DNA of 64,000 nucleotides from Okamejei kenojei (GCA_035221665.1 CM069142.1:7254001-7318000), one strand, 5' to 3'. Positions 1 through 64,000 are shown, counted from the stretch's first letter. Notes: a model not told the origin generated them from the sequence alone. Made by a program: numbers and translations.

Positions 1-264
1 CAAGGTTTTTCCCCACTGTTATCAGACTTGTGAATAACCCTCCCATAAGCTACAGTATGGTCCCAATCTTCCAAACTACCTCTTTGCAGCCCTTGCACTT
101 TTTTAATCTGCACTTTCTCTGTAGCTGTAATACTCTGCTCTGTTTATTTTCTCTTTGCATTACCTGTTGTACTCATGTGTGGGATGATTAGACCGGTCAG
201 CACCCAAAACAATGTTTTTGCCTGTACCTCAGTACAAAATAAAGCATTTCTGACCCCCACTCAC

Positions 265-624
265 CGTTCACTGTCAGCCTTGTACCTTCTCCTTTTGCTG
301 TCAACATCGGGGGAGGTATTTCAACAGACAATTGACAAAAGTAAACGTCAGAGTCATTCAGGTGAACGTTATAGATGATTAAAGATGAGGAGTTGGCCGA
401 GAGATCCAGAGTAACATTAAAACCACTCGTGCAGAACTGAAGCGAACCGGAGCTGTGTTTATTTTCCATACGCTGACACAATGCCCGTGCACTGGAGTTC
501 CTCGTCCACACAATCCTCATCTGATCTCCATCTCCACTGCTGTAGGAACAGTTTATCCGAGCCATATCCCCCACCAGCACCTCCATCTCTGGTGTCTGCG
601 ACACAGCCGGGGTCTTGCTCTTCA
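265..624 (-). CDS. IgV (VJ-type) exon of a CD28-family receptor, TMIGD2/CD28H-like; gene continues off the left edge
   Basis: 360-nt phase-1/phase-1 exon with acceptor CTTCTTCCTTCCTCAG and donor G|GTGAGT. Encodes KSKTPAVSQTPE..ARINC..RIVWTR..ALCQ..SLQFC..SLIIYNVHLNDSDVYFCQLSVEIPPPMLTAKGEGTRLTVN. It has the canonical C-W-DxxxYxC core, a GxG J-like strand, and the extra Cys pair and VEIP motif I recall from TMIGD2. Confidence 0.88.
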
Positions 625-664
625 CTGAGGAAGGAAGAAGATGAACTGATTGGAATCTCCAGTG

Positions 665-965
665 TATAATGAAGATATGACGTGTTGAGATAGGATGAAG
701 ATATGAGGATATGATGTATTGAGATATGATGTAGATATGAGGATATGACGTGTTGCGATATGATGTAGACATGAGGATATGATGTATTGAGATATGAAGA
801 TATGAGGATATGATGTATTGAGATATGATGAAGAAGTGAAGATATAATGTATTGATATTTGATGGTTATGATGTAGATATGAGGACATGATGTATTGAGA
901 TATGGTGAAGATATGAGGATATGATGTGTTGAGATATGAAGTAGATATGAGGATATGATGTGTTG
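665..965. repeat. Degenerate tandem repeat (GATATGA/GATATGATGT-based) just upstream of the V-exon acceptor
   Basis: Repeated gagatatgatgt/gatatgaggatatgatgt units. Explains the I/S/Y/H-rich spurious ORF extensions. Confidence 0.9.
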
Positions 966-1276
966 AGCGTACAGTTGCGTTTGTAGTTCGGTGGAAGATG
1001 AGTGGCGCTAATCTGAATAAACACCAGTGTAAATATGTGCAGTGTTCACTGCCGGAGTCATGTTGTGTGGAGTTGTCCACCACCTCACTGTGTTCACAGC
1101 AGATCCCAGCTCTTGAAGAAGAGGAGAGGGTTCCTCTTCTGGGCTCGACACAAAATGCTGGAGTAACTCAGCATCTGGCATCAGCATCAGTAACAGGCAG
1201 CATCTCTGGAGAGAAGGAATGGGTGACGTTTTGGGTTAAGACCCTTCTTCACACTCTTCTGTCCTGACCGCAGTTA

Positions 1277-2890
1277 CAGTGCCCTCCATAATGTTGGGGA
1301 CAAAGACCCGTCATTTATTTATTTGCCTCTCTACTCCACACTTTGAGATTTGTAATAGAAAAAAAAATCACATGTGGTTAAAGTGCACATTTTAATAAAG
1401 GCAATTTTTAAACATTTTGGTTTCACCATGTAGAAATTACTGCAGTGTTTATACATAGTTCCCCCATTTCAGGGCACCATAATGTTTGGGACACAGCAAT
1501 GTCATGTAAATGAAAGTAGTCATGTTTAGTATTTTGTTGCATATCCTTTGCATGCAATGACTGCTTGAAGTCTGCGATTCATGGACATCACCAGTTGCTG
1601 GGTGTCTTCTCTGGTGATGCTCTGCCAGGCCTGTATTGCAGCCATCTTTAGCTTATGCTTGTTTTGGGGGCTAGTCCCCTTCAGTTTTCTCTTCAGCATA
1701 TAAAAGGCATGCTCATTGGGTTCAGATCGGTGATTAACTTGGCCACTCAAGAATTGACCATTTTCCAGCTTTGAAAAACTCCTTTGTTGCTTTAGCAGTG
1801 TGTTTGGGATCATTGTTATGCTGCAGAATAAACCGCCAATGAGTTTTGAACTTGAGCAGATAGGATGTGTCTATACACTTCAGAATTCATTGTGCTACTA
1901 CCATCAGCAGTTGTATCATCAATAATCATCATAAGTGAGCCAGTTCTTCAGCAGCCATACATGCCCAGGCCATAACACCCCCACCACCGTGTTTCACTGA
2001 TGAGGTGGTATGCTTTGGATCTTGGGCAGTTCCTTCTCTCCTCCATACTTTGCTATTGCCATCATTCTGATACAAATTAATCTTTGCCTCATCTGTCCAC
2101 AAGACCTTTTTCCAGAACTGTGGTTACTCTTTTAAGTACTTCTTGGCAAACTGCAACCGGGCCATCCTATTTTTGCAGCTAACCAGTGGTTTGCATCTTG
2201 CAGTGTAGCCTCTGTATTTCTGTTCATGAAGTCTTCTGCGGATAGTGGTCATTGACAAATCTACACCTGACTACTGAAGAGTGTTTCTGATCTGTCGGAC
2301 AGGTGTTTGGGGATTTTTCTTTATTACAGACAGAATTCTTCTGTCATCAGCTGTGTAGGTCTTCCTTGGCCTGCCAGCCCCTTTGTGATTAGTAATCTCA
2401 CCAGTGCTCTCTTTCTTCTTAATGATGTTCCAAACAGTTGATTTTGGTAAGCCTAAGGTTTGGCTGATGTCTCTAACAGATTTATTGTTGTTTCTCAGTC
2501 TCATAATGGCTTCTTGGACTTTCATTGGCACAACTTTGGTCCTCATGTTGATAAACAGCAATAACATTTCGAAAGGTGATTGAAAGACTGGAGGAAAGAC
2601 TAGGTGCTGAGAGCTCTCTTATGCCTGCATGAAGGAGGCAATTAAACACACCTGATCATTACAAATGTGTCCCAAACATTATGGTGCCCTGAAATGGGAG
2701 GACTATGTATAAACACAAATGTAATTTCTACATGGTGAAACCAAAATGTATAAAAATACCCTTTAATAAAATCTGACAATGTGCACTTTAACCACATGTG
2801 ATTTTTTTAAATGACAAATCTCAAATCGTGGAGTAGAGAGGCAAATAAATAAATGACGGGTCTTTGTCCCAAACATTATGGAGGGCACTG
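1277..2890 (-). mobile_element. Tc1/mariner DNA transposon (long IR/DR-type TIRs), disrupted transposase, inside the leader-V intron
   Basis: TA|CAGTGCCCTCCATAATG...CATTATGGAGGGCACTG|TA with ~220-bp TIRs and internal direct repeats. Transposase fragments lie at 2271-2567 (HTH, GRPRK) and 1526-1813 (ends GYATKY). Confidence 0.93.
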
Positions 2891-3451
2891 TATCTGTAAA
2901 ATCACTAACATACTGGTCCTTATCTCTGTGTGAAAAGTGGCTCCATTATTGTGGACTAACTTCAAAACCATGACCTGAGTTGTGTTTAAATGTGAGGACT
3001 CAACATGTGAGGGCCGAAGGGCCTGTTTCCACGTTGTATCTCGAAACAAAAACTAAACTAAACTAGTAAACAAAATGTCAGAGGTCATGTTTCTGGCCTT
3101 GAACATGCTTCCTCTCAATTAGTGTTGAATGCGTGCGGTGTTGGGTTTTGTCGTCATGGTTTGGACAGTGAAATTTTAACGCAACACAGTGTGTCAGCAC
3201 TGTGACGCAACTGTTGTCTGTTTCTTCAACATTAACCTCAAGTTGTATCTCGCAGTAAACGTTGTACACTTCATCCTTTATCCTTTGTGCGCTGTGGACA
3301 GTTTGATTGTAATCATGTACGGTCTTTTCTTTGACTGGACAGCACACAAAGGCCTATTGCCGTACCTTACACGCGACAATAATAAACTGAACAAACATAA
3401 TTCATAGTTCCTGCAATCACTTGTACGTTGATGGGTGTGAACGAGACTCAC

Positions 3452-3515
3452 CTGCGGTGAGACACATGTAAAGAACAACACCAACGCCGGCCACTGGTGT
3501 TCTCAGGAACCTCAT
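3452..3515 (-). CDS. Signal-peptide (leader) exon of the TMIGD2/CD28H-like gene
   Basis: ATG at 3515 gives MRFLRTPVAGVGVVLYMCLTA+G, 64 nt, ending in a phase-1 donor CAG|GTGAGT. It splices in frame to the 624 acceptor (G+TG=Val). A strong acceptor TTTCTCTTCTCCATCTTCAG lies just upstream (exon start 3530). Confidence 0.82.
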
Positions 3516-3700
3516 TGTACCCCTGGCATCCTGAAGATGGAGAAGAGAAATGATTCAGCTGCTCATGCAGGGAATGGTCAGCCCGTGGGTTGTTTGTATC
3601 AGCTGCTGCAAGTAAGACCTTCATTGTTCCAATGTCAATACATTTAACAATTAAACACTCTTGACTCTTGACTGTAATTTGGAGTAACTATCTACACTTA

Positions 3701-3996
3701 TGCCCCCTGCCCCATTGTACGAGGTAATGCAAGAGTTCTCCCGAGTTTCCCCTGATTTGAACTCGGAGAATTACAGTAATAGCCGTTCGTATGTACTCGG
3801 GGCTCTCATGGACATTTTTCACAGTGCTGAAAAAAGTTCAGGAGTTCCCCGGGTACCTGCCGTTAGCGTTACGAGCCGCTAAGAGACATCCCAAGCTCCG
3901 ACGTAGCCGCTACGTACATTCTACGTACTTACCATGCGCTTGTTTTTTTAACCTCGGGAGACCTCTTGAATTACCTCGTACAGTGGGACAGGGGGT
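3701..3996. mobile_element. MITE, probably PIF/Harbinger-type
   Basis: ~30-bp TIRs CCCCTGCCCCATTGTACGAGGTAAT / ATTACCTCGTACAGTGGGACAGGGG, flanked by TTA. Confidence 0.75.
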
Positions 3997-3999
3997 TTA

Positions 4000-4460
4000 G
4001 TGTCACAGTCAGAGAACTGTACATCAAGGAAACAGGCCCTTCGGCCCAACTTGTCTGTACCATTCAAGTTGGCATTCTGGGCCAGTCCCATTTGCCTGCA
4101 TTTGCCCCATATCCCTCTAACCCTTCCTGCCCATGTATCTGTACAAATGTCTTTGAAAATTAATTATTGCATCTGTTCTATAGTTTCCTCTGGCAGCTCA
4201 ATCCAGATACGCACTACTCTATGAGTGAAAAAGTTGCCCCTGAGGTCCCTCTTAAATCTCTCCCCTCACCTTAAGCCTGTGCCGTCTAGTTCTAGAATCT
4301 TCTACCCTGGGGAAAAGATTGTGAGCGTTCACTTTATCCGTGCCCCTCATGATCTTGCACACGTCAATTAGGTTCCAAGTCCGAGCCTGCCCAACCTCTC
4401 CCTGTAACTCAAGCCCACAAGCTCAGGTAACATCCTGGTCAATCTTTTCTGAAACGTTTC
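4000..4460 (-). mobile_element. CR1-type LINE 3' fragment
   Basis: Similar to the other CR1 3' ends in the window (ggaaacaggcccttcggccc..., tcctctggcagc, gattgtgagcgttcac). Confidence 0.7.
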
Positions 4461-7025
4461 CAGTTACCAGTTTGTAAAACAAACCAAAGTTCCAGGCTTT
4501 TTAGCATAGCTATTTAAAAATATATATTATTTACGAAAAATACATACAAAAACCCACCACCATAATGCCAAATAAACAAATATTCTTGGATATTAAATAA
4601 CGATTTCCCCATCCTTATTGAGGATACATTCCACCTCCCGCGGTGCCCAGCGGTCCCGGAAATCCCCCAGGGCGCCCGTGGGCAGCGTGTAGTCCCTTTC
4701 CAGTACCAACTGGGCGCGGACATACTGTAACCCCGGAAAAGGGGCAGGCAGCAGACTCGGGCATTCAGCGTAGCTCTTGGGGAGATGAAGTTGGAACTGG
4801 ATAAACTAAATGTCTGAACACAAGCCTGTCATTTATTCCCCTTGGAGGCCGGAAGAGGAATAAACTGGCTCTGATTTATGGAGTGCGTAAGAAGGAACTG
4901 CAGATGCTGGTTTAAACCGAAAATATTCACAAAAAGCTGGAGTAACTCAGCGGGACAGGCAGCATCTCTGGAGAGAAGGAATGGGTGATTTTTACCGGTC
5001 TGTCTGAAGAAGGGTGTTGACCCGAAACGTCACCCATTCCTTCTCTCCAGTGATGCTGCCTGTCCCGCTGAGTTAATCCAGCTTTTTGTATCGATCTAAT
5101 ATGTGGTTTGTATAGTTTTGTTTTCCCTTTCCGCCTTCATCTCAGGCCTGCCCCTGACGTTGGCTCTGGAGTAATTGGCCCATTGCATCTCAGCCAAACC
5201 AATCTTGCCAGCACTCATAATGCTTAGGCAACATGATTTGGATGGTGTGGGGTGAAGGTGTGAAGGGTTGATCGAGTGATACTCGTTAATCGGGAACCCT
5301 GATGCTAAACCGTGGGACTCAGCTGAGAATGGATCTACTTTTCTGAAGCAAGATTTCATTTTCAATTTGGTGAAGTAGGTTTAGTCCCTGACTTAAGATA
5401 GACACACAATGCTGGAGTAACTCAGCGGGATCTCTGGAGAGAAGGCCTGGGCTTGACATTCAGCCTGACCATCTGAGTAACTCCAGCACTCTGTATCTTT
5501 TTGTGTAAACCAGTGTCTGCAGTTTCCTTGTTTCTACTTTTCTCTTCTATTTCTAGCTGTCAACTCACATGGACACTCGTCATTCTACTGTAGTGTGTTT
5601 TTGACATTCTTTCCATTCCTGAGATTCAGATATATTGCAGAGAGACTGGTTTTTCCGGTTAAACTGGCCTTCCAGATTATTTCCCTCCTTCGCTGGCATG
5701 TGGTTGCTGGAGATTTTTAAAAGATTTAAATCCACTCCTAGGCACCAGAGACACCTACAGTCATACAGCACGGAAACAGGCCCTCCGGCCCAACTTATCC
5801 ATGCCGACCAACATACAATAATCCCATTTTCCTGCATTCAAACTACTTGAGTAGTTTGAAGATTTGAGTACATTCTACACATTGTACAGGGTCCGTACAG
5901 TTTTTGTCTCCAAATCTGAGGAAGGACATAATAGCCCATAGAGGGAGTGCAGATAAGGTTCACCAACTGATTCCTGGGAACTGTCTACTGATTCACACTG
6001 GCTTATAGAAACCAAAATTCTTAAGGGTTGGACAGAGATGCAGGAAGATTGTTCCCGATTGCCACAAGGGGTCACAGCTTAAGGATAATGGGGAAAGCCC
6101 TTTAAGCCGAGATGAGACTATACCAGAGAGTGGTTGAGTCTGGAACTCTTTACCTTGCAATCAGAGGGTATAGAGAAAGGCAACGGGATACGTTAAACCC
6201 TTTGCCTGCTCCTGCATCTATGTTCTATGTCTATGTACATCCCCTCTAAACTGATATCTACCACACTGTACTACCATACAGCAGACTATCTGGATTTTCC
6301 TTGGTAACTGTACACTGTTGATGGCTCAGTTGTAATCTTGTATAGCCTTTACACTGACTGGTTAGCACGTAACAAAATGCTTTTCCCTGTACCTCAGTAC
6401 ATGTGCCAATAAACTGAACTAAAGTAAACTTCCCCTGGGTAAAAGACTCTGTGCACTCACCCTATCTGTTCCCCTCTTGTGTGCTGTCAAAAGCTTAGAG
6501 AAAGCAAGCACGATGGTAACATGTTGATATTGCAGGGTATTTTGTGTTTTCTTTTATAAGTTGGATATTTAAAAAAAAATTTAAACTTAAGAAAAGTTTT
6601 TCTTTTATACTTAAAAATCTACTATAAATAGATACTAAAATGAACAGTGTCCAGTACCACTGCTGCTACAATCTCCAGTAGTAGCGTTCAGGTAGAGCGG
6701 TGCCTCACAGCACCAGAAACCCAGGTTTGTACAGAGTTTGCACGTTCTCTCTGCGACTGTGTGGGTTTTCTCCGGGTCCTCTGGTTTCCTTCCACACTCC
6801 AAAGACTTGTGGGGCTATAGGTTAATTGGCCCTCTGTAAATTGGCCCTAGTGCGTAGGGAGTGGATGGGAGAGTGGGATAGCATAGAACTATTGTGAATG
6901 GGTGATCAAAGATCGGTGTGGACTATGTGGGCTGATGGGCATGTTTCCTTGCTGTATCTCTAAACTAAACTAAACTATTATCTAAACTTGCATTTTCCTG
7001 GTTTATCCAGTGTTGTTGCCACAGT

Positions 7026-7039
7026 CTGCCACCTGGTGG
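7026..7039 (-). promoter_or_regulatory. Candidate CTCF site
   Basis: CTGCCACCTGGTGG is the reverse complement of CCACCAGGTGGCAG, a close match to the vertebrate CTCF core, in non-repeat sequence. Confidence 0.45.
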
Positions 7040-7699
7040 TGACTGTGCTGAACTCACTCCTGGTTCTCTCAGTATTCCTGCCCAGGGAAATGCCAGGAAC
7101 TCTTTTTCTCGGCATTGGGCAATAAAGGTTATTTTTTGTTAAAGTGTTTCCAAGTTGCTTCACGTAACTCTGTAAATATCACCAGCCATTTGCAAGCACG
7201 TACGCACAAGGAACTGCAGATGCTGGAATCTAGAATTAAAACAGAACACTGGAAGAACTCAGTGGGTCAGGCAGCCTCTGTGGGGGTGACAGCGAATGAT
7301 ACATCAGGACTGAGAGGGGACCCTCTCGGAGTGTGGGGGGGATTTGGGTTTCAAAAGGAAGGAGTCCACGATGTTTAACTGAAACAAGTTATTCACCCAC
7401 AAGCCACGTGTACAGAGATGGGACTTAAAGGTGTGGTTCCCAGCCAGATGTTGCCTGCTGGGTACCACTGGCAACATCTGTCCATCTCTGTCCATCATTG
7501 CCAGATGCTGAATCACCCACTAAATCACCCTCTGTCTGCTTCTGGTGAGTTGAGGTTGGATCCAGTCACCAACCTGCCCTGATCTCACAGGCCCTAACCA
7601 GTCTCACATGTGGAGCAGCTCACAGTTACTGAAGTCCATGTAAACCGCATCCACCACTCTGCCCTGGTCAATATCGATGGTCATTGGCGGTTGTGGCCG

Positions 7700-8460
7700 T
7701 GGGTTTGTGCTGCACACATTCTCCAGGGTCAGTCTACTGCCGTGGCTCCACTCTGGCAACTCTCTGATCACAGGGAGTCCGGGAGACGTGCAGAGCTGTA
7801 ACACAGGGGGCCCAGTCCTGCCTCACGCACGGTTTGTGATGGTTTGTGGTCGGCAGGGCTGCCACACGTTGACGGCAATCCCCACCAAGTCACAGAGTCA
7901 CACAGCACGGAAACAGGCCCTTCGGCCCTAAACATCCATGCCGACCAATATGCCCCTTCCACACTAGTCCCACCTGCCCGCGTTTGGCCCATATCCTTCT
8001 AAACCTTTCCTATCCATGTACATGTCTAAAAGTCTTTTAAATATTGTTATGGTATTTGTCTCAACGACCTCCTCTGACAACTCGTTCCATTCACCCACCA
8101 CCCTCTGTGTGAAAATGTTGCTCCTCAGATTCCTATTAAATCTTTCCCCCTTCACATTAAACCTATGTCCGCTAGTTCTTGATTTCCCTCCCCTGGGTAC
8201 AAGACTGTGTGCATTCACCCTATTTATTCCCCTTTGTGCCCCTCTAGAAGATCACTTCTCAGCCTCCTGCGTCCATGCTGCTGCCTTCTCTGCAGATGTG
8301 ACGGTGGAGATGATGGTGCAGAGGAAGGTTCCATTGCGTAAATTGGTGACAAGCACATGGCCAGAGGAGTGTGGGCCAGAGCAGGGGGTCGGCAGCAAAC
8401 TGTGCACTGTCTCTCCCTCGGATGGGGTCACTTTGTGATACACAGTTGTGTGCACTCCGC
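7700..8460 (-). pseudogene. Probable degenerate B7/HHLA2-like IgC + second IgV relic split by a CR1 insertion
   Basis: Removing the CR1 fragment (~7889-8255) joins ...TVHSLL..VTNLRNGTFLCTIISTVTSAEKAAAWTQEAEK in frame to LVGIAVNVWQPCRPQ..(stop)..RELPEWSHGSRLTLENV. Cys-15-Trp-18-Cys spacing equals the spacing I recall at the HHLA2 IgC/IgV2 junction. Confidence 0.45.
7889..8255 (-). mobile_element. CR1 LINE 3' fragment
   Basis: ORF 7964-8218 (SRTSGHRFNVKGERFNRNLRSNIFTQRVVGEWNEL) is the CR1 ORF2 C-terminus, with a (GTCATAGA)-like tail. Confidence 0.85.
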
Positions 8461-8619
8461 ATTAATAGTGGGGTCCATGGTTAGTATTCTTTCACTATGA
8501 CTACCACTGCACACAGAGGGTGGTGGGTATATGGATCGAGCTGCCAGACGAGGTCGTTGAGGCACGTACCATAACAACAATTAAAAGACATTTGGACGGG
8601 GATCGGAAAGATCCAGAAG

Positions 8620-9616
8620 GATATGGTGTGCCTCAGGGTTCGGTGCTGGGCCCGTTACTGTTTGTCACCTACATCAATGATTTGGATGAGAACTTACAGG
8701 GCAAGATTAGCAAGTTTGCAAATTATACAAAAGTTAGTAGTTTTACAGATAGTGAAGATGGTTGTGAAAAATTCCAGCAGGATCCTGATCGATTGGCCAG
8801 GTGGGCGGAGGAATGGTTGATGGAATTTAATACCGAAAAGTGTGAGGTGTTGCATTTTGGGACGTCTAACGTGGGCAGGACAAACACAGTGAATGGTAGG
8901 CCTCTGGGGAGCGTTGTAGAGCAGAGGGATTTCGGAGTGTAGGTGCATGGTTCCTTTAAGGTGCTGCCACAGTTGGCCAAAAAGGCTTTTGGTACATTGG
9001 CCTTCATAAATCCGTCAGTGTATTGAGTATAGAAGTTGGGAGGCCATGTTGCAGTTGTATAAGACATTGGTGAGGCCACATTTAGAGTATTGTGTTCTGT
9101 TCTGGGCACCATGTTATAGGAAAGATGTAGTCAAGCTGGAAAGGGTACAGAGAAGATTTATGAGGATGTTGCCAGGACTAGAGGGTGTGAGCTGTAGGGC
9201 AAGGTTGAGTAGGCTGGGACTCCTTGGAGCGTAGGATGACGAGGGGTGATCTTATAGAGGTGTATAAGATCATGAGAGGAATAGATTGGGTAGATGCACA
9301 GCCTCTTGCCCAGATTAGGTGAATCGATGACCAGAGGATATAGGTTTAAGGTGAAGAGGAAAAGATTTAATAGGGATCTAAGGGGCAACTGTTTCACACA
9401 AAGGGAGGTGGGTGTATAGAACATGCTGCCAGAGGAGATAGTTGAGGCTGGGACTATCCCAATGTTTAAGAAACAGTTAGACAGGTAGATGGATAGGATA
9501 GGAGGGATATGGACCAAACATGGGCAGATGGGACTAGTATAGCAGGGACATGTTGGCCGGTGTGGGCCGAAGGGCCTGTTTCCATGCTGTATCACTGTAT
9601 CACTCTATGACTATGG
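8620..9616 (+). mobile_element. CR1 LINE, 5'-truncated (RT to 3' tail)
   Basis: GVPQGSVLGPLLF..INDLD..KFA; LYKTLVRPHLEYC; ends in ctctatgactatg tail. Contains stops and frameshifts. Confidence 0.9.
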
Positions 9617-10027
9617 CATGAACCAAACGTAGGCAGGTGGGTCTAGTGTGGATGGGGCACCATGGTCAGCATGGGCAAGTTGGGCCAAAGGGCCTGTGTC
9701 CGTGCTGAGTGACTCTATGACTATTTCACCAGTGAGAAAGTGAAGAACACATGATGGTACATGGCAGGAAGTCCTTTACAGCTTTATAGGACCATAGTTC
9801 GGCCATATTTGGAGTATTGCGTGCAGTACTGGTCCCCCCATTACAGGAAGGATGTGGAGGCTTTAGAGAGAATGCACAGAATGTTGACCAGAATAACGCC
9901 TGGATTGGTTGGGATTAGCTACAGGGAGAGGTGGCGCTGTTTGTTTTCTCTGCATTGCCCGGAGGTTTCGAGGAGCCATGATAGAAGTCTAGAACATTAT
10001 GAGAGGCAGTCGGGTAGACAGTCACAA

Positions 10028-10286
10028 CCTTTTGTCCCAGGATGGAAAAATCAAATATTAGTGGGCGTAGCTTTAAAGTGAAAGGGGCAAAGTTTAAAGG
10101 AGGTTTGTGAGGCAGTTTTTTCACACAGAGGGCTGGTGGGTGCCTGGAACTCACCGCTGGGGGCTGGTGGTTGAAAAAGATATGTTAGAGGTATTTTAAA
10201 GGCCTGTACTTGCAGTGTAGGGGGCGCCATACTGTATGGCTGCCTGTCCTGCAGCTGTCTGTCTTTTCACTTCTTTTTTAAATTTT
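10028..10286 (+). repeat. Left copy of ~259-bp direct repeat flanking the minus-strand L1
   Basis: Near-identical to 14373-14630 (ccttttgtcccaggatgg...ttttttaaatttt). Confidence 0.92.
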
Positions 10287-11425
10287 ATTTATTTTAATTT
10301 TTTATTATTTTTGATTTTTTTAATTAGAAGTAATGTACAATAGTATAAACCAAGAATAACATAATACATTTCGCTTCTTGTTTTAAACTTTAATAATAGG
10401 AAAGTAGCAGAAGCAAGATAAAGAGAAATAGAGAAAGTTCGATAAGATAGTGATATTAATAGTACGTGAAAAAGTGGAAAGAAAGAGCCCATAAAGACGA
10501 GGAAGAATAAAAGAGAGTAAAAAAAATAAAAATAAAAAAAAATAAGAAAACAAGATAAGATAAAAGGGATGTACCTACTTCATATCTTTACACCCCCCTC
10601 ACCAGGTCCTGAAACAGTTATTTCCAGAGTTATGTCGCACCCTATGCTTGTAATAAGTCGATAAATGGAGACCAAATCCTTAAGAATTGGTCTGCTTTGC
10701 CTGCTAGGACGAATCTCATGTCTTCAAGGTGTAACATTTCGGACATATTTGAAATCCACATTTTTACCGTTGGTGTTGGTGCATTTTTCCAAAATTTAAG
10801 TATGAGTTTTTTTGCCGTTATTAAGCCATAATTAAGGAAACTCTTTTGGAACGAAGTCAGCTCAAAGCCGACTTCCATTGTTCCAAAAATAATCAATTCT
10901 GCGTTAGGTTTCAATTTTATTTTAAATAATTTTGTAAAAATTTCAAAAATGTCATTCCAAAATTTTTGGATTTTTATGCAAAAAACAAAGGAATGTCCTA
11001 TAGTTGCATCTTGAGATAAACATTTATCACAAGTGGGGGAAACATTTGTAAAGATTTTATTTAGTTTAGTTTTCGAATAATATAATCTATGTAGGATTTT
11101 GAATTGGATTAAAGTATGTCTTACATTGATCGAGCATTTATGCACATATAGCAAGTATTTATCCCAACCCTCTTTCAAGATTTTTATAGATAGTTCTTGT
11201 TCCCAATCTCTTCTAATTCTATTGGATGATGGTATTTCTATATTTAGGATGATATTATACAAAAATGATATTAAGTTAGTTGAGTCCGCCTTTCTGTTCA
11301 TAGCGTCAAAGTTTGGTATTCTTGTGTATGTTTTTTCAAATAATCACGGATTTGAAGATATTTAAAATATTGATTACTTCTCAGGTTGTATTTGAGTTGT
11401 AGTTGTTGGAATGATAGAAGGGCTG

Positions 11426-13901
11426 CTCTATTAAACATCGATCAGAAAATTTTAAACCAAAATTTTAGCACACAGATTAAGCTTAGTGATTTATAAATTA
11501 ATACACCCCGATCAAACTGACTTTATTCCAAAACGTTATTCATATCATAATCTGAGACGATTATATACTCAAATCGAATAGCTAATGAAGACTTAGCAGT
11601 CATCTCGCTAGACGCTGAGAAAGCATTCGATCAAATTGAATGGCCCTATTTATTTTCGGTGATGGAAAAATTTCAATTAGGTGAGAAGTCTTGTACATGG
11701 GTTAAGCTTTTATATACCAATCCAACAGCCAGAATAATGACAAATCAAATGTTATCAAAAAAAATTGTTTTATCTGAAGGTTGTAGACAAGGATGCCCGT
11801 TATCACCGTTACTATTCGCCCTTGTTATAGAACCACTAGCGGAACGAATTCGAGCTCATCCAGAAATATATGGATATAATACTGAAAATACAGTTAATAA
11901 CATTTCTCCATATGCAGATGATGTATAACTATATATTACAAATCCAGAAATTAGTATCCCTAACCTGTTAAATCTTATAACTCAATTTGGTTTATTCTCG
12001 GGATATAGAATCAACTGGAAGAAGAATGAGATTATGCCAATAATGGAACCTAATGTATATATATTGCAACAATCACCTTTAAAAATAGTGAATGAAAATT
12101 TTAAATACTTAGGAATCTATGTGACCAAGAAATATACTTCTTTATTTAAATCAAATTTCATGCCTTTACTTGATAAATTAGATAAGAATATTCAATATTG
12201 GAAAACACTTCCTATTTCAATGCTCGGTAAAATTAATGCAATTAAAATGATTTTCCTTCTATACCGCTTCCAATCAATTCCAATATACCTCCCTAAAAAT
12301 TTCTTTAAAAAAATTGACTCTATTGTAACAAGTTTTATTTGGAATTATAAGAATCACAGAATAAGTAAAAAACACATGTAAATCTAAGACGAATGGAGGA
12401 TTAGTCTTACCAAATTTCTTATTTTATTTCTGGGCAGTCAATGTCAAAAACTTAAATTTCTGGTTGGAAGATATGGATCAACAACCAGACTGGTTAAAGA
12501 TGGAAAAGAAGGATTGTCTGCCATTTGAAATTGGCCCGATTTTCCTATCCCCTACAAAATTGAATAAAAAGATCTATAGTGAAAATCCAATAATACATTC
12601 GAATTTGGAAACAAATAAAAAACACATTAAAATTGGATAATTTATCACTTTCGCTCCCTATTGCAAATAACCCTTCATTTAAGCCTTCGGTATTGGATAA
12701 AGGCTTTACACGATGGAAAAACTATGGTATTAAAAAGATGGGACATCTTTATAGAAAAGGTGTGTTCCTCTCGTTTCTGGAGGCACAACAGAATTATGGA
12801 TTGCATTCAAATAATTTTTTTAGATATTTTCAATTGAAAGATTATGTTAAATCACATACACAAGAATACAGAATTAGAGAGCCAGAGATTCTAGATGAAT
12901 GTTTGAATAAACATCCCAACACAGTCAAATTAATATCATATATTTATAATATTCTGCTAGATAGCGAGAATCCGTCGACGGAATCACATAGACAAGCATG
13001 GGAAAATGAATTAGTTCAACCCATAACGAAAGATATTTGGGATGAAAGTCTACAACATATACATCAATGTTCGTTAAACGCCAGACATTCTTTAATACAA
13101 TTTAAAATATTACACAGATTGCATTATTCTAAAACAAAATTAAATAGAATTTTTCCTAATATCTCTCCTGTCTGCGATAAATGTCAATACTCTGAGGCTA
13201 ATTTAACCCATACCTTTGTAAATTGCATAAAAATTAAAACATTTTGGGTGGATATTTTTAAAATTATTTCCGTAGTGGTTAATATTCAACTGGATCCCGA
13301 TCCTAAATTAATAATATTGGGCATATCTGAACAATACCTAAAACTGACAATAAACCAAACAAATTTCCTGGATTATAGTATAATAACTGGTAAAAAACTA
13401 ATATTAAAATTTTGGAAAAACCCTGCATCCCCTACAATTAAAATGTGGATTATGGAGATGTCGGAGACCTTAAATCTGGAAAAAATTAGATTTGTCTTAA
13501 TTGACAAACCTGAATTATTTATTAGAATATGGTCGCCGTTCATAGATTATTTGAAGGGGTAGAATGGGCCAGCGCTGAGGCTCGACGGAAGCTTGAACCC
13601 AGGACTAGACGAATAGTTTTGTTTTCTTACCTACAGACCTATCTCCTAAGTTGTATTATGGATAGTTTATTTTATGTTTCTAAGTGTTTTTTTTTCCTTT
13701 CTCTTTATTTTTTCTATCTATTAAAAAAAAAAATAATAATTAGAGTCAATGTTAATATGTAACCGATAAATGTAGACTCCTGCTACATTGGTAGTGGAGT
13801 CCTTGGAATCCTGAATATTTAATATGTAACCGTTTAACAAAGTTTGTAATGGTTTGGACTAGGATATGTACATGCCTCTAATAAAAGCTAACTATAAAAA
13901 A
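11426..13901 (+). mobile_element. L1-clade LINE (RT to 3' end), nested, 18-bp TSD
   Basis: GCRQGCPLSPLLF and YADD motifs; ORF fragments to 13562; AATAAA and A tail. TSD GGAATGATAGAAGGGCTG at 11408-11425 and 13902-13919. Confidence 0.93.
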
Positions 13902-13913
13902 GGAATGATAGAA

Positions 13914-14054
13914 GGGCTGGAAGATTGCAACCTCCACGTGGTCCGCCCTGTTTCGACTAATGCAATCAACTCGACGTGCACAAACGGAAGATTAAATAGA
14001 ACAAGTTGTCCAACAACTTTAGGCTGTGCACGCCACACGGAAGAAGAAGAAGAA
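13914..14054 (+). mobile_element. ~140-bp (GAA)n-tailed retroposon
   Basis: TSD GAATGATAGAA at 13903-13913 and 14055-14065. Homologous to 45637-45769. Confidence 0.8.
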
Positions 14055-14372
14055 GAATGATAGAAAATTTCCAGTTTCATACATGTCTCCAAGCGTTTTA
14101 ATTCCTATTCTTTCCCAATGGGTAAATGATTTATCAATAATGGATGGTTTAAACGGCAGATTATTACCTGTAGGAGAGAGAAGCGATAGGTTTCTTAATT
14201 TGAGGGGTTAATTTTATTTGTTTCCAAATTCTAATAGTACTATGAATAATTGGATTTTTCTTGTGTATTGTATTATTCAGTTTTATTGGTGAGAGAAGGA
14301 TCGCTCCTATATTAAAAGGGGAACAATCCTCTCTCTCCATTACTATCCAATCCACCCGTTGGGCAGAATCGT

Positions 14373-14630
14373 CCTTTTGTCCCAGGATGGAAAAATCAAA
14401 TATTAGTGGGCGTAGCTTTAAAGTGAAAGGGGCAATGTTTAAAGGAGATTTGTGAGGCAGGTTTTTCACACAGGGGGTGGTGGGTGCCTGGAACTCACTG
14501 CTGGGGGCTGGTGGTTGAGAAAGATATGTTAGAGGCATTTTAAAGGCCTGTACTTGCACTGTAGGGGGAGCCGTCCTGTATGGCTGCCTGTCCTGCAGCT
14601 GTCTGTCTTTACACTACTTTTTTAAATTTT
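14373..14630 (+). repeat. Right copy of ~259-bp direct repeat
   Basis: Near-identical to 10028-10286. Confidence 0.92.
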
Positions 14631-15327
14631 TAGTACGTTAAAAGTATTTTGATAGAGGTCTAGTCTTTTTATGTGGGGGGGGGGGGGGAAGGGGGAAACT
14701 GCTTTTCTTAGTCCCTACCTGGCGGGGAGGCAGCTTTTCGCCGGGCAGCATCTTCGACCCGTCCTCGCGGCCTAACATCGAGTCAGGAGCGGTGTTTCCT
14801 GAGGGGACCGGCTTCGGCGGCGGCACAGCGCTGGGGCAGCATCACGGAGTGGGCGATGCCTTGCCCGGGTCGCCGTGCCGGAGCTCCGGAGTGCTGAGTC
14901 TGCCGATGGAACATCGCGGAGCCGCGAGTCTGTGGAGCGGCGGTGCTGACCTTTACATCGGGAGCCTGGGATCTCTCGCCGAGATCGCCAGTGTTGGAGC
15001 TCCGATCGGCGCGGCCTTGTTGGCTTTGGAAGCCGCGGTCTCCGGTAAGGAAGCGGCCGTTCCAGGTGTCCCAAGCCGCTGCGAGGGTTGTCCCGACGCC
15101 GGAGCATCATCACCCGGCGAGAACGGCCGGAAACATCGGGCCACTGTGGTGGCGGCTGCAGAGGCCTCAATAGGCCCGACTGTGGGTGGACAATGGGATG
15201 AGGACTGGACTTTGTGCCTTCCTCCACAGTGGGAACCATTGTGGGGGGATGTTTTTATGTTAACTTTCTTCTTTAATGTTATGTTGTATCTTTATTAGTG
15301 TGCTGCAAGGACATCTGAATTTCCCTG
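14560..15327. repeat. GC/CpG-rich interspersed element (probable non-autonomous retroelement or LINE 5' region)
   Basis: Abrupt CpG-rich block. Its first ~70 bp also occur at ~10219-10286. ORFs are low-information. Confidence 0.45.
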
Positions 15328-15469
15328 NNNNNNNNNNNNNNNNNNNNNNNNNNNNNNNNNNNNNNNNNNNNNNNNNNNNNNNNNNNNNNNNNNNNNNNNN
15401 NNNNNNNNNNNNNNNNNNNNNNNNNNNNNNNNNNNNNNNNNNNNNNNNNNNNNNNNNNNNNNNNNNNNN
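15328..15469. other. Assembly gap
   Basis: Run of N. Confidence 1.
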
Positions 15470-16244
15470 GTTGTATGATCTATGCACTATGTTGTATGTT
15501 GAATGATCTATGCTCTATGTTGTATGTTGTATGATCTATGCTCTATGTTGTATGTTGTATGATCTATGTTCCAGCTGTTCACTCAACATGAGGTTGGATC
15601 ACTGGGCTGGCAGAACGTAGCGGTTGATACCAGGACAGAGTGCAGAAATGTCTTGATAACATTCCATGCGGTAACTGAAGCCAGAACAAGATGATTTTGT
15701 TGATGATGTTTGCAGTATAATACACACACAAAGCTCGAATGCATGGACATTATGGATTAAACATTGTGTACAACCACTTGTGGCCCGTTGTGTTGACACT
15801 AAATGCAGTTTATCACGTTTACAGTTGGGGTGACCTGACCGTGGGCATGGACGGAGTAGTCTACCAGGTAGTGAGCACGTTAGTCCTGACCCAGACAAGG
15901 GCCGCAACTTCCCGTCTCCTGGGCCCTGATGGAAGGTCCAGGAGAGAGTTCACAAGTTGCCACGTCCAGAATGGCTGTGCAGGTGAGGCTTCCACCAGGT
16001 GGTCTGCTGGCCCCTGCTCAGTGACTATGCTGACCACACTGTGCGCGAGAGTGTGTACACATTTGAATAGTAGGTCTTGTCCATTTACCAATGAGCGCAT
16101 CAGGTGGGATCACACTTTAAACTCAACCAGTGTTAACTGGTTAGCAGGGCTCCAGCTCTTACTGAGGAGATGGTCTTTCCATGGGACTGTTTCTGGAGAC
16201 CACAGTGTAACTTCACAACCAAGGCTGAGGATGGGTCTGGGAAT

Positions 16245-16740
16245 ATAGGAATTGTACGCATCTCTAGAAAGCATTCAGGCTGCTTGAATCTACAACAGCT
16301 TCCAATGATAAATGTCAAAAGTTAATTAGCCCGTCGAAATATTAACAATATTCCAGAAGATTCACTTTTTACCTTTGGGGATAATGATGTGGAAGAACTG
16401 ACAGAGGAATTTGGCTTAAATGGTCGGCTTTGTGTCCGAGCCTTCGGAGAATTCAAGGAATCTAAAGGCTGTAAATACAATTCCGGTGTCAACAGCAGAA
16501 TGGAAAAGAAGCTTCAGTTGCATGACACCACGACATGCAAGCCTTCAAACTGATCATCTCTCAGCTCTTCTAGTTATGAAGTTGGTGGGACCTCCTCTGT
16601 CAAAATGCAACCCTGAAGAATATGTGAGGACACGGCTTCTTAGTGGCAGAAGGCGGGCGGAAGAAACGGCACGCAGAAAGAAAGAGGTGACAGAAGGAAA
16701 ATGGAGATTATATACTATTATGGAACATTTTGTAATGTAA
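16245..16740 (+). mobile_element. hAT transposase C-terminal (dimerisation domain) relic, KIAA1586/ZNF862-like
   Basis: AVNTIPVSTAEWKRSFSCM...LSALLVMKLVGPPLSKCNPEEYVRT matches the P.S.A.CER.FS motif and downstream GPPL. Confidence 0.7.
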
Positions 16741-17044
16741 ACTGGAGTGTAATTCACTTAATTGTTGCGTTTGTTCATTAATAAATAAGTAGAAATTTCA
16801 GAAGTGTAGATTGTACTTACATTTATATATTGGCTGATCATCGTACGTATAGTCAGATTTGCAAAGTTGTAAACTGTACACTTCTTATTATTGGCTGATC
16901 ATTGTATGTATATAGTACATGTAACAAGATATGCAAAGTTGGAAACTGTACACTATTATTATTCTCAATAAATTTATGTATAATCTGAATTTTTTTTAAA
17001 TTTACCAAAATATATATTTGTTATACCTTTCTTTATGTGACTGA

Positions 17045-17512
17045 GTTACTGACGTATCCTGGCAAGACAGAGTGTCCAACGGCGAGATTCTGTCTCGCGC
17101 TGGCCTTCCCAGTATGTACACCGTACTTAGGCAGCGCAGACTGTGGTGGCTGGGCCCATGTCCTCCGCATAGAGGATGGCCGTATTCTCCATGGGGAGCT
17201 GGCACCTCTGAGGAGAATCTCCGGCCGCCTCAAGCTACGTCACCAGGACATCTGCAAGAGAGATGTGAAGGCCCTCGACATCGATGTGGAGTCCTGGGAG
17301 AGAGAGAACTTGCAGCTGACCGCACCAGGTGGAGAGGTATCCTGATCCGACATCTCAAAACGGGAGAAGAGGAACTGGGTGAACGCAGCGGCAGACAAGC
17401 GGGCATGCAGGAAGGAGAGCAGCAACTTCAACAAACCACAGACCACACACACAAATGTGAGCTTTGCCACAGAGACTGTCATTCCCGCATTGGTCTCCTC
17501 AGCCACAAGTGA
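17045..17512 (+). mobile_element. RTE-clade LINE 3' fragment
   Basis: SNGEILSRAGLPSMYTVLRQRRL.WLGHV.R.EDGRI...DICKRD.KAL...CELCHRDCHSRIGLLSH, frameshifted. Confidence 0.85.
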
Positions 17513-19828
17513 CGCTGCTGTGGCCGAGGTTTGGAGCAAGCGGCCAACAACTAGGATGCAACACCCATGGGCAGTCATGACCGATACAAACTGATACACT
17601 TTGCCTGTAATCGTCGTACCCAATGCATATAGGCTCAAAATGGCCCTGAAATTTACCATATTACAAACAAATTCTCATGGGGGGGGGGGGGGGGGAAGCG
17701 TCTACCACCCCCCCACCTTCCCTCCCAACCTCAGCCTCACAGACCTTAGCGTACCCCTAGTTCCTAAAACTCATTTCCATCTCAGCCAGTGACCTTTCAC
17801 ATCATCACCTCTTCCGAGTCAATCATTCCTCCAAACTCCCATGAACAAAGCGAACATCAGGAAAGCTGCCTGTTGATACCATCCTGACGCAGAAGGTCAC
17901 GCCGCTTCGTGTGTGAAGGGAACGGCGCTGCATTAGAAGCAACTTGTATCAGTTCCTCCATTATCGTAGGTTTAAGGGGGGGGTGGAGAGGAAGGATTAA
18001 TAGGAACCTGAGGGGTAACTTTCTCACACGGAGGGTGGTGGGTGTATGGAATGGGCTGCTAGAGGAGGTAGTTGAGGCTGGGACTACAGCAATATTGAAA
18101 CGACATTTAGACAGGGACATAGATAGGAAAGGTTTAGAGGGGTATGGGCCAAACGCAGGCAGGTGGGACTAGAATAATGGGGACTTGTTGGGTGGTGCGG
18201 GCAAGTTGAGCCGAACGGCCTGCTTCCACTCTGTTTGAATTTATACATAACTGTTTTAACTCTAAAGATTTTAAAACATCTGATTTCTATTTCTTTGAGT
18301 GCGGTGGGCAGTAAAACAGGAGGTGGAGTGTCAGTCAGCAGCAGAGATGATGGAGTGAGCATTAGGGACACAGCCGGCGGAGACGGGAGGTGTGAGTGAG
18401 GACACTCTGTCCACACGCTCGCTGGGATCTGTACCCACTTAGCATCACCGGCGACCTGTCACCTGTAAACAACCTGCTCCACCAAACATCACCAAGGAGC
18501 CTGAAGTTGCCCTCTCCATCCCATTCACATGCTGCCCCCGTGTTCTCTTTAACTGAGCCTAGAGTGGCTCAGTGTGGCCTCACCAGCGCCTTGTACAGCT
18601 GGAGCATTACATCCCGACGCCTAAACTCCACTGCCTGCCCTGAAGACATCCATCTCATCACCTTCACTGCCTAGTTCAACCCTCGCCATTGTCAGGAGCT
18701 CTCAACTTTGCACAGAGCTCCCTCTCCACATCTACACCCCGAGCTCTCTCTGCATGGGCTCATGCTGGTGCCAGGAAATGTCTAATGAAACAGAATCATG
18801 GAATGATTGAGGAAGTAAAGGAGAATGGGAAAGCATAAAAGCCCCCACCAGACAGACGTCTGTTAACATTGAAATTCGTGATAAACATCACCCAATGTGT
18901 ACAGTCTGAATGTGTTCGAATTGTGCAGAATATTTAAATTTCACATCAATGACATGATACATGGATCTACTAAATAATAAATAATGCATAATGTATTAAT
19001 AAAACTCCCTCTCCACACTGTCAGAAACCTCAAGACCCCGTTCCAAATATGTCCGTAAGAGGTAGCTACGACTTGTTTGAAGATCTCTCATTTAGTCTGG
19101 TGTGAGCTACATCACTTGTGCTCTTATTAGCTTCCCCATTGTTATGTCTCTCACGTGGATGAGGGCAAGAGGTGACTGAAGATATAAACTCATCTCCTCT
19201 TACCTCCGAGTGGAAACTCCAGGATCAGTCGGTGTATCGATGCTCGGGCAGACAAGTATGTCAGACTCACTCTCGTGTGCAACTGCTCGTTCTTCTGAAG
19301 ATTCCTTCAATCTCGTTGAAGGTCTGGTTCTGAAGAGAGTTTGCAAGTTGCATAAACGCCTACATGTGAGCAGGCAGGGTTTTTGGTTTGAGAGTGTGTT
19401 GGGTGGGGGTTGCAGTGAAGGCCGTGCGCTTGTGACGACACAGAGCGTGACTTTCATCTTCCAGGAATTCACTCAGACGATTACAAAGATATCTCAGTTT
19501 CAATCTTCATACCACTGGGTTGTAAGCTGCCCAAGCGAAATATGAGTCCAGTTTGCGGTTGACCTCACTTTAGCAATGGTGGTGGTCCACGACAGAAAAG
19601 TAAGTATGGGAATGGGAAGGGGTTAGTGGTTGGCAGCAGATTAAATCATGCCTTTGTTTTATCTGAAATGCTCAGCTGTTTGCACGATGTCTTGCAGAAA
19701 GCATCACTGGGCAGATTTTGAGATTGCTGGAAAGGAGGTCAGGTGGATGACTAAGTGTGATAATATATTTTAAATGTTGATGAGTGATCTCTGTCTGTAA
19801 AACTCTGTATGAAAGTCTTTCTGATCTT

Positions 19829-20365
19829 TTAGTTTAGTTTCGAGATACAGTGCGGAAACAGGCCTGTCGGCCTACCGAGTCCGCGCCGACCAGCGATCCC
19901 CGCACATTAACACTATCCTACACACAGTAGCAACAATTTACAATATTACCGAAGCCAATTAACCTTCTAACATGTAGGTTTTTGGAATGTGGGAGCAAAC
20001 CGGAGCACCCGTGGAAAACCCACGCAGGTCACGTGGAGAACGTGCAAACTCCACATAGACATTGGGCGGCACGGTGGCGCAGCGGTAGAGTTGCCGCCTT
20101 ACACCGCTTGCAGCTCCAGAGGACCGGGTTCGATCCCGACAACGGATGCCAGCTACAAGGAGTTTGTACGTTCTCCCCGTGACCTGCGTGGGTTTCCTCC
20201 CACACTCCAAAGACGTACAGGTTTGTGGGTTAATTGGCTTTATATAAGTGTACATTGTCCCTAGTGTGTGTAGGATAGTGTTAATGTGCGGGAATGGCTG
20301 GTCGGCACGGACTCGGTGGGCCGAAGGGCCTGTTTCCGCGCTGTATCTAAACTAAACTAAACTAA
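19829..20365. mobile_element. Inverted (head-to-head) pair of tRNA-derived SINEs
   Basis: Plus copy from ~20064 has A box TGGCGCAGCGG, B box GGTTCGATCCC and a (CTAAA)n tail. The minus copy at 19829-20060 is its reverse complement. Confidence 0.82.
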
Positions 20366-20924
20366 TCAAGCAGCCATAGTCAGGATGGAACCCGGGTCTC
20401 TGCTGCTGTAAGGCAGTAGCTTTACCTCCAACCCCATGTTGATAAAGTCCCAGAAACCTTCCCCTGTGTGTTTCAAAAGTCCTCTTCAATTGCCCATTAT
20501 CGTATGATCAGCAAAGGCTGAGTGTTCCCTTGAGCACCACTGAAAATCCTCAGCAAAGAAGTGTTTACTCATCAGCCCGCCACTGTTAGTAGAGGGCTTC
20601 GTGTCCAGCGCTCTCCACAAGAATGCTGCCCACATGATGGGTGCCAGCAGATAACTGAAGTGCCAATCCACCCCCCTGATGGTTCTCCCAGCTGTTTTCC
20701 TTCAGCTCGCTTCAACTCCAGTGAGAAGAAGCACTCCTGCATTAACTGCAGGCTGAACGGGCATCTCAACCCAAGAACCCACCATGGGTTCCTCACAGGC
20801 TCCTTGCTACATAGTGGAGCCTTCATTCTCAGCAGAGAGTCTCTGGAACAGTGTTAACGTGTTGCAATCACACACTCTACTTTCTCCAGTATCTTTCAAC
20901 ACTGCTGCAACACAACATTCAGTT

Positions 20925-22560
20925 TCAGTATTTACTTTAATGTCATTTTAGCTGAGTACTTACACACACAGAAGAAACAAAAAATTGTTTCCCAATCAGT
21001 TCCTGTCAGTGCAGTTAATAAAAACAGAATAAATACATACAGCTTTAAAATTAAAATTAACATATCTAAAATAGGGCTAAAAATTGAACCAAAAAACAGA
21101 CATTCAGACCGGACAGTGGCTTTGCTTAGACAGGTGCCCAGCTGTCAAAGTATGGGCGAGGTTAGATGATTTGGTGTGTGATGTATGGGGAGGGGACACA
21201 GTCCGTTAGCCAGTTTTATTGCCTGTGGGAAGAAGCTGTGTAGCATCCTGCTGGTTCTGCAGCTGATGCTCCCGTACCTCTTCCCAGATGGCAGAATGGG
21301 GAAGATGTTATGTGATGGGTGATGTGGGTCCTTAATAATGGAGATGGCTCTGTGGATGCTACGCTTCTGATAGATCTCCAACAGGAAAGGGAGTGGAGCA
21401 CCGATGATCCTACTGGCTGTCTTCACCATCCTGTTACGTTGCTTTTCTTCATAAGCCTTGCAGCTCCCAAACCAGGAGGTGATGCCGTAGGTCAATATAC
21501 TCTCGATGGTGCCCCTGTAGAAGGTCATTAGGTGAACAGCAGGGAGACCTGCTTTTCTTAGTCTCCAGAGAGGGTGGAGCCGCTGTTGTGCTCCTTTGAT
21601 GACTGCTGTGGTGTTGGTCGTAGAGGTCAGGTCATCCGCCAGGTGAAGTCCCAGGAATTTCACACTGCTGACCCTCTCCACAGCAGCACCATCAATATGC
21701 AGCGGTGTGTGGTGGTGTTTTCCAGCCCTCCTGAAATCGATCACCATCTGCTTTGTCTCTTCCACGTTGAGGATGAGATTATGAGATCTGCACCACTCTG
21801 TAAGCAGCTCCACCGCCATCCTGTATGCCGACTCATTGTTGTCACTGATGAGACCCACCACTGTTGTATCATCAGCGAACTTGTTGATGTAATTATTGCC
21901 GAGTCTGGCAGTACAGTTATGAGTAAGCAGACTGAACAGCAGGGGGCTTAGGACACAGCCTTGGGGTGAGCCAGTGCTCACTGCGATGGTTCTTGATGTC
22001 CGACTGCCCACCCTGACTGTCTGCTGCCGCTGCGTCAGAAAATTAAGGACCCAGTTACAAATGCCAGTGTCCACCTTCAACAGCTTCAGCTTCTCCACCA
22101 GCTGCTGTGGGATGAATGTGTTAAAAGCCGAGCTGGTCTATGAAGAGGATCCTGGCATAGGTGTTCTTCCGGTCAAGATGTGATAGTGCGAGGTTAAGTG
22201 TTGTGGAGACTGCGTCCTCTGTGGACCGGTTGGCTCTGTAAACAAACTGCAGTGGGTCCAGGTTGGCAGCGAGACAGTTTTTGATGTGCTGCATGACCAG
22301 CCGCTCAAAACACTTCATTAATATGGGTGTGAGAGCCACTGGACGAAAGTCATTGAGACAGGCTGGGTTGGGCTTCTTCGGGACGGGAACGATGACGGCA
22401 TTTTTGAGGCAGTTGGGCACTACTGCCTGGCTGAGTGAGTTGTTAAAAATGTCTGCAAAGACATCTTTTAGTTAATCTGCGAAGTCCCTTAAAATGCGTC
22501 CAGGGATGTTGTCCGGCCCTGCAGCTTTCCTTCTGCACATCGCTTCATTGCCAGAACACA
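20925..22560 (-). mobile_element. Rex1/Babar LINE reverse transcriptase, 5'-truncated
   Basis: ORFs 22121-22420 and 21145-22098: [39 protein letters not shown]. Confidence 0.92.
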
Positions 22561-22924
22561 TGGTTTTGTGTGGAACCTGGAGGAGACCCGTTCTTCACTG
22601 AGAGGGAAGTCATTGCCAAGACAGGAATGATCTTCTGAATGACCTGAAGAGAAGAGATGGGTCATGAAGGGAAGAGATGGAAGGTTACCTATCCATGTTC
22701 CCCAGAGATGCCGCCTGACCCGCTGAGTTACTCCAGCACTTTGTGTCTATCCTGAATGACCTCCAGCTTTTGCAAAAAGCATCCAGGAGAAGCGCGAATT
22801 GTGGACGCAGCCCAGACCTTCACACAAACCAACCTCCCTTCTATTAACTCCATTTATACCTCATGCTGCTTCAGCAAGGCCAGCAGCGTAGTCAAAGATG
22901 AGTCGCACCCTGACCACTCCCTCT

Positions 22925-23731
22925 TAGTCATAGAGACATAGAGTCATAGAGCGATACAGAGTGGAAACAGGCCCTTCGACCCAACTTGCCCATACCGGCC
23001 AACATGTCCCAGCTATACTAGTCCCACCGGCCCGTGTTTGGCCCATATCCCTCCAAACTTGTTCTATCCATGTACCTGTCCAACTATTTCTTAAACGGGA
23101 GGATAGTCCCTGCCTCAACTACCTCCTCTGGCAGCTTGTTCCATACCCCCGCCACTCTTTGTGTGAATAAGTTATCCCTCAGATTCCTATTCAATCTTTT
23201 CCCCTTCACCTTGAACCTATGTCCTCTGGTCCTCGATTCCCCTACTCTGGGCAAGAGACTCTGTGCATCTACCCAATCTATTCCTCGCATGATTTTATCT
23301 GACACCTCTATAATATCATTCCTGCACTTCAAGGAATAGAACCCAGCCTACTCAACCTCTCCCTACAGCTCACACCCTCTAGTCCTGGCAACATCCTCGT
23401 AAATCTTCTCTGTACCCTTTCCAGCTTGACTACATCTTTCCTATAACATGGTGCCCTGAACTAACACAATATTCTAAATGCGGTCTCACCAACGTCTTAT
23501 ACAACTGCAACATGACTTCTCAACTTCTGTAATCAATACCCTGACTGATGAAGGCCAATGTGCCAAATGGCATTTTGACCACCTGATCTACCTGCGACTC
23601 CCCCTTCAAGGAACCATGCACCTGTGCTCCTAGATCCCTCTGCTCTACTACACTCCGTAAAGCCATACCATTCACTGTGTAGGTCCTGCCCATATTAGAC
23701 TTCCCACAATGCAACACCTCACATTTCTCTG
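22925..23731 (-). mobile_element. CR1 LINE 3' fragment
   Basis: EKCEVLH..., ESRTRGHRFKVKG..FTQRV..WNKLP, ctctatgact tail. Confidence 0.88.
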
Positions 23732-24355
23732 TCTGCAAAAAAAATGTCTCTAGACTTGCCTCCATTGGCAACGGTGCTGAGTGCCAGCATTCAGGCATCA
23801 TGATGCAGCTGTACGTTTGGTGAGACCACACTTGCAGTACTGTGTGCAGTTCTGGTTGCCGTGGATTATTTTCTCTGGAGTGTCAGACACAGAGGGGCCA
23901 CCTGATGGAAGTTTATAACAGTCTGAGAAGTGTAGATCGGTAGACAGCCAGAGTCTGTTTCCAAGGGCACGAACGCCAAATACTAGAGGAAACAGCTTGA
24001 AGGTGAGAGGGATGGTTTTCAGGGCAAGTTTATTTTACACAGAGGGTGGTGAGTGCCTGGAACACACTATCAGGAGGGTGGTGGTAGAGACAGACATGAT
24101 ACTGGCGTTTAAGAGGTTTTTGGATCGACAGGGCTATGCAGGGAATGGAGGAGTATGGATCACATGCAGGAAGTTGGGATTAATTAGACTGACATTATGG
24201 TCAGTACAGACACAGTGGGCTGAAGGGCCTGTTCCTGTGTCGTACTGTTCCATGTTCTGTGGATGTCCAGGGATTGTCTAAGTGTGGAGAGGAGGGAGGG
24301 ATCTATGTCCACAGGTAACCACACTATCACCTGGACAGGTGGAAATGGTCCTGGT

Positions 24356-24792
24356 CAGGTGGAGGTGGGGCAGGTGGGACAGGTGGGGCAGGTGGGACAG
24401 GTGGGGCAAGTGGGGCAGGTGGGACAGGTGGAGTAAGTGGGGCAGGTGGGACAGGTGGAGTAAGTGGGGCAGGTGGGGTAGGTGGGGCAGGTGGGGCAGG
24501 TGGGACAGGTGGAGTAAGTGGGGCAGGTGGGGTAGGTGGGGCAGGTGGGGCAAGTGGGGCAGGTGGGACAGGTGGGACAGGCGGGGCAGGTGGGGCAGGT
24601 TGGGCAGGTGGGGCAGGTGGGACAGGTGGGGCAGGTGGGGCAGGTGGGGCAGGTGGGGTAGGTGGGGCAGGTGGGGTAGGTGGGGCAGGTGGGGTAGGTG
24701 GGGCAGGTGGGACAGGTGGGGCAGGTGGGACAGGTGGGGCAGGTGGGACAGGTGGGGTAGGTGGGGCAAGTGGGGCAAGTGGGGCAGGTGGG
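24356..24792 (+). repeat. 9-bp minisatellite (CAGGTGGGG)n, about 48 units, G-rich
   Basis: Direct inspection. It generates the spurious WGR/PHL/PTC ORFs. Confidence 0.97.
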
Positions 24793-24897
24793 CGTGGAGC
24801 TGGAGATAGAGATGGAGTGTAGCTGGGAGTGTGATGGGAGGGGGGAGGGAGGCAAGAAGCATCGAGGGAGGCAATAGGCAGGAGCTCCTGGTCTGTG

Positions 24898-25929
24898 TAG
24901 GTATGTTACAAGACTTACCTTCAGCGGCGCTGCAGTTCTGCCACTGCCCGTGTGCGTGACTTTGGCGCCTTTGAGAGGGGGGGCAGGTTTAAAATGCGGT
25001 TTTCTCCAGACTATACAAATCGATTTTTCTCAGGGTGTTTAGTTGCTGAAGAGAAATAGCTCCGAGTTTTGTTTAATGAAGTTATTTTTAAACTACCCTG
25101 GATAATGCATTAGCAGGAGTAAATTAAAAATCATCTTGTAAAGCCGTGAACGGCGACAACGGGATGGATCTCACGTTGGGGACAAGGCAAGTTTATTTTT
25201 TCATATAAACTTGCTACTTAGGAAGCCTTTAATCAAAATTTCATGTTGCGACAAGGTGACTTAGAAAAGATACCAACCGGCAGTATTTTTCCTGCCGATA
25301 TGGGGTTTAAATTCACCGCAACGGTAACGTTCCAATCGATCGCATTCCATAAAATCCCACTCGCAAGATGATTAAAATGGCCATTAATTTACGGGAATTA
25401 AACACTAAATTCCTTCCATTTGGCCTATAAATTTATGACAATGAGATTTAAAAATCATGTTATATTGTGAATTCTCGAGTGAATGTTATTTGGACACTTA
25501 GGCTTTTTAAAAATGTTAATCTTTTCTTAAGAAATGGATAGATGTTTAGATCTAGTAATTGAATTTTGTAATTAGCTACAATTGGGTAACTAACTAATTC
25601 TATACTTTAATTTCAGGCCATCCAAGTAAGATTGTTTCATATTTGTTTCAGAATACTTCAATCTACAATAACTGAAAATGTCTTTCAGTTCTCTTAATTT
25701 TTAAGAAAGTTATGGGCTTTTGACTGTCCTTGATCGCAGCTTTTGTGTTAAGTCAATGGAAAGCAATAGGGAACAAGATACTAATTTCCGAATATGTAAA
25801 TAGCCATAACTTTTTTAATACCGAAGATATGAAAGTGAATTAGGTGTCAAATTAAACTTCTTTTTATGCTTTATCTGATGGGATAAATTGCAGATGATTT
25901 TTAAAATCTCAAAATTTTGTAACATTGCT
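24898..25929. mobile_element. Non-autonomous hAT-like DNA transposon
   Basis: TIRs TAGGTATGTTACAA ... TTGTAACATTGCT (then gap). Homologous, in opposite orientation, to the element at 32871-42755. Confidence 0.75.
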
Positions 25930-26088
25930 NNNNNNNNNNNNNNNNNNNNNNNNNNNNNNNNNNNNNNNNNNNNNNNNNNNNNNNNNNNNNNNNNNNNNNN
26001 NNNNNNNNNNNNNNNNNNNNNNNNNNNNNNNNNNNNNNNNNNNNNNNNNNNNNNNNNNNNNNNNNNNNNNNNNNNNNNNNNNNNNNNN
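25930..26088. other. Assembly gap
   Basis: Run of N. Confidence 1.
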
Positions 26089-26315
26089 GTGTGTGCATGT
26101 ATGGGTGTGTGCATGTGTGTGCGTGTGCACATGCGGGTGTGTGTGCACGTATGGGTGTGTGCATGTGTGTGCGCGTGTGTGCGTGCATGTGTGTGCGAGT
26201 GCATGTGCAAGTGTGTGCGTGTATGGATGTGTGCACATGTGTGCGTATGCACATGCGTGTGCATGTGCAAGAGTGTGTGCACATATGAGTGTGTGCATGT
26301 TCTGTGTGTGTGTGC
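26089..26315. repeat. (TG)n/(TGCA)-type degenerate microsatellite
   Basis: Alternating purine-pyrimidine tract. Confidence 0.95.
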
Positions 26316-28272
26316 AAGAGGTACAGAAGTGTGAAAACTCACCTCCAGATTGAGGGACAGTTGCTTCCAAGCCATTAACAGGCAACTGAATCATCTTCTC
26401 ACCAACTGGAGAGCAGTCCAGACCTTCCATCTACCTCAATAGAGATCCCTCGGACTATTTTTAATTGGGTTTTACCGGGCTTTACCGGGCATTAAACATT
26501 ATTTGCTGAATTCTGTATTTGTGAACTGTGAACAGCTAGACTCTATTCATGTCTGGTCTTTCCGCTGACTGGATAGCACGCAACAAAAAGCTTTTCACTG
26601 CACCTGAGTTGTAAGGACCGTCCCACACTGGGACAGTCCCTCAACCTCCATGCAGACTCACGCCAGATGTCCACTTCTGTTTAAATATTTTCTTGTTACT
26701 TGTTTCAAAGCCGTTTGTTGTAACACAAACCCTTTCCAGTGGTGACAGGAAACAGGATCCACCGGGCTGTTCAGGCCAGACTCTGACTTACTATCAACAG
26801 TTCCATATCTGACCTGCTTTCAGCTATCTGTCTCTTAATCCAGGTCAGGGGCGCAGAGGAAGGTGAGCGGACATCTCTTCATCTCTCTGTCTGGAACACA
26901 GACTGATAATGGGGGAGTCAAGTCAGGTTTATTTGTCACATACGCATACGAGATGTGCAGAGAAATGAAAAGTGGCAATGCCTGTGCAATGTGCAAAAAA
27001 ACACAGACCAGAATGGACCAGAATCAGTAATTACATATCGGTGAGAAAAACCCTCCAGCAATTAAAAAAAGACACCACACAACAGTAGTTTGGTCCAGTA
27101 AGTTAGTCCCTGGTGAGATAAGAGTTTACAGTCCTGATGGCCTGTGGGAAGAAACTCCGTCTCATCCTCTCTGTTTCCACAGCGCGACAGCGGAGGTGTT
27201 TGCCTGACCGTAGCAGCTGGAACAGTCCGTTGCTGGGGTGGTAGGGGCCCCCCATAATGTTGCTGGCTCTGGATCTGCACCTTCTGAGGCAGGGCTGGTG
27301 TGAGAACCTCACCCAAGGCCGGGCTGTAGTGAGAACGGGACAGTGCAGCTGATACCAAACCATGTGTTGTCTTTCCGTGACAGGATGGCACGCAACAAAG
27401 GCTTTTCACTCTCCCTCGGTACACAAGACACATATTTAGTTCATTAACTAAACCACACAAGCACCCATTCCCATGAGAAGTGAAAGCTCTTCCACAGAGG
27501 CACTGACCCGTACAGCACGGAAACAGGCCCTTCGGCCCACCGTCCATGCCGGCCTAGTTGGCTACTGGGCTAGTCCAATTCGCCTGCATTTGGCCCATAT
27601 CCCTCACAACCCTTGCCATCCATATACAGGTGCAAAGGCTGGACAGTGTAGAGTGAGCAGGTCATAGTTGGGGAATCTGGGTCAGCATGGACAAGTTGGG
27701 CTGAAGGGCCTGTTTCCATGCTCTATGACTCTATGACATGGGTGTTATCAGCTGCTGTGTGTGATCTGAAGGGAACATTTAATAATCTAAAGGATGTTAA
27801 AACGCATCAGATAGCTCGACAAAATTTGAAAAATATGTGGTTGGATTGAAAGGCAAAGAGTAGTCTCGCTAATCTACTGGTCCCAACATTGCCAGTCGAC
27901 AAACTGCATCAATCTCAACACATTGCTGGAAACAGCAGCAATTATAAATGCTGAGACTAACTAAAGATCAATTATCCAAGATTCTATTCCCAGCTAAATG
28001 ATACCAAGACGATTAATATCCAAGCACTGAGATACCTATCTAAATGATGGGGGGTCCGATGGTGGTGCAACGGTTTTGGAAACGATTCCCAGCTGAGGAT
28101 GTGCTCACTGGGAAACCCTGGTATTTAACGAGATGACAATAGCAAATGCACTACAGCAAGAGGAAGGATACAAGGGAGAGTGCTTCACCCATCGACCAGC
28201 AGGAGGCACTGTTCATAGGACTGCGTGTGTGGGCACTGGTGGGCATGTTGGAATCTGCAGTAGTGGCAGGCG

Positions 28273-28748
28273 GTGAGTGTGTGTGGGGGTGTGAGTGTGT
28301 GTGGGGGTGTGAGTGTGTGTGGGGGTGTGAGTGTGTGTGGGGGCGTGAGTGTGTGTGGGGGCGTGAGTGTGTGTGGGGGTGTGAGTGTGTGTGGGGGTGT
28401 GAGTGTGTGTGGGGGCGTGAGTGTGTGTGTGGGGGCGTGAGTGTGTGTGGGGGTGTGAGTGTGTGTGGGGGTGTGAGTGTGTGTGGGGGTGTGAATGTGT
28501 GTGGGGGTGTGTGTGTGTGGGGGTGTGAGTGTGTGTGGGGGTGTGAGTGTGTGGGGGTGTGAGTGTGTGTGGCGGTGAGTGTGGTTGTGAGTGTGAGACT
28601 GGATAAGAGTGTGGGTGTGAGTGTTGGACTGGATGTGAGTGTGAGACTGGATGTGAGTGTGAGCATAGGTGTGAGTGTGGGTGTGGGCGTGAGTGGGTGT
28701 GAGTGTGAGTATGTGTGTGTGTGTGTGTGTGTGTGTGGAGTGTGTGTA
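28273..28748 (+). repeat. TG-rich minisatellite (GTGAGTGTGTGTGGGGGT-like units)
   Basis: Direct inspection. The distal part is paralogous to 44515-44740 and 63300-63530. Confidence 0.93.
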
Positions 28749-28934
28749 CATAGATACCTGTACATAGATACATAGACAATAGGTGCAGGAGTAGGCCATT
28801 CGGCCCTTCGAACCAGCACCGCCATTCAATGTGATCATGGCTGATCATCCACAAAGTACCCCGTTTCTGCCTTCTCCCCATATCCCTTGACTCCGCTAGC
28901 CCTAAGAGCATTATCTAACTCTCTTTTGAATGCC

Positions 28935-30900
28935 AAGAATTTCAACTGGGAGAGAATTTCATTCTATGGATTAAACTACTATATAATAAGCCAACGGGCA
29001 GAATATTAACTAACAATAATTTATCTACGAAATTTCAATTGTCAAGGGGTAATAAACAAGGATGTTCACTATCACCATTGTTATTTGCTCTCATAATTGA
29101 ACCCCTAGCGGAAAGAATTGGAACTCATCCGAATATTCATGGATATAAAACAAAATATTCCAACAATAAAATATCACTATACGCTGATGATGTACTATTG
29201 TACATCACAAAACCTCATATTACTATACCAAATATTTCAAACTTAATAGAGGACTTCGGATCATTTTCAGGATATAGAATAAATTGGAATAAAAGTGAAA
29301 TCGTGTCAATAAAACCGAAAGACTCTACACATCTTTTACAGTTTCCTTTCAAAATAGCTATGGAAAAATTTAAATACTTGGGTTTCGAAATTACTAGAAG
29401 ATATCAAGACATGTTTGACGCAAATTATAACCCTCTACTTAAGAAACTATATAACTTGATTAAATTTTTGAAAACGCTTCCGATGTCCTTAATTGGCTGA
29501 ATAAATTCCATAAAAATGATTTTTCTACCACAAATCTTATACCTGTTCCAATCTATTCCAATATATTTACCCAAAAAGTTTTTTAAAAAACTGGACTTAG
29601 ATATCACAAATTTTATTTGGGATTATAAATGCCACAGAATACAAAGAGCTCATCTGAGTAAACCCAAAGTAGTATGGGGATTAGCAATCCCCAACTTTAT
29701 GTATTACTACTGGTCTGTAAATATTAGAAACATGATCCAATTGCTGGATAACTCTCCCCAGCAACCGGATTGGACTATTATGGAGAAAGAGGACTGCTCT
29801 CCTTACAATATTGGAGCAATCCTTCTTTCACCAATGACGATGAATAATACAAATTACAACAAAAATCCAATTATACACAGTACAATTAGAATTTGGAAAC
29901 AAATAAAACACAATTTAAAATTAAGAAATGTATCTCTCTTACCTCCTATCGGTAAAAACCCTTCGCCGGAATTAAAATCTTCGTAGATTTGTATGAAATG
30001 GGAAAACTATTATCATTTAAACAATTACAACTAAAATACAATTTGGGAAACAAGCAGTATTTTAAATATTTCCAAATCTGTGACTATCTGAAAAAATACG
30101 CACAAGACTATCACAATATGCCTCCAGACTTACTGGAAGAAGTAATGAATACAAAGGCAGAATCAGCAAACCTAATATCATATATATATAATATTATTCT
30201 AAATGCAGAAATACCAACAACAGAAGGTATCAGGAGAGACTGGGAAAAATAATTAAGTATAAACATTCCCAAAGAAAGGTGGGAAGAATATTTATTAAAT
30301 GTGCATAAATGTTCAATTAATGTAAGACACACCTTAATACAATTTAAAATCTTACACATATTATACTATTCAAAAACTAAAATACATGCAAGAGTACATC
30401 AAAAAAGTACCGGTGTCGAGTCTTGGTAAAGGGGTAAGAAAAACTGTCGAGTTGGTAGATTCCTTTTGCGAGATGTTTATAATAAAGTAGGGGGTACACA
30501 AAAAGCTGGAGAAACTCAGCGGGTGCAGCAGCATCTAAGGAGCGAAGGAGATAGGCGACGTTTCAGGTCGAGACCCTTCTTCAGACTGGTAACTGGCTTT
30601 TCTTTTTTCCTTCTCTTTCTTTCCTTTTTTTTCCCCTCTTCAGGGTCTATCTTTTAATCTCCTTTCTCTAACTCTTTGCCCAAGGGTTCCCTTTCCCTCT
30701 GGCACGCTTTTTCACTTTCACAACTCTTTTTCACTCTTCTACTTTCTCTGTTGATATTTATTTCTCTTTTCTTTCTTTTCTAAAGCCTTAAAAAATTAAG
30801 GGGTACAATGATTGTAATACTATATAAGGGATGTACACTGATGTAACTTACTGTACCTCTAATAAATAAAGATATACAAAAAAATATAAAAAATAAAATA
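28935..30900 (+). mobile_element. L1-clade LINE fragment (RT to 3' UTR, internally deleted)
   Basis: GNKQGCSLSPLLF and YADD; ORFs 29039-30252; T-rich 3' UTR and A-rich tail near 30860-30900. Confidence 0.88.
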
Positions 30901-30904
30901 TCGA

Positions 30905-32860
30905 CAAGGTCACCAATCCTAATGCCTGGTTATGCGGCAAAGAAAATGACCAGTCTCTTTGCTGAGTAATAAAAGGAGTAATAATCCCCTGTTTAATAAA
31001 AGTCGAGAAGACAGAGAATACACAGTTAATTTCTACATAGATAACCAATACATTTTCAAAGAGCAAACAGATAATAACTTTGTCCCAGGCTCAATGCCAA
31101 TACAGCTGCAACTTCTTAAAGAGACACTCCTTGTAACGCATCAGACTCTACAAAGATTTATCACGTAAATGAGCAAGCTCAATCAATGACATCCTATTTC
31201 ATCTTAATTATAGGATTAATTCAACATTCACCGAGAACCGGTTCCACAGAGAAGTAACAGTCTTTAAACTCACTCACTCTACACCCTGTTTCTACCATTC
31301 ACTCACAAATTTCCACACCCAATGCGATATGCTAAATCTCAAATATTCACACACGTTAAAGCAATAGAATTCTCACTCAAGAGTAAAACAGTTATGTACT
31401 CCTCAGGGAAATCATGCAAAACTCTTAGACTTTGCAATATATCTGCTGTACGGGCAATAATGTCAGTTGGGACATTCCCCCGGGACTTTGTTGTGGCCAC
31501 TTGTATGGGCATTGCATTTAATAATGGCCAGTTGGACTGGAAGAGTTGAGGGCCTGTCCTACCAGCATCCGACTCCATGTGGTGAGCGCGACCAAACTGG
31601 AATCGGGGGTCGCGCGGAGGTCGAGTGATCCCTGTACAGGGCCGATCCTACCAGCATCCACCTGCATGCGGCGAGCGCGACCAAACCGGCAGCGGGGGCC
31701 GCACGGAGGTCGGGTGAATGGCGCGAAGTGAGGCGAAGTGGCAGCGAATTCCGCAAGGTAAGTTCTCAAGGACAGAGAGGGACACACAGAGAGGGGCACG
31801 GAGGCACACAGAGAGAGGGCCATGGAGGCACACACAGAGAGGGTCATGGAGGCACATATAGAGAGGGTCACGGAGGCCGTGCGTAATGCGTCGAGGCGAC
31901 TGCGGGCCGACAGGCCGTTGCCGCGCGGAATTTTTGAACAGGGTCAGTTTTTCGGAGCCCCGCGCGATGTCGGGACGAACTCCGCACAATTCCGCACGGT
32001 TCCGGCGATCGAAGTGGGACCGGCCCCGCGAGGCCGGACGGCTCAAGCGACCACGTTAGGTCGCGCTCACCGCATGGAGTCGCATGCTGGTAGGACAGGC
32101 CCTTTAAGGCATGCAGTAGCTGGTGCAGTAGCAAGCGCTGTTTTAAAGTTGCGAAAGTCTTCTTGTTGGGAGTGAGAGAGTTAGAGAGAATTGCTGACAC
32201 ATTTGAGAAAGAATAGCTGTTGTGCCCTGGTGGAGGCACCAATGTATCCACTGTCGGTAGAAATTAACCAAGCCCAGAAATGGGATTGGTCCGATTCCCT
32301 ATCATATAGGGTCTTGCCACACCTCACACTTGCCCGATTACTCAGACTCTCCCCGCTCTCTCCACCAGGAATAGGAGCTCTGTGTTTCAAACAGGTCAGA
32401 GTCTTTTGTTTCAAATTTGTTTTAAACTGTACTGACTGTTGGCTGCAAAATGTTAAAGTTCTTGGGGCCAGAGTGAGCAGCCTGGATTCTTGCGGGATAG
32501 TTAAGATACAGTGTCTCGAAAGCTACCAGCTTGACATCCTGATTTATCTTTTCAATCTTCTTATTTTTCTGCTGTTTCTCTTTCTTGGTGCTCTGTGTGG
32601 TTTAACTCTCTCACTGCTCTACCTCTTCTGCCTTAAGCCCTCTCCCTTCTTCTTCCTCATCAGTTCTTCCTTCTTCTGATGGTGCCCTTCCCTGTAGACG
32701 TACTGGAACATTTCCTCTTCACGGGATCTGAGTGTCGTAGCTCCTGCTGTTAGTGACCGGGTGGCCAGGGCATGGGGGACGTATTCTACACTATTTCCAA
32801 TTATTTCTCCCTCCGAATTTGTTCCTCATCCCCCCTCTCTCTGTAAACAAAGTCATTATA
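30905..32860 (-). mobile_element. Highly decayed coding relic, possibly L1-Tx1 ORF1
   Basis: Stop-ridden minus-strand frames (FSVEPVLGEC.., SLMRY, E/K-rich N-terminus). The assignment is tentative. Confidence 0.3.
31549..32103. mobile_element. MITE, probably PIF/Harbinger-type, GC-rich
   Basis: ~45-bp TIRs AGGGCCTGTCCTACCAGCAT.../...ATGCTGGTAGGACAGGCCCT, flanked by TTG/TTA. Confidence 0.85.
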
Positions 32861-33030
32861 TCAGACAAGGCAGCAATGTTACAAACTTTTGAGATTTAAA
32901 AAATCAAGTCTGCAATTTATCCCATCAGATAGAGCATGAAAAGAAGTTTGATTTGACACCTAATTCACTTTCATATCTTCAGTATTAAAAAAAGTTATGG
33001 CCATTTTCATACTCGGAAATTTGCATCTTG

Positions 33031-36000
33031 TTTTACTTCGGAGTCACGTGAGTGACTACGTGAATAGAAGCCCATACAGCCGTTGGTGCGTCATGACGTC
33101 AGACGCTGGTGCAGTCGGCCGGTTGGAGCAGCAGCGCTCCTCCGAGCGGTAAGTTTAAAACCGCGGGTTACACGAAGAGCTGGAGAATTTAGCAGGTGCA
33201 GCAGCATCTAAGGAGCGAAGGAGATGGGCGACGTTGCGGGTCGAGACCCTTCTTCAGACTTCACCCTCGATTCTCCAGCATCTGCAGTTCTTCGTTAACA
33301 AGTTTAAACGGAGGTAAGGTTTTTAAAAAAAATTTTTACCACATGTCATTTTCTGCGACGGTTTGGGGTTCTTAGAGAATGTTGCAGAAAGTGAAGAAGG
33401 TGTCGGCGAGGCGCTCCGGGGGTAGAAAGGAAAAGGGAGGAGAGTGTTGAGGAATGGAGGCCCGTCTGGTACACCTGGTCCGGTGCTGGCTACACAGCCA
33501 GTGGTTGCGGACCCACTGCTGGGGGGCAGTGGAGGCTTGTCCAGTAGGGTGGAAGGCCACTGGCAAGTCTCTGTGGCCCGTAAATGAGTCGGGCCTGGAG
33601 GTTATACCCTCCATAGGAGAGTCCGTTTGCTCACGGCTCTCCCACGTCGAGATTCTATTACAAAAGAATGCTCGACAGGGACCAGCTCCGTGAGGAGGAG
33701 TGGTGCCCAAGCCAGGCTGATGGAGAGCTTGTGCTAGCAGCACCTGTTTCAGGGCTGCAGAACTATCCTGCCTGTGAGGAGGATGTTCTATCAGTGCAGT
33801 TTGCTGACACTGATTTCTATGCTGGGGGAGAGCAGTAAAGGTGTTCGGTTGGAGGTAATTCCGAACATTGCTGGGAAGTTTGCTGAGTGTAGAGAGGCAG
33901 GAAAGGCGATTGATGTAGAATTGGCCGAAGCCATTCAGTATATGCTCTCCCACCAGTTACAGGAGCTAGCTATGGATGAAGTAGCAAGGAACTATAAAGC
34001 TCCTGTTAATTGTGATCTCCTGAAGGTACCGGTGGTTAATCACCAAATTTGGTCATAGATGGGAATTTGCCTGCTATGGGCCCAGGAGATGAAGTTTAAA
34101 AAAGTGCTTAAACTGTTGTCAGCAGGTATTACAGCTGTGGTGAAAGTTATTGATACAAACGATATGGTTGAAGCACACCAGGATGAACTGGGATTCCTTT
34201 GTAATGCATTTTGAAATTAATAATATCGGGAGGGCCGCTATTAGGCCAGTGCTAACCCGAATTTGGCGAGTTGTGCAAACCGACCAGTGTACCACCACGA
34301 AATCTGTTGTTTGGTGGTAACCTTGCAAAAAGGGTCAAAGACTGTCATGAGGTTGTTATAACCATGGCCCTCATTAAGCCAGCTGGCAAGCAAGGCAAAA
34401 AAGGTTCTCTACAAGAAGTCGAGGACAACAAGGTCCGCAAGGAAAGATGCAGGTAAGGAATATAACATTGACAGACGATGAATTAACTGATGTTCCTGTT
34501 CAAATTGGGGAAGGTTAAAATTGTTTTCTCAAACAATGGCAGCAGTTGACATCAGATTTGTTCATACTTAGTGTATTGAAGGGGTGAAAATTTGAATTTT
34601 ACTCTAAGGACAGTCTACCTAATCAACATTTTCCTAGTCGTAAACTTATTTTCAGATGAGGAAAATGTGCTTATTCAAGCAGAGATTCAGTCGTTACATA
34701 AGAAAGGGGTAATTGAGCCTTCTGTCTATCAAAGTCAACAATTTCTGTCAAGTATATTTCCCAGATCTAAAAAGACTGGGGGATGTAGAATTATTCTGGA
34801 TTTATCGAATTTGAACAAATTTGTTTGTTATAGGCATTTCAAAATGGAGACCTTTACCACGGGCAAACATCTAGTGTCCAAAGGGTATTATATGGCAACC
34901 ATTGATTTGAAGAATGCGTATTACGCAGTGTCTATTCATGGTGATGATAGAAGATTGACTGAGCTGTGGCAATTCGGGGCATTGCCGAATGGATTAACTT
35001 CAGCTCCTAGATTATTTACTAAATTGGTAAAACCTGTGTTAGCATTACTTAGAGCTCAGGGGCATGTGGTAGTGGCCTATTTAGATGATATTCTGATTGT
35101 TGGAAAGACTCATGCTGAAACTCAATCATCAGTTTCAGTTGTTTAAAATCACTTTTGAACAAATGGGATTTGTTATTCACCCAGATAAATCTAAATTATC
35201 ACCAGTCCAAATTATTGATTATCTGGGATTTACCATTAATTCCAATCACATGTTGGTAACTTTGCCCAGGGATAAAATTGAATCAATTAATTGAGGACTG
35301 TGTTAATCTCGTTGGAGAACAACGGCCTTCGATTAGACAAGTAGCCAGTTTAATTGGGAAGTTGTTGCAGCCTTTCCAGCTGTGCAGTATGGTCCTCTGC
35401 ATTATCAACAATTACAACGATCAAAGGAACAGGCACTGAGAATACAAAGGGGCCATTTTTGATAGGCCTATGCAGTTGTCAGCTGGGGCGATTGCTGACA
35501 TACAATGGTGGATAGTACATGTTTCAAAAAGTTTAAGGAAGGTTTTGGTGGAATCACCGTCACTGATATTACAGACTGATGTAAGTGCACTGGGTTGGGG
35601 TGCAACAGATATGTCTTCTAGTTGTGGAGGCAGATGGAATGTGGATGAGACATCGCTTCCTCAATTAAGAGGGATTAATTATTTAGAGTTGTTGGGCACC
35701 TGGTATGGGCTCAAAGCTTATTGTTCTGCAAGGAGGGATCTGCATGTGCAGGTCAGATTGACAACACCACAGCAGTGGCATATGTAAACCACATGGGTGG
35801 AGTTAAGTCACAGTCTTGTGATAGACTGGCTAACCAGATTTGGAGCTGGTGTATTGACCAAAATATCTGGCTTTCAGCACTTTATTTGCCAGGAAGAGGT
35901 CACGTCAGTTTAATGACAACATTGAATGGATGTTAAATCAGGATGTATTTAACCAAGTGATTGATCAGTATGGATTACCAGATATTGACTTGTTTGCATC

Positions 36001-37811
36001 TCGATTGGATCATCGGTTGCCTGGATGTGTTTCATGGGAGCCAGATTCTGGGGCAGTAGCAGTGGATGCATTTTCGCTGCATTGGGGAGGAATGTTTGTG
36101 TATGTATTTCCTCCATTCTGTCTCATCAGCAGGTGTTTGCAAAAGATCAAGGAGGACTCCGCTTCAGGGGTATTGGTAGTGCCAGATTGGCCTACACAAG
36201 CATGGTTTCCCGTTGTATTACAAATGGCTAGGGAGCCTTACATGCTTATGCCCAAGAATAAAAAATCTACTGGTAAATCCAGTCACTGGGGATCAACATC
36301 CTTTATATGATCGTATTGATCTTGTTAATTTGCAGATTTTAAGGAGGCCATACCTGGGGAGAGGACTGTCTCATCGGACTGTGGATGTTCTCATGTCGGC
36401 CTGCAGGGATAGTACACAGCAGCAATATATCACATATATAAGGAAGTGGGAGCTATTCTGCCTAGCAGAATTGCTCCCATATCACACTGCAGGGATCACG
36501 GACGTATTGGAGTTTGTCAACTCTTTATTTTGACCAAAAAAATTAAGTTACAGTGCGATTAATTCAGCCAGAAGTGCTCTGTCTTCTTATTTACCTATGA
36601 ATGAAGAATTGCATACAGTAGGGACACATCCGTTAGTTTCACGATTCATGAAGGGAGTTTTTCAATTCTAATCCTCCTAAACCCAGGTATGCCGGTATTT
36701 GGAATGTGAGTGAGGTTTTTTAAGGTTCTTCGCTAGTGGGCTCCGGTTACAAGCCTATCAGTAGCCAAATTATCTATGAAGGTGGTCATGCTTATGGCGT
36801 TGGTTTCAGCTCAACGTGTACAAATGTTGCAAAGGCTACGGCTAGATAGAATGCATGTGTCGGCTGATGCCATTGTGTTTTATGTCTATGATTTGCTTAA
36901 ACATAATAGAAGAGGCATGACAGGATGTAGGATTGTGTTTTCAGCATACCCCGCAGATGATCGCTTGTGTGTAGTCTCACATTTATCTCGTTACATTGAG
37001 ATTACTAAACCTCTGAGAGGAACAGAGTTGGCTTTGTTTATTAGTCACAAAAAAACACACAGTAAGGTGTCGGTGCAAACGATTTCAAGGTGGCTAAAGC
37101 AGGTCCTGGCAAGTGCAGGAATTGATACTGATAAATTCAAATCTCATTCCACCAGGGCGGCATCAACTTCCGCGGCAGGGGCGATGGACTTGCCAATAGA
37201 CCATGTCCTCGCGGCCGCAGGATGGTCCAGTGAGCTAACTTTTCAGAGGTTATCACAAGCCGATTTCAAGGCTCGGGGTGTTTGCAGATTCTGGTTTCAG
37301 TACTGTTACACTTTTCCCCTGAGTTAGAAGGGTTTGTTATGATTTGTTTGTAAATAAACTGTTATTTCATTTAACAAATGTATTACTGATGCATGATTGA
37401 TTGTTAACGACTTTTGAGTCAATCCAGGCAGTGTGAACGTCGGATTTGGGTCTGCGGCGTGAATTCACAGTGCTTTGAAGTCTTCACGTAGTCACTCACG
37501 TGACTCCGAAGTAAAATAGTAAGATTAAACGAGAACTTACCAGTTTGAAGTTTGATCTTTATTTTATGAGGAGTCGAGTTGAGGGACTACGTGCCCTCCG
37601 CTCCCACCCTCATAGATCTCATCTGGTAGTTCTAGTTTTATCATCTTACCGTTATACTTCAGTCATTGTTAGCTGTGAATTCACTCCGCTGCTTTGAAGA
37701 TTGACGCACCAACGGCTGTACGGGCTTCTATTCACGTAGTTCCCTCAACTCGACTCCTCATAAAATCAAAGATCAAACTTCAAACTGGTAAGTTCTCGTT
37801 TAATCTTACTA
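33031..37811 (+). mobile_element. DIRS1-like tyrosine-recombinase retrotransposon, full length, ORFs disrupted
   Basis: RT (LPNGL, YLDD) 34592-35294; RNase H (LQTD.S..GWG) 35470-35936; methyltransferase-like (DLFAS..FPPF) 35930-36310; YR (HSTRAAS) 36776-37327. Left ITR from 33031, right ITR plus extension 37702-37811, ICR ~37482-37592. Confidence 0.96.
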
Positions 37812-39984
37812 TTCCCTATTGCTTTTCCATTGACTTAACACAAAAGCTGTGATCGAGGACAGTCAAAAAGCCCATAACTTTCTAAAAAATTAAGAGAACT
37901 GAATTAAATTTTCAGTTATTATAGATTGAAACATTCTGAAACAAATATAAAACATCTTACTTGGATGACCTGAAATTAAAGCATATAATTAGTTAATTAC
38001 CTAATTATAGCTAAATTTTTAAAATGACCGTTACATAGAAACAGAGAAAAATAGGTGCAGGAGGAGGCCATTTTGCCCTTTGAGCCAGCATCGCCATTCA
38101 TTGTGATCATGGCTGATCGTCCGCTATCAATAACCCGTGCCTGCCTTCTCCCCATATCCCTTGTGATGGAAATAGTAATAAACACCCAGACTACCTTGAA
38201 AATTCAAAAATGTGATATTCTCAAGATCAGAACTTTAATATCCGATATACTTTTATATATTACAAACTCACAAACGAGTATACCAAACTTATTTTATGCC
38301 TTTATTAAATAAACTCAACGTCTCGATTAAATTCTGGAAAACACTTCCGTTATCATTAATAGGCAGAATAAATGCTATAAAAATGATCTTTTTACAACAA
38401 ATATTATATCTATTTCAATCTATACCATTATATATACCAAAAAACCTCTTAAAAAAATTAGACACTAATATTACCAATTTTATCTGGGATTATAGATCAC
38501 GTAGAATCCAAAGAAAACATCTGTGCAAACCAAAAGATATCGGGGGACTTTCACTTCCGAACTTTTTGTATTATTATTGGGCAGTGCATATTAAGAATAT
38601 AATTTACTGGTTGGACAGTTCTACCCAACAGACAGAATGGATAAGAATGGAGAAAGAGGACTGTTCTCCTTGTAATATAGGAGCGATCCTCTTCTCCCTG
38701 ATAAAACTGAACAACACAATATATAAGAATAACCCAATTATACATGATACAATAAGAATTTGGAAACAAATAAAATTATCCTTAAAATTAAGAAACCTAT
38801 CATTGTTAATGCCAATAGTGAATAATCCTTCATTTAAACCATCTCTTATTGATAAAACATATAATCAATGGGAAAGAATGGGAATTAAAAGGATCGGGGA
38901 TATGTATGAAATGGGAAATCTGTTATCATTCCAACAACTTACAATTAAAATTTAAACTGAAAAATAACCAATATTTTAAATATCATCAGATCTGTGACTT
39001 CATGAAAAAATACATACAAGGATATCAAAACATAACTTCAGAGCCATTGGAAGAAGCAAAGAACATTAAGGCTGACACAGAAATTAATATCATATTTATA
39101 TAATAGTATTTTAAATATAGATTTACCATCAACAGAGACACTTAGAGAAGAGTGGGAATGAGAATTAATGATAAAAATTAAGAAGGAAACATGGGAAAAG
39201 TATTTGATATATATACACAAATGTTCGATTAATGTAAGACATAATTTAATTCAATTTAAAATTTTACATAGATTATATTACTCAAAAACTAGACTGAATA
39301 AATTCCATCAAAATACTTCCCCCATTTGTGATAAATGTCTATCCCAAAATGCAACTATAACACACTCTTTTGTCTCCTGCATAAAACTTTATAAATTCTG
39401 GAGTGATATTTTTGAAATATTTACAAAATTATTTAAGATTAAAATGGAACCTAATACTGAAATGATTATATTTGGAGTAATGGAAGATGGGAATAAACTG
39501 AACTCATCTCAAAATTTATTTTTTAATTATGGGTTAATAACGGCAAAAAAACGTATACTTAACTTTTGGAAAAATACAACCATACCAATGCTTAAAATGT
39601 GGATTTCAAACATGTTGGACACTGCACAACTTGAGGAAATGCGATTCCTCCTAATAGATAAATCAGACCAATTTTTAACGAGTTGGTCTCCATTTGTCGA
39701 TTTTTTGGAAGCATATGGTGCAACAAAACCGTAGAAGCTAACTGTTTCAGGATTGGGTGAGGGATGGTCAAGCATATAGATAACGATCTCCTTAATCTCT
39801 TACTTTCTACTCTTCTTCTCTTTTTTTTTCATTCTCAACTTTCTTTTTTCACACTTTTTTCTTTCTCACACACTATATATCACGCATTTCTCTATCTTTT
39901 ATTTTCTCCACTCTCTTTTTCTTTTTCATTATTAAAAAAATTAAAAAATAAGAAGCTGTACATAAAATGTAATATGTCAATATA

Positions 39985-41556
39985 AAGTGGCTTGCAAAAG
40001 TATTCATACCCCTTGAACTTTTCCACATTTTGTCACGTTACAACCACAAACATAAATGTATTTTATTGGGGTTGTATGTGATAGACCAACACAAAGTGGT
40101 GCATAGTTATGAAGTGGAAGGAAAATGGTACATGGTTTCCAAATTTTATTACAAATAAAAAACTGAAAAATGTGATGTGCAAAAGTATTCAGCCCCCCTG
40201 AGTCAATACTTTGTAGAACCATCTTTCGCTGCAATTACAGCTGCAAGTCTTTTGGGGTATGTCTCTACCAGCTTTGCACATCTCGAGTCTGAAATTTTTG
40301 CCCATTCTTCTTTGCAAAATAGCTCAAGCTCAGTCAGATTGGATGGAGAGCGTCTGTGAACAGCAATTGTCAAGTCTTGCCAGAGATTCTTAATTGGATT
40401 TAGGTCTGGACTTTGACTGGGCCATTCTAACACATGAATATTCTTTGATCTAATCCATTCAATTGTAGCTCTGGCTGTATGTTGAGGGTCGTTGTCCTGC
40501 TGGAAGGTGAACCTCCGCCCCAGTCTCAAATCTTTTGCAGACTCTAACAGGTTTTCTTCCAAATTTGCCCTGTATTTGCCTCCATCCATCTTCCCATCAA
40601 CTCTGACCAACTTCCCTGTCCCTGCTGAAGAAAAGCATCCCCACAGCGTGATGCTGCCACCACCATGTTTCACAGTGGGGATGGTGTGTTCAGGGTGATG
40701 TGAAGTCTTAATTTTCCGCCACACATAGCGTTTTGCATTTAGGCCAAAAACTTCAATTTTGGTCTCATCAGACCAGAGCACCTTCCTCCACGTGTTTGCT
40801 GTGTCCCCCACATGGCTTGTGGCAAATTGCAAATGGGACATTTTATGGCTTTGTTTCAACAATGGCTTTCTTCTTGCCACTCTTCCATAAAGGCCCAATT
40901 TGTGGAGTGCACGACTAATAGTTGTCCTGTGGACAGATCCTCCCACCTGAGCTGTGGATCTCTGCAGCTCCTCCAGAGTTACCATGAGCCTCTTGGCTGC
41001 TTCTCTGATCAATGCTCTCCTTGCCCGACCTGTCAGTTTGGGTGGACGGCCATGTCTTGGTAGGTTAGCAGTTGTGCCATACTCTTTCCATTTTCGGATG
41101 ATGGATTGAACAGTGCTCCGTGAGATGTTCAAAGCTTGGGATATTTTTTTATAACCTAACCCTGCTTTAAACCTCTCCACAGCTTTATCCCTGGCCTGTC
41201 TGGTGTGTTCCTTGGGCTTCATGATGCCCAAGGAACATTGTTTGTTCAGTAATGTTCGCTAACAAACCTCTGAGGCCTTCACTGAACAGCTGTATTTATA
41301 CTGAGATTAGATTACACACAAGTGGACTCTATTTACTAATTAGGTGACTTCTGAAGGCAATTGGTTGCACTGGATTTTATTTAGGGGTATCAGAATAAAG
41401 GGGGCTGAATACGTTTGCACGCCACACTTCACAATTATGCACCACTTTGTGTTGGTCTATCACTTAAAATCCCAATAAAATACATTTATGTTTGTGGTTG
41501 TAACGTGACAAAACGTGGAAAAGTTCAAGGGGTATGAATACTTTTGCAAGCCACTG
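39985..41556 (-). mobile_element. Tc1 transposon
   Basis: TA-flanked TIRs (A/C)AGTGGCTTGCAAAAGTATTCA...TGAATACTTTTGCAAGCCACTG. Confidence 0.96.
40203..41231 (-). CDS. Tc1 transposase, uninterrupted 342-aa ORF with catalytic E changed to K
   Basis: HTH/GRPPK, WSDETK, QQDNDP, SPDLNPIKNLW (canonical PIENLW). Confidence 0.9.
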   Translation of the reverse strand: MGIMKPKEHTRQARDKAVERFKAGLGYKKISQALNISRSTVQSIIRKWKEYGTTANLPRHGRPPKLTGRARRALIREAAKRLMVTLEELQRSTAQVGGSVHRTTISRALHKLGLYGRVARRKPLLKQSHKMSHLQFATSHVGDTANTWRKVLWSDETKIEVFGLNAKRYVWRKIKTSHHPEHTIPTVKHGGGSITLWGCFSSAGTGKLVRVDGKMDGGKYRANLEENLLESAKDLRLGRRFTFQQDNDPQHTARATIEWIRSKNIHVLEWPSQSPDLNPIKNLWQDLTIAVHRRSPSNLTELELFCKEEWAKISDSRCAKLVETYPKRLAAVIAAKDGSTKY

Positions 41557-44500
41557 TATATTAGGTACCTTGGTGCCATATTGCTGTACTTACTTCTAAT
41601 AAAATAAAAATAATAAATAAAATTAAAAAAAAACTTTAATATTATTGTATAATATGCTGTAAGTCTGTAACAGATAGTTAAATAAATTACAATTTCTAGC
41701 AATAGACCAAGTCTTTATGAAGATCAGTTGCTAGCTGGTACATTGGCATATCATAATCAGTAGCATCATCATACTCCTCAGATTGTAACCAATAAGCAAC
41801 TCTGTACACCTTGTTTTTCCTCAACCTTTCAATGTTGGCATTGTAAATTACAAGTTTTTGCTCTTCAAACCACGTATGACGTGCCTTTCTGCCCACTACT
41901 TTCCCATTAAGATTGTCCTGTAGATTCCATTTTTTAAGAAATGAATTTTTTTTTTAAATAGCCTAAGTATCCAAATAACAAACTAATCCCATTCCCACAA
42001 GAATTCACAATATAACATGATTTTTAAATCTCACTGTCATGAATTTATATGCCAGATGGAAGGAATTTAATGTTTAATTCCCATAAATTATTCTAGAAAC
42101 ATCCACTCAATATAATCAAAATTATTATTTTTTTGCTCAATACATGTGACTCAAACTGTTGTGAATATTTAGTTTATAAATAATGATCATGGAGAGAGAA
42201 CAACACAAAATATAGACAATTTAGAAACGGCTTATGACATAATTGTCCAAAAAAAAGAGCATTTTAATCATCTTGCAAGTGGGTTTTTCAGGAATGTGAT
42301 CAATTGGAACGTTACATTTGTGGTGAATTTGAACCCCATATCGGCAGAAAAAACACTGCCGATTCGTATGGGGCACAAATAACATTTTTGCAACGTAAAA
42401 TTAGATTAAAGCCATCCCAAGAAGCAAGAATATATATGTAAAATACACAACTTACCCTTTGTTTTGTCCCGTTCTTGCGATCCGTCACTTTGTAGGAGTT
42501 GAGGGCCTTAGAAGTCGCGTTTTATTTTAATCCGATTATTAAATTGTCTAGCGATTTTTTTTTTTTAATATACCGGGAACGGAAGTCCGATTGATTTTTC
42601 TTCATCAGCTAGCAGCCCGAGCAAATCCACCTCCGACAGGCAGTACAAAACTGGATTTTAATCCCGCCTCCCCCCCGCCCCAAAGGCACCAAAGTTGCGC
42701 ACATGCCCAGTGGCAGAACTGCAGCGCCACTGAAGGTAAGTATTGTAACACCGCAAGACAAGGGGTCCCCGGGGATATTTTGCTTAGGTTTCCATTTTTA
42801 CATACCAATTGTTTAATATTATAATGGCGAACCATATTCTCTCTCTTTTTTTAATACAATCTTTACGTTTCCATGGATCCAAATAACACATAAATGCTGT
42901 AATGAAGCTCCCACATATATCGAAGCTTGCACATGTACTGAAGCTCCCACATGAATCTTATCCCGAGCCAGGCACGTGCCGTCAGGTAGCCAGTCAGCCG
43001 GCTTTTAAAAAAAATCTTAAACCGCGCATGCGCAGATTGTTAACATGTGAAGGTCTGTGCAGCCCACGTGCCGTCAGCGCTGCCTGAGCCGTCAGTTTCA
43101 AGGGGAGCTGAAGGCAGCTGAAATTCTGCCGTTGCAGCACTGCGCAGGTGCAGCAGCCTGATGCGCATGCACAGCGCGAGTTTCTTGGCTGGATTTTCAA
43201 ATATGGATTTGCATTATTTTAATAGTATCTTAGGAAACAAAGAGAGAAGAATGGACTTAATGTACCAATAACGTGGTAAGTGCATTTCTTAGTGCTTAAT
43301 TTTTATAAATACTGTATTTTCCGAGGTGGGGGGAGACCTCCATTCACATTGTTTAGGGAGTCTAGCGTTGTGAAGGAGGGGATTGGGGTCAGTAACCCAC
43401 TTGCCACGCTCCGGTCTGAGTGCAGGTAGATGGGACTAGGGTGAGAGTAAGTGTTCAGCACGGAGTAAAAGGGCAGAGATGGCCTGTTTCCGTGCTGTAA
43501 ATTGCTGTATGGTTTTATTGTGGCCGGGGAGTGAATTAGCTTGGTGGCTGCCGCAGCGCTCCGCGCACGGACAGCCCTGGCCGCCACTTCCGAGGAAGGA
43601 AGCAGCTCGGTGACTGCCGGTGGCCGCCGGGACCCTGCCAACTTCAGCCACTTCAGCCCCTTCTGCTGGTCCCCACTCACCGCTGGCAGTGCTCTCCGTC
43701 TGAACATCTCTCACCTGCCGCTCGCCGGCCGGCTTCCCGCAAATCTTTAAATTCCGACAGCGCGTTCACGGGACCAGTTGAGGTTACTTGGCTGTGGGAA
43801 TTTTAAGGATTTGCGGGACGTGTGAGGCTACAAATCAGGACTGCTTTGAATCAGGTTTTGTGTTCGTGTTATAGACACAAGATAAGACACATCCCCCTGT
43901 TTCCACTTTGCAAGCTGTCACAGTCAGAGAGTCATCTTTAGTCAGAGGGTGGTGAATCTGCAGATTTCATTGCCCCAGACGGCACAAAGAGGCCAAGTCA
44001 ATGGGTATTATTAAAGTGGAGATTGACAGGTTCTTGATTAGTACGGGTGTCAGGGGCTATGGGGAGAAAGCAGGAGAATGGGGTTGAGAGGGAAGCATAG
44101 ATCAGCCATGATTGAATGGCGGAGTAGATCGATGGCCGAATGGCCTAATTCTGCTCCGATGATTTATGAATTTATGAACTTATGTCATAGAACTGTACAG
44201 CATGGAATCAGGCCCTTTGGCCCATCTTGTCCAAGTCATCCATGTTGACACACTGGGCCAGTCCCACTTGCCTGCATTTGGCCCATATCCCTCTAAACCC
44301 TTTCTTATCCATATCTCCATGGTGCATTTCATAGTAGATTTATATCATAACCATATAATATTGGGCAACATGGAGGCGCAGCGGTAGAGTTGCTGCCTTA
44401 CAGTGCCTGCAATGCCAGTGACCCGCGTTAGATCCCAACTGCGGGTGCTGTCTTTACAGAGTTTGTATGTTCTCCCCGTGACCGCATGGGTTTCCTACGA

Positions 44501-44744
44501 GATCTCCCACACTAGGTGTGAGCGTGGTTGTGAGTGTGTGGGGGTGAGTATGAGACTCGGTGTGGGTGTGTGTGTGTGAGACTGGATATGAGTGTAGGTG
44601 TGAGTATGAACTGGATGTGAGTTGTAGTGTGCATGTGCATGGAGTGTAAGTGTGAGTCTGGATGTGGGTGTGTGGCGTGAGTGGCTGTGAGTGTGAGTAT
44701 GTGTATGTGTGGTGCAGTGTGTGTGTGTGTGTGGGTGCATAGTT

Positions 44745-45400
44745 ATACCTGTACATAGATACATAGACAATAGGTGCAGAGGAGGCCATTCGGCCCTTCG
44801 AGCCAGCACCGCCATTCAATGTGATCATGGCTGATCATCCACAAAGTACCCCGTTCCTGCCATATCCCTTGACCTCCCTTGACCTCTATCTAACTCTCTT
44901 TTGAATGCCTCGACTGCCTTCTGAGGCAGAGAATTCCACACACATCCACAACTCTCCACGTGAAAACGTTTTCCTCATCTCAGTTCTAAATGGCCTATCC
45001 CTTATTCTTAAACTGTGGTCACTGGTTCTGGACTCCCCCAACATCGGGAACATGTTTCCTGCATCGAGTGTGTCCAATCCCTTAATAATTTTATATGTTA
45101 CTCTAAGATCCCCTCTCATCTTTCTAAATTCCAGTGAATACACACACAGTCACTCCATTCTTTCATCATATGTCAGTCCCGCCATCCTGAGAATTAACCT
45201 CATGAACCTACGCTGCAATCCCGCAATAGGAAGAATGTCCTTCCTCAAATTAGGAGACCAAAACTGCACACAATACTCCAGGTGTGGTCTCACCAGGGCT
45301 CTGTACAACTGCAGAAGGACCTCTTTGCTCCTTAACTCAGCTCCTTTCGTTATAAAGGCCAACATGCCATTCGCTTTCTTCACTGCCTGCTGAACCTGCA
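44745..45400 (-). mobile_element. CR1 LINE 3' fragment between TG-rich repeats
   Basis: LYRALVRPHLEYCVQFW..., YSLEFRKMRGDL; (TAGA/TACA) tail. Duplicated at 63540-64000. Confidence 0.85.
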
Positions 45401-45636
45401 TGGAGTGTGGGTGTGGGTGTGAGTATAGGTGTGAGTGGAGTGTGAGTCTGATTGTGGGTGTGGGTGTGAGTCTGGCTGTGAGGGGAGTGTGAGTGTGTGA
45501 GGGGAGTGTGAGCGTGTGTGAGAGTGTGAGAGTGAGTGAGGATGTGAGTCTGACTGTGTGTGAGGGGAGTGTGAGGGAGCGTGAGTGTGTGTGAGTGTGA
45601 GTGACTGTGTGTACAATGTTACAGAGGGCAGCACTG

Positions 45637-45769
45637 GGGTGGGAGATTGCAACCTTCACGTGCTCCGCCCTGTTTCAACCTGCAATCAACCTGGTGTGCA
45701 CAATCAAATAAGATCAAGTTGTCCGACAACTTTAGGCTGTGCGCGCTAACACACACAAGAAGAAGAAGT
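45637..45769 (+). mobile_element. ~135-bp (GAA)n-tailed retroposon
   Basis: TSD AGGGCAGCACTG at 45625-45636 and 45770-45781. Homologous to 13914-14054. Confidence 0.82.
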
Positions 45770-46156
45770 AGGGCAGCACTGCCTCTTTTTCCTTCTTGTG
45801 GGGATGAGGCATTAAGTTCTTCGTCTTCCTCGTGTCCGGCCATCTTCTATATCACGTATTTCCAGTCGTCAATGACGTTGGCGTGGGCGGTTTGCACAAT
45901 TGGCTGCTTCAGTCATTCACTGTGGAACAGTTCCTGTCGTCAGCATTGCCCGGGAAGCCCCACGTGGAGGCTTCTGCTTGCATCCCGGTAACGTTCTGAT
46001 GCGCGGGCTTCCTGTGAGAGTGTGGGGCTGATCTCATCGTTTGATCTCATCTTTTTCTCGCAGCGTTTTTTCTGGATAGACTCATGAGTAAGAAGCAAAT
46101 AATTGGAATGACATGCGCGTTTATGAGTGCTGCCATATTCACGTGCCGACAGCTGT

Positions 46157-46180
46157 GAACAGGAAGAGGAACAGGAAGAG
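46157..46180 (+). promoter_or_regulatory. Tandem ETS/PU.1-like motifs immediately before the B7-like ATG
   Basis: GAACAGGAAGAG x2, with GGAA cores and GAGGAA across the junction. Confidence 0.4.
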
Positions 46181-46238
46181 ATGTTCCCACGGACAGCCTG
46201 CTTCTGTATTTTTGGAATTTTTCAACTCATATCAGCAG
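46181..46238 (+). CDS. Signal-peptide (leader) exon of B7-family HHLA2/B7-H7-like gene
   Basis: MFPRTACFCIFGIFQLISA+G, 58 nt, phase-1 donor CAG|GTAACG, in unique sequence and compatible with the phase-1 V exon. Confidence 0.8.
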
Positions 46239-47834
46239 GTAACGATCTACTTTCCTGATGTTTTGTATGGGCATTGCTAACTTGATCAGAACCTGGATCA
46301 TAGTTCAGGTTCACAATCTGTAGAACTACACAGCACAGAAACAGGTCTTTATGGGCCTGTTCCACTTATGTGACTGTTTATGCGACCGCTGGAGACCATG
46401 CAGTCACCACATCAAGAAGAGTGTTTTATTGTCTATGTCCCGGACGGACAATGAAATCCTTACTTGCTGCAGCACAAGAGAATATGTGAATATGTAAACA
46501 TAGTACATAACGTGGGAAGAGAAAGAAAAAAAAAAATCAAATGTTCAATAAATAACAAAGATAGTGCAATAATAATATAGTCTTTTGCAGCTCAGAGAGA
46601 GCTTGTTCGTGGTTGTGTTTAATAGCCTGATGGCTGCAGGGAAGAAGCTGTTTCCTGAACCTGGACGTTACAGTTTTTCAGCTCCTGTACCTTCTTTCTG
46701 AGGGCAATTGTGAGATGAGTGTGTGGCCAGAATGGTGTGGGTCTTTGATGATTTTAGACAATAGACAATCGATGCAGGAGTAGGCCATTCGGCCCTTCGA
46801 GCCAGCACCGCCATTGAATGTGATCATGGCTGATCATCTCAATCAGTAACCCGTTCCTGCTTTCTCCCCATATACCCTGATTCCGCTATCAAGCTCTCTC
46901 TTGAAAGTATCCAGAGAACTGGCCTCCACCGCCCTCTGAGGCAGAGAATTCCACAGACTCACAACTCTCTGTGTGAAAAAGTGTTTCCTAAATGCCTTAC
47001 CCCTTAAACTGTGGCCCCTGGTTCTGGACTTCCCCAACATGGGGAACATTTTTCCTGCATCTAGCCTGTCCAATCCCTTAAGAATTTTATATGTTTCTAT
47101 AAGATCCCCTCTCATCGTTCTAAATTCCAGTGAATATAAGCCCAGTCGATCCATTCTTTCATCACATGTCATCTTCTTTCATCAAATGTGGAGGGAATGG
47201 ACAGGTGATGTTCAGGACCTTCCTCAGACCCTTTGTGTTACATTTAGATCAGAGTTCTCAGAATCCCACCTCCGTTGCATACAAGAGTACTGCAAAGGCC
47301 CTTCTGCCCACAATGTATGTGCTGAACAGACCCTTATCCTATCCCTCTATTCCCTGCACCTCTATGTGCCTATCTAAAAGCCTCTTCAATACTACTGATG
47401 TATGTGCCGCCACCACCAGCCCTGGCAGCAGCTTCTGGGCACCCAACACTCTCGGTGTAAAACCTTGCTCCGCACATCCCCTTCCCATCCCCCCCCCCCC
47501 ATCACCTTATGGCTACGTTTAATATGGTTCTATGCTTAGAGTCAAGGCCAGTAGGTTCTGTTAATTTGCACGTTCTCCCTGTGACCACAAATGTCTCCTC
47601 CAGGTGCTCCGGTTTCCTCCCACATCACACGACGTGCGGGTTTGTAGGTTAACTGGCCTCTGTAAATTGTCCCTAGTGTAAAGGGAGTGGATGAGAAAGT
47701 GGGATAACATAGAACTAGTGTGAACGGGTGGTCGATGGTCGGAATGGGCTCAGTGGGCTGAAGGGCCTGTTTCCGTGCTGTATCTCTGAGCTAATGTAAG
47801 CGGATGGCTGTGAATCGTGCTCTCGTTGATGCAG

Positions 47835-48218
47835 GAGATGTGGACGATACGTTTCCCATTAGTAACGGTCAATGTGGCGGTTTGCTTGCAGGTCCGAGCT
47901 TGGTAGCCGTTGTCTCCAGAGACGTGGTGCTGCCCTGCACATTCCCACCGGCCCCTCTGCCGGAGATTGTGCTGCACTGGATGTACAGTGTGGGCCAAAG
48001 CACCCAGGTGGTGCACAGCTTTTACCGAGGAGCAGATCAGCTGGCTAACCAGGACCCACACTACAAGGGAAGGACGGGACTCTTCCACAGTGAGATAGCG
48101 AGAGGGAATGCATCGCTCCGTCTGACGGCCGTCAGCATCCGCGACGAGAGATTGTACCGGTGTTACGTCAGTACTTCGAGAGGGAAGGTGGAGACCAACG
48201 TGGACCTGCAAGTGGCTG
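47835..48218 (+). CDS. IgV exon of B7-family protein, HHLA2/B7-H7-like (alternative acceptor at 47892 possible)
   Basis: DVVLPCTF..EIVLHW..VVHSFYRGADQLANQDPHYKGRTGLFHSEIARGNASLRLTAVSIRDERLYRCYVST..NVDLQVA. Phase-1 acceptor gcag| and donor G|GTCAGA. The HW/VHS.Y.G.D.L..QDP.Y..RT.LF..EI..GNASL pattern is typical of HHLA2 and related B7s. Confidence 0.88.
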
Positions 48219-48696
48219 GTCAGAACCTCATTTATATGTCTGTCAGTCCTGTTAGAGTCATCCCGTCACACAGCACGGGAACAGGCCCTTCTGCCCAACA
48301 TGCCCGTGCCGACCAACATGCCCCATTCTACACTAGTCCCACCTGCCCGAGTTTGGCCCATATCCCTCTTAACCTTTCCTATCCATGTACCTGGACAAAT
48401 GTCTGTCAAATGCTGTTATTCAGCCAAGTCGAGTGTTAACAAATCTCATTGTAAGTACTCAACAAAGGATCAAAAAACAAATGCAGAGCAAAGTAAAACT
48501 AAATAAAAAATATGGCAGGAGCTGGAACAGGGGAGGTTCAGTTGGTACCTGTGTAGGAAAGAACTACAGATATTGGTTCATACACTGAAGATAGACACAC
48601 AATTCTGGAGTAACTCAGCGGGACAGGCATCATCTCTGGAGAGAAGGAGTGGCTGACCTTTCGGATCGAGACCCTTCTTCAGACTGAAGTTTTTAA

Positions 48697-51600
48697 TAGT
48701 AAGATTAAACGAGAACTTACCAGTTCAAAGTTTGATCGTTATTTTATGAGGAGTTACGATGAGGGATTACGTGAAGAACCCGCCTCACGCTGGCAAACGG
48801 CATACTTCAAAGCAGCGGCATGAAAAACACAGAACACCAAATAGCCGAAGTAACATAGTAAGGCTCATAAAAGACTTAGAACTACCAGATTGATCATTTA
48901 TTTTATGAGGTGGGGAGTGGAGGGCACGTAATCCCTCATCGTAACTCCTCATAAAATAACGATCAAACTTCGAACTGGTAAGTTCTCGTTTAATCTTACT
49001 ATTTTACTTCGGAGTCACGTGAGTGACTACGTGAAGATTTTAAAGCTTTCTGTGTTTTTATGTCGTAGTATTTAATTAGTACGACAGTCCGGCTAAGTAA
49101 ATACATACATGAGAAACCAGACTAATATTAGTTCTTTCCATAATTAACTTTGTAATGGTTTATAGAACATATAATAACCCTCCTTATATCCGAGGGAATG
49201 ATTACAAGTGGTAAAAGATATAAGTGACTACATAATTGGTTATAGTAATCAATAGTATACAAAGCAGGTGATTATATTGATCCCAACACCGCGTGGCCAA
49301 AGCTTGTCATAGTGTGAACAGGTTTATTGTAGAACTTTGAAAAAGTTTCTTCTTTACTCCACCCTGTGATTTTTTAAAATATGCTCGAGTGGTACGTCCC
49401 GCACCTTCGCCGCGGACGTAGCTGCAGCCCTGGTGGAGTGAGATTTGAACACATCAGTGTCTACTTCTGCTAAAAGCAACACCTGTTTCAACCATTTTGA
49501 GATAGTTTGAACTGAAGCTTTTGTGTGTGGCTTTTTATGCGTAATCATTAACATTTTTTCATTTCCTTGAAGAGTTTTCAGTAACTTTAACATATTGATC
49601 CAAATGTTTAACCACACACAAAGTAGGATCAAATAGGATAAGCTTGAAAGGTTACCTTAGCTCCAGATCTCCCTGGTCTGCTTTGTTTGATCAGATCGTA
49701 AACATAGAACACAATGTTATCTGTAGTCACATGCATACAGTCTAAACGCAACATTTGTAAAGTTTGCACTCTTTGAGCTGAAACCAATGACATTAATATT
49801 ATTAATTTGAATGTTAATCTTTCCAATGACAATCCTTCAATTGGAGTCCACTGTCTAAGTAAGGTAAGTACAATGCTCACATCCCAAATCTCTGTGTATC
49901 TAGGTTTGGGTGGATTAATATTAAAGATTCCTTTCATGAATCTAGATATTAGTGGATGTGATCCAATTGATTTCTGGTCAGACATAAGTCCTAAATAAGA
50001 TGATAAGGCACTGCGTGCAGTGTTAGTGGCACTGTAACTTAAATGTTGCTCAAAATGCAATTTAGCAAGGAGCTCCAATACATTTTCCATGCAATATCAC
50101 AGTATCACAATATCAAACATGCAATATTCACCGTATCATAAGAAATATTTGACTGTGTGCAAAATTCTTCCCATTTCTTAATATGTGTCATATATTGTTT
50201 TTGTGTTTTATCTCGCCATGACGCGACTATAACCTCCATAGTTTTGTCCGACAATCCCAGCTCCTGTAGTGGTCTGGTCAAAACCTGCAGATTAATAAAT
50301 TCATATATGCATATAATGCATACATTTCTTTGGTTACTGGATTAATCAAAATATCACTACAGTTAGGAATTGACATATATGGTTCTTTAATCATATTCAG
50401 CATTAATGGGAACCAAGGTTGTGTTGGCCAATTTGGAACTACCAACAATCCTGTGGCAGAATCTTGTTCTATTTCCTTCAGACATTGCTGAACCAAAGCA
50501 AAAGGTGGAAAAGCATAAAAGAACATATTCCCCCAGTTCAATGAAAAAGCATCTACTGCTACTGCATCTGGATCGTGTTCCCAAGACACATATTTAGGCA
50601 ATTGATGATTAAGCCTTGATGCAAACAAATCAATTTCTGGTAAACCAAATTGAGTTACAATATTCTTAAATATTGCTGGATTAAGCATCCATTCTGTGTT
50701 ATCTTTAAATATCCTTGATCTTTTATCTGCCACCACATTGTCTTTACCTGGAATGTAGTTTTGCTGAAATCCAAATTTGGCGATCAATACACCATTGCCA
50801 TATTTCATTGACCAGACAATCACATGATACTGATCTGACTCCCCCCATGTGATTAATATATGCAACAGCCGTTTTATTGTCTAACTGTATTAATACATGT
50901 AGACCCTTTTTTGAACTGCAATATGCTTTTAGACCATAGAAAGCACCCAATAACTCTAAATAGTTAATACCATAAGTTTGAAGAAACGTTTCTTCTTGGA
51001 CTTTCCATCTACCTCCACAACTGGAGGATGAATCTGTTACCCCCCTCCCCCCCCCCCCCCCCCCCCCAAAAGCTTCTTTTGTTAATTGCATAGGCCTATC
51101 AAAGTGGCCTGCCCTCTCTTTGAGAGCTCTTATTTTGTCCCTTTGAAGATTTTGATAATGTAATGGACCAAATTCTACTGCAGGAAATGCTGCTACTAGT
51201 TTACCAATAGTTTTCGCTACTTCTCGGATGGAAGGATAAGTTTGTGAATGAGATTATTACAAGTCACCAAAAAATCATCAACTTTATCTTTGTTGGTAAA
51301 GTATTAACATAGTCTCTGAGTTAATTACAAACTCCAAATAGTTAATTGATTGTGCTGGCTGCAGCTGGGATTTAATTGGATGAATCAAGAACCCTAGCTT
51401 TAACAAAGCTTTGTACTGAAACTAATTCTCAGCTGACTCTTGATTGCCATAAATGATTAGAATGTCATCGAGATAAGCCATAACGATGTGTTTTTGTACT
51501 CTTAATTGGGCTAAAACTGGTTTCAACAGTTTAGTAAAGAGCCTGGGAGCTGAACTCAATCCATTTGGCAAAGCTTTAAACTGCCATAATTGTCCCAGCC

Positions 51601-53555
51601 AATTAAATTTTAAGTACCTCCAGAAACTGATGTATTGGTACAGAATAATAGGCGTTTTTCAAATCAATCGTAGCCATATAACAACCTGCTGATATTAAAT
51701 ATCTTGCAGTATTAAATGTTTCCATTTAAAAGTTTGTATTCTACCACTTATTTAGATCTGTAAGGTCCAGAATAATTCTGCAATCACCATCTTTTTATGT
51801 CTTTTGAAATATCTTAGACACAATTGATGCTCGTGTTTATAAGTTTTTTCAATAACCCCTTTTCAGATAATTTGTCAATTTCCACATTAATCTCTGCTTT
51901 TCCAATTGCAGTAAACACGAAAGCATAGGCAGGTTTATCTGTACTGGAGGATTAACCCCTTCTTTAAATGTAATAGTGGCTCCTGAAACTGCTTGTAAAA
52001 ATAAACCGATCAGAAGTAATAGTAAGCCAGTCTTTATAAAACTTTTGTAATCTCCCTCCAACTGGAGATTAATCCGCAGTTTCTTTAAGGATAGAACAAG
52101 TCTTTAATACCTCTCCATATGAGCGTGGTGGTCTCCTTTTCCCCGAATACGGGTAAGTATTGGGCTGTGCAGTACGATAATATTTCCTTGACATATTTCT
52201 GCCTCTATTTCCAAAATCAAATCCCCTTCTGGGCGAAAAATACCTTTTTTTTTTTTTTTTTTTTTTGGTCCTAAGACGAAGGTTTCATGCAGCTAAAATT
52301 TTTAGCTTTCTTCATCCAATTTTTTAATAATTTAGGCAAATTTACTCCAAACAGATAACCAGGAGCTTGAACACCACTTGCTCAACACAGGCTTGCAAAC
52401 CTTGGGTGAAATATGGGCCGAATAGCCATTTTCCTCATACAATAATTTCATAGAAAGAATTGCACAATAGGCCCTCTTTTTTAAACTTATCCATCTCCCC
52501 AGAAGCCATAATGGCAGCAGAATAATTTGTGAGGATTTTTGAACCTCACTTCTTGAGCTCTCATATTTGGGGTCATGGATGCCCATATCAACGGATAAAC
52601 CGTAGGCACTTCCAATGAGGCACAATTTCCTGTGCGTTTATAATTCTGATGTTTCAATCATCACAGAATCATGAAGTTGGTGAGATACCATATATTAATG
52701 TTGGCAGCTAGGTTTTCTTCCATAGCCTCACCACTTCCTTCATATATAGCAAATTCTTTTGCTATCCCAGGCACATTTGGCCTTTCTTTTATTTTGTGGT
52801 GTGTTTTTTAAATGCAAATCACCATCAGCAGGGTCTGCCTTCTGCAGCCCTAAATCAATTGGGATTTCATCCCATGAGACTTCCTTCGGCCCAAATCCTG
52901 GGTCCGGAGTTCCAACTCCCAATTAGGCCCACAGCCATATTTAGAATAATTAAACCCCTCAGGGCTTTTTTGGGAACCTTCTGGGTACTGTGACCCTAGT
53001 CTCATAATTTTTTGGAGAACTTTCTCCATATGCTCCATTATTAGTTCCACATAGTTTAATTATCTGGAGGACTTTCAGTATCAGAGTCATCAGAACCACG
53101 GGCCTCTCAGATTTCTTTTACATTTTTAGGAGCATTTCTCTCCGTGGTTATAACTTCTGGAGAATCTAGAACTCGCTAACGGGTATATCAGCGGCCACCG
53201 GTATCGGAACCGGATCCGCACTAGCTTTTTTCCCGTATTTTTATTTTCACCCCGGGAAGCTCTTTTTACCCGCGAATTTTCTTTGCCGATTTCTCCATTT
53301 CTTTCATAATCTGTGCTAAACAGCACTTTAACGTGACTCTGACTTTTATTTTACTTTACTTTTACTGCTGGACCCACCCAGCGTACTCTAACGAACGTCC
53401 CGACTTTGCCCCACTTACCTGCGGGTCCGTTCCGACCGCTGCGAGGAGCTGCTCCTTACTGCAGCTCCTCCTTCCGCCGTCAGCGTCGACGTAATGCCGT
53501 TTGCCAGCGCCAGGCGGGCTCTTCACGTAGTCACTCACGTGACTCCGAAGTAAAA
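48697..53555 (-). mobile_element. DIRS1-like retrotransposon, second family, ORFs disrupted
   Basis: YR (HSTRAAA) 49354-50090; MT-like (DLFAS..FPPF) 50278-50865; RNase H 50744-51091; RT remnants. Same termini as the first DIRS; ICR ~48925-49037. Confidence 0.95.
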
Positions 53556-55073
53556 TTGAAATTTGGGAAACAAGCAGTATTTTAAATATTTCCAAATCTG
53601 TGACTATCTGAAAAAATATGCACAAGACTATCACAATATGCCTCCAGACTTACTGGAAGAAGTAATGAATACAAAGGCAGAATCAGCAAACCTAATATCA
53701 TATATATATAATATTATTCTAAATGCAGAAATACCAACAACAGAAGGTATCAGGAGAGACTGGGAAAAATAATTAAGTATAAACATTCCCAAAGAAAGGT
53801 GGGAAGAATATTTATTAAATGTGCATAAATGTTCAATTAATGTAAGACACACCTTAATACAATTTAAAATCTTACACATATTATACTATTCAAAAACTAA
53901 AATACATGCAAGAGTACATCAAAAAAGTACCGGTGTCGGGTCTTGGTAAAGGGGGAAGAAAAACTGTCGAGTTGGTAGATTCCTTTTGCGAGATGTTTAT
54001 AATAAAGTAGGGGGTACACAAAAAGCTGGAGAAACTCAGCGGGTGCAGCAGCATCTAAGGAGCGAAGGAGATAGGCGACGTTTCGGGTCGAGACCCTTCT
54101 TCAGACTGGTAACTGGCTTTTCTTTTTTCCTTCTCTTTCTTTCCTTTTTTTTCTCCTCTTCAGGGTCTATCTTTTAATCTCCTTTCTCTAACTCTTTGCC
54201 AAAGGGTTCCCTTTCCCTCTGCCACGCTTTTTCACTTTCACAACTCTTTTTCACTCTTCTACTTTCTCTGTTGATATTTATTTCTCTTTTCTTTCTTTTC
54301 TAAAGCCTTAAAAAATTAAGGGGTACAATGATTGTAATACTATATAAGGGATGTACACTGATGTAACTTACTGTACCTCTAATAAATAATGATATACAAA
54401 AAAATATAAAAAATAAAATATCGACAAGGTCACCAATCCTAATGCCTGGTTATGCGGCAAAGAAAATGACCAGTCTCTTTGCTGAGTAATAAAAGGAGTA
54501 ATAATCCCCCGTTTAATAAAAGTCGAGAAGACAGAGAATACACAGTTAATTTCTACATAGATAACCAATACATTTTCAAAGAGCAAACAGATAATAACTT
54601 TGTCCCAGGCTCAATGCCAATACAGCTGCAACTTCTTAAAGAGACACTCCTTGTAACGCATCAGACTCTACAAAGATTTATCACGTAAATGAGCAAGCTT
54701 ATTCAATGACATCCTATTTCATCTTAATTATAGGATTAATTCAACATTCACCGAGAACCGGTTCCACAGAGAAGTAACAGTCTTTAAACTCACTCACTCT
54801 ACACCCTGTTTCTACCATTCACTCACAAATTTCCACACCCAATGCGATATGCTAAATCTCAAATATTCACACACGTTAAAGCAATAGAATTCTCACTCAA
54901 GAGTAAAACAGTTATGTACTCCTCAGGGAAATCATGCAAAACTCTTAGACTTTGAAATATATCTGCTGTACGGGCAATAATGTCAGTTGGGACATTCATA
55001 GACCCCGGGACTTTGTTGTGGCCACTTGTATGGGCATTGCATTTAATAATGGCCAGTTGGACTGGAAGAGTTG

Positions 55074-55628
55074 AGGGCCTGTCCTACCAGCATCCGACTC
55101 CATGCGGTGAGCGCGACCAAACTGGAATCGGGGGCCGCGCGGAGGTCGAGTGATCCCTGTACAGGGCCGATCCCACCAGCATCCGCCTGCATGCGGCGAG
55201 CGCGACCAAACCGGCAGCGGGGGCCGCACGGAGGTCGGGTGAATGGCGCGAAGTGAGGCGAAGTGGCAGCGAATTCCGCAAGGTAAGTTCTCAAGGATAG
55301 AGAGGGACACACAGAGAGGGGCATGGAGGCACACAGAGAGAGGGCCACGGAGGCACACACAGAGAGGGTCATGGAGGCACATATAGAGAGGGTCACGGAG
55401 GCCGTGCGTAATGCGTCGAGGCGACTGCGGGCCGACAGGCCGTTGCCGCACGGAATTTTTGAACAGGGTCAGTTTTTCGGAGCCCCGCGCGATGTCGGGA
55501 CCAGCTCTGCACAACTCCGCATGGCTCCAGCGATCGAAGTGGGACCAGCCCCGCAAGGCCGGACGGCTCAAGCGACCACATTAGGTCGCGCTCACCGCTT
55601 GGAGTCGCATGCTGGTAGGACAGGCCCT
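55074..55628. mobile_element. MITE, duplicate of 31549-32103
   Basis: Same TIRs and flanks. Confidence 0.85.
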
Positions 55629-57000
55629 TTAAGGCATGCAGTAGCTGGTGCAGTAGCAAGCGCTGTTTTAAAGTTGCGAAAGTCTTCTTGTTGGGAGTGA
55701 GAGAGTTAGAGAGAATTGCTGTGACATATTTGAGAAAGAATAGCTGTTGTGCCCTGGTGGAGGCACCAATGTATCCACTGTCGGTAGAAATTAACCAAGC
55801 CCAGAAATGGGATTGGTCCGATTCCCTATCATATAGGGTCTTGCCACACCTCACACTTGCTGATTACTCAGACTCTCCCCGCTCTCTCCACCAGGAAGAG
55901 GAGCTCTGTGTTTCAAACAGGTCAGAGTCTTTTGTTTCAAATTTGTTTTAAACTGTACTGACTGTTGGCTGCAAAATGTTAAAGTTCTTGGGGCCAGAGT
56001 GAGCAGCCTGGATTCTTGCGGGATAGTTAAGATACAGTGTCTCGAAAGTTACCAGCTTGACATCCTGATTTATCTTTTCAATCTTCTTATTTTTCTGCTG
56101 TTTCTCTTTCTTGGTGCTCTGTGTGGTTTAACTCTCTCACTGCTCTACCTCTTCTGCCTTAAGCCTTCTCCCTTCTTCTTCCTCATCTTCCTTATCAGTT
56201 CTTCCTTCTTCTGATGGTGCCCTTCCCTGTAGACGTACTGGAACATTTCCTCTTCACGGGATCTGAGTGTCGTAGCTCCTGCTGTTAGTGACCGGGTGGC
56301 CAGGGCATGGGGGACGTATTCTACACTATTTCCAATTATTTCTCCCTCCGAATTTGTTCCTCATCCCCCCTCTCTCTGTAAACAAAGTCATTATATCAGA
56401 CAAGGCAGCAATGTTACAAACTTTTGAGATTTAAAAAATCAAGTCTGCAATTTATCCCATCAGATAGAGCATGAAAAGAAGTTTGATTTGACACCTAATT
56501 CACTTTCATATCTTCAGTATTAAAAAAAGTTATGGCCATTTTCATACTCGGAAATTAGCATCTTGTTCTCTATTGCTTTGCCATTGACTTAACACAAAAG
56601 CTGTGATCGAGGACAGTCAAAAGCCCATAACTTTCTAAAAAATTAAGAGAACTGAATTAAATTTTCAGTTATTATAGATTGAAACACTCTGAAACAAATA
56701 TAAAACATCTTACTTGGATGACCTGAAATTAAAGCATATAATTAGTTAATTACCTAATTATGGCTAATTTTAAAAATGACCGTTACATAGAAACATAGAA
56801 ACAGAGAAAATAGGTGCAGGAGGAGGCCATTTTGCCCTTTGAGCCAGCATCGCCATTCATTGTGATCATGGCTGATCGTCTGCTATCAATAACCCGTGCC
56901 AGCCTTCTCCCCATATCCCTTGTGACGGAAATAGTAATAAACACCCAGACTACCTTGAAAATTCAAAAATGTGATATTCTCAAGATCAGAACTTTAATAT

Positions 57001-60000
57001 CCGATATACTTTTATATATTACAAACTCACAAACGAGTATACCAAACTTATTTTATGCCTTTATTAAATAAACTCAACGTCTCGATTAAATTCTGGAAAA
57101 CACTTCCGTTATCATTAATAGGCAGAATAAATGCTATAAAAATGATCTTTTTACAACAAATATTATATCTATTTCAATCTATACCATTATATATACCAAA
57201 AAACCTCTTAAAAAAATTAGACACTAATATTACCAATTTTATCTGGGATTATAGATCACATAGAATCCAAAGAAAACATCTGTGCAAACCAAAAGATATT
57301 GGGGGACTTTCACTTCTGAACTTTTTGTATTATTATTGGGCAGTGCATATTAAGAATATAATTTACTGGTTGGACAGTTCTACCCAACAGACAGAATGGA
57401 TAAGAATGGAGAAAGAGGACTGTTCTCCTTGTAATATAGGAGCGATCCTCTTCTCCCTGATAAAACTGAACAACACAATATATAAGAATAACCCAATTAT
57501 ACATGATACAATAAGAATTTGGAAACAAATAAAATTATCCTTAAAATTAAGAAACCTATCATTGTTAATGCCAATAGTGAATAATCCTTCATTTAAACCA
57601 TCTCTTATTGATAAAACATATAATCAATGGAAAGAATGGGAATTAAAAGGATCGGGGATATGTATGAAATGGGAAATCTGTTATCATTCCAACAACTTAC
57701 AATTAAAATTTAAACTGAAAAATAACCAATATTTTAAATATCTTCAGATCTGTGACTTCATGAAGAAATACATACAAGGATATCAAAACATAACTTCAGA
57801 GCCATTGGAAGAAGCAAAGAACATTAAGGCTGACACAGAAATTAATATCATATTTATATAATAGTATTTTAAATATAGATTTACCATCAACAGAGACACT
57901 TAGAGAAGAGTGGGAATGAGAATTAATGATAAAAATTAAGAAGGAAACATAGGAAAAGTATTTGATATATATACACAAATGTTCGATTAATGTAAGACAT
58001 AATTTAATTCAATTTAAAATTTTACATAGATTATATTACTCAAAAACTAGACTGAATAAATTCTATCCAAATACTTCCCCCATTTGTGATAAATGTCTAT
58101 CCCAAAACGCAACTATAACACACTCTTTTGTCTCCCGCATAAAACTTGATAAATTCTGGAGTGATATTTTTGAAATGTTTACAAAATTATTTAAGATTTT
58201 AAAATGGAACCTAATACTGAAATGATTATATTTGGAGTAATGGAAGATGGGAATAAACTGAACTCATCTCAAAATTTATTTTTTAATTATGGGTTAATAA
58301 CGGCAAAAAAACTTATACTTAACTTTTGGAAAAATACAACCATACCGATGCTTAAAAATGTGGATTTCAAGCATGTTGGACACTGCACAACTTGAGGAAA
58401 TGCGATTCCTCCTAATAGAGAAATCAAACCAATTTTTAACGAGTTGGTCTCCATTTGTCGATTTTTTGGAAGCATATGGTGCAACAAAACCGTAGAAGCT
58501 AACTGTTTCAGGATTGGGTGAGGGATGGTCAAGAATATAGATAACGATCCCCTTAATCTCTTACTTTTACCCTTCTTCTCTTTTTTTTTTTCATTCTCAA
58601 CTTTCTTTTTTCACACTTTTTTCTTTCTCACACACTATATATCACACATTTCTCTATCTTTTATTTTCTCCTCTCTCTTTTTCTTTTTCATTATTAAAAA
58701 AATTAAAAAATAAGAAGCTGTACATAAAATGTAATATGTCAATATAAAGTGGCTTGCAAAAGTATTCATACCCCTTGAACTTTTCCACATTTTGTCACGT
58801 TACAACCACAAACATAAATGTATTTTATCGGGATTGTATGTGATAGACCAACACAAAGTGGTGCATAGTTATGAAGTGGAAGGAAAAAGATACATGGTTT
58901 CCAAATTTTATTACAAATAAAAAACTGAAAAATGTGATGTGCAAAAGTATTCAGCCCCCCTGAGTCAATACTTTGTAGAACCATCTTTCGCTGCAATTAC
59001 AGCTGCAAGTCTTTTGGGGTATGTCTCTACCAGCTTTGCACATCTCGAGTCTGAAATTTTTTGCCCATTCTTCTTTGCAAAATAGCTCAAACTCAGTCAG
59101 ATTGGGTGGAGAGCGTCTGTGAACAGCAATTGTCAAGTCTTGCCAGAGATTCTTAATTGGATTTAGGTCTGGACTTTGACTGGGCCATTGTAACACATGA
59201 ATATTCTTTGATATAATCCATTCAATTGTAGCTCTGGCTGTATGTTTAGGGTCATTGTCGTGCTGGAAGGTGAACCTCACCCCCAGTCTCAAATCTTTTG
59301 CAGACTCTAACAGGTTTTCTTCCAAATTTGCCCTGTATTTGCCTCCATCCATCTTCCCATCAACTCTGACCAACTTCCCTGTCCCTGCTGAAGAAAAGCA
59401 TCCCCACAGCGTGATGCTGCCACCACCATGTTTCACAATGGGGATGGTGTGTTCAGGGTGATGTGAAGTGTTAGTTTTCCGCCACACATAGCGTTTTGCA
59501 TTTAGGCCAAAAACTTCAATTTTGGTCTCATCAGAACAGAGCACCTTCCTCCACGTGTTTGCTGTGTCCCCCACATGGCTTGTGGCAAATTGCAAACGGG
59601 ACATTTTATGGCTTTGTTTCAACAATGGCTTTCTTCTTGCCACTCTTCCATAAAGGCCCAATTTGTGGAGTGCACGACTAATAGTTGTCCTGTGGACAGA
59701 TCCTCCCAACTGAGCTGTGGATCTCTGCAGCTCCTCCAGAGTTACCATGAGCCTCTTGGCTGCTTCTCTGATCAATGCTCTCCTTGCCCGACCTGTCAGT
59801 TTGGGTGGACGGCCATGTCTTGGTAGGTTAGCAGTTGTGCCATACTCTTTCCATTTTCGGATGATGGATTGTACAGTGCTCCGTGAGATGTTCAAAGCTT
59901 GGGATATTTTTTTATAACCTAACCCTGCTTTAAACCTCTCCACAACTTTATCCCTGACCTGTCTGGTGTGTTCCTTGGGCTTCATGATGCCCAAGGAACA

Positions 60001-60451
60001 TTGTTTGTTCAGTAATGTTCTCTAACAAACCTCTGAGGCCTTCACTGAACAGCTGTATTTATACTGAGATTAGATTACACACAAGTGGACTCTATTTACT
60101 AATTAGGTGACTTCTGAAGGCAATTGGTTGCACTGGATTTTATTTAGGGGTATCAGAGTAAAGGGGGCTGAATACTTTTGCACGCCACACTTTTCAGTTT
60201 TTTTATTTGTAAAAAAATTTGCAAAGCATGTATCATTTTCCTTCCACTTCACAATTATGTGCCACTTTCTGTTGGTCTATCACTTAAAATCCCAATAAAA
60301 TACATTTACGTTTTGTGGTTGTAACGTGACAAAATGTGGAAAGGTTCAAGGGTATGAATACTTTTGCAAGCCACTGTATATTAGGTACCTTGGTGCCATA
60401 TTGCTGTACTTACTTCTAATAAAATAAAATAATAAATAAAATAAAAAAAAT
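57001..60451 (+). mobile_element. L1 fragment, duplicate of 38242-41631
   Basis: Same TSD AACTTTAATAT and same ORF2 fragments. Confidence 0.9.
58747..60376 (-). mobile_element. Tc1 transposon, duplicate; transposase 58951-59994 with C-terminal frameshift
   Basis: Same TIRs and TA flanks; shares the PIKNLW change; an extra T near 59060 shifts the C-terminus. Confidence 0.94.
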
Positions 60452-63400
60452 AACTTTAATATTATTGTATAATATGCTGTAAGTCTGTAACAGATAGTTG
60501 AATAAATTACAATTTCTAGCAATAGACCAAGTCTTTATGAAGATCAGTTGCTAGCTGGTACATTGGCATATCATAATCAGTAGCATCATCATACTCCTCA
60601 GATTGTAACCAATAAGCAACTCTGTACACCTTGTTTTTCCTCAACCTTTCAATGTTGGCATTGTAAATTACAAGTTTTTGCTCTTCAAACCACGTATGAC
60701 GTGCCTTTCTGCCCACTACTTTCCCATTAAGATTGTCCTGTAGATTCCATTTTTTAAGAAATGAATAATTTTTTTAAATAGCCTAAGTATCCAAATAACA
60801 AACTAATCCCATTCCCACAAGAATTCACAATATAACATGATTTTTAAATCTCACTGTCATGAATTTATATGCCAGATGGAAGGAATTTAATGTTTAATTC
60901 CCATAAATTATTCTAGAAACATCCACTCAATATAATCAAAATTATTATTTTTTGCTCAATACATGTGACTCAAACTGTTGTGAATATTTAGTTTATAAAT
61001 AATGATCATGGAGAGAGAACAACACAAAATATAGACAATTTAGACGGCTTATGACATAATTGTCCAAAAAAAAGAGCATTTTAATCATCTTGCAAGTGGG
61101 TTTTTCAGGAATGTGATCAATTGGAACGTTACATTTGTGGTGAATTTGAACCCCATATCGGCAGAAAAAACACTGCCGATTCGTATGGGGCACAAATAAC
61201 ATTTTTGCAACGTAAAATTAGATTAAAGCCATCCCAAGAAGCAAGAATATATATGTAAAATACACTTACCCTTTGTTTTGTCCCGTTCTTGCGATCCGTC
61301 ACTTTGTAGGAGTTGAGGGCCTTAGAAGTCGCGTTTTATTTTAATCCGATTATTAAATTGTCTAGCGATTTTTTAAAAAATATACCCGGAACGGAAGTCC
61401 GATTGATTTTTCTTCATCAGCTAGCAGCCCGAGCAAATCCCGCCTCCCGCCCGCCACAAAGGCGCCAAAGTTGCGCACATGCCCAGTGGCAGAACTGCAG
61501 CGCCACTGAAGGTAAGTATTGTAACACCGCAAGACAAGGGGTCCCCGGGGATATTTTGCTTAGGTTTCCATTTTTACATACCAATTGTTTAATATTATAA
61601 TGGCGAACCATATTCTCTCTCTTTTTTTAATACAATCTTTACGTTTCCATGGATCCAAATAACACATAAATGCTGTAATGAAGCTCCAACATATATCGAA
61701 GCTTGCACATGTACTGAAGCTCCCACATGAATCTTATCCCGAGCCAGGCACGTGCCATGAGTAATTACTCAGGGTAGCCAGTCAGCCGGCTTTTTAAAAA
61801 AATCTTAAACCGCGCATGCGCAGATTGTTAACATGTGAAGGTCTGTGCAGCCCACGTGCCGTCAGCGCTGCCTGAGCCGTCATTTTCAAGGGGAGCTGAA
61901 GGCAGCAGAAATTCTGCCTTTGCAGTACTGCGCAGGTGCAGCGGCCTGATGCGCATGCCCAGCGCGAGTTTCTTGGCGGGATTTTCAAATATGGATTGGC
62001 ATTATTTTAATAGTATCTTAGGAAACAAAGAGAGAAGAATGGACTTAATGTACCAATAACGTGGTAAGTGCATTTCTTAGTCCTTAATTTTTATAAATAC
62101 TGTATTTCCCGAGGTGGGGGGAGAGCTCCATTCACAGTGTTTGGGGAATCTAGCATTGTGAAGGAGGGGATTGGGGTCAGTAACCCACTTGCCACGCTCC
62201 GGTCTGAGTGCAGGTAGATGGGACTAGGTGAGAGTTAGTGTTCAGCACGGAGTAAAAGGGCGGAGATGGCCTGTTTCCGTGCTGTAATTGCTATATGGTT
62301 TTATTGTGGCCGGGGAGTGAATTAGCTTGGGTGGCTGCCGCAGCGCTCCGCGCACGGACAGCCCTGGCCGCCACTTCCGAGGAAGGAAGCAGCTCGGGTG
62401 ACTGCCGGTGGCCGCCGGGACCCTGCCACTTCAGCCACTTCAGCCCCTTCTGCTGGTCCCCACTCACCGCTGGCAGTGCTCTCCGTCTGAACATCTCTCA
62501 CCTGCCGCTCGCCGGCCGGCTTCCCGCAAATCTTTAAATTCCGACAGCGCGTTCACGGGACCAGTTGAGGTTACTTGGCTGTGGGAATTTAAGGATTTGC
62601 GGGACGTGTGAGGCTACAATCAGGACTGCTTTGAATCAGGTTTTGTGTTCGTGTTATAGACACAAGATAAGACACATCCCCCTGTTCCACTTTGCAAGCG
62701 GTCACAGTCAGAGAGTCATCTTTAGTCAGAGGGTGGTGAATCTGCAGATTTCATTGCCCCAGACGGCACAAAGAGGCCAAGTCAATGGGTATTATTAAAG
62801 TGGAGATTGACAGGTTCTTGATTAGTACGGGTGTCAGGGGCTATGGGGAGAAAGCAGGAGAATGGGGTTGAGAGGGAAGCATAGATCAGCCATGATTGAA
62901 TGGCGGAGTAGACTCGATGGGCCGAATGGCCTAATTCTGCTCCGATGATTTATGAATTTATGAACTTATGTCATAGAACTGTACAGCATGGAATCAGGCC
63001 CTTTGGCCCATCTTGTCCAAGTCATCCATGTTGACACACTGGGCCAGTCCCACTTGCCTGCATTTGGCCCATATCCCTCTAAACCCTTTCTTATCCATAT
63101 CTCCATGGTGCATTTCATAGTAGATTTATATCATAACCATATAATATTGGGCAACATGGAGGCGCAGCGGTAGAGTTGCTGCCTTACAGTGCCTGCAATG
63201 CCAGTGACCCGCGTTAGATCCCAACTGCGGGTGCTGTCTTTACAGAGTTTGTATGTTCTCCCCGTGACCGCATGGGTTTCCTACGAGATCTCCCACACTA
63301 GGTGTGAGCGTGGTTGTGAGTGTGTGGGGGTGAGTATGAGACTCGGTGTGGGTGTGTGTGTGAGACTGGATATGAGTGTAGGTGTGAGTATGAGACTGGA

Positions 63401-64000
63401 TGTGAGTGTAGTGTGCATGTGCATGGAGTGTAAGTGTGAGTCTGGATGTGAGTGTGAGCGTGGGTGTGGGCGTGAGTGGCCGTGAGTGTGAGTATGTGTA
63501 TGTGTGTGCAGTGTGTGTGTGTGTGTGGGTGCATAGTTATACCTGTACATAGATACATAGACAATAGGTGCAGGAGGAGGCCATTCGGCCCTTCGGGCCA
63601 GCACCGCCATTCAATGTGATCATGGCTGATCATCCACAAAGTACCCCGTTCCTGCCTTCTCCCGACCTCCCTTGACCTCTATCTAACTCTCTTTTGAATG
63701 CCTCGACTGCCTTCTGAGGCAGAGAATTCCACACATCCACAACTCTCCATGTGAAAATGTTTTTCCTCATCTCAGTTCTAAATGGCCTATCCCTTATTCT
63801 TAAACTGTGGTCACTGGTTCTGGACTCCCCCAACATCGGGAACATGTTTCCTGCATCGAGTGTGTCCAATCCCTTAATAATTTTATATGTTACTCTAAGA
63901 TCCCCTCTCATCTTTCTAAATTCCAGTGAATACACACCCAGTCACTCCATTCTTTCATCATATGACAGTCCCGCCATCCTGAGAATTAACCTCATGAACC

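Follow-up and report, generated by a model that had tools for sequence, protein, structure and literature searches.

The window analysed here is a 64,000-nucleotide stretch of the skate Okamejei kenojei (C12:7254001-7318000, in a genome of 2.76 Gb), extended by 100 kb fetched on each side. It holds the 5′ part of a B7-family gene repeated in tandem, with a DIRS1-like retrotransposon, D, at the junction between the copies. In window coordinates, carried into the flanks, the array reads a-U-D-U-D-(gap)-D-U-b, where U is the duplicated unit and D the junction DIRS: a native L1 is followed by unit 1, D, unit 2, a second D copy, another unit start, a 500-N gap, the right half of D, the last unit and the native intron. 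The array and the gene features within it are as follows.

30035-30037, plus strand: empty AAT core in an L1, ACAACTAA-AAT-ACAATTTGG, a recurrent DIRS target and the left unit boundary
30035-48696, plus strand: unit 1, with the native L1 at its left, containing a second DIRS (DIRS-A)
33029-37813, plus strand: DIRS-A, from a different subfamily; confined to unit 1, with RVT_1 and Phage_integrase hits
Ending at 43275: candidate untranslated exon upstream of the leader
46064-46238, plus strand: predicted leader exon (ATG at 46181, MFPRTACFCIFGIFQLISA, phase-1 donor), read from the sequence alone
47892-48218, plus strand: IgV exon of the B7-family gene (V-set, E 4.7e-10), phase 1 at both ends
53554-64000 in the window and on to 67495, plus strand: unit 2, followed by the second copy of the chimeric DIRS
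67496-72433: second copy of D
75157-75656: assembly gap of 500 N, followed by the right half of D
78331-92410: last unit, followed by the native intron

Self-comparison of the window aligns 53560-56567 with 30040-33032 (98.2%) and, past a 4.8-kb insert, 56566-64000 with 37812-45208 (96.3%). The empty site of DIRS-A is at 56566-56567 in unit 2, and the last unit is likewise empty there. On its left D is flanked by the intron that follows the IgV exon, and on its right by the L1 site copied from 30035. In copy 1, where 30031-30047 reads CTAAAATACAATTTGGG, this L1 is intact across 30040, with 29424-30379 aligning through to another L1 copy (RVT_1 hit at 28919-29500), so the two flanks come from different places; an earlier note on this DNA, which had copy 2 starting at 53560 just past the DIRS end with flanks from different loci, is borne out on both points. 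The same note looked for an empty intron site in copy 2, at about 67.5 kb, where in fact the same DIRS is found. The junction between intron and DIRS occurs at two places genome-wide, in units 1 and 2 only (one assembly), and D stands at neither outer end of the array, both outer sites being empty; an unoccupied intron site is present in the last unit (92410), and an inverted paralogue at about -37.9 kb has one too (GTTTTT-AAT-TGATTTG).

Each unit carries a candidate promoter and untranslated exon, a leader exon, whose peptide as predicted in unit 1 recurs in units 2 and 3, and an IgV exon, with CD276 and VTCN1 as its best PDB hits. A CD276-like IgC exon (~98.4 kb) and a second IgV exon (~101.1 kb) lie solely beyond the last unit, so the upstream units are truncated gene copies and what was duplicated is not the whole B7-like gene, as had been proposed, but its 5′ part alone, namely promoter, leader and first IgV exon. 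With an IgV exon at ~91.6 kb, the exon order has the V-C-V layout, in the same order as the IgV-IgC-IgV extracellular layout described for HHLA2 (B7-H7) (PMC10173190), a likeness of layout; the skate gene differs in that its second IgV exon has weak non-B7 hits only and in that a transmembrane exon was looked for and not found: 144 of the 166 listed plus-strand frames, put through a Pfam scan (22 were omitted as edge duplicates, repeat frames or already scanned), yielded neither a transmembrane nor a further B7 exon. All these exons are phase 1, and V-to-V splicing, should it occur, would preserve the frame; reading through into the intron of unit 1 might add about 70 residues before a stop. 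The IgV exon of unit 2 has a one-base frameshift, in a stretch with an indel error of about 1-2%. The duplicated module could yield soluble or multi-IgV forms of a B7-family ligand.

The element at the junction has the following parts.

48695-53556, minus strand: D, a full-length, coding-decayed DIRS1-like retrotransposon and two-clade chimera, recognized by its ends, internal complementary region and tblastn
48695-50319, minus strand: 3′ half of D, of the A-type clade, like L087, L095 and L100
48752-48790, plus strand: right inverted terminal repeat, A/CA type
48925-49037, plus strand: internal complementary region, with circle junction CTTACTA-TT-TTACTTCGG
50320-51071, no strand: putative crossover interval, with zero columns separating the parent clades
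51072-53556, minus strand: 5′ half of D, of the G-type clade, like L061, L072, L075, L076, L078 and L079
53494-53532, minus strand: left inverted terminal repeat, G/GG type, discordant with the right repeat
53557-53559, plus strand: unexplained TGA at the D/L1 junction, where the L1 site and two other junctions have AC

The AAT/ATT cores of D lie at 48695-48697 and 53554-53556, and its 5′ end reads ...CCGAAGTAAAA up to 53555. DIRS1-like retrotransposons are described as carrying inverted terminal repeats, an internal complementary region, RT and YR, with a circle junction of three bases, mostly ATT, and without target-site duplication (PMC3266345). D shares these traits: besides inverted terminal repeats, it has an internal complementary region that matches both of its ends (48695-48773 against 49003-48925, 98.7%; 49001-49037 against 53556-53520, 100%), and a three-base circle junction that it has in common with its target, without target-site duplication, as read from the empty sites and the flank tally. 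RT/RH, methyltransferase and tyrosine recombinase coding all persist as decayed remnants, those of RT and YR found by tblastn with the corresponding frames of DIRS-A as query (E 1.8e-37 and 3.8e-38) and the methyltransferase region giving only a PCIF1_WW hit below the cutoff. In this decay D departs from the described elements, as it does in having conserved inverted repeats that are non-complementary at three clade-marking positions. D also has a local fault, about 100 bases being missing beside a G run that are present in the second D copy and in 9 of 9 relatives shown.

The chimera test that the earlier note had proposed found D to be a two-parent hybrid. Against two clades chosen for their likeness to D (6 and 9 copies), the 5′ half is G-clade at 26 of 26 diagnostic columns and the 3′ half A-clade at 36 of 38. 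The 5′ half diverges by 0.73-1.25% from G-clade versus 1.86-2.53% from A-clade copies, and the 3′ half by 0.73-1.31% from A-clade versus 3.4-7.1% from G-clade copies. The last G-type column is at D2484 and the first A-type column at D3237, with the best two-parent breakpoint at D2621-3237, so that the hybrid switches within a stretch of parental identity. A second grouping, in which 27 full-length relatives were sorted solely by terminal-repeat type (13 G and 14 A), assigns D to G up to position 1824 (9 of 9 columns) and to A from position 3436 onward (50 of 50 columns, a single indel supplying 33 of them). Modelled with two parents, D has 3 mismatches left among 255 informative columns, while the best single relatives leave 31/227 and 33/255. 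In the second D copy the switch is the same, and 6 of the 18 positions private to D recur there, spread over both halves. We infer that the 5′ half descends from an insertion at the L1 site and the 3′ half from an insertion in the intron.

Interior mosaics are frequent in the D family, and a chimera alone could therefore be explained by template switching; the argument rests on the discordance of the terminal repeats. Exact genome matches to the inverted repeats of D number 234 (left) and 229 (right), from which the first 19 left-type and first 20 right-type copies were fetched (39 unselected), plus one discordant pair. Among the unselected copies, both terminal repeats were of one type in 31 of 32 readable elements (7 were unreadable), and the remaining one disagrees at a single one of three positions. 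Both lists are complete for C1-C9; reading them by eye, we find 96 G-type left ends there, one of which shares its element with an A-type right end. L080, a deliberately chosen relative, has discordant ends with a switch within its first 130 bases, a pattern unlike that of D. That interiors are often mosaic while ends agree suggests that replication copies one DIRS end from the other. Since the inverted ends of a DIRS normally match, discordance between them marks copies recombined after insertion and offers a simple genome-wide test.

Both integration sites have the form expected of the family. In the fetched copies an A stands upstream in 56 of 60 5′ flanks, and T and T start 52 and 51 of 54 3′ flanks; the intron site and the L1 site both conform to this ATT rule. 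The junctions at 72.4 and 78.3 kb, GTAAAA-TACAATTTGGG, represent precise insertion at the L1 core. This junction has 14 exact genome matches, 12 of them outside the locus, and 16 one-mismatch places. In 14 fetched look-alikes (the 12 outside matches and 2 of the 16 one-mismatch places), the same L1 lies on that side in 13, and the other half of the L1 lies at the far end in all 8 whose far end was located. A DIRS thus occupies the same L1 position at 13 places elsewhere, in several subfamilies, two of them (L129 and L130) looking like one copied insertion. At least 1,027 exact empty L1 sites exist in the genome, of which random insertion is expected by arithmetic to fill about 0.002 of one. 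This L1 position is therefore a preferred DIRS target, with an excess to which the ATT rule alone may contribute. The TAAAAT shared by the L1 site and the DIRS end, which the earlier note had seen correctly, is simply what ordinary precise integration there leaves and does not point to a joining reaction of a special kind. At the array, the intron end and two of the three L1 ends are precise, and the L1 end in the window is off by three bases. By hitting one L1-family position repeatedly, DIRS elements place near-identical substrates at predictable sites.

As a control, the flanks of 60 elements were compared with 0.94 Mb of fetched DNA. For 35 the test could not be made (27 with no hit, 8 with a hit on one side only), and 22 were concordant, 9 of these chosen for their known site. 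Of the 3 without a join, 2 (L094 and L095, initially scored as flank-discordant) proved on inspection to lie inside one repeat each, leaving D alone with unrelated flanks.

The family is large, with 25,463 exact terminal-motif matches, two per element, or about 12,700 elements in 2.76 Gb; by arithmetic on these figures, the chance of a given breakpoint falling within 5 bases of an element end is about 1e-4. Both unit ends lie on the three-base integration core, so the coincidence of DIRS and breakpoint is not chance. It is scarcely credible that an unrelated break made the duplication and that a DIRS, however abundant its family, afterwards landed precisely on the junction, for the unit begins and ends at ATT-type cores that obey the target rule of the family, one of them a recurrent target, and the chimera would be left unexplained.

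We consider it likely, and hold with good confidence, that the array arose when two DIRS insertions, independent of each other and probably located on different haplotypes, underwent unequal crossover. One element lies exactly between tandem copies, with flanks from the two unit ends, and a hybrid of two copies at the join points to misaligned crossing-over between separate insertions; discordant flanks, discordant ends and one interior switch are together the expected residue of a crossover between insertions in the same orientation. An ATT core in the intron that follows the IgV exon would have received an A-clade DIRS, and an ATT core in an L1 about 14-19 kb upstream, probably on another haplotype, a G-clade DIRS. 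Misaligned pairing of these near-identical elements and a crossover within 50320-51071 would then have produced a-U-D-U-b, in which a single hybrid element remains and the outer ends have none, and a later unequal exchange would have copied the D-U module again. The insertions would be the work of the DIRS recombinase and the duplication that of host homologous recombination. Placing the insertions on different haplotypes yields a-U-D-U-b with empty outer ends in a single step; of the two parental alleles so implied, neither was seen in the one assembly examined. A simple crossover within one haplotype carrying both insertions was rejected, as it predicts elements at both outer ends, which are empty; a same-haplotype crossover is viable solely with a later exchange of both ends.

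In attributing the duplication to DIRS, the earlier note had offered two routes, of which unequal crossover is supported by the chimera and the genuine L1 target, while recombinase-mediated joining is unneeded and does not predict a chimera. We regard as very doubtful the larger proposition of a site-specific duplication system, formed by some 12,700 elements and recurrent L1 targets, in which the tyrosine recombinase of the DIRS would itself connect an integrated element's end to a preferred target far away; here it would have multiplied the promoter, leader and IgV of a B7-family gene as modules that are expressed in secreted single-IgV or multi-IgV form. Such joining would place at the junction a non-hybrid element from one insertion, and D is a hybrid.

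The three odd bases at the window's junction bear on another history. TGA at 53557-53559 equals the three bases that follow the empty intron site, the intron's native right flank, a match expected 1 time in 64 by chance, and it mildly favours one element with a later second join. In that history a single DIRS that was chimeric beforehand occupied the intron, and its 5′ end was afterwards linked to the L1 site of the sister or homologous chromatid, either through a tyrosine recombinase acting in trans or through template switching guided by microhomology at TAAAAT. In its favour, 9 of 11 bases agree between the L1 site and the circle junction, the site is a preferred target, and replication generates interior mosaics in the family; yet the independent coincidence that this account needs, a mid-element chimera with discordant terminal repeats, is found in 0 of 29 aligned relatives and at most 1 of 96 in the genome lists. 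Two of the three junctions are plain insertions, the D clades have few or no long reading frames, and the TGA may be a consensus error, given the ~100 bases lost beside the G run in D. We judge this history unlikely.

The TGA, which also counts against crossover between two insertions, looks as though a G-ended element had existed with intron sequence on either side. Of 31 genome matches to the DIRS 5′ end, none runs on into the native right flank of the intron; about 15 other DIRS copies lie in a satellite with a similar flank.

Returning to unequal crossover between two insertions, the units differ from one another by 1.31% (176/13,412), 1.18% and 1.26%, and private changes amount to 0.33% in D and 0.69% in DIRS-A, which is confined to unit 1. 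As the unit differences exceed both, the values fit units that had already diverged as alleles on haplotypes before the duplication, the age measure being rough and inflated by assembly errors. The last unit consists of alternating blocks like unit 1 and like unit 2. The number of units is uncertain across the assembly gap, the error beside the 500 N being about 10-13%.

It is very unlikely that the array is a product of mis-assembly, in which one allele with the intron insertion and one with the L1 insertion were joined by an assembler switching inside the DIRS, faking both chimera and duplication. Exactly the same single junction is predicted by such an error, the region at 72-81 kb contains the gap, low-quality sequence and overlap-like repetition, and a unit divergence of ~1.3% could be allelic. 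Such an error leaves room, though, for only one unit start preceded by a DIRS and for two unit sequences, and the assembly has three distinct starts of this kind. Units 1 and 2 can be told apart at 37 columns; there the start at 72.4 kb agrees with unit 2 in 21 and with unit 1 in 10, with 6 uncalled, and in 16 of the 31 called columns it departs from the last unit, by which count the idea that the two low-quality stretches beside the gap are one molecule was also dropped. Each of the three units has its own substitutions throughout its length, and the chimera was assembled twice with an identical switch. Public contigs from four runs, aligned to the junction region, gave 82,000-100,000 records each, nearly all repeat copies, and none of those listed bridges either junction; for sampled words of the locus, no listed public run had half of them.

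The closest known case is the Drosophila Bar-1 duplication, which is attributed to unequal crossing-over between roo elements on different chromatids, with a single complete roo kept between diverged tandem copies, insertions unique to one copy and one gene truncated (PMC13322080). The skate array resembles it in its tandem copies with a complete element between them, in diverged copies with a copy-specific insertion and in a truncated gene, and the earlier description of the array as an unusual route to immune-gene expansion was overstated, since the same architecture and mechanism are established for Bar (PMC13322080). The units are smaller, 14-19 kb against 203.5 kb in Bar-1 (PMC13322080). 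The skate array further differs in that the element is a DIRS with an ATT core and without target-site duplication, that the module was amplified again and that clade markers and discordant inverted ends reveal the hybrid directly. In vertebrates, transposon-mediated non-allelic homologous recombination between Alu, L1 or ERV copies leaves a hybrid element at the duplication or deletion breakpoint. The skate case has such a hybrid element at its breakpoint and differs in having a tyrosine-recombinase retroelement as substrate. For DIRS, chromosome fusions aided by these elements have been proposed in Antarctic fish, from FISH co-location only (PMC6387122); a search of the open-access literature found no case, described at sequence level, that ties a DIRS to ectopic or non-allelic recombination, to a chimera, or to a breakpoint or duplication. 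The mechanism is a textbook one and the element type unusual, and the skate array adds to the known systems an unusually readable example of a transposon-made tandem duplication.

The AAT core at window position 30035, which lies in an L1 sequence and forms the left boundary of unit 1, is itself empty, but the equivalent position of this L1 family is filled by a DIRS at 13 places, against at least 1,027 exact empty sites. The target shares 9 of 11 bases with the DIRS circle junction. Across the copies L125–L136, L143 and L144, this single position is a recurrent target of DIRS elements from different subfamilies. A short satellite-like repeat is likewise occupied repeatedly by DIRS at one position (L137–L142, flank TTGAATTTGGTGGCCTGCAC), and one of these stretches, L139, carries two DIRS within 5 kb.

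An inverted paralogue of the B7-family gene of the window lies at about -55000 to -29000 (L023–L026), with an identity of 94–98% in blocks. Its intron site, corresponding to the DIRS target after the IgV exon, is empty, and a search for DIRS ends within this paralogue found none. On another contig of the same assembly, a large cluster at C30:30.4–34.9 Mb holds about 23 IgV exons with 33–40% identity to the IgV exon of the window. Other mobile elements lie within the repeated unit and downstream of the B7-family gene, as listed below.

Other elements in and beside the array (window coordinates)
40203–41258 and 58951–60021, minus strand: reading frame for a Tc1-like transposase, about 350 codons long, within the unit
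39979–40116 and 41425–41562: inverted repeats of the Tc1-like element in the unit
about 108–112 kb: broken LTR-type element downstream of the B7-family gene (L015), with fragments of protease, RT and RNase H
113095–113413: additional DIRS 3′ end downstream of the B7-family gene

The chimeric DIRS at the junction between the units (D) lacks about 100 bases beside a poly-C run at 51056–51090 that are present in its other copies and relatives, and this gap is likely a fault of the assembly consensus. Discordant inverted ends, in which the two termini are of unlike type, also occur in L080 (C9:76.42 Mb) and L100, the type switching inside the first 130 bases of both. The 3′ end could be read in 15 G-type copies, and in three of these (L063, L075 and L077) the terminal segment of about 250 bases, from the internal complementary region to the 3′ terminus, is inverted, presumably through recombination between the flanking DIRS inverted repeats. 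End-to-end contacts between head-to-tail DIRS copies (L081, L082 and L090) recreate the circle-junction sequence.

Long reading frames are few in the two parent clades of D, unlike a sister clade (L062, L064, L070, L082, L085 and L092) whose frames are long and almost intact and in which both end types occur; the sister clade and the parent clades may represent helper and dependent lineages, respectively.
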